Source: an uncultured virus (IMG/VR IMGVR_UViG_3300008108_000029)
Lineage: Duplodnaviria; Heunggongvirae; Uroviricota; Caudoviricetes
IMG/VR virus record: IMGVR_UViG_3300008108_000029
Length of the DNA stretch: 64,000 bases
Reading direction: 5' to 3' (one strand)
The notes under the pieces: generated by a model
The model's database searches: none
What the model saw: only the letters and a program-made list of their open reading frames with translations
Told to the model about the DNA's origin: nothing
Shown here: positions 1-64,000 of the stretch, one piece after another
Position numbering within the stretch: the stretch's first letter is position 1
How the letters are laid out: each line of letters opens with the position of its first letter
Program-made: the position numbers and the translations under genes

Positions 1-106
1 AAAAGTCAATGTTAGTAAGAGTTGTAGAGCATTTTTTCACTATTAAAAAAAAAGTGATTTACTATTTTCCCATTTATTCCCAAGTATGTGTTGTGAAAAA
101 TCTCCT

Positions 107-405
107 CCGAAACAGCAGCAAATAAAGGCACTTCAGCAAAACACCAAAACTCATGGAGCATTTTTAGGTGTTTTTTTTTATCATTAAAAAATACCCACTT
201 TTTTTATGCAGTTTCTTGAATACCCTGTGTTTACTAACATTACAGAGTGAATATTTTTCAAATTATTACGAAATTTTACTAAAATTTTTGAGGGTTAAAA
301 TATGTTAATATCAATTTTGAATTTTTTGATGCTCTGAAACGCTTGATAATAAAGGGCAAAATTTTTAAAAAAATATAGTGTCGCTGAAAGTATTGATTTT
401 AAAGG
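107..405. repeat. Dispersed 22-bp motif CyGAAA-N10-TAAAGG in noncoding DNA
   Basis: Copies at 107-128, 334-355 and 384-405; degenerate minus-strand copy at 224-245. Confidence 0.55.
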
Positions 406-485
406 TGTTTTGAGTGCATTAAAAATAAATTATATAGCCGTAATAAAAAACAGCCGTAAAAAAAACAAATTTTGTATTAATTGTA

Positions 486-516
486 TTTGATGTTATAATA
501 TAAACAACTACATTTG
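486..516 (+). promoter_or_regulatory. Bacteroidota-type promoter
   Basis: TTTG (486-489), 19-nt spacer, TACATTTG (509-516): exact -33/-7 consensus. Confidence 0.7.
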
Positions 517-519
517 TAT

Positions 520-589
520 CATCATCCTCTCTATTTGACCGTAGATAGATGTAGCAAAAAAAAAAAGCAGGAGTTTTCCTGCTTTTTTT
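520..589 (+). ncRNA. Candidate ~70-nt small RNA
   Basis: Lies between a consensus promoter and a terminator; no ORF; hairpin TCTATTTG-ACCG-TAGATAGA at 530-549. Confidence 0.45.
556..589. terminator. Bidirectional intrinsic terminator
   Basis: A11-GCAGGA-GTTT-TCCTGC-T7; also downstream of minus ORF 609-824. Confidence 0.85.
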
Positions 590-608
590 GTTGTCGCAAT
601 TTGCGACT

Positions 609-824
609 TCAAATTTTCATTTTGTTGTAAAATTCAACTGCACACATTACTCCATCAAAATCAGTTCTTGTTTCATAAGAAAGATAAAGAATTGATTTAT
701 CAGAAAAAATACCGAATATGTGATTATACCTACACAAATATCTCTTATCATCTTTAACAAATCCCCACCAACCACGCTTGGCTTTTTTTCTGTTTTCTGT
801 CATTGCTTTTTCAATACATTTCAT
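609..824 (-). CDS. Hypothetical protein
   Basis: 71-aa ORF, last of the leftward operon. Confidence 0.6.
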   Translation of the reverse strand: MKCIEKAMTENRKKAKRGWWGFVKDDKRYLCRYNHIFGIFSDKSILYLSYETRTDFDGVMCAVEFYNKMKI

Positions 825-838
825 TTTGATTTTATTTT

Positions 839-1504
839 TTATTCATTCGGTAATTTTGGTAACGGCATCCAATGGGTTATTTCAACTTTTTTATCGTCAT
901 CTCCTGTCCATTCATCACTATAATAACCATCTTCTCCTATTCTCCATCTCTCCACTCCGATAAATTTATCATCCACAAACACTCTTTCAAATTTTCCAAA
1001 CTCCATATATTCTTCAAACACTTTATCATTCACAATTTCTTTTACAAATATCAAAACTCTTTCTGAAAGATAACGCCATTTTCCTTCCCCATTTTCTTCA
1101 TCTACTTCTTCATCAATATCAGCAATAGTATTGCATATTGGAAATTCTTGTTTAACACTTTTCCATTCGTTCAAATCATCATTTGGTAATTTAGGTAACG
1201 GCATCCAATGTGTTATTTTAATATTTTCATCATTTTCATTTGTAATCGCATCAAACCCAACCATCCAAATATCATAATCAAATTTACCATTTAAGGTAAA
1301 ACCTTCGTATATTCCAAAATCTATATATCTGTTTCGCCTCCAATCTTGCCACCAAGCAATATTTTGATTATCAAGATTAGTTGCTAAAATTAAAACCGTG
1401 TCTGAAGTGTAGTATTTTTCATTTTCTTCTTCACACATATTTTTAATTTCACGATTCCTTATCGGAAGTTCTTGTTCTACATTTTTCCATTTCATTTTTT
1501 TCAT
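839..1504 (-). CDS. Tandem DUF551-like protein
   Basis: Two repeats, each running from WK.V.QE.P to ITHWMPLPKLPN. Confidence 0.75.
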   Translation of the reverse strand: MKKMKWKNVEQELPIRNREIKNMCEEENEKYYTSDTVLILATNLDNQNIAWWQDWRRNRYIDFGIYEGFTLNGKFDYDIWMVGFDAITNENDENIKITHWMPLPKLPNDDLNEWKSVKQEFPICNTIADIDEEVDEENGEGKWRYLSERVLIFVKEIVNDKVFEEYMEFGKFERVFVDDKFIGVERWRIGEDGYYSDEWTGDDDKKVEITHWMPLPKLPNE

Positions 1505-1576
1505 TTTTTTTTTATAATTTTAAAAAAATAACAAATTATCGGTTTGAAATTTAATTTGTTCGGAATAAAATAACCA

Positions 1577-1622
1577 TCAATTTTCTCAACGCTTGAGAAA
1601 ATTGAAGGGGGAATAACCCCCC
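1577..1622. other. Two adjacent intergenic hairpins
   Basis: 13-bp stem TCAATTTTCTCAA-CGC-TTGAGAAAATTGA, then GGGGG-AATAA-CCCCC. Confidence 0.6.
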
Positions 1623-1629
1623 AAAAATT

Positions 1630-1908
1630 TTAATTTCTTTCAAAAGGTTCGCAAATTAATACATCACCAACCAAATAAGAAATAGGTTTGAATCCAATCA
1701 ATTCAGCATAAAGCATAGCCGTAGCAACTTCATTTTTTGGTAAATTTAGATTTCTACCATTTTCATTAAGGATAAACTCTTTTTCATCAGTTCTAAAAAC
1801 TTCAATACAGCCACCAACTAAATGTTGTAATTCGGCTAATGTAAATTTTTCTTTGTTTGCAGGAATAACTAACTTTTGTTCTCCTGTGCTTGTTACTAAT
1901 ACTGCCAT
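1630..1908 (-). CDS. DUF3846-like phage protein
   Basis: FTLAELQHLVGGCIE...NENG..LNLPKN..AT...LVGDVLI pattern. Confidence 0.75.
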   Translation of the reverse strand: MAVLVTSTGEQKLVIPANKEKFTLAELQHLVGGCIEVFRTDEKEFILNENGRNLNLPKNEVATAMLYAELIGFKPISYLVGDVLICEPFERN

Positions 1909-1952
1909 AAAATTAAAAATTAAGAGGTTAATAAAATTTATAAAATTTTTTA

Positions 1953-1992
1953 CAAATATAGTTACTTTTTATTAATTTACACATAATGTCAA
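1953..1992 (-). promoter_or_regulatory. Leftward promoter
   Basis: TATATTTG on minus strand at 1953-1960; TTGACA at 1987-1992 (spacing longer than usual). Confidence 0.55.
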
Positions 1993-2088
1993 GTAAATTG
2001 TATATGTTTTTTATTAAGTTGTTGATAATAAGCACTAAAAATTTTAAGTTTTTTAATGTTTTTTAATATAAAATAAGTTCGTTCAATT

Positions 2089-2143
2089 CTTAAAAATTGG
2101 CTTAAAAATTGGCTTAAAATTGGCTTAAAACGGCTTAAAATCG
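2089..2143. repeat. Five degenerate tandem repeats of CTTAAAA(A)TTGG
   Basis: Units of 10-12 bp at 2089, 2101, 2113, 2124 and 2134. Confidence 0.85.
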
Positions 2144-2227
2144 CAAAAATTTAGAGTTCCAAATAAAAATTAATTGCTTGAAAATCAGTAAATTACAAAA
2201 AATAGTGAAAAAAAGATTAGTTTGGCT

Positions 2228-2275
2228 ATTGACAGATTATGTAAAATGATTACATTTGTGTAAAGTTCTTTGAAA
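2228..2275 (+). promoter_or_regulatory. Rightward early promoter with boxA-like element
   Basis: TTGACA 2229-2234, TACATTTG 2251-2258, GTTCTTTGAAA 2265-2275. Confidence 0.75.
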
Positions 2276-2301
2276 TACTAACCAAAATAAAACAATAAAT
2301 T

Positions 2302-2898
2302 ATGACACAAGTTAAAACTGAAACATTGGCTAATTTTATTAAAAATTACAATGGAAATTTTAATTTTCTATTATCGTTAAAAAGTAGATTTATGGAATAT
2401 GGTAGTTTGACCTCTGCTCAATGGATTGCATTAGAAAAATGTTATTTAAAATCTAACACACCTAAACAAGTCCAAGAGCCAAAGGATGTAAGTAAACTGC
2501 TTTTTGTAAAAAAGTATATTGCTTTTAAGATAAGTGAGGAACACAATTTAGGAGATATGCGTTCTTATGTTTGGGAAACTAAACAAGTGATTAGAGAAAC
2601 TTCAAAAGCAATTCAAGTTAAAGCAAAAATTGCAGATGCCGACCATACAATAGGAATTTGTAGGCATTGTGGTAAAGCATTAACAAATGAGTTTTCTCAA
2701 ATTACAGGAATGGGAAAAACTTGTGCGAAAAAATGGAACATTACTTATATTAATAAAAAAGAAGATGCTCAAATTTTCAAACAAGAGATGCAACACAAAA
2801 TCAATCAAGTTGGAGTTTTAGAGTTTTGGATTCCAAAATCACAAATCGTAAGTGAGCAAGATTTAATCACCGAAAACGGAAATGAAGAAGTTAATTAA
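2302..2898 (+). CDS. DUF6011-like zinc-finger early protein
   Basis: CRHCGKALTNEFSQITGMGKTCAKK motif. Confidence 0.7.
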   Translation: MTQVKTETLANFIKNYNGNFNFLLSLKSRFMEYGSLTSAQWIALEKCYLKSNTPKQVQEPKDVSKLLFVKKYIAFKISEEHNLGDMRSYVWETKQVIRETSKAIQVKAKIADADHTIGICRHCGKALTNEFSQITGMGKTCAKKWNITYINKKEDAQIFKQEMQHKINQVGVLEFWIPKSQIVSEQDLITENGNEEVN

Positions 2899-3142
2899 TC
2901 AAGGGGAGGAAACTCCCCATAAAACAAAAAAAACAATGGAAATGAAAAAAACACAAACACAAACTTTGTTCGTTGTTCAATACAATGATTGTTATGGTAA
3001 TGGCGATACCAAATTTGAGGTAATCGTAAAAAACAAAACCGATTTTAAAAAATGGCTGAAAAAACACAATGCCGAAAGAGATGGAATGAGAGAGAAAGAG
3101 GAAGAATTTACGTTAATCCCTTTAAATTTATTTGAAAATTAA
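2882..3142 (+). CDS. Hypothetical protein (true start probably ~2936-2942)
   Basis: ORF; a hairpin at 2903-2918 precedes the A-rich start. Confidence 0.6.
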   Translation: MKKLINQGEETPHKTKKTMEMKKTQTQTLFVVQYNDCYGNGDTKFEVIVKNKTDFKKWLKKHNAERDGMREKEEEFTLIPLNLFEN

Positions 3143-3326
3143 AATGAAATTAAAAATGGAAATAACATTAGATGAAATTAAAGATTTGTCAATCATTATC
3201 GTTGGCAAAATGGTTGAAGAAGGAATAATAAAAGATTGTTCTGACACAGATGACCAAACAGAGTTTGATGCACAAGATATAATTAGAGAAATTTTGTGTA
3301 AAAAATTCAATATAGAAAATGACTAA
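3132..3326 (+). CDS. Hypothetical acidic protein
   Basis: ORF in early operon. Confidence 0.55.
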   Translation: MKIKMKLKMEITLDEIKDLSIIIVGKMVEEGIIKDCSDTDDQTEFDAQDIIREILCKKFNIEND

Positions 3327-3582
3327 TAAAAAACAAAAAACAAAAAAAATGGAAACAACAACAACACCAAGAAAAATTAAAGACAATTTGTATTTAGTTG
3401 GAAACAAAGTAATGAGTTACGAAACCTTTGTTGCAGAAATTAGAGATGGTAAATTATTTGAAAATGGCAAATACTCAAAAACAACATCAAGGCACATAAA
3501 ACATATTGCTGAAATTTTTGAATTGACAATAGTGCCTTCAAACGAAAAACCAAGTTTTAATAAATTACCTTACAGAAATTAA
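3319..3582 (+). CDS. Small phage early protein
   Basis: SYETFVAEI...YSKTTSRH motif typical of phage early proteins. Confidence 0.65.
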   Translation: MTNKKQKTKKMETTTTPRKIKDNLYLVGNKVMSYETFVAEIRDGKLFENGKYSKTTSRHIKHIAEIFELTIVPSNEKPSFNKLPYRN

Positions 3583-3625
3583 AAAATCAGGGGGGAAACC
3601 CCCTTTAAAAAAATCAAAAATCAAA

Positions 3626-3841
3626 ATGAAAATTAAGTCAGCAAGAATTACGGAAATGCCAAAGAGTTTATTTGATGAAATGCCAAAAATATTTGTAACC
3701 TACGAAAATGAAGTTGAGGAATTTTTATACGAGTATTATCCCGATGAAATTTCATTCAGTCCGAAAGAATTTATCGGATTAACAAAAGAACAGGCAACAC
3801 ATTTAAAATTTATTAAAGACAGAAATTATTTAAAATCTTAA
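3626..3841 (+). CDS. Hypothetical protein
   Basis: 71-aa ORF with A-rich leader. Confidence 0.65.
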   Translation: MKIKSARITEMPKSLFDEMPKIFVTYENEVEEFLYEYYPDEISFSPKEFIGLTKEQATHLKFIKDRNYLKS

Positions 3842-3844
3842 AAT

Positions 3845-4090
3845 ATGAAATTTGAAATCAATGAAAAACTAACAAAATTTCCATTGAAAATAATGGAAAA
3901 TAAATTATTCACAAATTTAGTGGAGGAAAATTTTAAAGAACTGCCCTTATTTTTTTGGACAGAATTACTTGACCATATTTCATCCGTAAATAATCTAAAT
4001 TGTGAGTTTATGATGTTCGGAGCAATGGGCGAAAAAGAGGACATAAAAAAAGCAGTAACCATTCTTACAAATTCAATTAAATATAACTAA
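3845..4090 (+). CDS. Hypothetical protein
   Basis: Tightly packed ORF. Confidence 0.55.
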   Translation: MKFEINEKLTKFPLKIMENKLFTNLVEENFKELPLFFWTELLDHISSVNNLNCEFMMFGAMGEKEDIKKAVTILTNSIKYN

Positions 4091-4100
4091 AACTAAAACT

Positions 4101-4301
4101 ATGAACTCAAATTTAAACTACAATTACACAACAACATTTTGGAACTCTTTTGATTGGGAACTATATGTTAGAATAATCCGTGCAAAAATGAACACAGGTT
4201 TAATTGAAAGGGAGGAAAAAATGCTATGCGAAAGAAAAATAAATAAACTAAATATCAATAAGTTAGAAGAAAACACTAAAAATATTCAACCAAATACTTG
4301 A
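4101..4301 (+). CDS. Hypothetical protein
   Basis: Tightly packed ORF. Confidence 0.5.
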   Translation: MNSNLNYNYTTTFWNSFDWELYVRIIRAKMNTGLIEREEKMLCERKINKLNINKLEENTKNIQPNT

Positions 4302-4328
4302 CAGGAATTGTAAAATAAATTAGTTTTG
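4297..4328 (+). promoter_or_regulatory. Early promoter
   Basis: TTGACA 4298-4303 and TAGTTTTG 4321-4328. Confidence 0.75.
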
Positions 4329-4366
4329 TAAAAAATTCAGTTAGCAACAATTTAAAACAATCAAAT

Positions 4367-4666
4367 ATGAAAAATCAAAATCAAAAAATCAAATTCCAAG
4401 ATTGGAATTGCTTATTAGAGTTTAGTGAATACCAAAACAACGGCAGAACTGCAATAACTCTAATTGATGAAACTGATGGCTCACCAATTACAACAGCCAC
4501 TATAAATATGCCAAACGTATCCCTGAATGATGATGAAGTAATCATCAAAGATTATTCTGAAAATGAGGGAATTTTAAACGCTTTACTAATTAATGGAGTA
4601 GTTGAACTCACAGGTAAAAGCGTTGATACAGGATTTGTAAATTGTGAAATCTGTAAATTAATCTAA
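4367..4666 (+). CDS. DUF4313-like protein
   Basis: Y.NNG..AI.L...DG.P...AT.N...KDYSENEG.L..L...G pattern. Confidence 0.65.
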   Translation: MKNQNQKIKFQDWNCLLEFSEYQNNGRTAITLIDETDGSPITTATINMPNVSLNDDEVIIKDYSENEGILNALLINGVVELTGKSVDTGFVNCEICKLI

Positions 4667-4667
4667 A

Positions 4668-4886
4668 ATGGCAACAATAAATTTAAACAAACACATTTGG
4701 GAGGGTTGGACAGTTGGGTGCTTTATCAACGAACTTGAACCAACATTTAATCAAATAATGAATGGTAACTCTTGGCAAAAACCATTCAAAAATAAAGATG
4801 AATTAAAAAAATGGTGTATGGAAAATCAACCTTTTTACAAAAAACATATACCCGATGTAGTTAATTATTTCAATAACAAAATATGA
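4668..4886 (+). CDS. Hypothetical protein
   Basis: 72-aa ORF. Confidence 0.65.
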   Translation: MATINLNKHIWEGWTVGCFINELEPTFNQIMNGNSWQKPFKNKDELKKWCMENQPFYKKHIPDVVNYFNNKI

Positions 4887-5059
4887 AAACATATAAATTA
4901 ACATTGGAAGATAAAAATGGCAATGAATTAAAAGAAATTATTGCTGACTTTAAAAATAAAAAAGAAGCCATTGAATACGCTAAAACTTTTAAATATACCT
5001 GCATGATTAATGATTTAAAAAAAATAGTAGTAAGAACTTATGAAAAAATTAAACGATAA
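4883..5059 (+). CDS. Hypothetical protein, 58 aa (not in ORF track)
   Basis: Manually translated MKTYKLTLEDKNGNELKEI...; ATGA overlap with the upstream stop. Confidence 0.6.
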   Translation: MKTYKLTLEDKNGNELKEIIADFKNKKEAIEYAKTFKYTCMINDLKKIVVRTYEKIKR

Positions 5060-5378
5060 AATAAAGTCCACAAAAGATATGGATAAAATTAACTCATTAA
5101 TAGATGATGTTATAGAAAAAACTTTGAAAAAAGTAAAGTTGCTTGAGGAATTACGAAGTAGTATTGGTTATGAAAATTGCGAATACATAATCAGGAAAAC
5201 TAATCCTAATAAAGATGGTGTTTATATGCTTTTTAAAAAATTAGATAACAAAAATGGCATTTTAGTTTTATCATATAACATAGATGATATTTTTAGTTAT
5301 ATAAAAAAGAGAAAAATTCCTACCGAAAAAGTTTATAGAGAAATCTATTGGGAACATATAGTTACATCGGAAGATTAA
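5040..5378 (+). CDS. Hypothetical protein
   Basis: 112-aa ORF. Confidence 0.6.
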   Translation: MKKLNDKIKSTKDMDKINSLIDDVIEKTLKKVKLLEELRSSIGYENCEYIIRKTNPNKDGVYMLFKKLDNKNGILVLSYNIDDIFSYIKKRKIPTEKVYREIYWEHIVTSED

Positions 5379-5398
5379 AATAATTAAAATTAATCAAA

Positions 5399-5683
5399 AT
5401 GAAAACATCTATTGAAATTTCAAGCAATTACGGATTTGACTATAATTGGACATTAGTTTTATCAACTCCAAAAAAAACAAAAAGGTTTTATTTAGGGCAG
5501 GACATAAAATTTTGCAGAAGAATTTTAGGATTAGAGCCATCTTACATTATTGAGGTAATTGGAACTAACGATATTCAAAACAAAACAGGAAACAAAAAAC
5601 TTGCAAAATTCATTTGTGGGTTACTAAATCTGAATGGAAAAAATATGAACAATTTTCAAGATTGGGATTTTTGCAGTCAATAA
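5399..5683 (+). CDS. Hypothetical protein
   Basis: 94-aa ORF. Confidence 0.65.
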   Translation: MKTSIEISSNYGFDYNWTLVLSTPKKTKRFYLGQDIKFCRRILGLEPSYIIEVIGTNDIQNKTGNKKLAKFICGLLNLNGKNMNNFQDWDFCSQ

Positions 5684-5684
5684 T

Positions 5685-5846
5685 ATGAAAATATCTTCAA
5701 CCAAATTAGTAACTTGGCTTATAAAGTATGAGGGGTGCAATACTTTATTGAATCAATGTAAGCGTAAACTAAAGAGTAATCATCCACTAACTCTTAACGA
5801 AATTGAGTGCGTAAGAAAATTTTATATTCATAAGCAAAATGATTAA
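5685..5846 (+). CDS. Hypothetical protein, 53 aa (not in ORF track)
   Basis: MKISSTKLVTWLIKYEGCNTLLNQCKRKL...; fills the gap and resembles the N-terminus of ORF 2302. Confidence 0.55.
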   Translation: MKISSTKLVTWLIKYEGCNTLLNQCKRKLKSNHPLTLNEIECVRKFYIHKQND

Positions 5847-6054
5847 AAATGTAGCAGGATGGATAGGCAATTCAAAGGTTAAAATTCCTATTCCAAAAAA
5901 CAAAAAAATAAAAACAATAGAGGTTTCTTTGAGCAGGGGCAGAAAATTTGAAATAAATTTAGACGAGGATGGAGATATTTCAATAATAGGTTCAGGGGAT
6001 TTAAGCGTTGTTTTTTCGGAGGAAAATCAAACAATTTTAAGATTGAAAAAATGA
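5839..6054 (+). CDS. Hypothetical protein
   Basis: 71-aa ORF. Confidence 0.55.
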   Translation: MIKNVAGWIGNSKVKIPIPKNKKIKTIEVSLSRGRKFEINLDEDGDISIIGSGDLSVVFSEENQTILRLKK

Positions 6055-6250
6055 AGATTTTGAGGTTGAAAAAATTGTTTCAATAAATAAATTTTATATC
6101 AAAATAAATAATCAAATTATTTTATAAAATAATTAAAAAGGCATATTTACCGAAAATAGCACTTATCATAAAGAATAATCAAGATTGTTTTATCAATCAG
6201 GACAGGGTTATCTAAATAAATAATTAAATTATATTTAAAAATAAATCAAG

Positions 6251-7006
6251 ATGAAATTTCAAAAGTATAATCAGTTAGGTTTAAATTTTACGCAGTATAT
6301 AAAGGATAACTTGTATCGTGTCCATACTGAAAATTTTTTCAGCAAGTTTGATAAGGACTTCGTGAAGCCATATCAGGAACAATGGAAGTGGATTTTGAAT
6401 GACGAAAAAAACAAAAATCTATTTTTTACCAATACAGCGAGAAAGGTGGCTGATTCAATCAAGTTAAATAAGTTTGAAGCCAAAATACTAAAAAGTGATA
6501 AAGATGTTAAATACACTTTTTTGATTGATGACAAGATGTTTTACAGAGTTTCAATAAAGGGGGGTGAAATTTTAGGAATGAGAGTTTTTACAGAAGAAGG
6601 CAGTATAAATTATAGTTCATTTAAAATTTTACCCGAACAAAATTTAGTGGTTTATCCTCATAGTCAATATGATTATCTAAATGATAAATATTTTGTTGAG
6701 TTTATAAAACTGCTTATTTTTACAGAATATAGCGAATTGAAAGAAACGGTTTTGATGCCTCGTCAAAGTGTTGGAACAATGAAAGAGGGAAAATATTTGA
6801 ATGAAAGTGATAAAAACGTGGTTATTGTGGACAGCACTTGGAATAACGTGATTGTAAGAAATGAAGCGTTTGGTGTTAATGGACACTTTAGATTGCAGCC
6901 GATGGGCAAAAACAGATTGGAAAGAAAATTAATTTACATTAAAGAATTTATAAAAGATGGGTATGTTAGGAAATCAAAAAAGGAAACGGCTACCAACAAA
7001 AAATGA
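6251..7006 (+). CDS. Conserved phage hypothetical protein
   Basis: C-terminal VNGHFRLQPMGKNRLERKLIYIKEFIK (V.GH.R.Q..G motif). Confidence 0.7.
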   Translation: MKFQKYNQLGLNFTQYIKDNLYRVHTENFFSKFDKDFVKPYQEQWKWILNDEKNKNLFFTNTARKVADSIKLNKFEAKILKSDKDVKYTFLIDDKMFYRVSIKGGEILGMRVFTEEGSINYSSFKILPEQNLVVYPHSQYDYLNDKYFVEFIKLLIFTEYSELKETVLMPRQSVGTMKEGKYLNESDKNVVIVDSTWNNVIVRNEAFGVNGHFRLQPMGKNRLERKLIYIKEFIKDGYVRKSKKETATNKK

Positions 7007-7496
7007 TAGCGTTCAAAAAAGAAAAGAAGATTTAGAGGAAATAATTGAAAGAAGAAATATAAGAATCAAAAATTTCTTTGACTTATGTGGACTTCAGGTA
7101 AGAATAATAGGCGATAAAAATTCTCCTGCGATTGTCCTTAACGATAATTGCGTTATAAATGCTTACGTTCATAATTTTGAATTAAGGTTTACGGACAAAG
7201 CAGTTCAAGGAAATATAATCTACACAGTAAAACTTACTGAAAAACCAAACTTTGATAAAAATAAAGTTTTGTCCTGCATCAATGATTTTGAAAAAAGGGT
7301 GTTGTATAAAATTCAAGTTAAAAATTCAAACCCTACTTTATTTTTGTCAGGATACAATTTTTTAAATAAAAATCTCAAAGAAGGAAGGTATCCTGTTTTC
7401 AGTTCCTATGTTCCAAAAGTTTATTTTTCGCAAGAAAAGGCAGAAGAAATAGCAACCGAGTTAAATAACGATGGATACGATTTAGTTGTTGTGTAA
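6957..7496 (+). CDS. Hypothetical protein
   Basis: 179-aa ORF. Confidence 0.65.
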   Translation: MGMLGNQKRKRLPTKNDSVQKRKEDLEEIIERRNIRIKNFFDLCGLQVRIIGDKNSPAIVLNDNCVINAYVHNFELRFTDKAVQGNIIYTVKLTEKPNFDKNKVLSCINDFEKRVLYKIQVKNSNPTLFLSGYNFLNKNLKEGRYPVFSSYVPKVYFSQEKAEEIATELNNDGYDLVVV

Positions 7497-7571
7497 AATA
7501 ATTAGATTATTTTATAAAATAAATCTAATATCTCTAAAAATAAAAATGTTAATAACTTTATCAAGATGAGT

Positions 7572-7602
7572 ATTGACAAAGAGTAATTAATAACTAATTT
7601 TG
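7572..7602 (+). promoter_or_regulatory. Early promoter
   Basis: TTGACA 7573-7578 and TAATTTTG 7595-7602. Confidence 0.75.
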
Positions 7603-7637
7603 TAACGCTACATTAATCAAAAATAACGGTCAAAAAA

Positions 7638-8936
7638 ATGAAAACAATTAAAATCACAAGTTCAGGAGAGATTGACATTCGTGCTTTCTCTAAAATGGGG
7701 GCTTCATCAAAAAGACAGGATGGCTCAAAAATCGGTATGTTCGGGAGTGGATTAAAGTATTCACTTGCTTTCCTTTTAAGAAATGAAATTCCATTTAAGG
7801 TTTTTTCGGGGTATCGGGAAGTGAAATTTACTACTCAAGAAGATACTTTTAGGGGAGCAACAATTAATAACATATTTATAAATGGTCGGGAAACTGATTT
7901 GACTACGGATATGGGTATGGATTGGCAACATTGGTTTGTTGTTCGTGAAATATTTTGTAATGCTTTAGATGAAAATGATGGTCAAATATCAGTTGTTGAT
8001 ATTGATTTGGAAAAAGCAGAACCTATTGAGGACTATACTACTTTTTATATTCAATGTGATTCAACATTCAATGATATTTTAAATAATTGGCAATTATATT
8101 TTTCTGATAGAAGAACTGATTGTGTTTATGAAAATGGAAACGATAAGATTTTCACAGGTGGCGATAGCGTTCTTATTTATAGAAAAGGAATAAGATGCTT
8201 TTACTTGGAAAAGCAAAAATCTATGTTTTCTTATGATATGTCTTGGGTTGATATAAATGAGAGCAGAGTTATTGCTGACGAATGGAATTTTAAATACAAA
8301 CTTTGTAACGTATTAAAGAAAATTACAGATTCGGGAATTATCAATACTGTGCTTTATAATATAAATGAGTATTGGGAAAAATCATTTTATTGGGGGTCAT
8401 CACAAAACTTTTCAAAAGAATGGTTGGAGGGCATAGGCGATAAAATTCTTGTGCCTTATGAAAATGCAGGTTTTTGGGATGAAGAAGTAAAATACTTGTT
8501 GCGTAAAAAAAAGTGTATTATTCTTCCACACGAAATGATACAGGGTTTGAAAATATCTTTTGGCGAAGATATTAAAGTGATTGGCGAAATGGATGGTGGT
8601 GGAAGTGATGTTAAGATAATTAACGAATTATCAAAAAGGCAAAGTTTTTTACTTGAAGAAGCCATTAATTTCTTAAAATCAATCAATTACGATATAACAT
8701 ATCCTATAAAAGTTGTGAGATTTTCAAAAAGCAATACTCTTGGTCAAGCAGTTGATGAAACAATTTTATTAAGCGAAAAGGTTTTTGATATGGGAACAAG
8801 AGAAGTTGTAAATACTATGATTGAAGAAAATGAGCATTTAAAAACAGGTTATTCAGATGAAACAAGACAATTTCAAACTCATTTAATTAATCTGTTAATT
8901 AGTTCTTTTGAGGATAAAGCAGGAAGATATTTATGA
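7638..8936 (+). CDS. GHKL (HATPase_c)-like ATPase with degenerate zincin-like C-terminus
   Basis: MGASSKR...IGMFGSGLK; REIFCNALDE; C-terminal EENEH. Confidence 0.7.
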   Translation: MKTIKITSSGEIDIRAFSKMGASSKRQDGSKIGMFGSGLKYSLAFLLRNEIPFKVFSGYREVKFTTQEDTFRGATINNIFINGRETDLTTDMGMDWQHWFVVREIFCNALDENDGQISVVDIDLEKAEPIEDYTTFYIQCDSTFNDILNNWQLYFSDRRTDCVYENGNDKIFTGGDSVLIYRKGIRCFYLEKQKSMFSYDMSWVDINESRVIADEWNFKYKLCNVLKKITDSGIINTVLYNINEYWEKSFYWGSSQNFSKEWLEGIGDKILVPYENAGFWDEEVKYLLRKKKCIILPHEMIQGLKISFGEDIKVIGEMDGGGSDVKIINELSKRQSFLLEEAINFLKSINYDITYPIKVVRFSKSNTLGQAVDETILLSEKVFDMGTREVVNTMIEENEHLKTGYSDETRQFQTHLINLLISSFEDKAGRYL

Positions 8937-9211
8937 TAAATCGTTTTATATTAAATGATGTGAAGTCCAATATGAATGTTAAAAACTGCAATCGCTGTTC
9001 GGGGGAAACAAAAGGAAAAACAATTCTTTCAATTTTCAACGAACAAGTGATTTGCTTGGAGTGTAAAGAAACTGAAAAAAAACACCCCAAATATGATTCG
9101 GCAGTTCAGGCAGAATATGAGCAAGTGAAAAAAGGAAACTATAATTTTGAGGGTATAGGTTTACCTGATGATTATGATAATTTTATGAAATCAATAAAAC
9201 AAAAAATATGA
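8933..9211 (+). CDS. Small zinc-finger protein
   Basis: CNRC...SIFNEQVICLEC...GNYNFEGIG. Confidence 0.7.
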   Translation: MINRFILNDVKSNMNVKNCNRCSGETKGKTILSIFNEQVICLECKETEKKHPKYDSAVQAEYEQVKKGNYNFEGIGLPDDYDNFMKSIKQKI

Positions 9212-9606
9212 GAAGAATACAAGTAATCGGAAATCTTACTGCTGATGCAGAAGTAAAAGAAATCGTAAACGGAAGTAAAAAAGCAATCAATTTTTCTTTG
9301 GCAGCGAATGAAAAATATAAAGACGCTAATGGTCAAATGGTTGAGAAAACTTACTACTATGGTTGCACGGCATGGAGAGATACAAACGTAAAAGTTGCTG
9401 AATATCTTACGAAAGGAACAAAATTATTTATTGAAGGAAGTCCTGAAGTTGAAGTTTATAAGGATAAAAACGGGGACACAAAAGGAGCAATAAAAATTAA
9501 TGTTCAGAATTTAGAGATTTTAGGTGGTGGTTCAAAAAAAGAAGATTTGATGTCAAGCAATTCGGGTAATAATTCTAAAAAAGATGACGATGACTTACCG
9601 TTCTAA
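9208..9606 (+). CDS. ssb: Single-stranded DNA-binding protein
   Basis: IGNLTADAE, YLTKGTKLFIEG, acidic DDDDLPF tail. Confidence 0.95.
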   Translation: MRRIQVIGNLTADAEVKEIVNGSKKAINFSLAANEKYKDANGQMVEKTYYYGCTAWRDTNVKVAEYLTKGTKLFIEGSPEVEVYKDKNGDTKGAIKINVQNLEILGGGSKKEDLMSSNSGNNSKKDDDDLPF

Positions 9607-9838
9607 AATAATAAAAGCAATATTAATAATTTGTTTTTCTACAATTATATCTGCATTACTTATTTATATGGGCATAAAATTGTTTGCTGTTACAGATAGC
9701 ATATTTTATAAAACATTAGAGGTAATAACTATGCTTTTAATTGCTTTTATCTATTGGGTTGTGATTGATTTTCAGTATTATAATATAAAATGGTATAAAA
9801 AAAGAATAGAAAATGATAAAAAAAATCTTGTTAAGTAG
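9584..9838 (+). CDS. Membrane protein (2 TM)
   Basis: Two hydrophobic stretches. Confidence 0.55.
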   Translation: MTMTYRSKIIKAILIICFSTIISALLIYMGIKLFAVTDSIFYKTLEVITMLLIAFIYWVVIDFQYYNIKWYKKRIENDKKNLVK

Positions 9839-10373
9839 TTTGATATTAAGCACAGGAATTGCTTTCAGTCAAAAAATCACCACATCAGCCAAAAAAGAAG
9901 TTGATAGTGTTTACATTGTGAAATCGGTTGATGATATGACTGACAAAACATATTATTTCCCAACATTTAAAATTCCATTAATTAATAAAGCCGAAAATCA
10001 AGGATTGGGTATTTCTGCTTTTATAGATGAAAAAGAATATGATAATACAATTTACATAAAAGATTTAGATGTAAAATCTATTAATGTTGGTGGTTGTGTT
10101 GAAAAGAGTGAAATAATTTTTTTATTTGAAGATGGTTCAAAAATCAACCTTATATCTTGGAATAAGTTTAATTGTGATGGAAATTCTTGGTTTGAGATAC
10201 CTGAAAGTGATTCCGAAATATTATCAACAAAAGAATTAAGAAAAGTTAAGTTTATCAATGGTAGGAGTTATGATAGTTTTACTTTGGAAGTTCCTGCGAA
10301 TAGGAGAAGATATTTCATCCAACTTTATGACGCTGTTAAAAACAATAGAGTAGTAACTATTAATAAAAAATAA
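9813..10373 (+). CDS. Secreted/periplasmic protein
   Basis: Signal peptide ending AFS-Q (Bacteroidota style). Confidence 0.65.
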   Translation: MIKKILLSSLILSTGIAFSQKITTSAKKEVDSVYIVKSVDDMTDKTYYFPTFKIPLINKAENQGLGISAFIDEKEYDNTIYIKDLDVKSINVGGCVEKSEIIFLFEDGSKINLISWNKFNCDGNSWFEIPESDSEILSTKELRKVKFINGRSYDSFTLEVPANRRRYFIQLYDAVKNNRVVTINKK

Positions 10374-10571
10374 GTGGAAATACAATTAACTTGCGACACA
10401 ACTGAATACGCTGTTGTTCCTGATAAAAAAATAGAAAAAACAGTTTTCTACATACACGAAAACTGCTTGGTAATATCTTTCTGTGATAAATACGATGAAG
10501 TAATTACTCAAAGTGAAATTAGTATTGAAGATGCAAGAAAATTAGTAAGAGTTTTGAATGGTAACATATAA
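10374..10571 (+). CDS. Hypothetical protein
   Basis: GTG-start ORF abutting its neighbours. Confidence 0.5.
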   Translation: MEIQLTCDTTEYAVVPDKKIEKTVFYIHENCLVISFCDKYDEVITQSEISIEDARKLVRVLNGNI

Positions 10572-10576
10572 CGAGA

Positions 10577-11218
10577 ATGGCAACATATAACGAAAATATT
10601 GAGATTTTTAAGTGTTATGTAAGAGCATCGCATTTAACAAAAGATGAAAAGGATAATCTTACTTTCCATAAAGCATACGCCTTTGCTATTCAGTCAGTTG
10701 CAGGAAAGATATTAACTTTTCATATTATGACTGACTATGGTATGATGAGGTCAAGAGTTCCTATTTCCGAAATATTTATGGAAATCCCTAAAAACGATAT
10801 TCCTTCTCATTTCAAACAACTTTGGGACTGTTTTTCCGAAAATGTTTGTGTAATAACCTACGATTATTTATACGAAAAGAGATGTCAAGTTGTATTAAAA
10901 GATGGAAATAAAATTTGGGCGACTTATTTAATGACTGTTGATTGGTATAGAAATCCATATTCGGATGAGCCGTCAGATTATAAATGTGGTCATATACTTA
11001 TAGCAGATGATGGATATTTACTTTGTCAGCCAAACAATAGAATTTATTGGAAAGATTCAAATTGGGTAACAAAAGAATTTCCTATTGAACCGAAAAATTT
11101 TAAAGTTGATACTCATATTGAATCCGTAGAAACAAATTCAGATAGATGGGTGTCAGCAGATTCAGATTGTTATTATTACGAAATAAAAGATAAAGAAAAA
11201 AATGAAAGTTTACATTAG
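10577..11218 (+). CDS. Conserved phage hypothetical protein
   Basis: QLWDCFS...KCGH.L..DDG...QPNNRI.W.D motifs. Confidence 0.7.
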   Translation: MATYNENIEIFKCYVRASHLTKDEKDNLTFHKAYAFAIQSVAGKILTFHIMTDYGMMRSRVPISEIFMEIPKNDIPSHFKQLWDCFSENVCVITYDYLYEKRCQVVLKDGNKIWATYLMTVDWYRNPYSDEPSDYKCGHILIADDGYLLCQPNNRIYWKDSNWVTKEFPIEPKNFKVDTHIESVETNSDRWVSADSDCYYYEIKDKEKNESLH

Positions 11219-11498
11219 TGGAAGAATTACAGGTTTAGAATACCAAGAGGCATACAAAAAATTTGAAGATGCCGAAGTTGAAGTTAAAAATATGGGAGGA
11301 GTTCCCGTTAATCCAATGAAATTAGAACATAAGCCCAATGCTGATTGGCATGATTTTATGGAAAAAGATATAGCCGAATTGTTAAGATGCGAAGGAATTT
11401 TTATGCTTGATAATTGGGGAAACTCAAAAGGAGCAAGATGCGAATATGCTCTTGCAAAAGAACTTGATTTAAAAATTGTATTTCAAAAACATATTTAA
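11202..11498 (+). CDS. DUF4406 (nucleoside deoxyribosyltransferase-like) protein
   Basis: KVYISGRITG...NP...WGNSKGARCE..LA. Confidence 0.9.
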   Translation: MKVYISGRITGLEYQEAYKKFEDAEVEVKNMGGVPVNPMKLEHKPNADWHDFMEKDIAELLRCEGIFMLDNWGNSKGARCEYALAKELDLKIVFQKHI

Positions 11499-11500
11499 AG

Positions 11501-11728
11501 ATGCAACATTTTATAGATACAGAAGAACACACGCACACTAAAAAACCAAGTAAATTATACAGAAAAATAAGATTGTTATTTTTCGTGATATTTATAGCAC
11601 CTGCTTTGATTCTTTTATTCAAGAATATAGGTGTCGTATTATCAAGAAGGAGAGAAGAAAAAAAGTATAAGAAGATTATTAAGAAAGGTTTGTTTTGGGA
11701 TACTGAATACTTGATTGAAAGAGATTAA
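11501..11728 (+). CDS. Small membrane protein
   Basis: One hydrophobic helix. Confidence 0.5.
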   Translation: MQHFIDTEEHTHTKKPSKLYRKIRLLFFVIFIAPALILLFKNIGVVLSRRREEKKYKKIIKKGLFWDTEYLIERD

Positions 11729-12107
11729 TATGAAAAAATTATTTTTAACGATATTATTATTATTTTTACTGACAAAAAATACTTGGGCAGATTTTACTGA
11801 AAGATTAAATGTTAAGTATGAAAGAAAATATTATGGTTGGTCAGATTACTACAATGTAGATGTAACGATAATTACGGGTTCTGAACTAAATCAAGCGACA
11901 CAATCATTTAATTATGGCATCTATAATACTTATGCTGTAATTTTTTGGGGACAGGGAAAGGCAACTGTAATAAAATTGTCGGGATATTTGATGTGTGGAA
12001 ATTATGCTCACCCTAATTGCATTGCTTACAACTACAATTTGGAAGGAATAGACCAAAATGGAACGAAGTGGTATATTTGTTTGAACGCTGATGAATACTG
12101 TTATTAA
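11715..12107 (+). CDS. Secreted hypothetical protein
   Basis: Signal peptide MKKLFLTILLLFLL. Confidence 0.6.
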   Translation: MKEINMKKLFLTILLLFLLTKNTWADFTERLNVKYERKYYGWSDYYNVDVTIITGSELNQATQSFNYGIYNTYAVIFWGQGKATVIKLSGYLMCGNYAHPNCIAYNYNLEGIDQNGTKWYICLNADEYCY

Positions 12108-12296
12108 ATGGACTTTAGAAAAGAATATAAATATTTAGGTGAAAAATTTTTTGAACTCACTCACGATTTAACTATGCGTGATTGGAAAAAAATAAGGGAT
12201 AAGACGTATTGGCAATCTGATTTTATGAACAATGATTTAGATAGATTAAGACATAAAATAGAATGTATAAGAGTATGGAGAATGAAAAACAAATAA
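12108..12296 (+). CDS. Hypothetical protein
   Basis: Abutting ORF. Confidence 0.55.
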   Translation: MDFRKEYKYLGEKFFELTHDLTMRDWKKIRDKTYWQSDFMNNDLDRLRHKIECIRVWRMKNK

Positions 12297-13303
12297 ATAT
12301 GCAAAAAATATCAATTTTAGAATTAGAGTATATGCTTGGCATAAAGCAAAGGTCATTAACTCAAACAGATGGTTTCCCTAAATATGTATCAAAAGAAAAC
12401 GGGATACCTTTTTATGATAAGGTTGAAGTTGAAAATTTTTTAGGAATTTCTTTGAGTGAGCCATTGATAAATTTAAAACAAGCGTCTGAAATAATAAATA
12501 AAAATCCATCTAAAATAATGTATTGGGTAAAATGTGGGATTATACCTTATTACAGGATAAAAGAATCAAAAGGTTCAAAATTCTACTTCAAAAAAAATGA
12601 ATTAGAAACTTGGTTTAATGATTATTTTAAAGTTGAAAAAGATGACGAGTTCTATTTTAAGGGAATGTTTACAAAATTAGCAAAAGAAGGTATTTATAGA
12701 TTTTTAAACAACTCTAAAAGCAAGATATTAGGATTAGGAGAAAGAGAAAATTACATTTTAGAATCAGTTTTTTTAAATGATTTAACTTTTAATCAAATAG
12801 GAAACAAATTAGATATAACAAGAGATAGGGCAAGGCAAATATTTTATAAATCAATTAGAAGAATTAATAATTCCTTGACTTCAATAAGCGATAATTTTGA
12901 ATTGAAAAAAAAGATAGAAGAATTGGATAAAGAAAAAGAATTATTGCTTAATGAAATAAAAGTTTTAAAAGAAAAGATTACCGATGAAGATTTTATAAAA
13001 TCAACTCAAGATTCAGAAAGACCTGCTCTTGAAAAATTATTATTTACTGATATAACAAAACTTGATGATTATTTTAGTGTGAGAGTTATGAATATATTTA
13101 AAAAATACGAAATTCCAAATTTAGGATATTTAATTCAGTTCCAAAAAAACCGAATAATATCTTTTAGGAATTTAGGTATGAAATCGCTTAATGAAATAAT
13201 TGATTCTTTAAAACATTTAGATTTAAAATTCATAGAAGATTATGAGCCAAACGATATTAGAGGTCAATTAATTAAATCAATAACAGGATGGAAACAGAGA
13301 TAA
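12263..13303 (+). CDS. Xis/MerR-type HTH, sigma70 region-4 and RNA polymerase alpha-CTD fusion
   Basis: INLKQASEI...YFKKNELETW; LTFNQIGNKLDITRDRARQI; FSVRVMNIFK...FRNLGMKSLNEI. Confidence 0.75.
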   Translation: MYKSMENEKQINMQKISILELEYMLGIKQRSLTQTDGFPKYVSKENGIPFYDKVEVENFLGISLSEPLINLKQASEIINKNPSKIMYWVKCGIIPYYRIKESKGSKFYFKKNELETWFNDYFKVEKDDEFYFKGMFTKLAKEGIYRFLNNSKSKILGLGERENYILESVFLNDLTFNQIGNKLDITRDRARQIFYKSIRRINNSLTSISDNFELKKKIEELDKEKELLLNEIKVLKEKITDEDFIKSTQDSERPALEKLLFTDITKLDDYFSVRVMNIFKKYEIPNLGYLIQFQKNRIISFRNLGMKSLNEIIDSLKHLDLKFIEDYEPNDIRGQLIKSITGWKQR

Positions 13304-14094
13304 AAGAAAAAGTAAAAAAACTAAATCTTGATAAGCCAATAGTTTTTTATGATTTAGAAACAACAGGTTTAGATGTTGGTTCAGATAGAATAATATCTAT
13401 ATCAGTAACTAAAGTTATGCCTGATGGCGAAATGATTTCAAAAAACAGTTTGATTAATCCTATGATTAAGATTAGTCCTGAAGCAACTGCTATTCACGGA
13501 ATTAAAAATGAAGATTTAATTGATAAACCAAAATTTGCTCAACTTGCAAAATCTATGTATGATTTTATGAAAGATTCATATTTAGCAGGTTACAATAATA
13601 ATTACTTTGATAATTCAATGTTGCAGGAGGAGTTTTTAAGATGCGAAATAGAATTTCCTTCTTATGATACTATTAGTTTAGATGCCTGTGCAATATTTAA
13701 ACACTTTGAAAAAAGAGATTTGACTGCTGCACTTAAATTTTATTGCGATAAGGAATTAGAAAATGCCCACGATTCAAATGCTGATACAGAAGCAACCATT
13801 CAGGTTTTCTTTGCTCAACTTGAAAAATATGATGAACTGAATGGAAAATCTATGCTTGAGGTATCAAAGGTTGGAAAAAATGATAATGTTGTAGATTTTC
13901 AAGGTAGAATAGTTTTAGATGCCGATGGTGATTATTGTTGGAATTTTGGAAAATCAAAAGGCAAAAAAATAAAGAATGAAAAAAGTTTTGCTGATTGGAT
14001 ACTTACAAATAACTTCCCCCTATCATTTAAAAACTTGGTTAAAAAGATAATTTTAGAATTAAATAATAAAAACAAACAAACATCTCTTTTATGA
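13288..14094 (+). CDS. DEDDh 3'-5' exonuclease (DNA polymerase III epsilon-like)
   Basis: YDLETTG, GYNNNYFD, AHDSNADT; C-terminal NFGK.KG. Confidence 0.92.
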   Translation: METEIKEKVKKLNLDKPIVFYDLETTGLDVGSDRIISISVTKVMPDGEMISKNSLINPMIKISPEATAIHGIKNEDLIDKPKFAQLAKSMYDFMKDSYLAGYNNNYFDNSMLQEEFLRCEIEFPSYDTISLDACAIFKHFEKRDLTAALKFYCDKELENAHDSNADTEATIQVFFAQLEKYDELNGKSMLEVSKVGKNDNVVDFQGRIVLDADGDYCWNFGKSKGKKIKNEKSFADWILTNNFPLSFKNLVKKIILELNNKNKQTSLL

Positions 14095-14342
14095 AAACAG
14101 ATAATTTAAGAATAGCAGTAGAAAGTGCTATGAAAAAAGAAACAGAAAAAGAAAGAATTATAGCAATTTTAGATTGTGTTCGTGGATATAAAAACGAATA
14201 TGACGCAAAAACTCAAAAGGCAGAAATGGATGGATTTATGAAATGTAAAAATGAATACAGACATCAAATCAAAAAAATATTACTGATTTTGGATGATTTA
14301 AAATCAGAGCCACCATCATCACAATTCCATCACCATCATTAA
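14091..14342 (+). CDS. Hypothetical protein
   Basis: ATGA-coupled ORF. Confidence 0.6.
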   Translation: MKTDNLRIAVESAMKKETEKERIIAILDCVRGYKNEYDAKTQKAEMDGFMKCKNEYRHQIKKILLILDDLKSEPPSSQFHHHH

Positions 14343-14351
14343 ATATTCATC

Positions 14352-14732
14352 GTGGGCAAGATAAAAATTATATTCAACGGGGTTACGAAAACAATATCTA
14401 TAAGTGATAAGTTCGCAACTGAATTGAGGGTATGGGAGGAATTTGCTGAAATGGCTCTTGAATCAATGTCGTCTAAAATTCCTTATGAGTATAAAAGCGT
14501 TCCAATAACAGAACTACCAAAAGAAGTGGCTGAAAACTATTTCAAAATAACAGAATTGGAAAGGCAGTATGATGCGTATGAGGTAAAGATGGTGGACAAA
14601 TTAATCAAGAAAATAGAAAAAGAATTTAAAACAAAGGTTTGGAAAAATTCATTTCATTGGGTTAAGTTTGACCCAACTATTCAAGATAACGAAGAAAACA
14701 TCAACGGATGCTTTGATTGTTTTGATTATTGA
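14352..14732 (+). CDS. Hypothetical protein
   Basis: 126-aa ORF. Confidence 0.6.
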   Translation: MGKIKIIFNGVTKTISISDKFATELRVWEEFAEMALESMSSKIPYEYKSVPITELPKEVAENYFKITELERQYDAYEVKMVDKLIKKIEKEFKTKVWKNSFHWVKFDPTIQDNEENINGCFDCFDY

Positions 14733-14788
14733 TTTTGATTTTTTATTATTTTTATAAATAAACATATTATTTTTTACGACAATATAAT

Positions 14789-14796
14789 TATATTTG
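14789..14796 (+). promoter_or_regulatory. -7 promoter box
   Basis: TATATTTG 13 nt before ATG 14810. Confidence 0.55.
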
Positions 14797-14809
14797 TAAA
14801 AAACAATGT

Positions 14810-15160
14810 ATGTTTATAGTAACGGGTAAACTTTCAAATAAGTCAAACATCAAAACGGGGGTATCCGAAAAAGGTGCTTGGAAAATAATCAATTTCTTGA
14901 TTGAGAAAACAAGAAAAAGAAAGCCGATAAAAATACCGATTACAGCAAAAGGTAAGTTGGCAGAAAAAATTGAATCAATAGCGTTAGGTGAAAAGATAGT
15001 TGTTAAATTTTATATTGAAGGGAAAAAATATAATGATAAATACTTTACTGATTGCGTGGCTATTGATATTGATAAATATGTCCCTAAATCAAAAGTGTTG
15101 TATGGAAACGTGAGGGATAATGATTTTGAATTTACTAAAGACAATAATTTATTTCAATAA
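14810..15160 (+). CDS. DUF3127 OB-fold ssDNA-binding-like protein
   Basis: TG.S.KG.W...F..E...V.F.IEGK.YN.KYFTD..A..I. Confidence 0.75.
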   Translation: MFIVTGKLSNKSNIKTGVSEKGAWKIINFLIEKTRKRKPIKIPITAKGKLAEKIESIALGEKIVVKFYIEGKKYNDKYFTDCVAIDIDKYVPKSKVLYGNVRDNDFEFTKDNNLFQ

Positions 15161-15167
15161 ATAAAAA

Positions 15168-15389
15168 ATGGAGAACAAAAAAACACGATTAAAAAAAATA
15201 CTGATGTATAAAGGCATCACTCAAAAAGAGTTGTCGGAAATGACAGGTATAGGGGTAGATAAAATCAGTAACCTGTGTTCAGGTAAACAAACAAATCTTC
15301 ATCTGACAAGTGCTAAAAAAATAGCATACTCATTAGGACTTACTCTTGATGATGTTTTTGGAGGGGACGAACCAATTAAAGAAAATTAA
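15168..15389 (+). CDS. XRE-family HTH regulator
   Basis: ITQKELSEMTGI...AKKIAYSLGLTLDDVF. Confidence 0.9.
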   Translation: MENKKTRLKKILMYKGITQKELSEMTGIGVDKISNLCSGKQTNLHLTSAKKIAYSLGLTLDDVFGGDEPIKEN

Positions 15390-15390
15390 T

Positions 15391-15834
15391 ATGGAAAATA
15401 ATAACGGAAGTAATTTTTTGGAATTAACAAATCACGAAAAAAATGTGCTATTGCCTTTAGTAGTGCAAATACTTCAACACAGGGACACTAAACAGAAAGT
15501 TTTTAGTAATTTAAAAATTAGAAACGTATTGAGAGAGTTTGGTGAAGAAATAAAAGATAGTCAAATTAGAAAATTAGTTTTTCATATAAGAAACAAAAAT
15601 TTAATTGAATTATTAATAGCAAACAGCAATGGATACTTTGTTGCATCTAACATAGATGACGTAAGGGCTTGGATTGATACCCATAAGGGAAAGATTATGG
15701 CAATGGAAAAAACATTGAATAGCATAGAAAAACAATTTGAAAAAAATATGTATCTTCTTAAAGAGGGAAATAGTGATTTAATTGGGCAATTATCTATTTT
15801 TGATTTTAGCGAAGGTGGAGAAATAAATAACTAA
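15391..15834 (+). CDS. Winged-helix-like protein
   Basis: IRKLVFHIR...IANSNGYFVA; ATG 15391 preferred over 15346; ends FSEGGEINN. Confidence 0.6.
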   Translation: MENNNGSNFLELTNHEKNVLLPLVVQILQHRDTKQKVFSNLKIRNVLREFGEEIKDSQIRKLVFHIRNKNLIELLIANSNGYFVASNIDDVRAWIDTHKGKIMAMEKTLNSIEKQFEKNMYLLKEGNSDLIGQLSIFDFSEGGEINN

Positions 15835-16464
15835 ATGAATTTAGAAGATTTAATAAAAGATAAACAAGATTTACACGAGGATTTAAGACCATACGTTGAG
15901 GTTGGTAGTTATTTTCCTATGATAAAGCATCCGTTAATTTTTAGCATACCTTACCTTGAGCAAATGAACCCTTTGGTAAATATGCAATATAAACAAAAAA
16001 AGGAATTAGTGAAAAAAGCGTTAAAACAAAAGGATTATGATTCTTACATTTGGTTACACGAAAGACCTTTTAGATTAAACGCTTTTACGGATATTAAGCA
16101 TAAACTTAAAAGTAAACAATATTGGAGTATTTTATCAGACATTTGGAGAGATAGTGAAAATATTTGGCAAAACAAACCTATTTGGCTATATCTTTTTTTA
16201 TTAGAAATACCAAACAGGGAATATTTTATGAGTTCAGAGGACAGGGCTGCATTTAATAATTTACCAAACGAAATTATTGTTTATCGTGGTTATGATGAAA
16301 ATAATAAATCAGGTTACTCATATACATTAGATAGGAAAAAAGCAGAATGGTTCGCAAGAAGATTTGATAAAAACGGAAAGGTATTAAAAAGGAAAGTCAA
16401 AAAAGAAGATATTTTTGCTTACACAAACCAAAGAGGAGAAAATGAAGTTATAATATTGAAGTAA
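15835..16464 (+). CDS. Putative R-S-E ADP-ribosyltransferase-fold protein
   Basis: VYRG...SYTLDRKKAEWFA...RGENEVII. Confidence 0.55.
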   Translation: MNLEDLIKDKQDLHEDLRPYVEVGSYFPMIKHPLIFSIPYLEQMNPLVNMQYKQKKELVKKALKQKDYDSYIWLHERPFRLNAFTDIKHKLKSKQYWSILSDIWRDSENIWQNKPIWLYLFLLEIPNREYFMSSEDRAAFNNLPNEIIVYRGYDENNKSGYSYTLDRKKAEWFARRFDKNGKVLKRKVKKEDIFAYTNQRGENEVIILK

Positions 16465-16489
16465 AAACCAAAACCAAAACCAAAAGACA

Positions 16490-18055
16490 ATGAAATCAGT
16501 TTTAGATTTAACCAAAGCAATAACCGATGACGATTATTATAGAGAGCAATTCAGTTCGGGAGCAGATAAGAACATATTATTCGTAGAACCACAACTAACG
16601 TCTAAACATCTTTATAAGTTCATCCTACCATTTTTCTCTTTTTATAATGAAAGAGTTTTTACGGCTATAACAGGACTTGATAAATACGACCCATACAAAC
16701 AAATTGTTGGAATTGAAACCAACCTTAATCAAAAACAAATTAAGTGGGCAAACTACATTGTGTTTCCTTTTACAACTATGGATTTAACAAAAGAATATGG
16801 GGTTTATCAGGCAATAAGAGAAGTTAATCCTGATGCTAAAATAGTTTTCTTTATAGATTTTAATTTCTATGATATGCCAAATGACCACCCACATAAAGAA
16901 TTGTTTAATTTCCCTAATACTTTAGAATCTGTTGAGAAAAACATTCTGTTATCTGATTTGTGTCTTTCTAATAATCTACAACTGTATAGATTTATATTCA
17001 AAAAGTTTAATAACCTCGCTTCTACAAAGTATGCAGACATTGAGGAAATTCCCGTTAGGTTTGCTTGTTTCCCATATTTTATTGATACTCAAATAGTTTT
17101 ACAAAATGTTGATTTTGATTTTAATAAACCTGAAAGTGTAATAAACAAAGATATTTTTAAGAAGGTAGCAGAAGTTGCTGATGAACTTAAAAAAGAAGAT
17201 TTAGATAATAATAAGGACAAAGCAGAAAGATTAGAAAATAAAAAGCCGAAAAAAAATGAACCTAAAACTGTTAAAATAGAATCTAAAAAAAGAGGCAGAC
17301 CTAAAAAAGAAGAAAATAAATCAGAGCAAACTGAAGAACAGGAAAGTCAAGTAGCACCTGATACACCTGAACCCCCCCCTATAAATAAAGAAATTAAATC
17401 TGAACAACAACAGGAAACACAATCCGAACAAACACAATCCGAACAAACACAATCCGAACAAACACAATCCGAACAAACATCCGAACAACCCAATAGCATT
17501 GAAAATTTACCTAAAAAATTAAGAGTAGGAATTATTTGTTCAAAAAGTAGTTATGGAGATATAAAATCATATAATCAAGAATTTCAGCAAATCAATGATA
17601 AGTATGGCGATGATATAACTTTAATATTTTTAGGTTATGACTATGATGAAGATGAAAGTAAAATTTTAGATGGAGTGAATTTTGAATATACAAAACAAGT
17701 ATCTATAATCCACTATTTCAAACAGTTGCAGGGATTGAATTTAGATTTAGTTTTCATTCCATTAAGAAAAAGCATTTTCAATATAACAAGCGAAGGAATT
17801 AATAAATATTTAGAGTGTGGCGTTCTTAAAATTCCAATTATGGTTGATGATATGTTCCCATATAATCAGTTGATTGTGAATGAAAGAAATGGTTTTTTAT
17901 ATGGTGGTAAGCAAAATTTTCTAATTGAATTTGATAAAATTGTAAGAAACCCTGACTTGATAAAAACAGTTGGAGATGGTAGCAGAAAAGATGTGATTAA
18001 AAATTACACTTATACGCCTAATAATATGGAAGTTATGCACTCAATATATTCTTAA
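16490..18055 (+). CDS. GT-B glycosyltransferase-like protein with low-complexity insert
   Basis: LDLVFIPL...FN...INKYLE.GVL.IP......PY...IVNERNGFL; insert contains KKRGRPKK. Confidence 0.7.
   Translation: MKSVLDLTKAITDDDYYREQFSSGADKNILFVEPQLTSKHLYKFILPFFSFYNERVFTAITGLDKYDPYKQIVGIETNLNQKQIKWANYIVFPFTTMDLTKEYGVYQAIREVNPDAKIVFFIDFNFYDMPNDHPHKELFNFPNTLESVEKNILLSDLCLSNNLQLYRFIFKKFNNLASTKYADIEEIPVRFACFPYFIDTQIVLQNVDFDFNKPESVINKDIFKKVAEVADELKKEDLDNNKDKAERLENKKPKKNEPKTVKIESKKRGRPKKEENKSEQTEEQESQVAPDTPEPPPINKEIKSEQQQETQSEQTQSEQTQSEQTQSEQTSEQPNSIENLPKKLRVGIICSKSSYGDIKSYNQEFQQINDKYGDDITLIFLGYDYDEDESKILDGVNFEYTKQVSIIHYFKQLQGLNLDLVFIPLRKSIFNITSEGINKYLECGVLKIPIMVDDMFPYNQLIVNERNGFLYGGKQNFLIEFDKIVRNPDLIKTVGDGSRKDVIKNYTYTPNNMEVMHSIYS
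17417..17488 (+). repeat. 15-bp tandem repeat encoding TQSEQ
   Basis: ACACAATCCGAACAA x4 plus a partial copy. Confidence 0.95.
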
Positions 18056-18057
18056 TT

Positions 18058-18516
18058 ATGAATTTGAAAAGTAAAATAAAAAAAGTCAGCGAGTTAGCCG
18101 AAAGAGGAATTGATGGCGAAAAGGAAAATGCAAAAGCAAAACTTATAGAACTTCAAGAAAAATATAAAACGACACATAAACAAATTAAAAAACAAAGAAT
18201 CTTTAAATTAGCAAACTTTGAGGATTGTAAAGACATAATGGCTCATTGCATACTTGACGTTGATATTGATGCACAGATTGAAGGTAGTAAGCAAAAAAAA
18301 GAACTGTATTGCAATTTAACAAAAGAGCAATACGATAAGGTTTGCGAAAATTTTAATTGGTATTATCCTTCGTATGTAACTATGAAAGATTATTTGTTGA
18401 AAGGATTTGTTTTGTCAAAAAAATTAGGAGTTAATTCTAATCAGATTGATACTGAATCAGAAATTAACTCCATAATTAAATACATAAATAACGAATTGTT
18501 ATCTCATCGGAAATGA
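18058..18516 (+). CDS. Hypothetical protein (DUF2786-like N-terminus)
   Basis: KIKKV.ELAERG..GEKENA...L..L..KY. Confidence 0.55.
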   Translation: MNLKSKIKKVSELAERGIDGEKENAKAKLIELQEKYKTTHKQIKKQRIFKLANFEDCKDIMAHCILDVDIDAQIEGSKQKKELYCNLTKEQYDKVCENFNWYYPSYVTMKDYLLKGFVLSKKLGVNSNQIDTESEINSIIKYINNELLSHRK

Positions 18517-19560
18517 ATCTGAATTGATTGTTTCTCCTTCAAAAGTTATTCTTATAAAACTATTATCACCGTTGTTTATTATTTCATAAGTATATTTTTT
18601 ATCTGCTTCACCAATTAGTTTTTCAACAAGAGATATAGGAGCATATCCCCAACGACCTATCTGCCAACAAGATTTTATAAGATTTGTTATTGTTGTTGAA
18701 TAATCAGCAAATATTTTTTTGTAGTCAATCACAACCTCTTGCTGACTTTTTTCGCCTTGCCAATTTTGTTGAGCAGTATCAAATTCTCTAATCTTCGCAG
18801 ATGCTTCTTGTAGCATTTGATAGTGAATATCTTTATTTTCTCTAACAGGTGCTAAACCTGCTACTTGAGAAGGAGATGGTGCAGGTGTTGCTACACTATG
18901 TTGATATGTGCTTACAGGTTCTCTCGGAGCAAATTGAGGAACAAGTGGGTTATTACTTTTTGGAGGTTCTTCAATTTTTTTTGGTGGCGCAGGAGGATTT
19001 ATTTGTTTTAATTTAAGCAAAGCATTTTTCTTTTCTTCTGTTGCCCAATCTTTTAATAGATTTACGGCTAACAAATCTTTTTGCATAATACCACTAATCA
19101 AATGAAATTGGTTTGTATTTGTAACAAACACGCTAAAATCTTGAACTAAAGAATTTATAGCGTCTGTTATTTCTGAAGGAAGATAAGCGACATCTACTGC
19201 GTATTGAATAATTAAATTTTTAGTTTGTGTTTGTAATTCAGAATTTGGGAAAGGTAATACATTCTTTTCTTCTTCTTCACCGTAAACTAAATTTTCTAAA
19301 ATTTCTATTTCTGATAAAGAATTTTCAGGTTCAATATTTTCAGTTTCAGGTTCAATAGAAACTTCTAAAGATTTTTCAGCAGTAATAGTAGATTCACCGA
19401 AAATTTCGTTTACAACTTCAATCGTAATTTTTTTTGCTTCTCCTTTAGGTAGTAATAAATCTACATTTTCAACAGTTTTTTTCTCTCTTGGTTTTCTTGG
19501 TTTCTCTTTTAAAGGAAGATTCTCTGAACCTTCTTCTTTTACTTTTTTTGGTCTGCCCAT
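18499..19560 (-). CDS. Hypothetical protein with N-terminal AT-hook-like motif
   Basis: 353 aa; starts MGRPKK; E-rich and P-rich linkers. Confidence 0.75.
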   Translation of the reverse strand: MGRPKKVKEEGSENLPLKEKPRKPREKKTVENVDLLLPKGEAKKITIEVVNEIFGESTITAEKSLEVSIEPETENIEPENSLSEIEILENLVYGEEEEKNVLPFPNSELQTQTKNLIIQYAVDVAYLPSEITDAINSLVQDFSVFVTNTNQFHLISGIMQKDLLAVNLLKDWATEEKKNALLKLKQINPPAPPKKIEEPPKSNNPLVPQFAPREPVSTYQHSVATPAPSPSQVAGLAPVRENKDIHYQMLQEASAKIREFDTAQQNWQGEKSQQEVVIDYKKIFADYSTTITNLIKSCWQIGRWGYAPISLVEKLIGEADKKYTYEIINNGDNSFIRITFEGETINSDSFPMR

Positions 19561-19649
19561 AGTTTTTGGTTTTAATGTTTGAATATTTTACAAAATAATC
19601 GTAAAATTAAAAAAAAATAAGTATGAATAAAATTTTTTAATTTTGTTTT

Positions 19650-20930
19650 ATGGCTAAAAATATCAAAAACAAAGGTGGAATGTTTATGGGAAAACTCCAT
19701 AGCGAAGGAGGAATACCCAAAGAAGTCGTTGAATCAGGTCAGCAGATTGAAGTTGAAGGTGATGAACCATTGATTGCTGCTGAAGCAATGGATGATAAAG
19801 ATGTTAAAAAAAGATATGGAACTAACGTAGAAATACTTGATAAAATAAATAAAGAGGTTGGTGCAAAAGGAATGAAAGAAAAAGCAACCGAAGTTCACGT
19901 TGGCGATGCAATAGTTTGTAGGCGTTCTGCTTACGATAAAACAAAAAGAACTTATATTGGAACTGATAAACAAATAGTTAGTGCAATTAATCAAAGTGGA
20001 GGGTGTCGTGTAATAGAAAAAGGTGGAAAAGCAATAGAACCTGATGGCAGCGTAACTCAATATCAAAAGGGTGGAGGTCTGCAAGGTCGTTGGGACAAAA
20101 AGAAACAACATATTGAAGAACTTGCTAACAACCTCCAAAGATTAAAATTAAATCTTACCAAATCTCTTAAATCAGAAAACGAAAAGGAATTTTTAACTGC
20201 GCTTGTTATTTCTATAATGATGAAAACAGGGGAAAGAGTTGGAAATGAAGATTCTGCAAGTAATGGTCATCACGGAGTAACGGGATTTAAAAAGAAACAT
20301 ATTAAAGTTGATGGTAGCACAGTTCATCTTGAGTATATTGGTAAATCAGGAGTTGAACACGAAAAATCTTTTACGGATAAAATTTTATCAGCACACATTA
20401 AAAAGGCAATTAAAGATTCGCCAAGTAATTTTATTTTTACCACGTCAGACGGTTTTAGGATAAAAGCAGATAGAGTTAATAGGTATTTAGATGATTTTAA
20501 CGTAACCGCAAAAGACATTCGTGGATTTTCGGCTAATAAGTGGATTACAGAAAAACTACAAAAAGTTGAAATTCCTGAAACTGAAAATGAAAGAAAAAGA
20601 TTGTTTAATAAGATAGCAAAAAATGTATCTAAAAAAATAGGACACGGACTGCCAACTTTAAAAAAGCATTATATGATGCCTGAATTGCGAGAAAAATATA
20701 TTTACGATTCAGAAATTATTGATGTTAAAGAAGCGAGTGTGTTTGCTTCAGGTGGAGAATTAGGAAATGATACGATTGAAAAAAGATTGATGAGAAAGAT
20801 TGTTGATAATCAGATTCGTATAAAAGATTTAGAAGAAATTTTAGGCAGAGAACCTAACTACCCGAATGATTATGTAGGAAACATAAAGTTGCAGAAATCT
20901 TTTTTAAGACCTTATTATAAATTAGCGTAA
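19650..20930 (+). CDS. Polyvalent protein A: N-terminal H.EGG domain, topoisomerase IB catalytic domain, C-terminal module
   Basis: TGERVGN, GKSGV, KDIRGF.AN, IGH...KKHY (R-K-R-H-Y); TAATTTTG at 19638-19645. Confidence 0.8.
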   Translation: MAKNIKNKGGMFMGKLHSEGGIPKEVVESGQQIEVEGDEPLIAAEAMDDKDVKKRYGTNVEILDKINKEVGAKGMKEKATEVHVGDAIVCRRSAYDKTKRTYIGTDKQIVSAINQSGGCRVIEKGGKAIEPDGSVTQYQKGGGLQGRWDKKKQHIEELANNLQRLKLNLTKSLKSENEKEFLTALVISIMMKTGERVGNEDSASNGHHGVTGFKKKHIKVDGSTVHLEYIGKSGVEHEKSFTDKILSAHIKKAIKDSPSNFIFTTSDGFRIKADRVNRYLDDFNVTAKDIRGFSANKWITEKLQKVEIPETENERKRLFNKIAKNVSKKIGHGLPTLKKHYMMPELREKYIYDSEIIDVKEASVFASGGELGNDTIEKRLMRKIVDNQIRIKDLEEILGREPNYPNDYVGNIKLQKSFLRPYYKLA

Positions 20931-23900
20931 TGAAATTATTAGCACCCAACGGAAAGCCGAGCAACTTAACTCCTGAACAATACGCACTTGTTCGCACTCC
21001 TGCTTTTAAAAAATGGTTCGGGGATTGGGAAAGTGCCTATGAAACAGGAAATTATGATAATGTTTCAAAGGTTATTGATGAAGTAACGAAAGAGCCATTA
21101 GTTGTTTATCATGGCACAAAAAATAGATTTGATGTTTTTGATATAAATAAAGGGGGAGAATCTAATACTACGGCTAAAGTTGGATTTTGGTTTTCACCAA
21201 AAAAATCATTTGCTGAAAATTTTGCGGAAGAAGCGTATTGGGGTAAAAATGATTCTTTTGTTTATGAAGTTTTCCTTGCAATAAAAAATCCGAAAATATA
21301 CATTTCTGATAGTTCAACTTGGGGAGATTCATACGAAAAATTAAAAACCGATATATATAAGGTTGCAGGTCAAACAGAATTTGATGCAAACATAGGTGGT
21401 ATAGGAATGGTATTAAAAAATGAAAAAGAAACTATAAATAAATTTAGAAACCAAATAAATGAAAATGGGTATGATGGTATTATAGTTGAAAAAACAAGGT
21501 TTGACCGAAGAATAGCAGGTGGAATTAACGACCAATATATTGCCTTTGAACCTACTCAAATAAAGTTAGCTGATGGTACAAATGTTACTTTTGATGCCAA
21601 CAATCCTGATATTCGGTTTGATGAAGGTGGCGAAGTTCTATTAGCACCCAACGGAAAGCCAAGTAATCTAACTCCCGAACAATACAAACTTGTTCGTACT
21701 CCTGCATTTAAAAAATGGTTTGGAGATTGGGAGAATGACCCCGAAAACGCAAGTAAGGTTGTAGATGAAAATGGTGAGCCATTGGTGGTATGGCATACCT
21801 CCCCTAATAATTTTAATGTTTTTGATGCAAATAAATCAGTAAAAGGTCTTTTTCATTTTGGAACAATACAACAAGCCACCGACCGATTAACATACTTTAT
21901 TGAAAATATTGGTTTTGATATAACCCCATATATCAAATTAACTGATGAACAAGAAGAAGAAATGTTTGAAATCAATATTTATTGGAAATTGGTTAATTAT
22001 ATTTTGTTATTGAATTTTTACGATAAAAATTATGTTGATATTTATTTTGAAGATATTTTTAATTCAAATCAGAAAGAATTTATAGAAAGCATTAAAATAA
22101 ATATAGATAAAAATAAAATAAAATCCGAATTGGAGAAATACAACATAAAACCATATTTCTTAAAAATAAAAAAACTTGGTAAAACGGATGATGTTGGAGA
22201 AAATTGGGAATTAAATAATGTTTTTTTTGATGGGTATATTTACTTGAACACTTACGAAGGGAACAAAAAACAAAACTCTTTTATTGCCTTCAAACCCACC
22301 CAAATCAAACTCGCAGACAGAACAAACACTACCTTTGATTCTAACAATCCTGATATAAGATACGAAGATGGGGGTGGAATTTACGACCAATATACATCAA
22401 AGCAAATTAAAAAAGTATATGTATCAATAAGGATAAAATACGAATACGAAAAAGTAAGTAATAAATTAGAGGATTATGGTAAATATCAAATAAAATCTTA
22501 TGATGAAAAAACATTTCAAGAATTAAAAGACCACAAGTTAAAAGGAATTATAGGTGTTTCTACATCCAAATATAATTTGTCCGAATGGCTTGTTCACCGT
22601 GAGTGTCTTGTTGTTATGCCTTTTGATAAGTTTTTAGAATTGAATGATACAGAGCAAGTTCAATATTATGACGCTGATTATCTAACTAAAAACGGGCTTG
22701 ATGTTTTGCACCGACTTTATGATAGAAAAAGCAGAACAGATGAGGACTATTATTCTGTTTTACAAAATATATTCCCTAAAATATATCAAGAATTTTATTT
22801 AGAGGGAATGGTAAAAAGGGGAACTGAATATACTAATATGTATGTTATATCTGACATTTTTAACATATACAATTCAAGTAAATTTTTGAGTTATATTTCA
22901 AAACAAGAAAGGATTAGTTCTCCGAATGATTTAGCAAAAATGATTATTGATTACGTTAATTCGGGGCAAATTAAAATTGATTACCCTTATAATAGAAGTG
23001 CAGAAAACTTAACATTAGAAAGCATAATTGAACCAATAAAAAATGGAATAGTAAATTCAGGAAAGATATATGTAGATGAAAGCGAATGGTTAATTAAAAA
23101 CAAAGAACTTATCATACCTGAAAACTCACAACTTTTTTTCGTTTTAAAAGATTACGAAAATTCTCGTCAGAGTTATGAGCAAATTATTACAAAATACGAT
23201 TTGCAAAATAGTTACAAAATAGGTTTTATAAACCAAAATGAACTTAATGAATTACAAACAAGTAGAATTGCTATTAAACGTGATTTGTGGAAAGAGCAAT
23301 ATGAAAATTCAAGAAACGAAACTGAAAAAAGAATTTTAAAAACTTTAAAAAGCATACAAAATCAAATAATTGAAAATTGGACTGAACGATTAATTCAGGA
23401 TTTCAAAGAATCTAATTTTGATGAAATATATAAGGACTACGATGGAAATAGTTATAGTGATAACATTCTTGAAGTCCCAAGTGCAATAATTTACTTTGAC
23501 AGTTTGATGTTAAAGTTTATTGATATTTATAACTCAAGAATTGATTATATATTAAAAACTAAAAACAAGTATTCTTTCGCAGATATTTTTAATGATTTTG
23601 TGTATTATATTGATGATTTGATAAACAAAGAAGGTGATGAAGAATTAGAAGTAAAAACTCAATGGCATCATATTTATAAGCAAGGTATTTTACAAAAATT
23701 AAGATATTATTCAAGGAATGTGGACATTGATGAATTAGGACAAATGGTTAAATCTCAAGTTGGTTCTAATTTATACAGATACTTTTCAAAAGATGAAGTT
23801 CGTTTTAAAAAAGGAGGAAAAGTGAGATTATCAAAAACACCTGCACCTAAAAAGGAAAGAATTTATGGCTCAAAAGTAAATAAACCAAAATCTTCTGAAA

Positions 23901-25843
23901 GTAAAAATAAGGCAAGTTCTATTCTTTTAAGTCCAAAAGTTATCAGTTCTATAAATACTATTTTAGAAAAACACAATTCTAAATCAAAAAAGAAAATCCC
24001 ATTGGCAACTGCAAAAGCAGTAGTTCGTAGGGGAATGGGTGCTTATTCTTCAACTCATAGACCAACAATTAGTGGTGGTAAACCTAATAGTCGTGTCGCT
24101 TGGGGATTAGCGAGATTAAATGCCTTTGTTTACAAAATACAAAAAGGATATTCTAAATCAGGTAGATACACTCAAGATGATGATTTGATTAATGAGTTAG
24201 GTTATAAAGTAAAAAAATACGACATAGGTGGTATTTTTCAGGGAACGCCACACGATTTTAATGTGTATTCTACTGAATATGCAGGAACAGGCGAAGGAAA
24301 TCAATCTTTCGGTTGGGGCTTATATTTTACTGACCAAAAGACAATAGCAGAAAGATATGCCTATATTCCAAGTGAAAATACATTTTACATAGATGGCGTA
24401 TCGCTGAAGGATTCAATACAATTCACACAAGAGCAAAAAAACATAATCCTTAATATATGGAGAGATTTATGGCAAATGGGTTATGCTAAAACATCAGATG
24501 ATTACTTGTTTGAAATTATTAATGAAATAGAGCAGAAATCAATTTTATTAGATATTAACGATGAATCGGTATTTGATAAAGAAACTATTTTAGAAATAAA
24601 TCAGGATTCTAAAATATATTACGACTTGTATGAAAAATTAAAAAAATCGCAAATAGAAATAAAATCAAATATAGTTGGTATAACATTATTTAAAGGCAAG
24701 AATCCTTATGAATACAATATTATTGAGTGGGAAAATCCAATAGGAGAATATAATGCAAAAATAATTTATAATATTCTTACGAGTGATTTAAAAAGGATGT
24801 GGGGTTTAAGAGAATCCCCAAATGCTTATGGTCAAGGTTATGGTGATTATCGTGATTTAATGGATTATAATGGGAGGTATTTGTATCAAGCATTATCAAA
24901 TTTATTAGGTGATGATAAAAAAGCAAGTATGTTTTTACTTCGTGCAGGTATTGATGGAATAAAATATAAGTCAGGAAAATTATCAGGTTTTACAGATAAA
25001 GAAGGATACAACTATGTTATATTTAATGCTGATGACGTTACTATTGAGCAAAAAGAAAAATATGAATCAGGCGGAAATATTGAATTTGAATACAAACTAA
25101 ATGAGGTGTATCCAAACATTTTCTTATTGGAAATGTATGACCAATATGATTTAGCAAGTTGCTTTGTAAGGTGTCAAGCATTTTATGAATGGGATAATTT
25201 TAGGGGTAAAGATTTCAAAATTCAGGACTTCCATAATTCATACGCAAAAACTTATCCACAATTAAAACCATACCAAGAGGAATTTTATGGGTTTAATTTA
25301 CCATCAGACGTTATAAGAAATTGTTATCAAGTAAATAAAGAGAGAAACAATTACGATAATTTCTTTTTAGAAGTCATATCAAAAATTAAAAAAGACAATT
25401 ATTATCTAATTGGAGTAGTTGAAGGCGATAATACAACTCTTAACCACGAACTTGCACACGCTTTCTTTTGGGCAGATAAATCATATAGAGATGATATGAC
25501 TAAACTTGTTAATGAAATTCCGAACAAGAATGAGTTATTGAAAATTTTAAAAGAAGAAAGAGGTTATGGAGAAAACGTATTGATAGATGAAGCACAGGCA
25601 TTTTTATCAACAGGGTTAATTGTAAACATAAGTGATTGGCAAAAATATAAAAAACCTTTTGAGGATAGATTTGAAAGACAAAAGAATCATAATTTTGAAG
25701 AAGGTGGCGAACTAACCATAACCTCCGAACAAGTAGAACAAAAATTAGAAAGAAAACTCCATTGGTGGAATGACGATATTGTTTCAATCAATGGAATTGA
25801 ATATAAAAAGGTATTTTTGAAAAATGAATATAAAAAGGTTTAG
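20930..25843 (+). CDS. Polyvalent protein B (1637 aa): two ART-PolyVal-like domains, unknown domains, a third ART-like domain, zincin peptidase
   Basis: FKKWFGDWE..SKV.DE..EPLVV.H x2; GTGEGNQSFGWGLYF; HELAH...DEAQAF. Confidence 0.8.
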   Translation: MKLLAPNGKPSNLTPEQYALVRTPAFKKWFGDWESAYETGNYDNVSKVIDEVTKEPLVVYHGTKNRFDVFDINKGGESNTTAKVGFWFSPKKSFAENFAEEAYWGKNDSFVYEVFLAIKNPKIYISDSSTWGDSYEKLKTDIYKVAGQTEFDANIGGIGMVLKNEKETINKFRNQINENGYDGIIVEKTRFDRRIAGGINDQYIAFEPTQIKLADGTNVTFDANNPDIRFDEGGEVLLAPNGKPSNLTPEQYKLVRTPAFKKWFGDWENDPENASKVVDENGEPLVVWHTSPNNFNVFDANKSVKGLFHFGTIQQATDRLTYFIENIGFDITPYIKLTDEQEEEMFEINIYWKLVNYILLLNFYDKNYVDIYFEDIFNSNQKEFIESIKINIDKNKIKSELEKYNIKPYFLKIKKLGKTDDVGENWELNNVFFDGYIYLNTYEGNKKQNSFIAFKPTQIKLADRTNTTFDSNNPDIRYEDGGGIYDQYTSKQIKKVYVSIRIKYEYEKVSNKLEDYGKYQIKSYDEKTFQELKDHKLKGIIGVSTSKYNLSEWLVHRECLVVMPFDKFLELNDTEQVQYYDADYLTKNGLDVLHRLYDRKSRTDEDYYSVLQNIFPKIYQEFYLEGMVKRGTEYTNMYVISDIFNIYNSSKFLSYISKQERISSPNDLAKMIIDYVNSGQIKIDYPYNRSAENLTLESIIEPIKNGIVNSGKIYVDESEWLIKNKELIIPENSQLFFVLKDYENSRQSYEQIITKYDLQNSYKIGFINQNELNELQTSRIAIKRDLWKEQYENSRNETEKRILKTLKSIQNQIIENWTERLIQDFKESNFDEIYKDYDGNSYSDNILEVPSAIIYFDSLMLKFIDIYNSRIDYILKTKNKYSFADIFNDFVYYIDDLINKEGDEELEVKTQWHHIYKQGILQKLRYYSRNVDIDELGQMVKSQVGSNLYRYFSKDEVRFKKGGKVRLSKTPAPKKERIYGSKVNKPKSSESKNKASSILLSPKVISSINTILEKHNSKSKKKIPLATAKAVVRRGMGAYSSTHRPTISGGKPNSRVAWGLARLNAFVYKIQKGYSKSGRYTQDDDLINELGYKVKKYDIGGIFQGTPHDFNVYSTEYAGTGEGNQSFGWGLYFTDQKTIAERYAYIPSENTFYIDGVSLKDSIQFTQEQKNIILNIWRDLWQMGYAKTSDDYLFEIINEIEQKSILLDINDESVFDKETILEINQDSKIYYDLYEKLKKSQIEIKSNIVGITLFKGKNPYEYNIIEWENPIGEYNAKIIYNILTSDLKRMWGLRESPNAYGQGYGDYRDLMDYNGRYLYQALSNLLGDDKKASMFLLRAGIDGIKYKSGKLSGFTDKEGYNYVIFNADDVTIEQKEKYESGGNIEFEYKLNEVYPNIFLLEMYDQYDLASCFVRCQAFYEWDNFRGKDFKIQDFHNSYAKTYPQLKPYQEEFYGFNLPSDVIRNCYQVNKERNNYDNFFLEVISKIKKDNYYLIGVVEGDNTTLNHELAHAFFWADKSYRDDMTKLVNEIPNKNELLKILKEERGYGENVLIDEAQAFLSTGLIVNISDWQKYKKPFEDRFERQKNHNFEEGGELTITSEQVEQKLERKLHWWNDDIVSINGIEYKKVFLKNEYKKV

Positions 25844-26025
25844 TTCTTTAATTTGTAAAGAAAGTATTTGTCTTGTTGTTGAATAACTTTGAAAAAATTT
25901 TTTCTATCAAAGTCGTTTAGTTCACTTCTTTTTCTTTTGGCTTCTTCAATAGTGTCAAAAGGAGGGTAGTCAGTAACTATAAACAACCCTTTTACTGTTT
26001 TTATTGCGAATTTTGGCTCAATCAT
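25840..26025 (-). CDS. Small hypothetical protein
   Basis: 61-aa ORF filling the gap between two polyproteins. Confidence 0.5.
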   Translation of the reverse strand: MIEPKFAIKTVKGLFIVTDYPPFDTIEEAKRKRSELNDFDRKNFFKVIQQQDKYFLYKLKN

Positions 26026-26076
26026 AGACCGTAGATTTTCACAAAAATACTATTTATTTTAAATTTGAAAAAAAAT

Positions 26077-27615
26077 ATGAACAAAGGTAAAATGGAAAAT
26101 GGTGGCGAAGTTCTTTTAGCACCCAATGGAAAGCCAAGTAATTTAACGCCCGAACAATACAAGTTAGTTCGCACTCCTGCATTTAAGGCATGGTTTGGGG
26201 ATTGGGAAAATGCCTATGAAACAGGAAATTACGATAATGTTTCAAAGGTTATAGACGAAAAAACCAAAGAACCATTAGTTGTTTATCATGGTTCGCCTTA
26301 CAAATTTAATATTTTTACAACAAAAGAAGAACCACGATTTTTCTTTACCGACAATTTAGCATTGGCTAATCATTTTGCTGATTATTTAGAAGATGATGAA
26401 GGAAATATCATTGATGGAAAAATTTACCAAGTTTTCTTGAACCTAAAAAACCCAAAAATAAATAAAAAGGCAGATTCTAATAGTAACGAAACTATAAATC
26501 AGGCGTATGAAATATATGAAGATTTAGTTGATAAATATGAATATGGCGAAATAGAAGAAAATATTTTATTAGAAAGTTCAGAAGGTGCTATTTTATTTTA
26601 TGAAAATTGGTACTCGGTGGGTGCTACTAATTTAACTAATTATGTTGTGTTTAATTCCAATCAAATAAAACTCGCAGATGGAACGAATACTACTTTTGAT
26701 GCTAATAACCCTGATATAAGATATGCTGATGGAGGAGAATTAAATATGAACAATGAAATAAAAGAAAGATTATTTTGGATTGAATACTTAAACGAACTAA
26801 TTGAAAACGAAAAAAAATACGCAATACAAACATTGTATTTTAGTAAGGCGACAGGCGATGAAATTTATCAGTATATTTCGTTTTTAAGTCCTGATGGAAA
26901 TTATAAAAAACCTTCTGTTATTTCTAAACTAAATAAAACAGCAATAGGCACATTATCACAAGTGAACGATGTTTATAAAAACTTTAGTTTGGATAAACTT
27001 GGGTTCAAGATTATTAAAATTGAAAACGAAAAAATGGAAAAAGGCGGTGGCATAAGCGAACAAAAATACTTCAAGGTTATTAAAAACACTAAACCTATCT
27101 TTGCAGTAAAGATTGCCGAAGGCGAAGAAAACATTTCAGGAATGAGTGAATTAGTTATGGATAGATTAACTGACTACGGATACTTTCTAAATGAAATATC
27201 AAAATCAGATTATGAAAACTTTGATTACAGCAAAATTGATGCTGATGATATTACAGCGTTTTTAGGAATTTTAGATTACTTTAATACTGAAAATTATGAA
27301 GCAAAATTCAATGCTCATAAAATACCAAGCAGAGAAATATTCACTTTGGCTATGGAGGTAAGAAATACATACCCTAAACTATGGTTCAAGAGAGGTAGTG
27401 AGTATGGTAATCAAGCGTTTAAAGATTTGATTAAAGTTATGAAAAGAGGTTATTGGTTAGATACTGAACAAGAACTTTATAAAAAAAGAAAAGAATATAT
27501 TGATGCCCACAAAGAAGATGTTGATTTAGATGATGTAATATCAATGTTAAAATGGATGGGAGAGGTTCGTGGTGGTTATGATTATATGTTAAACGTAATA
27601 CAAAAAAATGCTTAA
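26077..27615 (+). CDS. Polyvalent protein C: ART-PolyVal-like domain plus two unknown domains
   Basis: Same LLAPNGKPSNLT...NNPDIRY cassette; ATG 26077 follows TAAATTTG 26060-26067. Confidence 0.8.
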   Translation: MNKGKMENGGEVLLAPNGKPSNLTPEQYKLVRTPAFKAWFGDWENAYETGNYDNVSKVIDEKTKEPLVVYHGSPYKFNIFTTKEEPRFFFTDNLALANHFADYLEDDEGNIIDGKIYQVFLNLKNPKINKKADSNSNETINQAYEIYEDLVDKYEYGEIEENILLESSEGAILFYENWYSVGATNLTNYVVFNSNQIKLADGTNTTFDANNPDIRYADGGELNMNNEIKERLFWIEYLNELIENEKKYAIQTLYFSKATGDEIYQYISFLSPDGNYKKPSVISKLNKTAIGTLSQVNDVYKNFSLDKLGFKIIKIENEKMEKGGGISEQKYFKVIKNTKPIFAVKIAEGEENISGMSELVMDRLTDYGYFLNEISKSDYENFDYSKIDADDITAFLGILDYFNTENYEAKFNAHKIPSREIFTLAMEVRNTYPKLWFKRGSEYGNQAFKDLIKVMKRGYWLDTEQELYKKRKEYIDAHKEDVDLDDVISMLKWMGEVRGGYDYMLNVIQKNA

Positions 27616-30379
27616 TCTATTAGCACCTAACGGAAAGCCGAGTAATTTAACTCCTGAACAATACAGTTTAGTAAGAACTGCTGAATTTAAGGAATGGTTC
27701 GGAGATTGGGAAAAACTTGCCTACGCAAAAATGAAAGATGCTGCTATGGATGAAGTTACTCTTGCAAACTTATCAAAAAATGTGTCAGACGTTTTAGATT
27801 CAAACGGAGAGCCATTAGTTGTGTATAGAGGTCAAGTTGTAGATGAGCATTTAGGTTATACGTTTCAAAAAGGACTAAACATATTACGAAAGCCATATAA
27901 AAATGAATTTGGTTTTTTCTTTAGTAAAGATAAAGTTTTAGCAGAAGGTTATGCAGATTATCCGAGCAAGGGCAAAATAGGTTATGTTTTAGAAGTGTTT
28001 TTATTTGCTAAAACTCTTGATTTAAGACCTTTGGGATTAAAGTATAAAAGTGGAATAGATTTCGTTGAATATTTGGAAAGTAAAGGTGTAGTTTTTAGTG
28101 ATGAAAACAGAAATAACCTAATAAACATACAAAACCTATATGATATTGGTATGGCTACGGGCTATCAATATGATGTGTGGGATATATTTGACTTGATGCC
28201 TGAAATTAATCAAGATTTAATTAATTCAGGATATACGGCAGTTTTATTCTTTGAAAAAAGACCATCAACATTTGGGGAAGTTGAACAGTATGCTGTTTTC
28301 AATAGTAATCAAATAAAACTTGCCGATGGAACAAACACGACATTTGATAGCAATAACCCTGATATTAGATATGAAATGGGAGGAAAAATAAAAAAAGGTA
28401 AAGGCGATTGCTACTATGTTGCAGGTCAATTCGCTATGGGAGCATTATCCCCAAAAAAAATTAAATACATAGGAACACCTTATATTGTTCACGCAGAAGT
28501 TCAGGGACAAGGCAAAGTATCAGACATAAGATATGGACACGCTTGGGTAGAAGATGATGAACTCATTTATGATTTCTCAAATAATAGAGAGATTGTTTTC
28601 CCAAAACAACTATACTATGCGATTGGAGATATTAAAACTGATAACCCAAAAAAGTATAGAAAATACACTTTTGACGAAGCGAGAAAAAAGATGGTAGAAA
28701 CAAAACACTACGGCTGTTGGGATTTGGAAGTTGATTATGCCGAAGGTGGAGAAATAACAGAGCAGGAAAAACAAGAAAACCTTAATAAGTTTATTGATAG
28801 CAGTTTATTTACTGATAACAGTTTTAGTTATAGGACAGGCAAAGCAGAACTTGAATCCGTGCCTAAAATTTATTTTCACGAAACTTTAAAAAGTAATTTA
28901 AAAGATATAGAAGAAAATGGATTTGATACCAATATTGTAATATCAAGAGGTAATGATAACCTAATGCCTAATGGTATTTTCTTAAAAAATACTGATAAAG
29001 AAATCGGAGTTGGTGGAAGTGGTGATAAGATACAAATTCCTGTTTACGTTAGTGTAAAATGGGAGAAGGTAAATTTTTTTGAAGATAGGGATGAACTTTA
29101 TGAATTTGCAGTAAACAAGAACCCTGATTTTCATAGTGCTTATTGGGCTGTTGAAAACTATGATAAAAAAATGTCAAAGTTTTTTGATGAATTTTTTGAT
29201 TACCGAAATTACTTTAGCAATTACGAAAGAGGAACTGACGCTTACAAAAAAAGATTACAGCAATTCTCTGATGAAACAGAAGAATACTTGAGGGAATGGG
29301 ATATTGAACTTAAAAGATTATCAGCCATATCAAGAGAAATTACTACTGAAATATTTACAAGTTTAGGTATAGAGGCAATAGTAATTAGAAATGATACGGG
29401 AAGTTTCGGTAGAAAAGTTTGGACTTTAGTTGTTTTGAATCCATATAAAATAAAAGCAGTTAATAACATAGGAACTTTTGATGAAACAAAAAAGGGAATT
29501 AAATACGAAGTTGGAGGTAACGTAGTAACCGAAGAAAACAAGAATACTGTCGTTCCAACATTCGTAGATAATGAAAACAAATTACAGGAAAGCAAAAAAA
29601 TAAAAAATCCAATCTCAAAATATACAGATGTTATAAAATCACATCTTAAAATAACAACCTATGCACACGATTGGAAATTTTATGATAAGCCCAATGCTGT
29701 TAATTCATTACTTGATTTTTTCAAAATTCCAATTAGAGTTAAAAAGAATGTAGGGGAAGGTTCTTATGGAGTTGCTTTTTTGACTGATAAAAAAACTGTC
29801 TTAAAAATAACTAACAACGCAAACGAAGCATACTCAAGTTTTGTTATTATGAAAAACAGGGGTAAACTGAAAACACAGGCAGACGTTTACAATGTTTTTA
29901 AAATTACAAACGGAGAAGAATCTTTATATCTTATTGAAAAACAGTTTATACCTGAAATATTCTATGATATTTTGCTAAACATAGATAAAGACATATCTCA
30001 AACGGGAAATATATATCAAAAGTATTTGGATGAGGTTTTCCATCAATGTTTTTATTATAGTGAAAACGAACAATTTTATGAAATGAAAGAATATGATGTT
30101 GAAAAATTGTTTTTAATCAAAAAAGGATTTATAGAAGATGAACTACAAGATGATTCTCCTTACATAAAACTTTTAACAAAAAAAGACGAACAAGTTATTG
30201 ATTATGCAAAAAGTATTAAACAATTTTTCATTGATTTACAGAAAGATGAAAAAACTACTAATATAGATTTTGCAGATATTCATTCAGGCAACGCAGGTTT
30301 TATTGATAAAAAATTTGTTTGTTTTGATTGTGCTATGGGAGATATTTCTTTATTTCAAGATGGTGGAAAGTTGAAATAA
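27608..30379 (+). CDS. Polyvalent protein D: ART-PolyVal-like, transglutaminase/papain-like, ART-like and protein-kinase-like domains
   Basis: GDCY...HAWVE...YD; FHET...ENGF...GIFL; GEGSYG...VLKIT...DIHSGN...FD. Confidence 0.8.
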   Translation: MLNLLAPNGKPSNLTPEQYSLVRTAEFKEWFGDWEKLAYAKMKDAAMDEVTLANLSKNVSDVLDSNGEPLVVYRGQVVDEHLGYTFQKGLNILRKPYKNEFGFFFSKDKVLAEGYADYPSKGKIGYVLEVFLFAKTLDLRPLGLKYKSGIDFVEYLESKGVVFSDENRNNLINIQNLYDIGMATGYQYDVWDIFDLMPEINQDLINSGYTAVLFFEKRPSTFGEVEQYAVFNSNQIKLADGTNTTFDSNNPDIRYEMGGKIKKGKGDCYYVAGQFAMGALSPKKIKYIGTPYIVHAEVQGQGKVSDIRYGHAWVEDDELIYDFSNNREIVFPKQLYYAIGDIKTDNPKKYRKYTFDEARKKMVETKHYGCWDLEVDYAEGGEITEQEKQENLNKFIDSSLFTDNSFSYRTGKAELESVPKIYFHETLKSNLKDIEENGFDTNIVISRGNDNLMPNGIFLKNTDKEIGVGGSGDKIQIPVYVSVKWEKVNFFEDRDELYEFAVNKNPDFHSAYWAVENYDKKMSKFFDEFFDYRNYFSNYERGTDAYKKRLQQFSDETEEYLREWDIELKRLSAISREITTEIFTSLGIEAIVIRNDTGSFGRKVWTLVVLNPYKIKAVNNIGTFDETKKGIKYEVGGNVVTEENKNTVVPTFVDNENKLQESKKIKNPISKYTDVIKSHLKITTYAHDWKFYDKPNAVNSLLDFFKIPIRVKKNVGEGSYGVAFLTDKKTVLKITNNANEAYSSFVIMKNRGKLKTQADVYNVFKITNGEESLYLIEKQFIPEIFYDILLNIDKDISQTGNIYQKYLDEVFHQCFYYSENEQFYEMKEYDVEKLFLIKKGFIEDELQDDSPYIKLLTKKDEQVIDYAKSIKQFFIDLQKDEKTTNIDFADIHSGNAGFIDKKFVCFDCAMGDISLFQDGGKLK

Positions 30380-30420
30380 AAAATTGCCTATGAGTTGTAT
30401 TTATTTTAAATTTGCTAACA

Positions 30421-33408
30421 ATGACAACAAAAAAACTTTGCCCAAGAGGGACTAAAATTCAATCACTAATCTTTTCAAAAGATAAGTTTAATACTAAATC
30501 AGCAAAAAGTTGGGCTGAAAAACATAAATTCAAATTTGGTAAAGTTGATGAAACAACAAATAACTTACGAATTAGACAACATAGCCCTACTAATTTTCTG
30601 AAAACAAGTTTTAGAACTATTGGTATAACAAACGGAATAAAAGCAGTAATTGGCTGTCCTGTTAAAAAAATGGAATCGGGTGGATTTTTGGAACTATTAG
30701 ATTCAAAAGTAATAAACGATAGTTGCGTAGTAGAAACGATAGGTGTTATCAATGACTATTCACCGTTAGAATGGTGGTTTATTGATGACTACAATTATAA
30801 TCTTGTTATATATTTTGAGGAATCTTTTACGGCAAACGATATTGATAATATACAAGATATTTTAAATCAATTTGAATTATGCCACGACATCATTACTCCT
30901 GAAATTAATTTGCAGTATGACAAAGAGGGCAAAATAATATACATTCCCCTACTTACAAATGAATTTACTGTTGGTAAATATGAAGATGGGGGTAAGGTTA
31001 ATTTGTATGCTGACCTTACAAATGACGAGGTGTTGAGAAATTACAATAAGTTAATGTATGAGTATCAGAAAATTTCAAGCCGTGATGAAAATTGGGCAAA
31101 GGATAAAAAAGACATTTATTTAAAATTGATAGCAAACTATAAATTAGCACTTGAAATGAGGGGAGTTATGAGTGATGGTGGAAATATTGAAAGTCAGTAT
31201 TCAATAGAAAACATACTAAATATTAGTGGTGTTCCTGAAAAAGATAGAGAAAAACTAATCAATGATTTCAGAGCATCAGGTTATGGTGATACCTACGAAC
31301 TTATCGGGGATTTCCCTAATGAGTTACCTCTTGAACAAAAAGTTTGGGTTACTGCTACAAACATAGAAGAAAAAGTTAATGACTTCAAAGATGGTGAAAA
31401 TACATTTTTAGAAGCGACACTAATTGCAGAAGCAATACATTCTATTTATGAGAATGAGGAAATAGTATCTGAAGAAACCGAAGAAGAAGAAACTAAAGAA
31501 GAAATTGAACAAGCACCTGAAAAAACAGAAGATGATAATGCAACACAATCACATGAAATTGATGATTCTGAAGTAACGGAGTTAGTAGAAAATGTTTATG
31601 CAGAATTTCTAAAATTAAAAAATGATGAAATTTTCGTGGCTTTTCTAAACGAGTTAAAAAATCAAGAAATATTTGGACAACCATATAAATATCATATAGA
31701 GAAATTTAGGGGAAATGGTGGCGTTCAGATTTATGTATTTAATCCACTAACTCTAAAGTTTACTGATGTTCCTGCTTATAAAATGGCAAACGGAAAATAT
31801 GCTAATAAAAGATTTCTTAATATTCCTGACAAAGAACTTGTTACATTTGAAGAATACGCAGAAGGAAATTGGAAAGATTTTAATGATAATATAATTTTAA
31901 ATAACATAAAATCATTATTAAAACAATTTAAAGAAGATAAAAATTATATTGGCGTTGAAAAAACGGCATCTTATTATCTTTTACCTGAACACAAGCAAGA
32001 ATTTATTGATTTTGCTATTAGTCAAGGATACACCAACATTGCTTATTACGATGGAAAATATTTTGAAGCAGGTGGAGAAGTTCTAATAGGAGGTAAAGCA
32101 GATAATATGTCGCTTGACGATATTGCTGATATGCACGGAGTTCCACTTGAACAGATTTTGAGGCAATCAAGAATAGGTTTAAAAGTAGAAAGAGAGCATA
32201 CAAGCGATATGAATAAGGTTATTGAAATCGTTAAAGACCATTTATACGAAAGTCCTTTATACTATACTAAACTTCAGAAAATTGAAAGTTCTTTTGAAAC
32301 GGGAGGCACAATAGGCGACTTATATCTTGATGTTCCGAGTGAAAATAATGATATGTTCAAACTTTATGCTACATCTGAAATAAGAGGTTTCAGTTTTAAA
32401 AGTGGAATTGAAAACAATGGAAGTTTCAGATACGTTTTCACGAGTGAAAGAGATTTAGATAAGGCAATAGGTATTCTTTTAAGATTACAAAATGGAAGGG
32501 GAAATATGCCGACTAACTTGAATCAGTTAAAGAAAATGTTACAGGTTGGCTCTCTTTTAAAATTGACTTATAACAGAGTTAGACCCGACAGAGTAGGGAA
32601 AATTTTTGTTGTAGCAAAAGTTCAATCTAATGGAATTTGGCTAATTGAAGGTGTTACTGTTCCTAATGATGTTGATTTCAAAAAAGCAATTTGGTTAGAG
32701 TATCCTAAAACAGATGAGATTTTATTCAACGTATTAGGTTTTTCAATTTATGGTAAAAACATATTAAATAAAGGCACTATTAATTGGACATCAGAATATG
32801 TAAAAATGCTTTCTTACGAATATATTTTAGGGGAGCAGATTGATATAGCAAAAGCAACATACACACCTACCGAGCAGATTGATGATACTTATGTAAAAAA
32901 TCAAGCATATTTAAGAACTGTATATGTTAATGAATTAATCAACTTGATTGATGATATTCAAACTTATAAAATGGGTGGTGGCGTAAAACCTGAATATTTT
33001 AATCTCAACAAAAAAATTGACAAAGATAAATTACTGACGGTAAGTTGCTTTATCAAATCAAAAGATACAAACAAGAGTTTATATGTTCGTAGAGCAGAAG
33101 GCGACCATATTGGTTATTGGAGTTTAGTGAGTGGAACAGTTGAAAAAGGCGAGTTTCCTGAAGATGCAATCAAGAGAGAAATTCAAGAGGAATTACAAGT
33201 TAAACTTGATTTTTCAAACTTGATTTATGTCGCACAAACACCTTCTCCATACGGTGTTCATTACTATTACGAACTGACTGTAAATGAGGAATTTGAACCT
33301 AATCTTAACGAAGAAAATGACAAGTTTGCTTGGTTACATTACGGCAAAATGCCTAAACAGACACATCCTCTGTTAATCAAGTTTATGAAATCAAATGTAA
33401 TGGCTTGA
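30421..33408 (+). CDS. Polyvalent protein E: basic N-terminal domain, unknown domains, DUF5661-like domain, Nudix hydrolase
   Basis: GLKVEREHT...IVKDHLYE.P.YY.KL; GTVEKGE.PEDAIKREIQEEL; TAAATTTG 30407-30414. Confidence 0.8.
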   Translation: MTTKKLCPRGTKIQSLIFSKDKFNTKSAKSWAEKHKFKFGKVDETTNNLRIRQHSPTNFLKTSFRTIGITNGIKAVIGCPVKKMESGGFLELLDSKVINDSCVVETIGVINDYSPLEWWFIDDYNYNLVIYFEESFTANDIDNIQDILNQFELCHDIITPEINLQYDKEGKIIYIPLLTNEFTVGKYEDGGKVNLYADLTNDEVLRNYNKLMYEYQKISSRDENWAKDKKDIYLKLIANYKLALEMRGVMSDGGNIESQYSIENILNISGVPEKDREKLINDFRASGYGDTYELIGDFPNELPLEQKVWVTATNIEEKVNDFKDGENTFLEATLIAEAIHSIYENEEIVSEETEEEETKEEIEQAPEKTEDDNATQSHEIDDSEVTELVENVYAEFLKLKNDEIFVAFLNELKNQEIFGQPYKYHIEKFRGNGGVQIYVFNPLTLKFTDVPAYKMANGKYANKRFLNIPDKELVTFEEYAEGNWKDFNDNIILNNIKSLLKQFKEDKNYIGVEKTASYYLLPEHKQEFIDFAISQGYTNIAYYDGKYFEAGGEVLIGGKADNMSLDDIADMHGVPLEQILRQSRIGLKVEREHTSDMNKVIEIVKDHLYESPLYYTKLQKIESSFETGGTIGDLYLDVPSENNDMFKLYATSEIRGFSFKSGIENNGSFRYVFTSERDLDKAIGILLRLQNGRGNMPTNLNQLKKMLQVGSLLKLTYNRVRPDRVGKIFVVAKVQSNGIWLIEGVTVPNDVDFKKAIWLEYPKTDEILFNVLGFSIYGKNILNKGTINWTSEYVKMLSYEYILGEQIDIAKATYTPTEQIDDTYVKNQAYLRTVYVNELINLIDDIQTYKMGGGVKPEYFNLNKKIDKDKLLTVSCFIKSKDTNKSLYVRRAEGDHIGYWSLVSGTVEKGEFPEDAIKREIQEELQVKLDFSNLIYVAQTPSPYGVHYYYELTVNEEFEPNLNEENDKFAWLHYGKMPKQTHPLLIKFMKSNVMA

Positions 33409-33519
33409 TTAATAGTGTATTAAATGTTTTTTTGATAAGTTTGAATAACTTTGAATAATCAAAATAAAAAGTTATTCAATAAATATTATATTTGTAGAAA
33501 ATAAATCAAGTAATCAAGT

Positions 33520-34029
33520 ATGTATTTTAATAATCCTCAAATCTTACAAGGCGATACCGATATAATAATTGGTGCTGTTAATTGTGGAGATAGAAAAGAA
33601 ATTACTTTCCTGAATTATATGAATCTTGTTTCTCAAAATCTTGAATATCATATTGAGGTTTATATTGAGAATTTAAAAGGTAAAGATGTGTCCCGTGAAA
33701 GAGCATTGAAATTAACTGCCGATAGAATTTTTAATACATTAGAAGGATACTATGTTAAATATCCAACGAATGAGCAAGAACTTACCGAATATCTTATGGA
33801 AACAAGATATTTTGAAATGTGGGCATCAGACATATTGATAAGATTTAAAAATACTCATAAAGGAAAAGTTACGATGGAAACTAAAATCCCATCAGTTGTA
33901 GATAATGGTATTGAAGAATCAGAAATCAAAGAGGTTTTATCAGAAGTTGATTTTCTAACAATACTGCAAAAATTATCTATGTATGCAGATATTGGAAACC
34001 CAACAGTTGATTGGATTACAAACGGCTAA
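33520..34029 (+). CDS. Hypothetical protein
   Basis: 169 aa; TATATTTG box at 33487-33494. Confidence 0.7.
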   Translation: MYFNNPQILQGDTDIIIGAVNCGDRKEITFLNYMNLVSQNLEYHIEVYIENLKGKDVSRERALKLTADRIFNTLEGYYVKYPTNEQELTEYLMETRYFEMWASDILIRFKNTHKGKVTMETKIPSVVDNGIEESEIKEVLSEVDFLTILQKLSMYADIGNPTVDWITNG

Positions 34030-34043
34030 TAAATATTTTTAAA

Positions 34044-37000
34044 ATGAGCAACCCTACCGAACAAATATTAAAACAAGCACAGAAATTTGAAGGTGATTTG
34101 TCGCAAAAAAATTTGCAAAAAGACCACGAAGGCGAAATAGAAGAAATACAGAACTGTATTGAAGATGACGAAGAAGAAGAAGGTGTAGCCAAAAATGTTG
34201 GAGAGCAAGATGATAGAGTTATCAAATATATCAAAACTCCAAATTTTACAGATTGTGGTTCAGCAAACTCACAATTACCAATAGGTTTTGCAAATGAAGC
34301 AATTACATTTTTATCAAAACTTCGTTCAGAATTTGACTTTGTTGATTTCATCAAAGAAAAACTTAAATACAATTCACGAGTTGCTGTTTGTATGTCTTTT
34401 ATGTCAGAGCAAATTGATGCTTTGGTTCTTGCTATAAAACAATTTGAATCAGGTAAAGCATTGATTCTTGGTGATATGGCAGGTATGGGTAAGGGTCGTG
34501 TAGTTGCAGGTGTATTAAGATATGCTTATGTAAATAAGTTAATTCCTATTTTCATTACTGAAAAAGAAAATTTATTTTCAGAAATGTATAAAGATATGCT
34601 TGATATAGGTGGATTTGGAATGAGGGGTGGAAACATTATAAATCCTAAACCTCTTATATTAAGACCAAGAGATAATAAAAAAATTTATGATGAAGATGGA
34701 AATTATATTAGAACAGTTTTTGTAAATGCGTTGAGGGATGATGAGAATAATGAATACGACACTACTCAACCTTTACCTGCATGGGAAAATAAAAAGCAGG
34801 GCTTAAAATCACTTAACAGAATTATTTTGGAAAATGATGATTTTCCGATAACAAATTATGGTTCTGAATTTGAATTTAACTGTATATTTTTAAATTATGA
34901 TGTAATTGGTAAATCTAAAAGTGAAGTAGGTAACAAAAAAAGATATTTATTAAGAGATATTGCTCCTAAATCAATTTTCGTTTTTGATGAATGTCATAAC
35001 GCAACAGGTAAATCAAAAATTGGAGAATGGTCAAGAACTTATGTAGCAGAAGCAAAAGGAGTTATGTTCAGTTCTGCGACTTTTGCTAAAAATCCTGAAT
35101 CTTTCCCACTTTATATTATCAAAACTTCAATGTCGGAAGCGCAAATTGACGTTACTTCTCTTGAAGCAGCAATAGGTGTTGGTGGCGAAAATGTTTCTGA
35201 ATATATTTCATCTGTTTTAGTTAAGGAAGGTCAGATGATTCGTAGAGATAGAGATTTTTCAGGATGCACAGTAGGAACTATTTATGATGGCTATAACATT
35301 AGAAATCCAATAGAAAAAGAAAGACGTAAAGATGAAATTTACAGAATCTTTAATTCCTGCGTTAAACAATTTGCTGACGTATATAATTATAGCAAACAAC
35401 CTGCATTTAAAGAAGCAATAAATTTTGCTATATCAAGATTATCTCAACAGTTGGCAGATGATGAGGGTATGGAAATGGCTGATTCTATTGTTGTAAATGG
35501 AGTAGTAAGGTCATACAATGATTTGAAAGTTGGAAATGCTGATGAGGATGATGAGTTAAGAAGTGAGAGAGCAAGTTATATTCGTCAAAATAGAAATAAA
35601 TGGGTTTTAGAAAGATTTGAAATTAATACGCTTAAACCGAATACTAAATTTCACTTTTCAGAAAATTTATTAAATGCTATAAAAACAAAGTTTGTTGCAG
35701 AATCAATAGTTGAAGAACTTAAAAGACAAGTTGAATACACTAATGTTGATGGCACTAAACAAATAACCAATAGAAAACCTGTAATTGCTTTAAGAGGAAC
35801 TGCTGAAAATGCAATAGATAGAATTATAAATTCAGGAATAGCAGAAGATTTAATGGAAAATGATTTTTCATTGTATTTGAGGGCTATTGTTTCGGGAGTA
35901 AAAGTTGGGAAAGCAACTTACAGAAAAGTAAATAATGATTTATTTGCTAAAAAAAGTGATTTAAGAGAAGTAGATAGAGAGCATATTGAAGAAGTTAGAA
36001 TGTATGAAATTTTAGATGAAGATTTACCTGATAATGGTCAAGTTCTGAATAATCTATTAGAACAAGTAAACTCATTCAATTCTGAAATGCCTTTATCTCC
36101 TATTGATTATATTATTGATACTATTGAATCTACACAAAGAGAATTGTGGGATTTGAGATATAATTTCACGAGCAGAACAAAATATAAAGTTAATGAAGTA
36201 ACAGGAAGAAATTATGCTTTGAAAAAGCAAGATGACGGAATGTGGCTTTACACATCAAATGATAGGGTGAGGTCTGTTAAAACTGCTTTCAATATGTTCA
36301 ATTCAGGAACAGCAGATGTTTTAATCATTAATTCAAGTGGTTCTACGGGAGGAAGTATTCAAAGTTCAGAAAAATTCAAAGATAAAAGACAAAGGGTAAT
36401 GTTTATTACTCAAGTTGAATTAGATATTAATACAGAGGTTCAAAAAAGAGGTAGAATTAACAGAACAGGACAAGTAAATTATCCTGCATATATTTATGTA
36501 TTAAGTCAAGTGCCAAGTGAAATCAGAAAGTTTTTATCACTTGCGAGAAAATTAAGAAAGTTAGATGCTAATGTTTCTGCAAACCAAACTCAAAACAGTA
36601 ACATATTACAACTTTGTGATAAGAACGGAAGAAAAATTGAAGATTTCTTTAATACTTATGGCGAAGAAGCATTTAAAATATTTTTAGATAATGACGATAA
36701 TGATGAGTATAGAGATATTTATGCAAGAATGTTAAGTCGTTCTCAAACTTCTTTAACAGAGGAATATACACAAGAGGGAGAAAACACAAAAGCATTATTG
36801 CAACCTTACACAAGAGAGTTAGAAATAGAAACTTGCGACATACAGGAATTTTTCTATGATAGTATGAATACTATCTATAAAGATGTTGTAAAGCAGCATA
36901 AAAATAATAATACATTTCAACTTGAACTTGAAGTAGAAGATTTAAAAGCATCTTTAAGAACAAGGTTTGTTAAATCATTAAATAACGGAAACTCTGAATT

Positions 37001-39101
37001 TGCAAAACCATTATTCATTGAAGATAAATACTGCTTACCAAGAAGAAGAAATTGGACAAAAGAAAAATTATCAACTGAAATAGTAAGATTAGCAAAAAAA
37101 TTCTACGATAACAGAGAGGATGATTACACAACTATTACAGCGTATCACCGTCATCTTTTAGATGATTTTGAAGTTAATTATGAAAGTTACGCAACTACAA
37201 CTCTTGAAAATTTTAGATTATCAAAAGAGCCAATAAGAGATGATTACTCTGCTGAAGAAGATTATAATAACGCTGTTTTAGAATATGAAGAAGCATTATC
37301 AAGAACTATTCAAAGATTAGATAATGATAGAATAACTATTAGCGAAATTTTAAGATACTTTTACCCTGATAGACCTGTTCATATTCCTGACACATATTTA
37401 TTAAGAGGGGCAAATACAAATACTGCTGAAGCAACTACGACTTATAGAGAAGGTAAATTTGTAGGTTATGTTTTTAAAAACACAAGTGTATCAAACAAAT
37501 ACTCAAAAGGGTCTATACATTTAAGATTTGCTTTCATTCAAAAATCACCTGTTACAGCAGAATTAAGTTTAGGAAGATATGAGCATTTGCAATGTTTAAG
37601 ACAAGCAATGCAAAGCACTTATTTTTCACAAACACAAATGGGAACTGATGGTAAAACATTCGGTGAAAGAAATATTGAAAAAGTAAATAAGTGGCAGATT
37701 AATCCTAACGTAAGAGAAATAGTAAGATTTCTTTCAGGAAATTTATTAAGTGGAATTTCTGAAGCAAACTCTATGGATGATATTACAAGATGGAGTTTAG
37801 TTAAATACACTAATGATGATGGCACAGTTTCAACAGGTATCAAATTGTTTTATGCTGATGATGCGTTTAGACCTTTAGTTTTAACTGATGCTCAAGGAAA
37901 CCCTTTGCTTGATAGGATTACTTCAAAGATTAGCGTAGCGATGAATAATGTTGATATAATAGAGTATTTAAAAAATACTCCTATTGATTTTACATTTAAT
38001 TTAGCAGTAAATACTTATGCTTCAAGAAACGTATCTGCTGTTCCTAACGCAAAAGATTTTAATGTTGTCGGACTTATAAAAATTCATAAATGGCAATCTA
38101 TGAATAAGTTATTAGTTTACATATTTCAAGGCACACCAACATCTGTTGGTAGATACAAAGACGAAGCAAGAGATAATGTTTTAAGCAACATACCTTTTAA
38201 AAATTATAGCAACGTAAATAATCCAATTTATTTTGCACCGTTTTTAAATCAATATACTACTTTTCAGCAAAAAACTTACAGAAAAGACGACACAATAAGT
38301 GGATATAAATTAGAGCATAGTTCTTTTAGAGATGGAAGATTATATCCATCGGGTAATGCAAAAGTTTATCTGTTTGACAATATTGATACAACAGCAGGTG
38401 AAAATAGATTAAGAGAATTTCTGTTAAAACTATATAATGAACAAACATTAACTCTTGAATTTCCTCAAGACATAAACGATTATTATAATGTTCCTTTCCA
38501 AAGAGAAACATCAGTAAAAATGAAGTCAGAGGAGAAGAAAGTAGTTAAAGCGTTTGAAGATGGAGATTATAAATATAAGTTAGAGGTTACTTTTGACGAG
38601 AATTATAGAAAATCTCTACCTCCTGAATTTAAAAGTTATGACAACGGATATATCATACTTAATCAGCCGATAGTGCCTCAATGGTCAAATTCTTATCAAA
38701 TGTATCCTTTTGGATTCTCTGATAAAGATACAATGAAGTTGTTTTTGAGTATATTTCAACCTGACGAAAAGGCAAAATTTCTACGAGAATTAGATACTAA
38801 AAAAAATCAGCCACCGATAATGATTGCAGATTATGTTTCTACTGTAACTAAAGATAGTGGTGTTTCAAATTTGAAATTTATATTTGGAGAAAGAAGGTAT
38901 CCTGAAATTGGTCAGTTAGTAAAAACTTTTGCTTCTACTCAAAGTATTGAAGGATTATCTGAAATACAAAAATTAGAACAAGAAATACTTGCTGAAATTG
39001 ATTTAGAAGCAGCACAAGCAATTAAACCAATTAAGAAAACTTTAAAATCTAATACGGCTTTCCAAGATGTAGAAAATTTCTTAAATTATTTATTATTTTA
39101 A
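34044..39101 (+). CDS. Strawberry-notch-like SF2 helicase/ATPase
   Basis: GDMAGMGKGR, FDECH, SSATFAK, EVTGR, SGSTGGSIQS, QKRGRINRTGQ; ATG 34044 is in frame with the 34011 ORF. Confidence 0.88.
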   Translation: MSNPTEQILKQAQKFEGDLSQKNLQKDHEGEIEEIQNCIEDDEEEEGVAKNVGEQDDRVIKYIKTPNFTDCGSANSQLPIGFANEAITFLSKLRSEFDFVDFIKEKLKYNSRVAVCMSFMSEQIDALVLAIKQFESGKALILGDMAGMGKGRVVAGVLRYAYVNKLIPIFITEKENLFSEMYKDMLDIGGFGMRGGNIINPKPLILRPRDNKKIYDEDGNYIRTVFVNALRDDENNEYDTTQPLPAWENKKQGLKSLNRIILENDDFPITNYGSEFEFNCIFLNYDVIGKSKSEVGNKKRYLLRDIAPKSIFVFDECHNATGKSKIGEWSRTYVAEAKGVMFSSATFAKNPESFPLYIIKTSMSEAQIDVTSLEAAIGVGGENVSEYISSVLVKEGQMIRRDRDFSGCTVGTIYDGYNIRNPIEKERRKDEIYRIFNSCVKQFADVYNYSKQPAFKEAINFAISRLSQQLADDEGMEMADSIVVNGVVRSYNDLKVGNADEDDELRSERASYIRQNRNKWVLERFEINTLKPNTKFHFSENLLNAIKTKFVAESIVEELKRQVEYTNVDGTKQITNRKPVIALRGTAENAIDRIINSGIAEDLMENDFSLYLRAIVSGVKVGKATYRKVNNDLFAKKSDLREVDREHIEEVRMYEILDEDLPDNGQVLNNLLEQVNSFNSEMPLSPIDYIIDTIESTQRELWDLRYNFTSRTKYKVNEVTGRNYALKKQDDGMWLYTSNDRVRSVKTAFNMFNSGTADVLIINSSGSTGGSIQSSEKFKDKRQRVMFITQVELDINTEVQKRGRINRTGQVNYPAYIYVLSQVPSEIRKFLSLARKLRKLDANVSANQTQNSNILQLCDKNGRKIEDFFNTYGEEAFKIFLDNDDNDEYRDIYARMLSRSQTSLTEEYTQEGENTKALLQPYTRELEIETCDIQEFFYDSMNTIYKDVVKQHKNNNTFQLELEVEDLKASLRTRFVKSLNNGNSEFAKPLFIEDKYCLPRRRNWTKEKLSTEIVRLAKKFYDNREDDYTTITAYHRHLLDDFEVNYESYATTTLENFRLSKEPIRDDYSAEEDYNNAVLEYEEALSRTIQRLDNDRITISEILRYFYPDRPVHIPDTYLLRGANTNTAEATTTYREGKFVGYVFKNTSVSNKYSKGSIHLRFAFIQKSPVTAELSLGRYEHLQCLRQAMQSTYFSQTQMGTDGKTFGERNIEKVNKWQINPNVREIVRFLSGNLLSGISEANSMDDITRWSLVKYTNDDGTVSTGIKLFYADDAFRPLVLTDAQGNPLLDRITSKISVAMNNVDIIEYLKNTPIDFTFNLAVNTYASRNVSAVPNAKDFNVVGLIKIHKWQSMNKLLVYIFQGTPTSVGRYKDEARDNVLSNIPFKNYSNVNNPIYFAPFLNQYTTFQQKTYRKDDTISGYKLEHSSFRDGRLYPSGNAKVYLFDNIDTTAGENRLREFLLKLYNEQTLTLEFPQDINDYYNVPFQRETSVKMKSEEKKVVKAFEDGDYKYKLEVTFDENYRKSLPPEFKSYDNGYIILNQPIVPQWSNSYQMYPFGFSDKDTMKLFLSIFQPDEKAKFLRELDTKKNQPPIMIADYVSTVTKDSGVSNLKFIFGERRYPEIGQLVKTFASTQSIEGLSEIQKLEQEILAEIDLEAAQAIKPIKKTLKSNTAFQDVENFLNYLLF

Positions 39102-39116
39102 AAAAAAACATAAAAA

Positions 39117-40547
39117 ATGAATGAGCAGTTAATAAATGAAATAGCAAACAGATTAAGGATAGATATTCTATCAAACAAGAATTTTTTGGCATCTTTACTA
39201 AAAGATTTTAAAATTAAATTTGAACAATTAGAACCCGAAACAATTAATCAATTAATATACATTATGGCACAAAAAACAGACAAGCAACCACCAATACCAA
39301 AATCAAACTTCAAATTAAGTGCGAGTAAGGATTATGTTGTTACAATATTGGAGGACATCCCACAGTTAAATTTTAAGAAAGAACAAACTATTGAAATACC
39401 ATATATTAAAAACGATATTTCTATTACAAGAGATAAAGATAAGTTAAATGTATCAAGTCCAAGTGGTAGTTTCGTTTTAGAGTTAGGTAAAGAATATAAA
39501 GAGTTTCAACCTTGCAGAAAACCAATTTCTATTGCTCAAGGAGATGACTTGAACTCACAAATTGTTTCTGATATATTAGTAGGTAACAATGTTTACTTAT
39601 ATGGTAAGGCAGGAACAGGTAAAACATATTTAGCAGAAGCCATTGCTGAATGTATATTAAGACAAGAAGTTTTTGTTATACCTTGTTCACAATGGACATC
39701 ACCTATTGACATCAAAGGTGGTCAAACTATCAAAGGTTACAGAGAAGGATTACTTGTAGAAGCGTGGGCAAGAGGTGGAATTTTGATTCTTGATGAGTTA
39801 CCAAAATTAGACCCTAATACAGCAGGTTTATTAAATCAGGCATTAGCCGAAACTGCTGCACAGCCAAGATATGATGAAAACGGAAATATTATAGAATCAA
39901 CAATTCCATATATCACAAATGGTCGTGGCGATAAAATTTATAAAGGTCAATGGGCAAAGTATGATGATGGAACATACAAAGATAACGCATTTAAGTTTGG
40001 TGTTATTGGAACGGGAAATACAGATATGAAAACTGTTGCTAATCAGTATAGTGGAAATCAAAGACAGGATTATTCTTTGGTGGACAGATTTGCAGGTTCT
40101 TATTATGAAATCGGATATAGTCAAGAAAAAGAAATTTCATTAACGTATAACTATGTTTATAGTGTTGCATCTGCAATCAGAAAGTATTTAGATACACAAA
40201 CAGACGTAGTTGAGAGTATTAGTTTGAGAACTATGCTGAACTTTAATAGAACTTATGAGCAAGAGCAATTATATAATTTGCAAAGTCCTTATGCTGATAA
40301 AATTTATGACAATAACGGGAATGAAGTATCGCCAAAAACATTTAGAAATTCAATAAAGAGTTTTATTGATACATTATCTCCAACTAAAGCAACTGATTTA
40401 AGAAATAAAGATTATTTTCAATCTGCTTTGGCTAATGAACCTGATGTTTCTCAATTCAGAATAGAATTTATTAGAAAATATGGTAAAGACCCAATAACAA
40501 AACAAGATGCAATGCTTAATGATAGAAATGAAATAATCTATATCTAA
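39117..40547 (+). CDS. MoxR/CbbQ/CobS-like AAA+ ATPase
   Basis: GKAGTGKT, LILDE, GTGNT...YSGNQRQDYSLVDRF, ISLR. Confidence 0.88.
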   Translation: MNEQLINEIANRLRIDILSNKNFLASLLKDFKIKFEQLEPETINQLIYIMAQKTDKQPPIPKSNFKLSASKDYVVTILEDIPQLNFKKEQTIEIPYIKNDISITRDKDKLNVSSPSGSFVLELGKEYKEFQPCRKPISIAQGDDLNSQIVSDILVGNNVYLYGKAGTGKTYLAEAIAECILRQEVFVIPCSQWTSPIDIKGGQTIKGYREGLLVEAWARGGILILDELPKLDPNTAGLLNQALAETAAQPRYDENGNIIESTIPYITNGRGDKIYKGQWAKYDDGTYKDNAFKFGVIGTGNTDMKTVANQYSGNQRQDYSLVDRFAGSYYEIGYSQEKEISLTYNYVYSVASAIRKYLDTQTDVVESISLRTMLNFNRTYEQEQLYNLQSPYADKIYDNNGNEVSPKTFRNSIKSFIDTLSPTKATDLRNKDYFQSALANEPDVSQFRIEFIRKYGKDPITKQDAMLNDRNEIIYI

Positions 40548-40550
40548 AAA

Positions 40551-41903
40551 ATGAGTGCTATACAAATAACAGGTCAATCAAGTAGGTTATCAAGTTTTCA
40601 AGATTTTAGTTTTCAATGCTTTAGTAGTGTTGAGGAGTTTATTGAATATTCTGAATTAGTAAAATCTCAAGGTAATTCAACATTATTAGATTTTTTACAA
40701 AGGGACAGAAATTCAATAGATGAATATTTACAGAGAAATCAAAATAACCCAAATAATCAATATGGACTTCGTGGAACTACGAAAGCACCTAAATCTTATT
40801 TGGACGCACTAAATAGAGATAAATTTGTTTATAAAGAAGAATACGAAAAAGCAAAAGAGCAATGCAAAAAACTAATTGATAAAGCATTAGAAAAAAGTTC
40901 ACTTGCAGAAGCAATGAAAAGTAAAATGATTTTTACTGAAAGAGAGTTGGGTGAATTTATATATCAAAGAGCAGCGATGGCTTTGAATCTTAATCTTTAT
41001 TATTATTCTTTTATTCATAATAAAAAGTTAGAGCAAGAAGAAGTAATATTCTTAAAAGATGGCGACAAAGAAGTGTTTAAGTATGTAAAAGATTCAAGTC
41101 CTGTTTTTTTATGTGTTAGGGTATCTTATCCATTAGTTAAGTCAGAGAACCAAGATGAAAATGAGTTAGAGGAAAATAATTCAAGAGAGGAATATGTAAA
41201 ATCAGATGATTTATCAGACGAACTGCTTGATAAAATTTCAAAAGAAGGTGGTGTTATTGATACATATTCTGATGTTAAAAAAGTTTATCAATACAAAGAA
41301 AAACAACCAAGAGTAAAAAACGCTGTTAAGATTATTATGGCAACATCTGTTGGTGGATTTACAAGAACAAGTGTATGGGGAGATTTTTATACAGGCGTTG
41401 CTGCTGCTTTAGTTACTGAATATCTTGAAGCAAGAGATTATAGTGTTGAGATTGAAATGATATTAGGTGGAGGCAGATGCACAGGATGTAGGAGTGCAGG
41501 TTATTATCTAAACACGCCTACAAGATACGGTAGAAGATATTTAGGAATTACTGTAAAAAAGTTTGATGAACAATTAGACCTTGATAGTTTACTTTATTGG
41601 GTGGCAGACCCAAGTGCATTGAAAATTAAATTATTACAATATTTTAATTTATTTCATTGGCTATATGGAGATAGAATGACAAATGCACAATCTTATTGGC
41701 ACGGAATAAATGAAGCAGATATTGTATGTCCAATCGGAACATTCTATAAACAGAAAGATTTTAAAAAGGGACTTAAAGATTTGATATATTTTTCAGTAAT
41801 AAGCGTTGATGGAATAGCAGGTGTTGCTAATGCTATTTTAAAAATCGTTTTAGAATCAGAAAATATCAATTTCCAAATTAACCAAAGAGCAAACCTATCA
41901 TAA
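40551..41903 (+). CDS. vWA-like partner of the MoxR ATPase
   Basis: Directly after the AAA gene; G.AAAL..EYLE...YSVEI...ITVK..DE.LD...L.Y..A.PS. Confidence 0.6.
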   Translation: MSAIQITGQSSRLSSFQDFSFQCFSSVEEFIEYSELVKSQGNSTLLDFLQRDRNSIDEYLQRNQNNPNNQYGLRGTTKAPKSYLDALNRDKFVYKEEYEKAKEQCKKLIDKALEKSSLAEAMKSKMIFTERELGEFIYQRAAMALNLNLYYYSFIHNKKLEQEEVIFLKDGDKEVFKYVKDSSPVFLCVRVSYPLVKSENQDENELEENNSREEYVKSDDLSDELLDKISKEGGVIDTYSDVKKVYQYKEKQPRVKNAVKIIMATSVGGFTRTSVWGDFYTGVAAALVTEYLEARDYSVEIEMILGGGRCTGCRSAGYYLNTPTRYGRRYLGITVKKFDEQLDLDSLLYWVADPSALKIKLLQYFNLFHWLYGDRMTNAQSYWHGINEADIVCPIGTFYKQKDFKKGLKDLIYFSVISVDGIAGVANAILKIVLESENINFQINQRANLS

Positions 41904-41933
41904 AATATAAACACACAACCAAAAAAACCAACT

Positions 41934-42239
41934 ATGACAAACGAAGTATTAAAGAAAATTACACAAAAGGCAAAAGCATTTGATTTTGAAGTTAGCAGAA
42001 ACTATCATCCACAAAAAAGAACTCCAATAGTATATCAGCAAGAAATTTGCTCTTTAAGTGGATATGAGGATAATTTTTTTCTAATTCACGAAAACGTAAT
42101 TTTAGAATCTACAATTAAAGATTCAAGTTATGAAATTTTTGAGTTTGATAAAAACGGTAACTATATAGGTAGATGCAATCTTGAAGATTTACCCGAAGAT
42201 TTTTTTAGAAACAAAAAAACAATTATGTTGTTAAAATGA
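41934..42239 (+). CDS. Hypothetical protein
   Basis: 101-aa ORF. Confidence 0.6.
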   Translation: MTNEVLKKITQKAKAFDFEVSRNYHPQKRTPIVYQQEICSLSGYEDNFFLIHENVILESTIKDSSYEIFEFDKNGNYIGRCNLEDLPEDFFRNKKTIMLLK

Positions 42240-44356
42240 AAGTAACAATACAAGATTTAAAATCTTATAACATATACGATTATTTACCTGAACTCTTTAA
42301 AAATCTTAAAGATGGTGAAAACTATTGCTTTTATTATGGTTCAGATTATGATAACGCAAAAATTATTATAATAAAGGATTTTATTGCTTTAAAACTAAAC
42401 TCATCTTTGTATAAAGACGTTTATAACATGATTACTGAATATGGCGATGCAGACATATTTTTGGGTTATTTTAGAAATGAAATAGAAACAAGAGATGGAT
42501 TATTTTATTTGTTCTTGAGGAAATACGTTCCTGAAAATATATTGAATGATTTTTATGCAATTTGTAGTGAAGCAGATAAGAGAACAGAAGTCGCTGTTTC
42601 AAATAATGCAGCAATACAAATAATAGGAAAAGAAAATTTCACAAGTGCTTTGGCTTATTTTGCCCAAAGCGATAAAATAAATTTAATTGGTTCTATATAC
42701 GACACAGTAGATGCTTACCTTTTAAGTAAAAACAAAAAAAGTTTATACGGAACAAGAATTAAAAGAGTTGTTCAGTTGGTTAAGCATAATGCAGGAGTTC
42801 TTTTAGATGAGCAGGGAAGTGTTAGATACATGATTATTGGAAAAAATGCACAACTTACACAAACTGAAAGAGAAAATTTAGATAAAGCAAATTTGCTATT
42901 AAGGAGTTTATATAAAGTTGAAGATATTTATACTCAAACGGGTTGGTTCTTTAGCGTAGAAGATGGTTATTGGAAAACTAATTTATCTGATTTTGAAGCG
43001 AGATTAGATGAAACAAAAATGATTGAGATAAACGGACTTAAATTTTATAGACCATCAAATTGCCCAATAAGTGATGTTGATTTAGCGACTAACATTTCAA
43101 ATCCTAATTATTTATTTAGAAATGGATACAACGGAGTTTTATCTGATGTTTTAAAGCACGATAAATTGTATGAGGCATATCCTGAATTAGCAAATTTTTC
43201 TTTGATATACGCTTATGGAAATTTAAACAGATTCTATAAGTCAGATGGTTATGGTGGATACATAAACATAAACGGAAGCCCTGACAAAAATAATATATTG
43301 AGTATTTTACTTCACGAAACGCAACACGCTGTTCAAGGGATAGAAAATTTTGCGACAGGAGGTAATAAATATTTGGCAAGATTTGTAATTGCTATGGGGG
43401 GAAGTAAGATTAGAAAAACTTTTGCTCTTATTGATAACTTCACAAAATTTCTTTTTTTAAATATCAATGTTGATTTTTATAACAATTTTAAAAACGCTGT
43501 AAATTCAATACAGGCGAATAGTTCATCTCAAGTATATCTTAAAAAAGAGTTAGAAAAGGTTATAATTTCGTATGAAATTTATTCTGCAAATATTAAAGAT
43601 GTTGGATTCTATTTGTTTTTATTAATTGCTGAAGTAGGTGTCTTTAATGAAGGTGCTATGATAGAGTTTTTAGATAGAGAATATGGATTTGAAATATATG
43701 ACTTGCTTGAAAATTTGAAAGAAGCAGTTGATGCAGAAAAGCCATTAAGACAATTATTGAAAAATGAAGGGTTAAGTGATAATGACATAAATATTTATGT
43801 TTTCAATTCATATCAAAATCTATTAGGGGAACAAGAAGCGAGAGGAACTCAACACGGAATGAAAATACCTGCGAATTTAACTAACTACTTTTTTTATAAT
43901 GGTTGGGAAAATTCACCTAATAAATCAATAGCAGTTATTGGGGGTAATTATGTAGTTACAGATGTGTCTGACATACACGGTGCTTGTGAGTTAGGAAATG
44001 ATGGAAGATATATTCTTCATTTCACAAAAAGTGTTTCATCTGAACCATTTATTCACGAACTTGGACATATTGTTCACGATATTCTTGTAGAAGAAGGATT
44101 TGGAGATGTAATACGCAGAGAATATGATTCTGAATTAACAAGCGATAGTTATGAGGAATATTTTGTTAATGTGTTTTTGGGATATATATTTGAAAATTAC
44201 AATAATTCATTTATTCGTAATGACTTTTTATTAAGCACAGGAAGAAAAACAAATAAAAATATATTTACAATCTTATCAAACATATTCAACCCATTACCAA
44301 GTGATTTTCAGATTGTAAAGAGTTATATTGATGAATTATTAAATTTAGTTGAATAA
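42236..44356 (+). CDS. LPD23-like polyvalent protein with two zincin motifs
   Basis: TGWF...DG.WK...SD; L.H..LY.AYPEL; HETQHAVQ..E.FA.GG; Y..L.GE.EAR; HELGH. Confidence 0.78.
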   Translation: MKVTIQDLKSYNIYDYLPELFKNLKDGENYCFYYGSDYDNAKIIIIKDFIALKLNSSLYKDVYNMITEYGDADIFLGYFRNEIETRDGLFYLFLRKYVPENILNDFYAICSEADKRTEVAVSNNAAIQIIGKENFTSALAYFAQSDKINLIGSIYDTVDAYLLSKNKKSLYGTRIKRVVQLVKHNAGVLLDEQGSVRYMIIGKNAQLTQTERENLDKANLLLRSLYKVEDIYTQTGWFFSVEDGYWKTNLSDFEARLDETKMIEINGLKFYRPSNCPISDVDLATNISNPNYLFRNGYNGVLSDVLKHDKLYEAYPELANFSLIYAYGNLNRFYKSDGYGGYININGSPDKNNILSILLHETQHAVQGIENFATGGNKYLARFVIAMGGSKIRKTFALIDNFTKFLFLNINVDFYNNFKNAVNSIQANSSSQVYLKKELEKVIISYEIYSANIKDVGFYLFLLIAEVGVFNEGAMIEFLDREYGFEIYDLLENLKEAVDAEKPLRQLLKNEGLSDNDINIYVFNSYQNLLGEQEARGTQHGMKIPANLTNYFFYNGWENSPNKSIAVIGGNYVVTDVSDIHGACELGNDGRYILHFTKSVSSEPFIHELGHIVHDILVEEGFGDVIRREYDSELTSDSYEEYFVNVFLGYIFENYNNSFIRNDFLLSTGRKTNKNIFTILSNIFNPLPSDFQIVKSYIDELLNLVE

Positions 44357-45769
44357 TGGATGCTGCTAATATAAGAAGAATAGTTAATTTCTATTTTGAG
44401 TTAAAAAATAAAGACGTAAAATTCAAAGACGTAGAACCTTGTTTTGTAGAGGGCAATGATAACCTTGCTATATTATGGACTACACAGACGTTTGCAGGAG
44501 CAGGAGGCGAAACCGAAAACCCTGAACCTATTAAGATTCCTATTGGAACAGGCGAAGGAGGTGAAGGTGGGGAAAGAGGTGAAGGAGAAAGTGGAGAAGG
44601 AGAAGGTCAAGGAGAAGGTGGTAGAGGAGAAGGTGGTGGTGAAGGTCAAGGTGAAGGAGGAGGAGAAGGTGGCGAAGGAGGTGAAGGTGGCGAAGGTGGA
44701 AGGAGGTGAAGGTGGCGAAGGAGGTGAAGGTGGCGAAGGAGGTGAAGGACACGGAGAAGGCGATGGAGGCGGTGAAGGTGGCGAAGGTGGCGAAGGAGGA
44801 GAAGGTGGTGAAGGAGGAGAAGGTGGTGAAGGAGGCGAAGGTGGTGAAGGAGATGAAGATGAAGAAATACGCTATAAAATGAAATTTCCTTTTATTGCAG
44901 AATTAATTTACGGAGTAAAGTTTTGTAATACGACATCAGAAAGTGATGCTCAACAAATAAGAGATAAATTATTTGTTGGTATGGGAGTTTTAGTTTGTAG
45001 CAGATTGATTTCCGAATCATTAACCGTTGGTGAAAATATCACAAGTGCTAAAAAACAAACATATATAAAAATATTTGAGGGTCTTAATCTGTTATACGGA
45101 ATGAGAGATAAATATAATAGTGATGGATACTTTGTTATAGACGGGCTTGATGGCTTACCTATAAATGATACATCTGTTATAAATGTTAGCGACATATCTC
45201 CTGAAACTTTGGCTGAAATAAGATTGTTGATTATGACAGACAAATTAATGGATAAAACCATTCCTTTGATGACAGCATTGAATCCTAACTATTTCAATAA
45301 TAATCAGACGAACAATTTATTGAACTTTTTGTTCAATTACTTTAATGAATCTGAAAATCTAATGATATGCAATACTTACAGAGATGGAGCATTGCCTTCA
45401 AGTTGGGGAATGGTAACAAAGTTACAAACAGCACCTAAAAATTATGTTTATAACTATTTCAAATATAAACTTGTTGTAGAAACTTCTGATTCAGGAACTT
45501 ATAGTCAAAGATATAAAAGAAGTAGATTCTTTAATAGGGTTAAATTGGTTCGTGTTATAGATGAAAAAGTAGAGTTTACCCTTGACTATCAAAACACAGG
45601 AGAGGAACTGTATAATTTTTCAACTATTGTAATTCTAAACTTCCTTTCAAGCAATACGCAAGAAATTGAAAATCAAAATTCAAACTATAAAGTAGTCAAA
45701 AATTTAGTATATGATTCTGCGACAAGTGTTTTTAAGGAAAGCATTGAATATATTGAAAGATATTTGTAA
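44356..45769 (+). CDS. Gly/Glu-rich linker protein split by an apparent frameshift near 44699
   Basis: The GGE repeat of ORF 44356-44709 continues in the frame of ORF 44456-45769. Confidence 0.7.
44551..44852 (+). repeat. Low-complexity (GGN GGN GAA)n repeat encoding (GGE)n
   Basis: Direct reading. Confidence 0.95.
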
Positions 45770-45806
45770 TTAAAAAAAAATAATTAAATTTGAAAAATAA
45801 ATCAAG

Positions 45807-46328
45807 ATGGCGTATTCATATTTTACAAAAAAGTTACTTGCAAGTCAAATAGATTTGTCAAGTATTTTTGCTGACAAACAAGATGCAGCAAAATCAAAAT
45901 TAAACACAAACTACTCACTACCACAGATAGTAGATTGGGTTAAAGAAAATACTAATGATTTCAAAAGGTCAATCAATGAATTTATTGATTTAGACGTTGC
46001 TATCAAAAGATTAGTTTTTAAATACTACGAGAAAACTAATCAAAAAAATCCTTTTACGGAAGAAGTTGTAGAGGTTGAAGAAATACAGCAAACAAGAGTT
46101 CCTACTGAAGTTACTCCGACAGGTATTAAAGCAGGAAAACCTGATGTGTCTGTTAGACCTGAAATAGAATCTCCTGTTACTGCATCGGTAGTTAATCAAG
46201 TTGAAGAAGAAATTAATTCAATTAGAGATGCTATTGAATATCTTAAAGATGAAGCAGATTCAGGTGATGAAGATGCAATAGCAGCGTTAGAATACTTACA
46301 AGATGAATTAAAGTCATTAACAAATTAA
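45807..46328 (+). CDS. Hypothetical protein
   Basis: 173 aa; TAAATTTG at 45785-45792. Confidence 0.75.
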   Translation: MAYSYFTKKLLASQIDLSSIFADKQDAAKSKLNTNYSLPQIVDWVKENTNDFKRSINEFIDLDVAIKRLVFKYYEKTNQKNPFTEEVVEVEEIQQTRVPTEVTPTGIKAGKPDVSVRPEIESPVTASVVNQVEEEINSIRDAIEYLKDEADSGDEDAIAALEYLQDELKSLTN

Positions 46329-46338
46329 TAAAAAAACA

Positions 46339-47358
46339 ATGAATTTAGATGAATTAAAAGCAGCACTTGCAAGAGAGGAAAAAGCATTAGCCAATCCAAA
46401 ACTTGCAGCACTTATGGGTGATAAAATCCAAAGTAAAATTGACAATTTAAAAAAACAAATTGAAGATTTACAAAATACAACTGAAAAAAAAGTTGAAGAA
46501 GCCGAAAAAAAAGTTGAAGAAGCAAAGCAAGAAGTAAAAGCAGCAGAAACACCTGCTGAAAAAAAAACTGCTGAAACAGATTTAAAAGAGGCAAAGAAAG
46601 ATGTAACAGAAGCAAAGAAAGAAGAAAAACAAGTGGAGCAAGTTGCTAAAAAAGTTGAAGAAGCCGAAAAAAAAGTTGAAAAGGTTATTCAAAGAGGTGG
46701 AACAAGAGAAGGTGCAGGTCGTCCAAAAATTGAAAGAATGGAAAGACCAAAAGGAACTTGGGGAGGAACAAGAGGTGGTGCAGGTAGAAAAAGAGAAGAA
46801 CCAAAAGTAGAAGCACCAAAAAGAAAGAAAACAAAAATGACAAAACCGAAAGGTCTTGATGTTAAACCTATTGAACGTAAAAAAGTTGATAGAGATGTGA
46901 GAATGGTTAGAGATGCAAATAAAACTGCGAGAATTAAAAGAGATATTGCAAAAGCAGAAAAGGTAAAAACAGTAAGAGCATTTGGTCAGACAGTAAAATA
47001 TAAAAATGATGCTGAATTTTGTAAGCAATTAATTAATGCTTTCAAGAAACGTAGAAAGGCATCTAAAAAAGAAGGAAAGAGAAGAAAGACAAGACCTGTT
47101 TTCGGGGTTATCGTTGATGGAACTAAAAATGTTGTAAGCAAAGCATTACATAGCGTTTCTGAAAAAGAAATCCAAAAGAATCCAAAATTATTCCTTGCAA
47201 AAGCACAACGTCTTGAAAAATCTGCAATCAGATTCCTTGAAGATTTCAAAGCAATTCTTGGTAGTGATTTTAAAAAGTCAGAAATCACTTCTGAATTTGG
47301 AGAATTAGAAAAACAAATCAAGTCATTTGTTAGTAGGATAGCAAAGAAAGCGAAATAA
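46339..47358 (+). CDS. Coiled-coil, Lys-rich putative DNA-binding protein
   Basis: KKVEEAEKKVE repeated; GGTREGAGRPK and GGTRGGAGRKR. Confidence 0.7.
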   Translation: MNLDELKAALAREEKALANPKLAALMGDKIQSKIDNLKKQIEDLQNTTEKKVEEAEKKVEEAKQEVKAAETPAEKKTAETDLKEAKKDVTEAKKEEKQVEQVAKKVEEAEKKVEKVIQRGGTREGAGRPKIERMERPKGTWGGTRGGAGRKREEPKVEAPKRKKTKMTKPKGLDVKPIERKKVDRDVRMVRDANKTARIKRDIAKAEKVKTVRAFGQTVKYKNDAEFCKQLINAFKKRRKASKKEGKRRKTRPVFGVIVDGTKNVVSKALHSVSEKEIQKNPKLFLAKAQRLEKSAIRFLEDFKAILGSDFKKSEITSEFGELEKQIKSFVSRIAKKAK

Positions 47359-47400
47359 AAATAACAATAAACTAAAACCAAAAACCAAAAACTAAACACT

Positions 47401-47916
47401 ATGAAAAAAGAAGAAAACGAAGATTTTGACATCCAACACAGATTGTTGATTGAAGAAGAAGAAATTGATGAGGATGAACTTCCATTAGAAATTCAAAAAG
47501 CAATTCGTGCATTTGATATTAAACTTGATAGGTTTGAAGAAACAAATGATGCCCGATTATTTTTAGAACTTCAGCAAGATGATGTAGCAATAGCTGATGA
47601 TATACAAACTTTCATTGAAGATGGCGAATCAGATGAAGATGATGAAGATGATTCTTATGCTGACGATGCTGACGATGATGACGATGATGAGGATGATGAG
47701 GATGATAATTCTAAAGCCACACAACAATCACAAGTAACTCAAACAGCAACATTAACTGATATAGAAAAATTAGTTCTTGAAAATATTAAAGAGAATAAAA
47801 TTTCTGTTGAAAAGTTACAGCAAATCCTGAAAAGAGAACCTGATTATCCAAATCAAATAATTGGAAAAATCCGATTAAGGAAGTTGTATCTCAAACCTTT
47901 TTATGAGGCATTTTAG
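47401..47916 (+). CDS. Acidic protein carrying the shared C-terminal module
   Basis: Poly-Asp tract; ends ILKREPDYPNQIIGKIRLRKLYLKPFY. Confidence 0.75.
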   Translation: MKKEENEDFDIQHRLLIEEEEIDEDELPLEIQKAIRAFDIKLDRFEETNDARLFLELQQDDVAIADDIQTFIEDGESDEDDEDDSYADDADDDDDDEDDEDDNSKATQQSQVTQTATLTDIEKLVLENIKENKISVEKLQQILKREPDYPNQIIGKIRLRKLYLKPFYEAF

Positions 47917-47926
47917 TCCAATATCT

Positions 47927-48670
47927 ATGAGTTTTACAAGAATATATGGATACATTGTTTTCACGTTTATAATAATACTTGTTATTGTAGTAAAGTGTAG
48001 CGACCCCGAAATCAAAGAAGTTAAAAAAGAAAAATCAACCGAACTATTAGTTGTTAATGAAACAACTGATAGTGTCGTTGTATATCTAACTCTCGGTGCA
48101 GACACTAACTATGTAACGAATGTAAATGGAATATATGGGATTACAACAACAGGTTTGCAAGGATTCTTTATACTTGCGCCACACGATACAGTTTCTTACA
48201 CAAGCCAACCAAAAGGTTTTTCAGGAAACTTATCATTCAATACTCCACCATTAAACTGTCCTACAAAACAATTTCCTACGGGTATTAATATATTTGAATT
48301 TGCATTAAATAATAATTTCAAATCAATTAAGTATGCACAGGAAACTATTGATATTAGTTGTGTAGCAGGAGTTAATAGCAGGATTGGATGTCAAATTGAT
48401 TCTCTTGGTGGTTGGAACGCAGGAAATGGAATTGATAAATTTACAATGTTTGAAAATTCTTTCATTTACGATAACGTAGGCAGAATAGGAGTTTATCCTT
48501 ACGGATGCGACAGTTGTAGTAAAATTTATCAGCCACCAATCTGTTCTAATCTATTAAAGCCATCTGAACCACAAAAACAAAACACTTGTAACATACAACG
48601 TGATGCTAATAAAAAAGGAGGCAAAGTTTATGTTATCTATAAAGGTGCTTTGAATGGCGAAATCAATTAA
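47927..48670 (+). CDS. Thaumatin-like, Cys-rich membrane-anchored or lipoprotein
   Basis: Hydrophobic N-terminus ending VKC; IFEFALNN...DISCVAGVN. Confidence 0.5.
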   Translation: MSFTRIYGYIVFTFIIILVIVVKCSDPEIKEVKKEKSTELLVVNETTDSVVVYLTLGADTNYVTNVNGIYGITTTGLQGFFILAPHDTVSYTSQPKGFSGNLSFNTPPLNCPTKQFPTGINIFEFALNNNFKSIKYAQETIDISCVAGVNSRIGCQIDSLGGWNAGNGIDKFTMFENSFIYDNVGRIGVYPYGCDSCSKIYQPPICSNLLKPSEPQKQNTCNIQRDANKKGGKVYVIYKGALNGEIN

Positions 48671-48682
48671 TAAAAACACTAA

Positions 48683-48718
48683 TTAACAGAAAAGGGCTTT
48701 ATGCCCTTTTTTTGTTAA
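48683..48718 (+). terminator. Intrinsic terminator
   Basis: AAAAGGGC-TTTAT-GCCCTTTTTTT. Confidence 0.85.
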
Positions 48719-48796
48719 TAAAAAGTTTCAAAAAGTATTGTGTAGAAAAATAATATTTACAATTTTTGTGTAAAACAAACCAAAGACACTATTTCA

Positions 48797-49279
48797 ATGA
48801 ACCCACAAGACGAAAGGGAACTTTATGAACTGATACAAAACTTGAGCAAAGGCATTAAAAAGCACGGAATCAGGAAAGTAATAAAGTCCCTCAAACAAAT
48901 CAATCTAATGGACGAAACTGATGTCAATTATGTTTTAATTGACCATATAGAACAATCAGTTTGCACTAAAATTGGTGTTCCAAGAGATGAACTTTACGGT
49001 TTTGCTTCAAGAGGAGAAATAACCATAGCAAGAAAGTTTTGCATCCTCCTAATTAGAAAATTCTCTCCATACATAAGCGATGAAATTTTGGCTAATCATT
49101 ACAACAGAAGTCGTCAGGTTGTTCACAATACAGAAAAAGAGTTTAGATTATTGAGAAGTGGTAAGCAGAATAAATTTCAAATTGATTTCTTACAAATCTT
49201 TAAAGATTTAGAAGTTGAAATTGAAAAGTTTGTAAATCAGTCCAAAAAAAATAATAAAAAATTAAGTAATGGAAGATAA
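48797..49279 (+). CDS. DnaA domain-IV-like HTH protein
   Basis: VC...GV..DEL....R.EI..AR.....L.R.......LA..YNR....V. Confidence 0.6.
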   Translation: MNPQDERELYELIQNLSKGIKKHGIRKVIKSLKQINLMDETDVNYVLIDHIEQSVCTKIGVPRDELYGFASRGEITIARKFCILLIRKFSPYISDEILANHYNRSRQVVHNTEKEFRLLRSGKQNKFQIDFLQIFKDLEVEIEKFVNQSKKNNKKLSNGR

Positions 49280-50559
49280 AAGAGGCAGAGGTCGTCCAAA
49301 AAAAAGTATGATTGATTCATCAAAGATTTTTGATGATGATGATGATGATTTAAGAAATATACTTAAAAATAAAAATAAAGAATCAAAAAGCCCTATTGAC
49401 GAAGATTATGATATTGATAATGATGCTTTAAACGATATTGAAGAATTTGAAAGTCAAGACGGGGTAAATGATATTCCAAAAGAAGATTTTAACCCTTTGA
49501 ATGAACCTGTTATGCAAAGGTCTTACACAGGTGGAATGACAGGCACAGGAATAAATCCTTATACACTTCAAGAAAAAATAATTGAAGAACCTAAATATAA
49601 TCCGAATCGTTCTGCAAAGATTGAAGTAGATAATGACTTAATTAATCCAACTTCTAACGGCAGCAATGGGGGTAATGGAGGTAATGGAGGTAATGGAGGT
49701 AATGGTAAAAAATCAAATGATATACCTAATGATATTCCTAATGATATACCACCTAATAACGATACATCAAGTAATAATGCTTCATCCGAAGCATCAAAAG
49801 TTGAAAATGACAATCTAAAAGAATTATCTGCCAAAGAAAAAAGAGAGGCGATAGAAAAAAACAGCAGATGCTATTCTACTTGCATATCGTAATTATATCC
49901 CTTTACCTTTTGTATATTTTTCTAAATACGATGATAAGAAGTTAAGAAAGTTACATAACTCTGATGAAATTGATTTAGATGCTCCAATAAAAAATGACGG
50001 AACAACCTTTAAAGAATATACAAAAGAGTTTAACTCAACAGTAGAGCAAACATTTCAAGTATCAGACGAAGAAGTTGCAGCAATAAAAGACCCATTAGTA
50101 GATGTATTAATGGAAAAAGACGTTGCTCTTACTCCGACACAGAGATTAGGTTTAACATTAGGTCAGTTATTAGTTTCTAAAGTTATGGTTGCTGTCAAGT
50201 TTTTATCTGATAAAAAAAGTGATATTGATGATATGAAGCAGATGCACAAAAAAAATGTAGAGTTGAGAGAAAAAGAGATAGAATTAGAGCAGGAAAGAAT
50301 TGATTTAGACAGGCAAAAGCAAAGAGATAAACAAAGAGAAATTGAATTAGAAGTAAAAAGAAGGAAACAAGAACAAGAAAAACAAAAACAGTATCAAGAA
50401 GTAGAAGTTGAAGAAGAAGAAGAAGAAGAAGAAGATGATGACATTGAAATTGAAGATGACGATGATGTAATTGAATTTGAAGATGATTCAACAAATCAAG
50501 ATAATGATGATGATGATAATCAACCTACCCTTGATGACGCAATAAATGATATTCCTTAA
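49269..50559 (+). CDS. Acidic protein with N-terminal AT-hook, split by a +1 frameshift in A7 (49855-49861)
   Basis: Removing one A gives an open frame IEKTADAILLAYRNYIPLPF...DVLMEKD that joins ORF 50110-50559. Confidence 0.8.
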
Positions 50560-50561
50560 AT

Positions 50562-51428
50562 ATGAGAGAGCCACAGTTAATCATAGCAACAGGAACTAAA
50601 GGTGTTGGTAAAACATTTAAAACTTGTCAGTTAATACAGGACTATTTAACTCCTGATATTAAAATTGGTAAAAAGCCAAGAAAGGTTTTGATATTTGATG
50701 CTAATGGTGAGTATTCTAATGAAGAACTTGTTAAAAACAATTTCAGATTTAGAACTAAAGTTCTTGCTCTTAAAGATTTAGAGGAGTGGACAAAACAATC
50801 ACGAGTTGAGGTTAGAAGGATTTTACCTGTTGATGCAAACGGAAATGAAGTAGGAACTGAAAAGTATCCCGAAATACTTGGAGTTATTCTTCATTATTTT
50901 AGAGGAGGTATGCTGATTCTTGAAGATATTAACAAATATCTTGTTGAAACGAGAGATGCAAAAGTTATTGGTGCATTGACAACGAATAGACATAGGGATT
51001 TAGATATTTATATTCATCTTCAATCACTTGCTCCACTTACAACAAGAATGTGGCAAAATGCTAATGTGATTAGATTTCACTATCAAATGGACGACATTGA
51101 TAGATACAAAGGCAGGATACCTAACTATGAGTTATTTAAAATAGCACAAATGATGGTTAATGAAAAATATTACAAAGGAGAGGAAAGATTCTTTTGTTAT
51201 GTAATGAATCAACTTAATAAAATCAAAGGTGCTTTTTCAAAAAAAGATTTTATAGTTGCTTGTAGGCAGTATCTTGAACTTCATCCGTCAAAAGTAAAAT
51301 CTGTTATGCAGAAATACGGAAAAGGTTATGAAGCAAAAGTAAAAGCAATGAAAGAATGTATTTTTGATTTATATAAAAAGTATTACGGAAACCCAAAAGT
51401 TGAAAAAAAGAAAATAGTAAAACAGTAA
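50562..51428 (+). CDS. FtsK/HerA-superfamily ATPase, A32/P9/Zot-like (candidate genome-packaging ATPase)
   Basis: GTKGVGKT; VLIFD..GEY; LILED; TNRH.DLDIYIHLQS; MWQNANVIRFH. Confidence 0.72.
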   Translation: MREPQLIIATGTKGVGKTFKTCQLIQDYLTPDIKIGKKPRKVLIFDANGEYSNEELVKNNFRFRTKVLALKDLEEWTKQSRVEVRRILPVDANGNEVGTEKYPEILGVILHYFRGGMLILEDINKYLVETRDAKVIGALTTNRHRDLDIYIHLQSLAPLTTRMWQNANVIRFHYQMDDIDRYKGRIPNYELFKIAQMMVNEKYYKGEERFFCYVMNQLNKIKGAFSKKDFIVACRQYLELHPSKVKSVMQKYGKGYEAKVKAMKECIFDLYKKYYGNPKVEKKKIVKQ

Positions 51429-51431
51429 AGT

Positions 51432-52388
51432 ATGATGATGTTATCAATTTATGTAGCGAAGTATTTTGTAATAGGTCTTATTGTGATAGGAATTATTATG
51501 TATTTGTATCCAATAATTAGGTCAAAGATTATTCATTTGTTTGAAGATATAGAAACGGAAGAAACATATTATAGCCATTTTAAAGAAGAATATGGTAGAT
51601 TATTAAGATTTACAATTACAAATTCATCCAATAGTATAATTGAGTGTGATTTGTGCGATTTAAAACAAGGTAATGGATACACTTTTTTTACTTCAGATGG
51701 CGACTATGAAAAACTTAAAGAATACCTAAAATCTTATACTTTAAATGTTTCATCAACATCAGTAAGATATAACCATAAGAATTGGCAAAAAGACGTTATT
51801 AAAAACAAAGTGTATAATCCGTTTCAGCAGTTATCAACTCCTATCTTAATTGCTATGGATGATTTTGATACTGTTCACTCTATCAACGATAATATAGTTA
51901 TATCAAAAAAACCTTATGAATTTAACTTTTTCAGCACAGTTTTAGTTAAGTTGAATCCCTATGAAACTAAAGATATTACTCTTTTAGTTACTGATGAACA
52001 AAATGCGAAACATACTGATAATAAGGATAAAGTAAAAACTGCTATTACAATCAAAAATAATTCAAGTATAAAGCAAAGAGTTAATTTGTTTGATGATAAA
52101 TATTCAAACCCTGAAATAGAGTTTAATTCAATATTTGATATTAACTCTTATGACGACATTGTTTTGTTTTTCAATCAAAATCCACTTGTAGCAAAATACA
52201 TAAATATTTATGCTCCTAATACAGAATCAGTAGTGTATCAACTAAATTTTGAAGAACATAGATTAGTTCCTCCTGATTACTTACAGCATAAAGATTTTTA
52301 TAAAATAAACCTTAAAGACGAAACTTTTATTGCATACTTTTGCATAGAAGTAGAACCAAATCAAGAAATAATAGTATCCTTTAAATAA
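51432..52388 (+). CDS. Membrane-anchored protein with two homologous beta-rich domains
   Basis: N-terminal TM; FTITNSS...DYEKL and ITIKNNS...SYDDI halves, ending LNPYE..DI.L and VEPNQEIIV. Confidence 0.6.
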   Translation: MMMLSIYVAKYFVIGLIVIGIIMYLYPIIRSKIIHLFEDIETEETYYSHFKEEYGRLLRFTITNSSNSIIECDLCDLKQGNGYTFFTSDGDYEKLKEYLKSYTLNVSSTSVRYNHKNWQKDVIKNKVYNPFQQLSTPILIAMDDFDTVHSINDNIVISKKPYEFNFFSTVLVKLNPYETKDITLLVTDEQNAKHTDNKDKVKTAITIKNNSSIKQRVNLFDDKYSNPEIEFNSIFDINSYDDIVLFFNQNPLVAKYINIYAPNTESVVYQLNFEEHRLVPPDYLQHKDFYKINLKDETFIAYFCIEVEPNQEIIVSFK

Positions 52389-53074
52389 TGACAGCAAAAA
52401 TACTTTTCAAATTCGCAACTCGTTCAAGACCTGTTAAGTGTCTTGAAGGATTAAGAAACATCACAAGTAGAGTAGCAGACAAAGAGAATTATAAAATTCT
52501 AATTTCTGCTGACGAAGATGATTTATCAATGAATAATGATTTAATAAAACAATCAATTCAGCCATACATAGATTCAGGGAAAGTATCTTTGGTATATGGT
52601 AGAAGCACATCTAAAATTGATGCTATAAATAGGGATTTAGAAACTGAAAATGATTGGCATATTTTAGTAAATTTCTCTGATGATATGGAATTTGTAGTTG
52701 ATGGATTTGATAATACTATAAGATTACATTTCGGAATACATTTTCCTGATTTCAATGGTAATATGCACTATAACGATGGTTTTACTGCAAACAAACTATG
52801 CACTTTATCAATCATAGGAAAAACTTACTTTGACACTATACTTAAAAAGAAAATTTATCATCCTGATTACAAATCATTATTTTGCGATAATGAATACACA
52901 GAGGTTGCAAGAAAATTAAATAAAATTCAGTATTATGATATGATTTTATTCAGGCATAATCATCCTGCTAATATTGGAACTCCTATGGACGAACAGTATA
53001 AGCATACTGAAGGATTTTGGCATATAGATAGCCAAACATACGAAAGAAGAAGAAGTATAAATTTTGAATTATAA
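52388..53074 (+). CDS. GT-A glycosyltransferase
   Basis: ATRSRP, D.DD, SKIDAINR, FSDD, FCDNE, H.HP. Confidence 0.8.
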   Translation: MTAKILFKFATRSRPVKCLEGLRNITSRVADKENYKILISADEDDLSMNNDLIKQSIQPYIDSGKVSLVYGRSTSKIDAINRDLETENDWHILVNFSDDMEFVVDGFDNTIRLHFGIHFPDFNGNMHYNDGFTANKLCTLSIIGKTYFDTILKKKIYHPDYKSLFCDNEYTEVARKLNKIQYYDMILFRHNHPANIGTPMDEQYKHTEGFWHIDSQTYERRRSINFEL

Positions 53075-53704
53075 TTGATTATGTATTACACGCAAAACAA
53101 CGAAGAACAAATATTTATTGATTATTTTAAAAATCAAAACCCAAGTGAATTATGTGTTCTTGATATAGGTGCTAATGATGGAAAAACATTTAGTAACTCT
53201 TTAAGATTAATTGAATTAGGTTGGTCAGCAATTTTAATAGAACCAAGCCCAAGAGCATTTGAAAGATTATCAGCATTACACTCAAATAACACAAAAGTAA
53301 CTTGCTTTCCTTTGGCTATTTCAAATAGTAATGGTGTGGTAACTTTAAGAGAGAGTTCTTCATTGATAACCCAAAACGATGTCGCATTAGTATCATCTCT
53401 TAAACAGGAAGAAACTGTTAAGTGGATGCAATCTAATGTTAGATTTCAAAATGTTGAGGTAAACTCAAAGGATTTTAAAACATTCTATGAAACTTGCCCT
53501 ATAAAAAAGTTTGATTTAATATCTATTGATGTAGAAGGTTTTGATTATGACGTTTTATCCCAAATAAATTTGGAATCAGTAGGTTGTAAATGCCTTTGTG
53601 TTGAGTTCAATGGTAAAAACAAAGATGGGTTTGTTAATTATGTTAATCAGTTCGGTTTGAGATTAATTAGTGAAAATCCTGAAAATTTAATCTTCATAAA
53701 ATAA
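53075..53704 (+). CDS. FkbM-family methyltransferase
   Basis: LDIGANDG..SNS, IEP, SIDVEG.D. Confidence 0.9.
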   Translation: MIMYYTQNNEEQIFIDYFKNQNPSELCVLDIGANDGKTFSNSLRLIELGWSAILIEPSPRAFERLSALHSNNTKVTCFPLAISNSNGVVTLRESSSLITQNDVALVSSLKQEETVKWMQSNVRFQNVEVNSKDFKTFYETCPIKKFDLISIDVEGFDYDVLSQINLESVGCKCLCVEFNGKNKDGFVNYVNQFGLRLISENPENLIFIK

Positions 53705-53709
53705 AAAAT

Positions 53710-54321
53710 ATGCAAAATAAAAATTATAGTAAAACAGATTTCCTAAAATTTTGGGGTGAAAATGGATACGTTGAAACTTGGGATGGTCATAAGCATAATT
53801 GGTCTGATGAAATAAAATTATTGGTAAAAAATCAATTAGGTGCAAATAAAGACAAGCAGGTTTTAGAAATTGGATGTGGCGGAGGTTATTGGACTAAATT
53901 TCTTTGCGAAAATTCAAAAAATGTTATAGGAATAGATTTAATACCTAAATCACCTTTAAATTTAGAAAATTTTAGATATATTGAAAATGATAATTTACAA
54001 TTTAATTGTAACAAAATAGAAGATGAGAGTATAGATTTTGCTTTTTCTTTTGGTGTATTTTGTCATTTATCATCAAGTGCTTGTGAATCATATTTAAAGG
54101 ACACATTAAGAGTATTAAAAAAAGGAGCAACTGCAATATTTATGTATTCAGATGCTGAAGGGTTAAAAAAGTTTTATAATGATGATAAATTTTTTGCATC
54201 TATGATTTATGGTGAGTGTAATGATTATTCGGATTTTATGCCAATAATAAAAAAATATGATTCAGGTTGTAAAAAAATATTAGATTTCAGAGATTTATTA
54301 GTATTAATTACAAAAAGATGA
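53710..54321 (+). CDS. Class I SAM-dependent methyltransferase
   Basis: VLEIGCGGG, VF.H, RVLKKG. Confidence 0.9.
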   Translation: MQNKNYSKTDFLKFWGENGYVETWDGHKHNWSDEIKLLVKNQLGANKDKQVLEIGCGGGYWTKFLCENSKNVIGIDLIPKSPLNLENFRYIENDNLQFNCNKIEDESIDFAFSFGVFCHLSSSACESYLKDTLRVLKKGATAIFMYSDAEGLKKFYNDDKFFASMIYGECNDYSDFMPIIKKYDSGCKKILDFRDLLVLITKR

Positions 54322-55019
54322 AGCATTGTATTGTTAATTTTTCTGATAATCGCTTTATAAAAGGTCAAGACCGACTTCGTGAATCATTAATTTCAAATTA
54401 TCAAGGTGATTTTATAAGTTTTAATGATTTTAGTCAAGTAGGTTCAAAAACACATTTAGAAGTGCCATATCAATTTAAAGTTTTTGCTATTAATAAAGTA
54501 AGAGAAATGGGATATGATATTGTTCTTTACTGTGATGCAAGTATGTATGCTATTAAAAATATAAATCCAATTATAGATTACATAAATGAAAATGGTTATC
54601 TGTTAGAATATTGTAGAAATTTTCAAACAGGTAATATATGGACTTCTGCTCAATTTTCAACTGATTTGTGCTTGAGTGAATTTAATATAACAAGAGATGA
54701 AGCAGATAAGATTCCATTACATTCAGCAGGTTTTACGGGATTAAATTTTAAAAATGAAATTGCTAATAAATTTTTTGAAGAATGGCTTATTCGTGCAAAA
54801 GAAGAAAAGGCATTTATTGGAGATTGGAGTAATGCTAATAAACAATGTTCACAGGATTCAAGATGTTTAGGGCATAGACACGACCAAACTTGTGCGTCTA
54901 TAATTGCACATAAATTAGATATGAATAGAATAAATCCATATTTCATGCAGTATGATGAGGTTGAAAATAAATGGAATAATGAAGAAACAACAATTTTTAA
55001 ATGTAGAGGAATATTTTAA
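54318..55019 (+). CDS. Putative nucleotide-diphospho-sugar transferase
   Basis: PY.FK, LYCDAS, HRHDQT. Confidence 0.7.
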   Translation: MKHCIVNFSDNRFIKGQDRLRESLISNYQGDFISFNDFSQVGSKTHLEVPYQFKVFAINKVREMGYDIVLYCDASMYAIKNINPIIDYINENGYLLEYCRNFQTGNIWTSAQFSTDLCLSEFNITRDEADKIPLHSAGFTGLNFKNEIANKFFEEWLIRAKEEKAFIGDWSNANKQCSQDSRCLGHRHDQTCASIIAHKLDMNRINPYFMQYDEVENKWNNEETTIFKCRGIF

Positions 55020-55027
55020 AATAAATT

Positions 55028-55612
55028 ATGATTTTAACAGTAACAATAGCAAGTGTAAGCATAAGAAAAAATATGCTTGAAAATCTTTTGTCTGAACTAT
55101 ATAATCAAATTGAAACATATAATCTAAAAGATGAGGTAGAGATATTGGTTGATGATGATGATAAAAGATTTTTAGGAACAAAAAGAAAAATTATGCTATC
55201 AAAAGCAAAAGGCATATTTACTTGTGCTATTGATGATGACGATATGGTAAGTAAAGATTATTTAAAAAAAATAACAGATGCTATAAAAAAAGATGAAAGC
55301 GTAGATTGTTTAGGAATAAATGGAATAATTACTACTAATGGATTAAATCCAAAAAGATGGGTAATATCTTGTCATTATGAGGATTGGTTTGAGGAAGATG
55401 AAACATATTATAGAACTCCTAATCATATTTGTCCTATCAAAACGGAATTAGCAAGGTTGGCAGATTTTGATGATGTGTCTTGGAATGAAGATTATCCTTT
55501 TTCTCAAAGAGTTAAAAAATTTTTAAAAAGAGAAACTGTGATTGATGAGCCAATATATCATTATAAATTTAACACGGAATCATCATTAAATAACTATCAA
55601 AATGAACAATAA
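55028..55612 (+). CDS. GT2 glycosyltransferase
   Basis: G.KR..., IDDDD, R.PNH..PI, ED. Confidence 0.85.
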   Translation: MILTVTIASVSIRKNMLENLLSELYNQIETYNLKDEVEILVDDDDKRFLGTKRKIMLSKAKGIFTCAIDDDDMVSKDYLKKITDAIKKDESVDCLGINGIITTNGLNPKRWVISCHYEDWFEEDETYYRTPNHICPIKTELARLADFDDVSWNEDYPFSQRVKKFLKRETVIDEPIYHYKFNTESSLNNYQNEQ

Positions 55613-56213
55613 TGTAACTTATGTAGGTCTTTCTCGTTCAGGAAGTCATTGGATAAGATTGGTTCTTGAACATTATATGGGTGGAAATAGTCCTTTGTCA
55701 AATTTTTTAGGTTCTCCAATAAACACTAATAATTTTATAACAACTCACGATTTACAACTTGATTTTGTAGCAGATTACGTTATTTATCTTTATAGAAATC
55801 CAATAGATTGTATTTATTCAAACTTAAAATATGATGGAATAGATACCAATTTAGATTGTATATCAAAAATTGATTACTATTTAGATATTTGGATTAGGCA
55901 TATCCAAAAGTGGATATATGATGAAAATTTCACAAAAGATAAAGTAATACTTTGTTACGAAAAATTAAAAAATGATTTTAATAATGAATTTTCAAAACTA
56001 CTTATATTTTTGAATTTGCAAGTAAATACTGAAAAAATTGAAGAAGGGAATAATATTTATACTAAAAGTAAAATTAAAAAAATAGTTCGTGATGATAGAG
56101 TAATAAATGACGAATTAAATTATGAAATTTATAGAGAATTATTTACTCAAAAATATAAAAATTATATATATGATAAGTTACCAATTAATCATAGGAAATT
56201 ATTAAATCAATAA
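55602..56213 (+). CDS. Sulfotransferase
   Basis: RSGSHW (5'-PSB), RNPID..YS (3'-PB), YEKL. Confidence 0.8.
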   Translation: MNNNVTYVGLSRSGSHWIRLVLEHYMGGNSPLSNFLGSPINTNNFITTHDLQLDFVADYVIYLYRNPIDCIYSNLKYDGIDTNLDCISKIDYYLDIWIRHIQKWIYDENFTKDKVILCYEKLKNDFNNEFSKLLIFLNLQVNTEKIEEGNNIYTKSKIKKIVRDDRVINDELNYEIYRELFTQKYKNYIYDKLPINHRKLLNQ

Positions 56214-56225
56214 AAAATAAATAAA

Positions 56226-56900
56226 ATGACCGACAAACAAAAATTAGACATTATAGCAGGAGTTCTTTATTCAACAAAAGAAACACAGATGAGTAGTTAT
56301 AATTTGGGTAAGTATGTAGTAGAAAATAATATTGAGGGAGATATTATTGAGTGTGGTGTCGCTTTGGCAGGAAATTTCGCCTCTATGATTTTAGGCGTAG
56401 TATCGCAACCAAGTGGAAAAGATAGAAAGTTTTGGGGATTTGATTCTTTTGTAGGGATACAACTTGCAGGAAAAAAAGATACTGAACAAGCAGGAATAGG
56501 AAAAATAACTCATAATACCAATGTCCCTTATGAATCTCTTTTAGTATCAAGTGGAATAACCTCCCACACAAAAGAACAAGTCATAAACAACTTGAATAAT
56601 TGGGGATTAGGAAATTATAATATAGAACTTGTAGGTGGTTGGGTTCAAAACACTATACCAACAGTAAACGATAGAATAAATAAAATATCTATTTTGAGAT
56701 TAGATATGGATATTTACCATCCTACTAAATTCACTTTAGATGCTTGGTGGGATAAGATTTCTGATGGAGGAGTTATTATCATTGATGATTGGGCATTAGG
56801 CGGTGTTAGAACTGCTTGTGAAGAATTTTTTGAAGAAAAAGGTATAAAGCCCCAAATACACACAGTAGAAAACTCAACCCCAACATATTTTTTCAAATGA
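56226..56900 (+). CDS. TylF/MycF/NovP-like sugar O-methyltransferase
   Basis: GDIIECGV, FDSF.G, GW..NT.P, LRLDMD.Y, GGVIIIDD. Confidence 0.9.
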   Translation: MTDKQKLDIIAGVLYSTKETQMSSYNLGKYVVENNIEGDIIECGVALAGNFASMILGVVSQPSGKDRKFWGFDSFVGIQLAGKKDTEQAGIGKITHNTNVPYESLLVSSGITSHTKEQVINNLNNWGLGNYNIELVGGWVQNTIPTVNDRINKISILRLDMDIYHPTKFTLDAWWDKISDGGVIIIDDWALGGVRTACEEFFEEKGIKPQIHTVENSTPTYFFK

Positions 56901-57478
56901 TACTATCAATTTTAATACCTACTGTTCCTCAAAGAGCAAATTTTTATTTTGAATTATGTAACGAAATAAATAATCAAATTCATAGTTGTAATGCTTATGG
57001 AAATGTTGAAATAGTTACTGATTCTGCGCCTATTGGAACAAAAACAACAGGGAAAAAAAGAAACGATTTATTAAATGTTGCACAAGGAAAATATGTTTGG
57101 TTTATAGACGATGATGATATGATTTTCCCTAATTCTATTAATTTAATACTTTCTGCTTTAGAAAAAAATCCTGATGCTTTAGCAATAAATGGAATTATAA
57201 CAACAAATGGAGTAGATAAAAAGCAATGGTTTATTTCAAAAGATTTTGAATATGTTTCTGATACTTCAAGAGGTTATGAGATTTACTTACGACCAACGAA
57301 TCATATAACACCAATTAGAAAAGAAATAGCAAAATCAGTTACGTTTGAAGATAAAAGTAATTTTGAGGATTATGCTTATTGTATGGAATTAAAAAGATTA
57401 AAATTAATAAATACAGAAATAGAAATTAAAGAACCAATATATCATTATAGATACTTGAATTATGCAAAACTATACTAA
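56897..57478 (+). CDS. GT2 glycosyltransferase (paralog of 55028)
   Basis: ILIPT, GKKRN, FIDDDD, RPTNH, FED. Confidence 0.85.
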   Translation: MILSILIPTVPQRANFYFELCNEINNQIHSCNAYGNVEIVTDSAPIGTKTTGKKRNDLLNVAQGKYVWFIDDDDMIFPNSINLILSALEKNPDALAINGIITTNGVDKKQWFISKDFEYVSDTSRGYEIYLRPTNHITPIRKEIAKSVTFEDKSNFEDYAYCMELKRLKLINTEIEIKEPIYHYRYLNYAKLY

Positions 57479-58112
57479 AACAGCAGTCGTAACATTTGCT
57501 AATGGTAATTATTTGAATCTTGTAAAAAGACAAGAAAATGAATTTAAAAAGCATTTAGATTGCGACTATTTTTGCTTTACAGATTTTTCACAAGTAGGAA
57601 GTCCAAGTCATATTGAGCATCCATACGCATTTAAGCCATACTCAATTAAAAAAGTTTTAGATTTAGGTTATACAAATATATTGTGGGCAGATTCTCCTGT
57701 TTATGCCATATCAAATGTTTCTTATATTTTAGAGCATATAAAAAGAGAAGGAATATTATTAATTGATAATATAGGTTTTTCTGTTGCAAGTCATACAAAC
57801 GATAACTGTCTAAACTATTATGATATAAATAGAGAACAAGCAAAAAATATTCCTATGGTTATGGCTTGTTTTATGGCTTTTAATTTTACTAATTTTAAAT
57901 GTATAAATATTTTTAATGAGTATTATCAGGCAGCAACCAATGGAACTTTTGTAGGAAGTTGGGATAATCATAGGCACGACCAATCTGTAATATCAATAAT
58001 TTCCCATAATCACGAAATAAGTTTGCAAAGTCCTGAAAAAATTATTTATTATCACAATGAGCCAAATCATACTTGGAGAAATACACCACTAATTAGTAAA
58101 AGAATTTTATAA
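57462..58112 (+). CDS. Putative sugar transferase (paralog of 54318)
   Basis: PYAFK, LWADS, HRHDQS. Confidence 0.7.
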   Translation: MQNYTKTAVVTFANGNYLNLVKRQENEFKKHLDCDYFCFTDFSQVGSPSHIEHPYAFKPYSIKKVLDLGYTNILWADSPVYAISNVSYILEHIKREGILLIDNIGFSVASHTNDNCLNYYDINREQAKNIPMVMACFMAFNFTNFKCINIFNEYYQAATNGTFVGSWDNHRHDQSVISIISHNHEISLQSPEKIIYYHNEPNHTWRNTPLISKRIL

Positions 58113-58120
58113 CAAACAAT

Positions 58121-58921
58121 ATGATTAATACAATTTGCATAATGGTTGGCTCTTACAGGAACTTAACCACATTAACATCGGCTACATTGATGTTGCATCC
58201 CGAAGTGCAGGTAGTTAATCATAAATATTCATTCAATGAGAATTGCGATACAGATTTTTTAGTTTCATATTCAAAAAATAAAGTAGATAATTTTATTAAA
58301 AAGATTATTGAAATAGCAGGTGATGAAGTGTCAGTTTCGGGAGATGGTGGAGTTATTACTAAATCACACGCTTTTTTGGAACATAAAATTATGAGAGATG
58401 TTTTTAATAATAGGTATTCAAATACTAACAAAAAAAATATAAAATCTATAATATGGAAAGAATCGCATCGCAATACAAATCTTATTCGTAAAAATGATGT
58501 TGATTTATTAATATCAAAAGATATTAGGTTTAGGTTTTTTTTACCAATAAGAAATCCAATGGATTGTGCAATGTCAAATATGAATGGATATAAAAAATAT
58601 TTTGGTGCTGACACAGAAAGTAAGGAAGATGTATTGTTTGGTCTTTTTGAAATTTACAGTTGGTTTTTTGAACTGCAAAAAAAATATCCTGAACGCTTTA
58701 TGTATTTGTTTGAAAATGATTTTAAAGAAAATCTATTAAAATTAGAAAATTTTTTAAAAATACAACATAATAAGGATTGGTATAAAGATGTAAATGATGT
58801 TTGGGAATTAAAAAACAATTACAAACACGAACAAGATTTTATAAATCTATATAAATCTCTTGTGAGTAAACTAAAAGATGATTATATAAAAGATAAGTTT
58901 AATATTTTTTTAAACAGTTAA
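58121..58921 (+). CDS. Sulfotransferase-like protein
   Basis: G.YRNLTTL...L..HPEV; RNPMD.A.S. Confidence 0.6.
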   Translation: MINTICIMVGSYRNLTTLTSATLMLHPEVQVVNHKYSFNENCDTDFLVSYSKNKVDNFIKKIIEIAGDEVSVSGDGGVITKSHAFLEHKIMRDVFNNRYSNTNKKNIKSIIWKESHRNTNLIRKNDVDLLISKDIRFRFFLPIRNPMDCAMSNMNGYKKYFGADTESKEDVLFGLFEIYSWFFELQKKYPERFMYLFENDFKENLLKLENFLKIQHNKDWYKDVNDVWELKNNYKHEQDFINLYKSLVSKLKDDYIKDKFNIFLNS

Positions 58922-58924
58922 AAC

Positions 58925-59269
58925 ATGAACCTAAAAGAAAAACTAAAAGACACAGAAAAAGTTATCACAATGTTACAAGATAACTATGGCGTTTTACAAA
59001 GAGGAGGATTTGATATGATATGTCCTATTGTTCCACCTATTCAAGTAAAACAAAGGACACAAAATCAAATCACGGGTGCTGTTCACGAACAAATAGGATT
59101 GCAAAAAAATTCTTGTAACACAAACTGTCCACTAATGGAGATAGGCGATAATCACGTTGTATTACATTGTGGGGGACATCCAATCAAGCACGAAATATCA
59201 AAGATTATTGATACAAATGAAGAAAAAGAAAGTAAAATAATCGGTTTAGGGTTAGGAGGTCAGGCGTGA
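58925..59269 (+). CDS. Hypothetical Cys-containing protein
   Basis: CP...CNTNCP...C. Confidence 0.6.
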   Translation: MNLKEKLKDTEKVITMLQDNYGVLQRGGFDMICPIVPPIQVKQRTQNQITGAVHEQIGLQKNSCNTNCPLMEIGDNHVVLHCGGHPIKHEISKIIDTNEEKESKIIGLGLGGQA

Positions 59270-59487
59270 GTTTAATAAAAATAAGATTTAATAACGATTG
59301 CAATGATGGAGTTAGTTGGTGGAGAGCAATTATTGATGGAGTTGAACATCATTTATCTGAAATAGTTATTAACACTAATAGTAGGACTACTAAAGATTAT
59401 TTAGAAAGTAAAAATGAATACAAGTGGCACATTACTGTTGAAAGTTCTAACTATAAAATTCACAATGGCATACTAACTATTAATTAA
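59266..59487 (+). CDS. Hypothetical protein
   Basis: GTGA-coupled ORF. Confidence 0.6.
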   Translation: MSLIKIRFNNDCNDGVSWWRAIIDGVEHHLSEIVINTNSRTTKDYLESKNEYKWHITVESSNYKIHNGILTIN

Positions 59488-59533
59488 AATTTTATCTTTG
59501 CAAAAACCAAATAAAAACCAAAAAATAAACACT

Positions 59534-60079
59534 ATGACACCACTACAATCAATGAAAAAAAATTCAGAGTATGTAAAAATCTTATTAAAAGATTTACAAC
59601 GTAAAACTGAAATTGACCAAAAAGTAGATTACTACAAAGCAATTCTAAAAGCATACGATTTAAAATCAGAAACACTTTCCAAAAAGATAGAAGTTCTTGA
59701 GATTAAGCATAACAATAGCAAAGAAAACTATGATTATGGTTATGATTTAAGTTGTCTAATTATCATCAAGATAGAGTTAGATGACGCTATATTTGAAAAG
59801 AAGAAATTTTTTGAAATGTGGCTATCAAGAGGTAAGGAATACGATGACAAGTTTAATATCTTATCAAAAGATTGCAACGATAACTTTGATGAAGTTCAAA
59901 ATAAAGCAAAAGAATTAGCAGAGAAAAATGTAAAACTAAAATCTCATATTGAAAAATTTGAGAAAGAAGAAAATCCATCTCAACGTCTTAAAAACGAATA
60001 TTATCTACTTATTAAATATGAAGTTTACAAGGCAACAGAAAAGATTATAGGTTTAGCATTTGAAGATTATTATAAATAA
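59534..60079 (+). CDS. Hypothetical coiled-coil protein
   Basis: ATG 59534 downstream of TATCTTTG 59493-59500. Confidence 0.65.
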   Translation: MTPLQSMKKNSEYVKILLKDLQRKTEIDQKVDYYKAILKAYDLKSETLSKKIEVLEIKHNNSKENYDYGYDLSCLIIIKIELDDAIFEKKKFFEMWLSRGKEYDDKFNILSKDCNDNFDEVQNKAKELAEKNVKLKSHIEKFEKEENPSQRLKNEYYLLIKYEVYKATEKIIGLAFEDYYK

Positions 60080-60090
60080 TTAACTTGTTA

Positions 60091-60180
60091 ATAGTCGGGG
60101 GTGTTTAACCTAAACTAATGTTAGTCGGTTTTAGCAGAGCATCCGATGGAGTAAGGAAACCATCTATAAAAACCGACTAT
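60091..60180 (+). ncRNA. Candidate structured cis-regulatory RNA
   Basis: GC-enriched intergenic segment with several complementary stems. Confidence 0.45.
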
Positions 60181-60200
60181 GAAATTCTAAAATTAAAAGA

Positions 60201-60824
60201 ATGACACTTAAAGAATTTGAAAAAATATTTTCAAACGAAATAGTAAATCACTATTTAGAAAATCAAAAAACATTTGATGCTCACGGGATTCACGGATGTT
60301 TGCATATATCAAGGTCGCTTATAATTTGCAGATGGATTTCAAAACAACTCAATGAAAAAGGACTTACTAATGATATTGATAAAGTAAGTTACGCAGTATC
60401 ATTTCACGATTCGGGTAGAAAAGCCAATGGTATAGATTATTGGGAATGGCAAAGCAAATTAAATTGCCTGAACTATTTAATACAAAAAGGCATACCTGAT
60501 GCTGATTACATTTCATCTTTGATTGTAAAAAAATCGGATATGAACCACACTACAAACGATTTTCTTTGCCTTCACGATACAGATGTTTTAGAAATAATAC
60601 GACCATCAACGGGTATAGGTATTCAGGGATTCAATAGAGAATATCTAAAATTAAAACAAACAATAAACTATGATATAATATTCGGAGAGGTTGTTACTTT
60701 TATATACGAAACCGAAGGCATAAAGCAACAATTCTTTGATAAAGATTGCTTACTAAATCTAATAAATTACTTGGAAGTTAATAAAAGTAGATTCCCAAAT
60801 CTTTATGACTGCACCAACTCATAA
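60201..60824 (+). CDS. HD-domain protein
   Basis: IHG..H..R, FHDSGR, D.W, HDTD.LE..R. Confidence 0.75.
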   Translation: MTLKEFEKIFSNEIVNHYLENQKTFDAHGIHGCLHISRSLIICRWISKQLNEKGLTNDIDKVSYAVSFHDSGRKANGIDYWEWQSKLNCLNYLIQKGIPDADYISSLIVKKSDMNHTTNDFLCLHDTDVLEIIRPSTGIGIQGFNREYLKLKQTINYDIIFGEVVTFIYETEGIKQQFFDKDCLLNLINYLEVNKSRFPNLYDCTNS

Positions 60825-61326
60825 TCAAAATTTTAATGAATGGTTTAAGGGTTCAAAAGCAGTAGATGGTTTTGGAAATCCTACTATATTTTATCATAAA
60901 AGTCGTTCAAAAGAGATTTTTAATAGTTTTACTGATAATATTCAATATTTAAAAAATCCTTTTAATGATTGTGGTGGCATTTACTTTGTCGGAAAAGGTA
61001 GTGAACCAAATATAGATTATATTGCTGATGGCATAGGATTTTATGTTTATTTGAAGTGCTTGAACCCACTAATAATTTGTGAAAAAATTGTTTTTAATAA
61101 TCATACACTAAAAACAACTATTGAGATTAATGATATGTTAGGTAGAAAATATCAAATGATAGACATAAGCAAACCTTTCGTAAATAAATGTAAAGAAGAA
61201 AATTATGATTCAATTTTTATTTATAGTCATAATTCTTACAATCAATATGTGGTTTTTGAGAATAAACAAATAAAGAGCATAGAAAACAATGGTCTTTACC
61301 AAAATGATAATAATATATTTTCCTAA
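60805..61326 (+). CDS. Stand-alone ART-PolyVal-like protein
   Basis: FNEWF.GSK.VD..G.P...YH, GIYF, YD.I, YVVF...QIKS..N.G. Confidence 0.7.
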   Translation: MTAPTHNQNFNEWFKGSKAVDGFGNPTIFYHKSRSKEIFNSFTDNIQYLKNPFNDCGGIYFVGKGSEPNIDYIADGIGFYVYLKCLNPLIICEKIVFNNHTLKTTIEINDMLGRKYQMIDISKPFVNKCKEENYDSIFIYSHNSYNQYVVFENKQIKSIENNGLYQNDNNIFS

Positions 61327-61880
61327 TGAAATTATCAGTTTTAATTCCATCTCTACAAAGCAGAAGTCATTTTCTTGAAAGAGTTTTAGATTGCTTAAAA
61401 AAGCAAATAGAAAATAACAGTTATCAAGAAGTAGTAGAGATTAAAACACTTGTAGATAATGGAGGGCAAACAATAGGTCAAAAAAGAAACACGCTTAAAG
61501 CAAATGCCAATGGCGAGTATATTTGTTTTGTAGATGATGATGACTTACTACCTGACTATTATTTACAAGAAATATTAAGCAGATTAAATAGTGGATACGA
61601 TATTATAACTTTCTACGTTGAGCATATTGTAGATGGCTCATATAAAAAATTAATTTGCCCTCATTTGCATATAGATAATCAAGAAATTAAAGGTTGTTTA
61701 TTTTGGACTAATATGCTTCACCTTTGCCCACATAAAAAAAGCATATCTGATTTAGTTCAATTTCCAAATATAAATTTTTGTGAAGATTTAGAATATAGTA
61801 AGGCAATCAAAGAATATTGCAAAAACAATTCATTCATAGAAAAAATTATGTATCACTATGAATATAAATCTAATAAGTGA
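61326..61880 (+). CDS. GT2 glycosyltransferase
   Basis: LSVLIPS, GQKRN, FVDDDD, ED. Confidence 0.85.
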   Translation: MKLSVLIPSLQSRSHFLERVLDCLKKQIENNSYQEVVEIKTLVDNGGQTIGQKRNTLKANANGEYICFVDDDDLLPDYYLQEILSRLNSGYDIITFYVEHIVDGSYKKLICPHLHIDNQEIKGCLFWTNMLHLCPHKKSISDLVQFPNINFCEDLEYSKAIKEYCKNNSFIEKIMYHYEYKSNK

Positions 61881-62513
61881 TTAGCAATCAACTGAAGAAT
61901 TAGGAATGTGGCAAACTTTGTATTCGCTATTTTCAATCTTTCTGTGATTTGTATTAGCCATAAGTTTATGTATAAAGTCCCAATCGTGTCCATATCCATT
62001 ACAACCTGACCAACTTATTTGAGGAATATTTTTATGTGCTATTGCTGAAGTTCCTATACTACCCCTTTCTAATTTAGTTTCCCTAACAACCGAACTTAAA
62101 ATTCTATTTTCGGTAGGGTGAAATCTATAAATGATTGTGTCATTAAAATAAATCCAATCGTAATTTTGTATTGAACTTGCTATAATTTGAAGATGATTGT
62201 TTCCGAAAAAATCATCAGTATCAAGATAGCATATTATATCTCCTGTCGCTTTTTTGCAACCATAATCTCTTACTAACCCTGAAAAATATTCTTGCTTTGT
62301 TAAACCGAATAATTTTATTTCATTAGATAAATGTTTTGTTGTTTCTGCAATAGTGATAGGGCATCCATCACTTACAATTATCAATTCTTTGTTTGGATAC
62401 GTTTGTGATTTGAAAGAATTTACAGCCCTATTGAATTTATCAACTCTATTCTTTGCAGCATACATATAATCACCAAGAAAAGAAGCCATTATTACTGATA
62501 CTTTAACAGACAT
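61881..62513 (-). CDS. GT2 glycosyltransferase
   Basis: VSVIM, IIVSDG, YLDTDD, GHDW. Confidence 0.88.
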   Translation of the reverse strand: MSVKVSVIMASFLGDYMYAAKNRVDKFNRAVNSFKSQTYPNKELIIVSDGCPITIAETTKHLSNEIKLFGLTKQEYFSGLVRDYGCKKATGDIICYLDTDDFFGNNHLQIIASSIQNYDWIYFNDTIIYRFHPTENRILSSVVRETKLERGSIGTSAIAHKNIPQISWSGCNGYGHDWDFIHKLMANTNHRKIENSEYKVCHIPNSSVDC

Positions 62514-63123
62514 ACATTTTGTATTTAAAATTAATAAAATCGTCTTTGTATATTTTGTTTACCAAACGGTATGATTTTAAATCATAGTAATCTTGAAAGC
62601 ATATTTTTCTATTGCTTCTATTTGTGAATGGAATATTTGAAAATTCCAAATTCAAATTCAATAGAATTGTAGATAAACTTGATGTATGATTATCATTTGA
62701 TAAAGTTTCAAATTTGAATATGTGATTTGTTTTTATAGCGTTATTAACACTTAAAAAATCAGTTTGCGTTCTGTAAAACGTAGAATAATTTGTTTCTTCT
62801 TTTTTAAATCCAACGTAATAAAGCCAATTAATAAACTCATAGAAAGATAAATTTTTTATAGCATAATAATCTATAATATTAGGGTCAGACATTATATTCT
62901 CATATATAGATACAACTAAATCATAAGGATTTCTTACATAAGAAAAAATGTTGTAATTTTTTATATAAGGATAAAAATTTATAGCAGTATCTAACGTGCA
63001 AATGTTTCCATAAATTAATCTTAAATCATCTACTTGTTTACTTATAACTTCTTTTACTGTTGTTCCTCCTGTTCGGTGTATATGTATAAAACAAAAATTT
63101 TTACTATCGCTTATTACTGACAT
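62503..63123 (-). CDS. Sulfotransferase family 2 protein
   Basis: FIHIHRTGGTT, VRNPYD..VS.Y, FE.L, Y..DF..F.Y. Confidence 0.85.
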   Translation of the reverse strand: MSVISDSKNFCFIHIHRTGGTTVKEVISKQVDDLRLIYGNICTLDTAINFYPYIKNYNIFSYVRNPYDLVVSIYENIMSDPNIIDYYAIKNLSFYEFINWLYYVGFKKEETNYSTFYRTQTDFLSVNNAIKTNHIFKFETLSNDNHTSSLSTILLNLNLEFSNIPFTNRSNRKICFQDYYDLKSYRLVNKIYKDDFINFKYKMYVC

Positions 63124-63141
63124 TGTTGATTATTATTTACA

Positions 63142-63615
63142 TTATAAATCTTTTTGTTGTTTTGTAACAACAATATTTTTAAAAATTTTATTCTTTATTA
63201 ATACAGATACTTCATTTGCTATATCTAATGCTTCTCTACCCGTTGTGTCTATTGGTAAGAAATATTTATCAGGTTTTTCATATCCTTCAACAAAATATTT
63301 TTCTCTACCTCTTATCTCACTTGTAAAAATATAGCACTCAAAAACTTCTGTCCTTTCTTTGAGTTCCTCTCTCAAATCTTTATATGGAGATATTAAAGAT
63401 ATAATTGGCACAAACTCTTTTTTTTCAAGAAATAATGCAATATTGTAAGCAGTTTTTATATTATTTCTTCTTCCTGTTTCAGAGTAATCTTTGTTATTAA
63501 GAATGTCCCTTAATTCATCTCCATCAATGTTAATTGAATTAGGAATTAATTTCAATAATTCTTTGGAAATAGTTGTTTTTCCTGCTCCTGCTTGTCCTGT
63601 TAAATTTATAATCAT
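63142..63615 (-). CDS. cysC: Adenylyl-sulfate (APS) kinase
   Basis: TGQAGAGKTT, IDGDELR, DYS..GR..N, ISPY, YEKP. Confidence 0.88.
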   Translation of the reverse strand: MIINLTGQAGAGKTTISKELLKLIPNSINIDGDELRDILNNKDYSETGRRNNIKTAYNIALFLEKKEFVPIISLISPYKDLREELKERTEVFECYIFTSEIRGREKYFVEGYEKPDKYFLPIDTTGREALDIANEVSVLIKNKIFKNIVVTKQQKDL

Positions 63616-63618
63616 AAT

Positions 63619-63822
63619 TTATTTTTGTTTATTAATTTTTATTTTATCCCAAATGTATTCGTATAAATAGTAAGTGAAAATTTTTATTATAAAGTCAGAT
63701 ATACCTATGAATAAACCTAATGATGCCTGTCCTGTAATAAAAAAAGAAATTAAAAAAGTTATAAAAGAGGAATATATCCTGTATGTAAATGATTTAATAA
63801 AGTAAATTATATGTGTTTTCAT
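63619..63822 (-). CDS. DUF2061-like membrane protein
   Basis: KSFTYRI...YY.YE.IW. Confidence 0.75.
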   Translation of the reverse strand: MKTHIIYFIKSFTYRIYSSFITFLISFFITGQASLGLFIGISDFIIKIFTYYLYEYIWDKIKINKQK

Positions 63823-63825
63823 TAA

Positions 63826-63999
63826 TTAAGCAGATATTCCACCCATATTAATTTCTTTTCTTAATAACAACTGCGTCCAATCAGAGTTATTATGTTCACA
63901 CAATATACTTGTGTCAATATACTTTTGTATTCCTAACGCATCTGTATCAATAGCAAAGAATCCGTCAGGGTGCATAACTAAACCTTTTTCGTGTCTAAA
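63826..63999 (-). CDS. Partial CDS, probably a glycosyltransferase C-terminus
   Basis: Manually translated ...HPDGFFAIDTDALGIQKYIDTSILCEH...ISA*; continues beyond the window. Confidence 0.55.
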   Translation of the reverse strand, partial: FRHEKGLVMHPDGFFAIDTDALGIQKYIDTSILCEHNNSDWTQLLLRKEINMGGISA

Positions 64000-64000
64000 T

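What the first reader, a model, noticed from the sequence alone, without database searches (positions are those of the whole stretch)
19650..33408. Di-glycine-punctuated effector polyproteins: 21 [YFM]xxGG motifs at domain boundaries and termini of five consecutive genes
Seen (position of the first codon): A YQKGG 20061, FASGG 20742; B FDEGG 21617, YEDGG 22361, FKKGG 23804, YDIGG 24218, YESGG 25061, FEEGG 25694; C MENGG 26092, YADGG 26722, MEKGG 27034; D YEMGG 28370, YAEGG 28736, YEVGG 29504, FQDGG 30353; E MESGG 30670, YEDGG 30979, MSDGG 31168, FEAGG 32062, FETGG 32293, YKMGG 32965. Consensus is (K/R)-[YFM]-(E/A/D)-x-G-G-(E/K/G/N)-(V/I/L). Codons vary, so conservation is at the protein level. 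Recognisable domains (topo IB, ARTs, zincin, Cys-protease-like, kinase, DUF5661, Nudix) are each bounded by a motif or a protein terminus. I found no such motif in the adjacent ~1690-aa helicase. Established: adenain, ASFV pS273R and Ulp/SENP proteases cut after Gly-Gly. Inference: these are maturation sites that release a cocktail of separate enzymes, probably virion-packaged host-takeover effectors, each ending in a ubiquitin-like GG. Alternatively the motif is a repeated capsid-docking or cargo-loading tag; the near-terminal copies (FQDGGKLK*, and FSEGGEINN* at 15805) fit that reading.
Basis: partly seen in the sequence, partly recalled or inferred. Interest (0 to 1): 0.93.

Follow-up and report, generated by a model that had tools for sequence, protein, structure and literature searches.

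The report
Diglycine junction peptides in phage polyvalent proteins
Five neighbouring phage genes encode chains of unrelated enzyme modules, and almost every joint between modules carries the same short peptide ending in two glycines, which gives exact sites for testing whether such giant phage proteins are cut into separate enzymes.

Summary
All 21 [YFM]xxGG motifs sit at the stated coordinates; shuffles give 2.3±1.5. The rest of the window is at background.

The five genes are "polyvalent proteins" in the sense of Iyer et al. 2017 (ART-PolyVal, topo IB, DUF5661, Nudix), followed by a Strawberry-notch helicase.

The motif, [KR]-[YFM]-x-x-G-G-x-[VIL], is a standard junction peptide of one uncultivated low-GC phage lineage:
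- 120 homologues carry 474 copies against 54 expected.
- ART-PolyVal proteins of other lineages lack it.

Evidence that it marks module borders:
- Local homology ends at it.
- Orthologues differ by whole modules inserted between copies.
- Stand-alone genes start where GG lies in fused forms.
- It also separates hydrophobic N-terminal leaders and short C-terminal tails from the enzyme modules.

Cleavage is the best-supported reading (about 0.4) but is not shown. I found no Ulp/adenain-like protease and no protease shared across the lineage. Two candidate peptidase modules inside proteins B and D are leads only. A loading or translocation tag, or a hinge, remain live rivals.

This is a new variant of a known kind.

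The parts
19650..20930 (+). Gene A, 426 aa. Modules: N-terminal 'A-module' (1-142), topoisomerase IB (143-369), 57-aa tail. Motifs at aa 138 and 365.
   Evidence: ORF. Pfam Topoisom_I E=2.8e-21. The A-module has relatives in 12 loci and in all 3 complete relatives.
20930..25843 (+). Gene B, 1637 aa. Modules: two ART-PolyVal modules (1-234, 235-482), a 481-aa unknown, a 138-aa module, a weak third ART-like module (1102-1382), an HELAH module (1383-1593) and a 44-aa conserved tail. 6 motifs.
   Evidence: Pfam ART-PolyVal E=1.6e-32, 3 stretches. Segments. Weak ART E=0.0031. HELAH at aa 1506. Atlas lead to ATLF/Peptidase_Mx1 at 0.81-0.82.
26065..27615 (+). Gene C, 516 aa (start uncertain: 26065, 26077 or 26092). 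Modules: ART-PolyVal, a 104-aa module and a 188-aa module. 3 motifs.
   Evidence: Pfam. AF2: residues about 15-218 are confident; pLDDT is below 50 for 1-13 and from 219 on. P0001 starts at MENGG.
27608..30379 (+). Gene D, 923 aa. Modules: ART-PolyVal, a Cys/His/Asp module (260-381), a 256-aa module and a 283-aa module. It ends FQDGGKLK*. 4 motifs.
   Evidence: Pfam. Invariant C9, H36, H52, D57/58 in alignment A6. Atlas 0.93 to a viral cluster auto-named McjB C-terminal domain.
30412..33408 (+). Gene E, 998 aa. Seven modules including DUF5661 (556-632) and NUDIX (857-998). 6 motifs.
   Evidence: Pfam DUF5661 E=4.4e-14 and NUDIX E=1.4e-13. Orthologues P0122-P0126 keep the first and last modules and differ by whole inserted modules.
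20061..20075 (+). Motif YQKGG (A 138)
20742..20756 (+). Motif FASGG (A 365)
21617..21631 (+). Motif FDEGG (B 230), preceded by NNPDIR; ends ART module 1
22361..22375 (+). Motif YEDGG (B 478), preceded by NNPDIR; ends ART module 2
23804..23818 (+). Motif FKKGG (B 959)
24218..24232 (+). Motif YDIGG (B 1097)
25061..25075 (+). Motif YESGG (B 1378)
25694..25708 (+). Motif FEEGG (B 1589), before the 44-aa tail
26092..26106 (+). Motif MENGG (C 10); its Met may be the real start codon
26722..26736 (+). Motif YADGG (C 220), preceded by NNPDIR; lies at the pLDDT drop in the AF2 model
27034..27048 (+). Motif MEKGG (C 324)
28370..28384 (+). Motif YEMGG (D 255), preceded by NNPDIR
28736..28750 (+). Motif YAEGG (D 377), directly after the Cys/His/Asp module
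29504..29518 (+). Motif YEVGG (D 633)
30353..30367 (+). Motif FQDGG (D 916), 3 residues before the stop
30670..30684 (+). Motif MESGG (E 87)
30979..30993 (+). Motif YEDGG (E 190)
31168..31182 (+). Motif MSDGG (E 253)
32062..32076 (+). Motif FEAGG (E 551), before DUF5661
32293..32307 (+). Motif FETGG (E 628), after DUF5661
32965..32979 (+). Motif YKMGG (E 852), before NUDIX
15346..15834 (+). Single-module 162-aa protein ending FSEGGEINN* (motif at 15805-15819)
   Evidence: phrog_2113
34011..39101 (+). Strawberry-notch-type helicase, 1696 aa, without the motif. A typical companion of polyvalent proteins.
   Evidence: Pfam Helicase_C_4 and AAA_34. No motif. In relative L007 the helicase does carry one N-terminal junction motif.
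39117..40547 (+). AAA_5 (MoxR/CobS-like) ATPase, conserved next to the polyvalent genes in relatives
   Evidence: Pfam AAA_5 E=2.3e-14. Homologues in 8 motif-rich loci and in G001 and G003.
4668..4883 (+). 72-aa stand-alone copy of a module that in relative G003 sits between two motifs inside a 2368-aa protein. The stand-alone copy has no motif.
   Evidence: 73% identity over 67 aa, E=6e-36

Best explanation
The five genes encode phage polyvalent proteins: beads-on-a-string chains of unrelated effector modules. The modules include ADP-ribosyltransferases, topoisomerase IB, Nudix, DUF5661, two possible peptidases and many unknowns. In this uncultivated low-GC phage lineage every module carries a standard peptide added to its C-terminal side, [KR]-[YFM]-x-x-G-G, followed by x-[VIL] at the start of the next module.

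I read this peptide as a site recognised in trans. Most likely it is the cleavage site of a maturation protease. That protease would free the modules from each other and from hydrophobic N-terminal leaders or short C-terminal address tails, either after the chain has been loaded into the virion or after delivery into the host.

Shown: the motif, its enrichment, its restriction to one lineage, and its one-per-junction placement. Inferred: recognition in trans, cleavage, and virion delivery.
For: **The motif is real and general in the family**
- 21 against 2.3±1.5 in shuffles.
- 474 against 54 expected in 120 homologues; 118 of 120 have at least 2.
- 59% of 947 GG sites in 94 motif-rich proteins have Y/F/M at -3. 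There is also information at -4 (K/R), -2 (A/E) and +2 after GG (V/I/L).
- Codons vary, so selection acts on the peptide.

**It marks junctions**
- 45.0% of 84,585 internal BLAST alignment ends lie within 5 aa of a motif, against 5.9% for random positions. This count is dominated by the ART module.
- Orthologues of E keep the end modules and differ by whole modules between motifs.
- Stand-alone ART genes start 3-6 residues before APNG, where fused copies have GG 2-6 residues before it.
- The AF2 model of C is confident over about 15-218 and below 50 for 1-13 and from 219 on.

**It is an add-on, not part of the folds**
- ART modules of other lineages end in DIR[YF] but lack xxGG.
- The stand-alone copy of a G003 module lacks the motif.

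**The architecture resembles propeptide or address signal plus site**
- 20 of 130 homologues start with a roughly 15-residue hydrophobic segment followed by the motif.
- 4 of 130 end with the motif followed by a hydrophobic anchor.
- 22 of 175 motif-rich proteins have 15-19-aa tails after the last GG. 20 of 175 stop 0-5 aa after GG, against about 4% expected.

**Polyprotein scale.** Relatives have proteins of 2368 aa with 26 motifs, 1731 aa with 19 and 2267 aa with 20.

**Hints of virion association**
- The only universal module (A 1-142) also lies near the C-terminal end (about residues 1105-1160 of 1227) of the annotated tape measure protein of Elizabethkingia phage TCUEAP1, E=1e-5.
- Its weak fold matches are all baseplate hub, VgrG or secretin-N0 type (Z 4.9-3).
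- The giants lie beside GDSL lipase, SLT, CHAP and M15 lysin genes in G003.

**Candidate peptidase modules** exist inside B and D.

**Literature.** Iyer et al. 2017 predict autoproteolytic processing of polyvalent proteins (passages read).
Against: - No cleavage product was or could be observed.
- No protease is shared by the lineage. The B HELAH module and the D Cys module have no BLAST relatives in G001 or G005; the D module occurs in G003 only. Motif-rich proteins of the three complete relatives have no HExxH.
- No clan CE, C39 or prohead protease family was found by Pfam or PHROGs in the window or in G003.
- None of the 34 conserved core proteins under 1,000 aa of G001, G003 and G005, other than the polyvalent ART protein itself, has a conserved motif.
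- Motif copies 0-5 aa from a C-terminus serve no purpose for release.
- Known polyvalent-type proteins such as N4 vRNAP, ArdC and TraC1 are transferred uncut (Iyer et al., passage).
- If the C-terminal tails are host-targeting peptides, cutting them off would defeat their purpose.
Confidence: 0.4

Rival explanations
1. Loading or translocation tag. The peptide is bound, not cut, by a phage factor that keeps the chain extended or feeds it into the capsid, tail or host. The conserved neighbouring AAA_5 ATPase and its partner are one possible factor. Many copies would give avidity.
For: - The motif is specific and peptide-level conserved.
- Complete copies that include the x-[VIL] positions are kept at C-termini, in 20 of 175 proteins.
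- Tandem double copies such as YEDGGYMAEGG occur in relatives.
- An AAA_5 ATPase gene is conserved next to the polyvalent genes in the window, in 8 motif-rich loci and in G001 and G003.
Against: - One copy per junction, rather than per polypeptide, is not what a packaging address needs.
- Most motif-rich proteins (155 of 175) do not end in a copy.
- The stand-alone module has none.
- No binding partner was identified.
Confidence: 0.25
2. Passive hinge. GG is a flexible joint, and the flanking aromatic and beta-branched residues merely cap neighbouring domains. This would let a very long chain of small folds unfold and refold module by module without any trans factor. Terminal copies would be relics of gene splitting at junctions.
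For: - Strictly one motif per junction.
- The [VIL] two residues after GG is retained as Ile in the stand-alone module, so it belongs to the module.
- The aromatic of ART junctions is the general DIR[YF] end of that domain in all lineages.
- pLDDT drops at the motif.
Against: - Passive linkers normally drift. Here unrelated folds share K/R at -4, Y/F/M at -3 and A/E at -2.
- The peptide is an add-on that is absent from the stand-alone copy and from other lineages.
- Copies occur beside leaders and tails where there is no second domain to hinge.
Confidence: 0.25
3. Recombination junction. The motif marks DNA-level microhomology used to shuffle module cassettes, with no role for the peptide.
For: Modules are clearly shuffled and inserted exactly between motifs.
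Against: - Codons of all conserved positions vary. Mean pairwise nucleotide identity of the 36-nt windows is 48%, so no usable DNA homology is conserved.
- Selection is on the amino acids.
Confidence: 0.04

Closest known systems
Polyvalent proteins of phages and conjugative elements (Iyer, Burroughs, Anand, de Souza, Aravind 2017, PMC5512222; passages read)
   Same: - Chains of 2-15 unrelated conflict or effector domains.
- ART-PolyVal, Nudix, GNAT, RadC and zincin-type modules.
- A Sno/SF2 helicase companion.
- Predicted delivery with the DNA and predicted proteolytic processing.
   Different: - The paper's main text contains none of the words glycine, diglycine, Gly-Gly, linker or boundary. 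No junction motif is described there; its FTP supplements were not seen.
- Here one lineage has a standard junction peptide.
- The zincin hub is absent from most members.
T4 internal proteins with a capsid-targeting sequence, and phiKZ inner-body proteins cut by the prohead protease (recalled, not read here)
   Same: - Virion-packed effector proteins.
- An address peptide removed at a short consensus site.
- Many cuts per protein in phiKZ.
   Different: - Those sites end in Glu (LxE, S/A/G-x-E) and also occur in the head proteins.
- Here the site would end in GG.
- No head protein with the site and no prohead protease were identified.
Adenovirus adenain, ASFV pS273R and Ulp/SENP-type cleavage after Gly-Gly; polyubiquitin precursors with a short cap after the last GG (recalled)
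   Same: - GG at the putative P2-P1 positions with a hydrophobic residue upstream.
- Repeated units.
- 1-5-residue caps after a terminal GG.
   Different: - The hydrophobic residue is at P5, not P4.
- No clan CE or DUB-like protease was found.
- The modules are unrelated folds, not ubiquitin-like repeats.
MARTX toxins (multi-effector toxins cut between effector domains by an internal cysteine protease domain; recalled)
   Same: - One chain carries many unrelated effector modules released by cuts in the inter-module linkers.
- A protease module rides in the same chain. B 1383-1593 and D 260-381 are possible counterparts.
   Different: - MARTX is a bacterial secreted toxin of eukaryotic cells, with cuts after Leu and little consensus.
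- Here the system is phage against bacterium, the consensus is strong and the protease is unproven.
Double-glycine leader peptides cut by C39 peptidase domains; lasso-peptide leader peptidase McjB (recalled; the McjB name comes from an automatic Atlas cluster label)
   Same: - An N-terminal leader ending in GG in 20 of 130 homologues.
- D 260-381 has an invariant Cys, His and Asp arrangement like small clan CA peptidases.
   Different: - The leaders here are hydrophobic and not of the LSxxELxxIxGG type.
- No C39 or Transglut_core3 Pfam match, even at E<=1.
- The D module is present in only a minority of relatives.

Membership tests
Polyvalent proteins (Iyer et al. 2017) | Several unrelated effector or enzyme domains in one polypeptide | tested here: met
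   Pfam finds topo IB, ART-PolyVal in three of the proteins (B, C, D), DUF5661 and NUDIX. There are 24 segments of at least 40 aa between motifs.
Polyvalent proteins (Iyer et al. 2017) | Hallmark families (ART-PolyVal PF18760, LPD domains, Sno/SF2 helicase companion) | tested here: met
   PF18760 E=1.6e-32, 5.7e-16 and 4.1e-10. Helicase_C_4/AAA_34 in the next large gene. LPD23 in 42236-44356.
Polyvalent proteins (Iyer et al. 2017) | Encoded by a phage or conjugative element | tested here: met
   Relatives lie on IMG/VR viral contigs of 40-102 kb. PHROG hits in the window. However, no capsid, portal or terminase family was recognised in the window or in G003.
Polyvalent proteins (Iyer et al. 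2017) | Zincin-like MPTase module for autoprocessing (common, not obligatory) | tested here: inconclusive
   One HELAH at B 1506. Atlas nearest named clusters are ATLF, Peptidase_Mx1 and M90 at 0.81-0.82, below the 0.9 lead level. No Pfam or PDB sequence match.
Polyvalent proteins (Iyer et al. 2017) | Packaged in the virion and delivered with the DNA | not testable with these tools
   Indirect only: the A-module lies near the C-terminal end of an annotated tape measure protein, there are weak hub-like fold matches, and lysin genes sit beside the giant relatives.
Viral polyproteins cut after Gly-Gly by clan CE proteases (adenain, pS273R, Ulp1) | A clan CE protease gene in the genome | tested here: inconclusive
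   None found by Pfam, PHROGs or NCBIfam in the window or in G003. The window's whole genome is not held and these phages are very divergent.
Viral polyproteins cut after Gly-Gly by clan CE proteases (adenain, pS273R, Ulp1) | Cleavage after GG demonstrated | not testable with these tools
   Needs proteomics or expression assays.
Prohead-protease-processed internal head proteins (T4 IPs, phiKZ inner body) | The same site in major head or scaffold proteins, and a prohead protease gene | tested here: inconclusive
   No conserved motif in the conserved core proteins of G001, G003 and G005 other than the polyvalent ART protein (34 core proteins under 1,000 aa listed). No protease family hit. The capsid protein itself could not be identified.
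Double-glycine leader / C39 peptidase systems | A C39 peptidase domain and an LSxxELxxIxGG-type leader | tested here: not met
   No C39 match even at E<=1. The leaders are hydrophobic, e.g. the first 30 residues of P0022, and are absent from the window's five proteins.

The most novel reading that the evidence does not exclude
A lineage of uncultivated phages, probably of Bacteroidota/Ignavibacteria-type hosts, uses true polyprotein processing at a dedicated diglycine site. Chains of up to 26 small, unrelated, early-protein-like modules would be anchored by hydrophobic leaders, tails or a tail-hub-like module. They would be delivered with the DNA and then cut at [KR][YFM]xxGG by a protease not yet recognised. 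That protease could be a new fold or a hijacked host enzyme. The result would be a ready-made cocktail of anti-host effectors.
Probability: 0.3. Interest if true: 0.85.

Novelty: new variant of a known kind. Interest (0 to 1): 0.62.

Why it matters
Polyvalent proteins are widespread in phages and conjugative elements. Whether and where they are cut has been an open prediction since 2017.

A strongly conserved one-per-junction peptide gives exact, mutable sites to test this: GG-to-AA mutants, N- and C-terminomics, and a search for junction-spanning peptides.

It also gives a simple sequence rule for cutting thousands of uncharacterised giant phage proteins into their modules. Many of these modules are likely anti-defence or host-takeover proteins with no known family. 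If cleavage is real, the matching protease would be a new diglycine-specific enzyme.

Tried and rejected
- **Near-identical or related isolate phages.** Megablast of the region and tblastn of three window proteins against 50,697 phage records gave little. There were only distant ART hits and one tape-measure hit obtained with a relative's A-module.
- **Whole genome.** Not held. A 40-nt word from the window's right end found nothing in viral contigs. In metagenome contigs it found two contigs (one only 2.2 kb), and the longer one (99.98% identical over the overlap) extends the window by about 9.9 kb. The extension has no motif-rich ORF.
- **Fold of the A-module.** The AF2 model has pLDDT 67. 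Foldseek against PDB found nothing at E<=0.001. The profile against PDB sequences found nothing significant. VIA-wide gave only Z<5.
- **Sequence searches of the HELAH, 'kinase' and Cys modules** against PDB, Pfam at E<=1, PHROGs and NCBIfam gave nothing significant.
- **Complex prediction** of the D Cys module with a 46-aa junction segment of C returned no verdict (score 0.00). This is not evidence either way.
- **Candidate capsid and packaging proteins of G003** against PDB sequences: no hits. The idea that these are membrane-containing, non-tailed viruses (HerA-like ATPase, many small membrane proteins) could not be tested.
- **RadC-JAB as the GG protease.** Rejected as a general answer. 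It is one module in two orthologues only, and Iyer et al. argue it lacks the ubiquitin-tail groove.
- **Literature.** Searches with the terms 'bacteriophage, polyprotein, Gly-Gly, virion, prohead protease' and 'ART-PolyVal' found no description of this motif.
- **Earlier notes of this scan.** Nothing for this genome or sequence.

Full report
**1. Observation.**
- In 5,000 residue shuffles of the same proteins the count is 2.32±1.53, with a maximum of 9.
- The other 54 ORFs of at least 100 aa in the window have 6 in 14,132 aa, which is background. Only FSEGGEINN* at the end of 15346-15834 looks like the consensus.
- The neighbouring 1,696-aa helicase has none.
- Codons at the conserved positions vary, so conservation is at the peptide level.
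- One caveat: MENGG at 26092 may contain the real start codon, because the 99%-identical database protein P0001 starts there.

**2. What the genes are.**
- Pfam finds topoisomerase IB in A. It finds ART-PolyVal (PF18760, 'ADP-ribosyltransferase in polyvalent proteins') in B, C and D, and DUF5661 plus NUDIX in E.
- The next large gene is a Strawberry-notch-type helicase. A further gene (42236-44356) has an LPD23 domain.
- These are therefore 'polyvalent proteins' as defined by Iyer et al. 2017 (PMC5512222). I read passages of that paper.
- The paper predicts that such proteins travel with the DNA and are processed by built-in zincin-like peptidases. Its main text contains none of the words glycine, diglycine, Gly-Gly, linker or boundary. 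I did not see its FTP supplements.
- Most of the 24 inter-motif segments have no family match.
- The 'Cys-protease-like' module (D 260-381) has invariant Cys, His, His and Asp residues. It has an Atlas lead (0.93) to viral clusters, one auto-named after the lasso-peptide leader peptidase McjB.
- 'Kinase' was not confirmed.

**3. A family-wide, lineage-specific feature.**
- A search with protein C found 1,025 relatives at E<=0.001 among 7,998 scored candidates. The 120 listed hold 474 motifs against 54 expected, and 118 of 120 have at least two.
- Over 947 GG sites in 94 motif-rich proteins, the residue at -3 is Y 28%, F 21% and M 10%. There are further preferences for K/R at -4, A/E at -2, D/K/E at -1 and V/I/L two residues after GG.
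- The motif is not a property of ART-PolyVal proteins in general. A crAss-like 2,519-aa protein has none, and a Bacteroides phage 3,634-aa protein has four non-consensus hits.
- Of 78 viral-contig loci with an ART-PolyVal relative, only 16 are motif-rich (6-32 motifs against 1.1-4.2 expected). All 16 have 27-36% GC. I judged this split by eye from the table; L019, L042 and L054 are marginal.
- In the motif-poor lineages the ART module still ends in ...N-x-D-I-R-[YF], but what follows is not xxGG.
- Three complete relatives (102, 77 and 70 kb by CheckV) each have several motif-rich proteins. These include giants of 2,368 aa with 26 motifs, 1,731 aa with 19 and 2,267 aa with 20.
- The same lineage appears in MAGs labelled Ignavibacteria, Sediminibacterium and Phycisphaerales. 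I take this only as a hint to the host range.

**4. The motif marks module junctions.**
- Of 84,585 internal ends of BLAST alignments among 125 proteins, 45.0% lie within 5 residues of a motif, against 5.9% for random positions. This count is dominated by the ART module, through which the set was gathered.
- Orthologues of E (P0122-P0126) share its first module and its Nudix end. They differ by whole modules, among them GNAT, RadC-JAB and DUF4314, each bracketed by motifs.
- Stand-alone ART genes start 3-6 residues before the APNG core. Fused copies have GG 2-6 residues before it.
- The window ORF 4668-4883 (72 aa) is 73% identical to a module that in relative G003 lies between FANGG and YADGG inside the 2,368-aa protein. 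The stand-alone copy starts where the GG would be and stops before the downstream motif.
- So the [KR][YFM]xxGG peptide is an add-on to the C-terminal side of a module, not part of its fold. The hydrophobic residue after GG does belong to the next module.
- The AlphaFold2 model of C (50-row alignment) is confident over about residues 15-218. It falls below pLDDT 50 for 1-13 and from 219 on, which is at both flanking motifs. The rest of C is too poorly modelled to judge the third motif.

**5. Leaders, tails and caps.**
- 20 of 130 homologues begin with a roughly 15-residue Gly/Ala-rich hydrophobic segment and an acidic stretch, followed by the motif and then an ART or Nudix module.
- 4 of 130 end with the motif followed by a hydrophobic anchor.
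- Among 175 proteins with at least 2 motifs, 22 have a 15-19-residue tail after the last GG. Recurrent types end in ...PDYLKMFLGK...QIWGWFGIKF and ...NWNYSIGGL. Recurrent ...DLPF endings also occur but on longer tails.
- 20 of the 175 stop 0-5 residues after GG, against about 4% expected. The window's D (FQDGGKLK*) is of this kind.
- In several relatives each of three small effector proteins in a row carries the same tail after its last motif. This looks like a per-polypeptide address signal.

**6. Hints that the proteins are virion-borne.**
- The only module shared by the window and all three complete relatives, besides ART, is A 1-142. Of 42 further viral loci found through this module, 31 pass a strict motif-richness test, and most of the others are still enriched.
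- A relative's copy matches the region near the C-terminal end (about residues 1105-1160 of 1227) of the annotated tape measure protein of Elizabethkingia phage TCUEAP1 (E=1e-5). There it is again followed by FARGGEI.
- Its AF2 model (pLDDT 67) has no Foldseek match. The weak VIA matches (Z 4.9-3.0, below the tool's own noise guide) are almost all baseplate-hub, VgrG or tail-lysin proteins and secretin N0 domains.
- In G003 the two giants lie directly upstream of GDSL-lipase, SLT, CHAP and M15 genes.
- An AAA_5 ATPase is conserved next to the polyvalent genes.
- None of this proves packaging.

**7. Search for a protease.**
- No clan CE, C39 or prohead-protease family was detected in the window or in G003.
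- The two possible peptidase modules of the window are not general. The HELAH module has no relatives in my sets. The Cys module occurs in G003 and in a few loci and proteins only.
- Motif-rich proteins of the three complete relatives have no HExxH.
- The 34 conserved core proteins under 1,000 aa of the three relatives include no protein other than the polyvalent ART protein with a conserved motif. The capsid protein could not be identified.

**8. Reading.**
- Peptide-level conservation of five positions across unrelated folds, in an add-on peptide, argues for recognition in trans by a protease or a binder.
- One copy per junction, the polyprotein scale, and leaders and tails set off by the motif fit a maturation cleavage site best (0.4).
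- Complete copies at C-termini, tandem copies and the conserved AAA_5 neighbour keep a non-cleaved loading or translocation tag alive (0.25).
- A passive hinge (0.25) explains placement but not sequence specificity.
- A DNA recombination signal is disfavoured by the codon variation.

**9. Context from this scan.** Earlier AI notes describe other polyvalent proteins whose modules are set off by different, lineage-specific short peptides (Phe-Met-Pro, Glu-ending, Asn-Pro). I did not test them. They suggest that junction peptides may be a general, lineage-variable feature, which would fit co-evolving proteases.

**10. Verdict.** The genes belong to a known class. The standard diglycine junction peptide appears not to be described: it is absent from the main text of Iyer et al. 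and was not turned up by two full-text searches. Its function remains untested.

Noticed in passing
window 12263-13303 (+): A 346-aa protein combines HTH_17, sigma-70 region 4 and an RNA polymerase alpha-subunit C-terminal domain (Pfam E=4e-6, 4e-7 and 4e-11). This is an unusual fusion for a phage transcription factor.
   Followed up: no
window 52388-63615: A run of roughly 200-aa genes includes FkbM-type and class I methyltransferases. On the minus strand there are a family-2 glycosyltransferase, a sulfotransferase and an APS-kinase-like gene. This may be a glycan or sulfation modification cluster.
   Followed up: no
L142, about 10 kb beyond the right end of the window: The extension (99.98% identical over the overlap) encodes a series of proteins with C-terminal hydrophobic anchors and no motif-rich protein. 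Together with a HerA/DUF87-like ATPase (window 50562-51428) and the lack of recognisable portal, capsid or terminase genes in relatives, the virion type of this lineage is unclear.
   Followed up: partly
P0016, P0072, P0076; L003 ORFs 2564-4048 and 7352-7636: Several proteins of relatives end in ...DLPF or ...LPF. This resembles the acidic-hydrophobic C-terminal tip of bacterial SSB (the resemblance is recalled, not tested). They could be host-factor-binding tails.
   Followed up: no
L016:11188-14334 (= G005 44090-47236) and P0129: A DNA polymerase III beta-clamp central domain (PF02767, E=4e-9 and 5e-12) sits as one module inside motif-rich polyvalent proteins.
   Followed up: no
G001 77766-90831 (L084-L085): Four large proteins carry a different repeat, [YS]SF[IV]GGG..N, probably beta-helical fibre repeats. 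It inflates raw [YFM]xxGG counts and must be excluded from motif statistics.
   Followed up: partly
P0047, P0094, P0097, P0117, P0118 (DUF5661 modules): DUF5661 modules of several relatives contain an HE[FL]EH motif. No HExxH was found in the window's protein E. Whether DUF5661 binds metal is unknown.
   Followed up: no
window 4668-4883 (+): A small gene in the small-gene part of the window is 73% identical to an internal module of a 2,368-aa protein of a relative. So the same module circulates as a free gene and as a bead in a giant chain.
   Followed up: yes

Follow-up and report, generated by a model that had tools for sequence, protein, structure and literature searches.

The 64,000-nucleotide stretch of viral DNA analysed here (hereafter, the window) encodes a small ATPase that is most likely a genome-packaging motor. 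We consider it fairly probable that this putative motor serves an uncultured freshwater virus that is probably tailless, builds a jelly-roll shell around a lipid membrane, and probably infects Bacteroidota. More tentatively, the virus may represent an undescribed lineage, widespread in freshwater, of membrane-containing bacterial viruses that unite a single-jelly-roll capsid with an A32-like motor and have grown from prophages of ~24 kb to genomes of >80 kb. The evidence comprises the ATPase itself, its conserved gene neighbourhood, a predicted jelly-roll protein, late genes rich in hydrophobic segments, and a search for tailed-phage genes. The features concerned are collected in Table 1.

Table 1. 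Location of the genes and motifs considered in this study (window coordinates)
Feature	Position	Strand	Evidence
Topoisomerase IB, four polyvalent-type proteins (ART-PolyVal, DUF5661, NUDIX, LPD23), 1696-aa Strawberry-notch-like helicase, MoxR-like AAA	19650..44356	+	Pfam
c3, DnaA-domain-IV-like HTH protein, first gene of the module	48797..49279	+	Pfam Bac_DnaA_C E 1.3e-4, below cut-off
c1, partner gene directly upstream of the ATPase	49269..50559	+	cluster 1, 21/25 sources
Putative genome-packaging motor, A32/B204-like FtsK-HerA superfamily ATPase, 288 aa	50562..51428	+	ORF list, ATG start
Walker A GTKGVGKT, residues 11-18	50592..50615	+	translation; G16 and K17 invariant, n=67 sequences
Walker B LILED, residues 118-122	50913..50927	+	translation; D122 invariant, E121 >=90% conserved
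NRHRDLDIYIHLQ motif, residues 142-154, ending in invariant Q154	50985..51023	+	67-sequence alignment
318-aa protein with N-terminal hydrophobic segment	51432..52388	+	ORF list, hydropathy scan
Glycan-modification cluster (glycosyltransferases, methyltransferases, sulfotransferases, APS kinase), between ATPase and late module	52388..63615	.	Pfam, PHROGs

A Minimal P-Loop ATPase

The ATPase reading frame starts two bases past the stop of the upstream ORF. A sequence-only reading of the window had described a stand-alone 288-aa protein with a Walker A, LILED, an RH...hhhhQ stretch and the string MWQNANVIRF (residues 163-172 of the translation), and all of these were confirmed in the ORF translation and the alignment. 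E50 is also invariant, and R85, R86, H144, D148, N166, R171 and H173 are likewise at least 90% conserved. The order of Walker A, Walker B and downstream RH...hhhhQ is that of A32/P9/B204-like ATPases, and the Pfam DUF87 match is confined to residues 11-69. The protein is small: it is without the additional N-terminal and barrel domains seen in HerA, does not approach VirB4 in size, and has no hydrophobic segment in a Kyte-Doolittle scan. Judged by its sequence, it is a minimal FtsK/HerA-type P-loop ATPase.

Homologues are abundant and mostly 260-310 aa long. Candidates drawn from a 5.8-billion-protein index numbered 854, of which 192 matched at E <= 0.001, and an exhaustive search returned 440 cluster representatives (50% identity) at the same threshold and 152 at E <= 1e-30; the ORF is thus not a chance frame. 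Single-sequence searches gave noise only against PDB sequences (phmmer) and no match among 50,697 phage records or 72,556 plasmid records (tblastn). A viral-contig scan with the single protein produced 25 pattern matches, none of them confirmed; an alignment-based scan then succeeded, placing 12 relatives in IMG/VR virus contigs.

The empty plasmid search and the 12 viral relatives both bear on whether the window derives from a non-viral mobile element, be it a plasmid or an integrative or conjugative element, with the ATPase serving its DNA transfer or partition as a VirB4-, coupling-protein- or Zot-type translocase. We regard this as quite improbable: no relaxase, VirB4-size ATPase, coupling protein or type IV secretion component appeared in any Pfam scan, and the elements that carry the ATPase also encode several endolysin-type proteins, a CI-like repressor and a jelly-roll protein. 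Zot-like ATPases carry a transmembrane segment after their N-terminal P-loop domain and belong to small filamentous-phage genomes. The window ATPase, unlike Zot, has no such hydrophobic segment, and a Zot-like assembly role was rejected.

Relationship to Known Motors

The comparison with HerA and PRD1 P9 that the sequence-only reading had proposed was carried out. A profile of the ATPase matched HerA (E 3.4e-4) and B204 (E 2.2e-3) among PDB sequences, the sequence similarity to B204 being marginal, and in this alignment the RH...Q motif of Table 1 falls on the NRH...STQ stretch of B204. With hhalign, the P9 proteins of PM2 (Corticoviridae; E 6.2e-4) and PRD1 (Tectiviridae; E 2.3e-3) aligned motif by motif, through Walker A, the VLIFD-N-EY strand, Walker B and RH...Q, a similarity that lies below the reach of HMMER (E 1.1, P-loop only). 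The motif pattern had been taken to mark both jelly-roll virus packaging ATPases and Zot-like proteins; the first half of that claim agrees with the alignments to B204 and the two P9 proteins.

The predicted fold is nearest to the B204 packaging NTPase of STIV2, rather than to cellular HerA, VirB4 or FtsK. Relative to B204 of Sulfolobus turreted icosahedral virus 1/2 (PDB 4kfr, 4kfs, 4kft, 4kfu and 4r2h), the window ATPase adds ~60-90 C-terminal residues, the alignment not reaching residues ~226-288. The archaeal virus that encodes B204 is small and has a double jelly-roll capsid protein; no such protein was found in the window lineage. In PRD1 and PM2, as here, the genes surrounding that of the ATPase encode small membrane proteins and capsid proteins (record annotations), but their genomes measure 10-15 kb against at least 80 kb for the window virus. 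The best BFVD matches to the ATPase include that of PH1, and tailed-phage FtsK/HerA-like ATPases, gp155 of Bacillus phage G and gp088 of Lactococcus phage KSY1, also appear among the matches.

A HerA-like ATPase could instead be cargo, as part of a system for anti-phage defence or DNA modification (DndH, TdpAB, HerA-Sir2 or HerA-DUF type), an explanation that we consider highly improbable. A PADLOC scan that covered the ATPase, the genes beside it and three homologues yielded only marginal matches restricted to the P-loop (best E 9e-4), and the matched HerA/DndH chains span 373-585 aa and carry the extra N-terminal and barrel domains missing here. The fixed partners of the ATPase are the HTH protein and c1, with no nuclease, Sir2 or Dnd protein, and across elements of 24 to >80 kb the ATPase is conserved as core rather than cargo. 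A cellular HerA-NurA type was set aside on the same PADLOC result and on the neighbouring genes (HTH, c1 and a glycosyltransferase).

A Conserved Module Around the ATPase

The ATPase family sits in a recurrent three-gene module, behind the HTH protein (c3) and c1. Within 10 kb on either side, the ATPase was present in 25/25 sources, c1 in 21 and the late protein c2 in 16; c3 lies upstream of the ATPase in 14 of the 25 (BLAST clustering). The Bac_DnaA_C match of the c3 family reaches E 2.7e-9 in one relative (L005) and recurs in a Glaciecola prophage. Alignment of c1 shows a low-complexity N-terminal part, a conserved domain of ~110 aa, a hydrophobic helix and an acidic tail. The window copy is split by a frameshift in a run of seven A residues (49855-49861; reading frames, tblastn and DNA comparison), a run that has one A fewer in contigs from all four other sequencing runs. 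A complex prediction for the ATPase and the conserved part of c1 gave no verdict (score 0.00) and counts neither for nor against binding. The 318-aa protein that follows the ATPase had no Pfam or PHROG match.

A Predicted Jelly-Roll Protein and Hydrophobic Late Genes

A near-identical contig extends beyond the window, bringing the genome to at least 80.5 kb, well above the sizes known for bacterial viruses of the tailless, membrane-containing type. The gene for c2, a very conserved protein common to the ATPase-bearing elements, lies on it 1.2 kb past the window end. The core of c2 (residues 60-215) is a predicted beta-sandwich (pLDDT about 87-95), and in a VIA-align search capsid proteins of tailless icosahedral viruses made up 12 of the best 20 rows, including those of PR772, phiCjT23, FLiP, STIV, PBCV-1 and faustovirus. 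Sequence comparison yielded no capsid homologue with hhalign (PM2 P2, E 0.28; PRD1 P31, E 0.35), no tblastn match in phage records and no usable match in the ESM Atlas. We infer a capsid role for c2 from its predicted jelly-roll fold. The virus has one copy in the window and its known continuation; relatives have two (L008), four, two of them adjacent short ORFs (L013), or an extra copy on the same contig (L041).

The elements also share lysins, a run of single-pass membrane proteins and an HExxH protease, c13, whose ESM Atlas matches comprise unnamed viral clusters and a sub-threshold metallopeptidase lead that the HExxH motif supports. Hydrophobic segments, counted by a simple Kyte-Doolittle scan rather than a dedicated predictor, occur in 10/11 proteins just beyond the window end as against 4/46 in its early part. 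The corresponding figures in relative G1 are 15 of 26 late proteins versus 14 of 93 others, and 12/16 proteins of the Glaciecola late operon have such segments. These hydrophobic late proteins suggest a virion membrane. Late modules dominated by small membrane-anchored proteins are unusual for the head and tail modules of tailed phages.

The Search for Tailed-Phage Genes

The sequence-only reading recognised no gene for a terminase, portal, HK97 capsid or tail in the 64 kb, and Pfam and PHROGs scans of 63 window ORFs agree. The only three PHROG matches with head/packaging labels were incidental: a portal-fusion match (E 8.6e-5) is a NUDIX domain, a small-terminase match (E 0.009) is the P-loop of the APS kinase, and the third carries an endolysin label (E 3.8e-5). 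Extending both searches to the 10-kb continuation (12 ORFs) and four relatives gave no terminase, portal, HK97 or tail-tube match, at the sequence level and on large contigs that may be incomplete; PF03237 matched 0/5 viral records. Canonical Walker A strings outside the module belong to DnaB, MoxR, helicase-type and polyvalent proteins and, as three isolated strings, to unannotated proteins. Among 125 late proteins of five elements none has an N-terminal P-loop, and one, of 400 aa, has a mid-chain GxxxxGKT string.

These results bear on the alternative that the virus is a tailed phage (Caudoviricetes), its genes for terminase, portal and HK97 capsid either escaping Pfam and PHROGs through divergence or sitting beyond the regions analysed. 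The ATPase would then serve another purpose together with the HTH protein, for example DNA segregation, replication or another translocation task. Several observations favour this alternative: many tailed phages have relatives of the window's early genes; the two BFVD matches above come from tailed phages; c13 relatives are mostly labelled Uroviricota in the ESM Atlas, an automatic label; and relative G10 has a weak "tail assembly protein" PHROG match (L042:16724-17221, E 3e-9) flanked by two proteins of ~800 aa. Moreover, polyvalent proteins are reported only from terminase-portal phages (PMC5512222). CheckV rates the IMG/VR contigs 37-61% complete, the large contigs being fragments or of uncertain completeness, so head and tail genes could sit elsewhere; neither of two full IMG/VR contigs has terminal direct repeats. 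The inverted terminal repeats that IMG/VR records for G003 had hinted at protein-primed replication, an idea dropped since the 2,123-bp repeat bears an IS1595 transposase at each end.

Against the tailed-phage explanation stands the bounded Glaciecola prophage of ~24 kb. It keeps the ATPase, c1, c2, c13 and lysins and has no terminase, portal or capsid-signature protein, nor any P-loop protein other than the ATPase. Together with the lack of N-terminal P-loops among late proteins and the prevalence there of small membrane-anchored proteins, this leads us to consider a tailed phage unlikely, and we retain a packaging role in a tailless virus as the preferred reading.

The jelly-roll side of the search was partly successful. 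It returned c2, the one late protein folded, as a single jelly-roll; it found no double jelly-roll capsid protein, and no capsid family of Pfam or PHROGs matched in any scan. Four proteins of the Glaciecola late operon have no hydrophobic segment, namely c2 with 240 aa, the protease with 264 aa and two others of 164-205 aa, which leaves little room for a double jelly-roll. The proposal of an unusually large tailless bacterial varidnavirus is upheld for the most part, but no double jelly-roll capsid protein was identified.

Range, Habitat and Host

Virus contigs of 22-84 kb carry the ATPase family, as do Bacteroidota contigs and the prophage of Glaciecola amylolytica, which is bordered by host genes and a serine recombinase on one side and the CI-like repressor on the other. 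Relatives of the topoisomerase IB, polyvalent proteins and helicase lie upstream of the ATPase in related elements, their order being kept in G3 and G10. Window genes of the glycan cluster have tblastn matches in L013 (six) and L018 (four), with further matches across the L013/G10 region at large. Bearing on whether the 375-kb contig that contains L013 is chromosomal, a GTP_EFTU search gave seven matches in its assembly and none on that contig. The lineage was detected in sequencing runs of 12 studies, mostly with freshwater or lake labels; no RNA run was among those listed. A host among Bacteroidota, proposed at the outset, agrees with the Bacteroidota contigs that bear the ATPase family; for the window virus itself it is probable, as judged from relatives only. 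The full-text literature searched contained no description of the lineage.

Proposed Mechanism and Significance

By analogy with PRD1 P9 and STIV B204, the ATPase would form an oligomer and attach to a single vertex of a membrane-lined procapsid assembled beforehand. Viral DNA would be picked out by the HTH protein, and c1 would hold the packaging complex at the membrane. ATP hydrolysis, involving Walker A K17, Walker B E121/D122 and sensor Q154, with R85/R86 or R143 as candidate arginine fingers, would then drive double-stranded DNA into the shell. The lineage spans sizes from the ~24 kb prophage up to 80 kb or more; polyvalent effector proteins, topoisomerase IB, a large helicase and the glycan-modification cluster are additions of its large members.

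If the reading as an undescribed lineage is true, tailless bacterial viruses would gain their first "large-genome" branch, one that merits a new family or order at the least. Polyvalent effector proteins would, for the first time, be found in a virus whose motor is of the HerA/FtsK class, and this virus would have its own glycan cluster between its packaging and capsid genes. A32-like packaging in bacteria would not be restricted to small genomes, offering a bacterial parallel to the growth of small jelly-roll viruses into eukaryotic giant viruses and bearing on the origin of the latter. The stated tie of polyvalent effector proteins to terminase-portal phages (PMC5512222) would be overturned. 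The lineage is invisible to PHROGs, and viromics pipelines therefore probably mislabel it as tailed phage.

Comparison With Known Viral Groups

Salisaeta, the host genus of phage SSIP-1, counts among Bacteroidota in the broad sense, and SSIP-1 itself, at 43.8 kb the largest cultured membrane-containing tailless phage retrieved, is the nearest known virus in size. Profiles of the ATPase, c2, c13 and c1 found nothing significant among all ORFs of SSIP-1, PM2 and PRD1 (best E 1.4, for SSIP-1). SSIP-1 and Helvetiavirae (Thermus phage P23-77 and the haloarchaeal sphaerolipoviruses) are single jelly-roll, membrane-containing tailless viruses, a group that combines an A32-like ATPase, an internal membrane and single-beta-barrel capsid proteins, the latter described as being of two types (PMC6356626). 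The window lineage differs in showing one jelly-roll family, with paralogues in some genomes only, and in possessing polyvalent proteins and a glycan-modification cluster. Prokaryotic double jelly-roll viruses mined from metagenomes are reported to have genomes of roughly 7-18 kb (PMC5894146). The Caudoviricetes hallmarks of large terminase, portal and HK97-fold capsid were not detected in the window lineage at the sequence level, on contigs that may be incomplete.

In its row of ART-PolyVal, LPD23, DUF5661, NUDIX and a Strawberry-notch-type helicase, the window resembles the polyvalent-protein phages and conjugative elements treated by Iyer et al. (2017; PMC5512222). Such phages, as that source describes them, package through terminase and portal and have no internal membrane of the sort that viruses with HerA/FtsK pumps typically possess, whereas the sole candidate motor in the window lineage is of the HerA/FtsK class.

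The ATPase and Its Family

The putative packaging motor is encoded by an ATG-initiated ORF on the plus strand, and the motifs that the sequence-only reading had ascribed to it (Walker A, LILED, RH...Q and MWQNANVIRF) are all present in the 288-aa translation. Since many homologues match in both indexed and exhaustive searches, the ORF is, judged by sequence, a conserved gene: 192 of 854 candidates in the indexed search reached E <= 0.001 (identity 47-100%, almost all 260-310 aa, among the 120 matches listed), and the exhaustive search of 1.84 billion representatives returned 440 at E <= 0.001, of which 152 reached E <= 1e-30. Residues G16, K17, E50, D122 and Q154 are invariant in an alignment of 67 sequences.

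Pfam gave only a partial match to the HerA central domain (DUF87, E 5.7e-6, residues 11-69), PADLOC only marginal P-loop matches and PHROGs no match to the window protein, while four of six homologues touched the C-terminal half only of phrog_2666 ("terminase large subunit") at E ~1e-5. Against PDB sequences, the family profile found HerA in the Walker A region (E 3.4e-4) and B204, the packaging NTPase of STIV2 (E 2.2e-3), whose NRH...LQS aligned with NRHAGLGLILSTQ of the ATPase. An AlphaFold model from the 67-sequence alignment was confident (pLDDT 95.4, pTM 0.90), and Foldseek placed B204 chains at ranks 1-10 in the PDB (E 2.2e-8 to 3.1e-7), followed by the Zot N-domain, VirB4 and HerA. Best matches among predicted viral structures include a Corticoviridae NTPase, the Haloarcula virus PH1 ATPase, A32-like ATPases of mimi-, medusa-, tupan- and poxviruses, virophage and adintovirus ATPases, and adenovirus IVa2. 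In hhalign, the family profile aligned motif by motif with P9 of PM2 (E 6.2e-4) and PRD1 (E 2.3e-3), bearing out the likeness first proposed, at E-values that are weak. In sequence, size and fold alike, the protein thus resembles the A32/P9/B204-like ATPases.

Taken together, the profile, Foldseek and hhalign matches indicate that the predicted protein is a minimal ATPase belonging to the FtsK/HerA superfamily, most similar to the packaging ATPases that jelly-roll viruses encode. It carries an extra C-terminal portion with no counterpart in B204, and in the modeled fold B204's lead over cellular relatives is small though real. A defence-type HerA is a highly improbable identity for the protein.

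Locations of features in the window and in related elements
Feature	Location	Strand	Basis or remark
ATPase ORF	window 50562..51428	+	ORF calling
Walker A GTKGVGKT	ATPase residues 11-18	+	translation
Walker B LILED	ATPase residues 118-122	+	translation
NRHRDLDIYIHLQ	ATPase residues 142-154	+	translation
MWQNANVIRF	ATPase residues 163-172	+	translation
c1, two ORFs	window 49269-49892, 50110-50559		upstream partner of ATPase
A7 run in c1	window 49855-49861		frameshift
432-aa protein of unknown function	window 7638-8936		phrog_8203, E 9e-69
346-aa fusion protein	window 12263-13303		Pfam
Topoisomerase IB, 426 aa	window 19650-20930		separate gene
Four consecutive large polyvalent proteins (1637, 516, 923, 998 aa)	window 20930-33408		Pfam
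Fifth, small ART-PolyVal protein	window 60805-61326		Pfam; inside glycan cluster
Glycan cluster, ~11 kb	window 52388-63615		Pfam + PHROGs
Glaciecola element, ~24 kb	L035:9648 to L021:13109		prophage-like
Large serine recombinase	L035:9648-11291		one edge; host genes beyond it
CI-like repressor	L021:12711-13109		other edge
c13 copies (among others)	L025:7150-7935, L042:1277-2131, L035:18428-19222		HExxH protein
End repeats of 69-kb contig	L030:1-2123 and L033		inverted, 2,123 bp
Region of DnaB-type gene with apparent intein	L030:9566-13500		DnaB_C + intein splicing domain
Topoisomerase IB fusion, 1673 aa	L032:13683-18704		69-kb contig

A Module Shared by Related Elements

Alignment-based scans confirmed 12 relatives of the ATPase in IMG/VR (of 59 pattern matches), on contigs of 22-84 kb, and 12 more in species genomes (of 31). 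Ten of the latter lie in assemblies labelled Bacteroidota, Bacteroidales, Flavobacteriales, Saprospira, Parvicellaceae, Vicingaceae or Ignavibacteria; the remaining two are the complete Glaciecola amylolytica chromosome and a bin labelled "archaeon". When all ORFs of the 24 loci and the window (611 proteins, 25 sources) were clustered by BLAST, a fixed order emerged: an HTH protein (c3), the upstream partner c1, and the ATPase, present in 14, 21 and 25 of the 25 sources, respectively. The HTH protein (~150 aa) is DnaA-domain-IV-like, matching Pfam Bac_DnaA_C at up to E 2.7e-9 (in L005). In alignment, c1 (290-530 aa) consists of a low-complexity N-part, a conserved ~110-aa domain, a hydrophobic helix and an acidic tail; the four remaining loci have a different family, of ~305 aa, at its position. 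In the window, c1 is broken into two ORFs by a frameshift in an A7 run. This split is probably a homopolymer assembly error or a rare variant of the window's source, because contigs from four of four other sequencing runs (four studies) have one A fewer and carry a single continuous gene of ~430 aa.

Genome Extent and Related Elements

A 40-base string from the window's end retrieved a metagenome contig stretch (L044) whose reverse complement is 99.98% identical to window positions 53941-64000 over 10,060 bases and extends 9,980 bases further. The continuation encodes one more glycosyltransferase, a 291-aa homologue of the late protein c2 (its start ~1.2 kb beyond the end of the window), then a c7-family protein plus ten proteins of a membrane-rich block. 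As the underlying contig holds another 6,555 bases on that side, the genome measures at least 64,000 + 9,980 + 6,555 = 80.5 kb, in agreement with the longest contig recorded for an identical ATPase (82.9 kb). Of 22 sequencing runs listed, 20 contain the stretch around the ATPase; they come from 12 studies and mostly carry freshwater or lake labels.

Among the relatives with extended synteny, the closest (L013, ATPase 53% identical) is found on a 375-kb contig in a Bacteroidota bin and shares the glycosyl-, methyl- and sulfotransferase cluster after the ATPase, with late genes further downstream; the c2 copy on that contig (L041) is 55% identical to that of the window's virus. The prophage-like element in the Glaciecola chromosome, the smallest member of the lineage seen and one residing in a sequenced isolate, encodes a patatin, GH108 and CHAP-type lysins, a late operon with c2 and the HExxH protein c13, the HTH-c1-ATPase module, AbiC-like and PLD-like cargo genes and a 648-aa DUF6908 protein. 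In a Vicingaceae contig (L023), the ATPase adjoins a tyrosine integrase and ordinary housekeeping genes. That these are non-viral mobile elements we hold to be quite unlikely: the elements scanned yielded neither a relaxase nor a type IV secretion gene, tblastn detected no match to the ATPase in plasmid records, and the lysins, repressor, integrases and inclusion in IMG/VR speak for a bacterial virus, temperate or lytic, over a plasmid.

The ends of a 69-kb IMG/VR contig (G003) form an exact inverted repeat, recorded there as an inverted terminal repeat; each end carries an IS1595-family transposase and an HTH gene, and IS copies at contig ends are a likelier reading than genome termini. In the same element, a DnaB-type helicase gene appears to hold an intein and adjoins an IS605 OrfB/TnpB-type gene.

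Early Genes and the Glycan Cluster

The window has 26-33% G+C and no tRNA gene, and from 2.3 to 61.9 kb nearly all genes are on the plus strand. Window and relatives share the order topoisomerase IB, polyvalent proteins (with ART-PolyVal, NUDIX and LPD domains), Strawberry-notch-like helicase (1,500-1,900 aa) and HTH-c1-ATPase module. The first three large polyvalent proteins of the window carry an N-terminal ART-PolyVal domain and the fourth DUF5661 and NUDIX; the element that carries this effector array has a single candidate motor, which belongs to the HerA/FtsK class. In the window, topoisomerase IB has a gene of its own directly upstream of the first polyvalent protein; in G003 it is fused with ART-PolyVal, NUDIX and DUF3140. 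An unusual fusion of HTH_17, sigma-70 region 4 and RNA polymerase alpha C-terminal domain (E 4e-6, 4e-7 and 4e-11, respectively) could redirect host transcription. The 432-aa early protein has relatives in 72 phage records, mostly Pseudomonas and Bordetella phages, one being a 462-kb uncultured phage (33% identity); unlike the late module, early genes are thus shared with tailed phages.

The glycan cluster, which separates the packaging module from c2, the jelly-roll gene, comprises glycosyltransferases, FkbM, TylF and class I methyltransferases, two or three sulfotransferases and an APS kinase. Several of its genes are matched in L013 and L018, and its products may add methylated or sulfated glycans to the virion or to the surface of the host.

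Late Proteins

Two families, c2 and c13, are common to the small Glaciecola prophage and the large elements. Its invariant HExxH and downstream E...AD motif identify c13 (~262 aa) as a predicted zinc metalloprotease, which may serve in virion maturation; jelly-roll viruses are not known to have a protease of this kind. In the Glaciecola late operon c2 (~245 aa) comes first, and in some loci it adjoins the ATPase, downstream in L009, L010 and L016 and upstream in L013. Its conservation is very high: identity is 67-96% among 120 listed of 675 c2 matches, against 55-67% among the matches listed for c13 of the same virus, excluding that query's own 100% record.

An acidic disordered N-terminus precedes the ~160-residue c2 core, modeled by AlphaFold (pLDDT ~87-95, residues 60-215) as an eight-to-ten-stranded beta-sandwich with one helix. 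An unbiased VIA-align search gave, in 12 of its 20 best rows, capsid or penton proteins of tailless icosahedral viruses (a 124-residue PR772 virion chain, nepo-/comovirus coat proteins, phiCjT23, faustovirus, PBCV-1, STIV A223, geminivirus, FLiP, EhV-201 and satellite virus); three were other phage virion parts and five non-viral. The model and these matches argue that c2 is a single jelly-roll protein, and from its position, conservation and the lack of alternatives we infer that it is the major capsid protein.

Hydrophobic segments (Kyte-Doolittle, 19-residue window, threshold 1.6) occur in 10 of 11 proteins after c2 in the window's continuation and in 4 of 46 window ORFs before 44 kb; in the related element G1, they occur in 15 of 26 late and 14 of 93 other proteins. 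The Glaciecola late operon has them in 12 of 16; the segment-free proteins are c2, the protease and two of 164-205 aa, which leaves little room for a double jelly-roll protein.

Searches for Head and Tail Genes

As the sequence-only reading had maintained for terminase, portal, HK97 capsid and tail genes in the 64 kb, Pfam and PHROGs detected no terminase, portal, HK97 capsid, sheath, tube or tape-measure family in the 63 window ORFs, nor in 132 ORFs of six loci, the 12 ORFs of the continuation, the flanks and late regions of four relatives or, by Pfam only, 79 of 81 ORFs of one 69-kb IMG/VR contig (the other two cross a piece boundary). Only lysins and a few weak matches emerged, namely a "tail assembly protein" PHROG in L042 (E 3e-9) and "head morphogenesis" and "spanin" (E ~1e-3). 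PF03237 matched none of five viral records, versus five of 14 control genomes. Strict Walker A strings were confined to the ATPase, DnaB, MoxR-like, helicase or polyvalent proteins and an APS kinase, apart from three lone occurrences in unannotated proteins. When 125 late proteins from five elements were scanned with the looser GK[ST] pattern, none had an N-terminal P-loop, and a 400-aa L042 protein carried such a string at residues 229-236. A tailed phage whose head and tail genes escaped detection or sampling would accord with the weak matches and the shared early genes; given these scans, we judge it unlikely, if the most credible of the alternatives.

Comparison with Known Viruses

The simplest account of all the evidence, and one we consider reasonably probable, is that these viruses form a tailless, membrane-containing lineage whose shell is built from a jelly-roll protein and in which the A32/B204-like ATPase is the only candidate DNA motor. 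Following the precedent of PRD1 P9 and STIV B204, the ATPase would operate at a special vertex; c1 would serve as its membrane-associated partner and the HTH protein would select the DNA. Of the large bacterial varidnavirus originally envisaged, the motor type and the large genome stand; no double jelly-roll protein was found, and on that ground membership of Bamfordvirae is not established. A Helvetiavirae-like arrangement of single jelly-rolls is possible; SSIP-1 and P23-77 are described as having two types of capsid protein (PMC6356626). Profiles of the ATPase, c2, c13 and c1 gave nothing significant against SSIP-1, PM2 and PRD1, tblastn recovered neither ATPase nor c2 from phage records, and a full-text literature search found no description of this lineage. 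The metagenome-derived prokaryotic double jelly-roll viruses described in PMC5894146 have genomes of ~7-18 kb. Judged from sequence and models, then, the motor type and probable virion plan would be familiar, and what appears new is their unusually large genomic setting.
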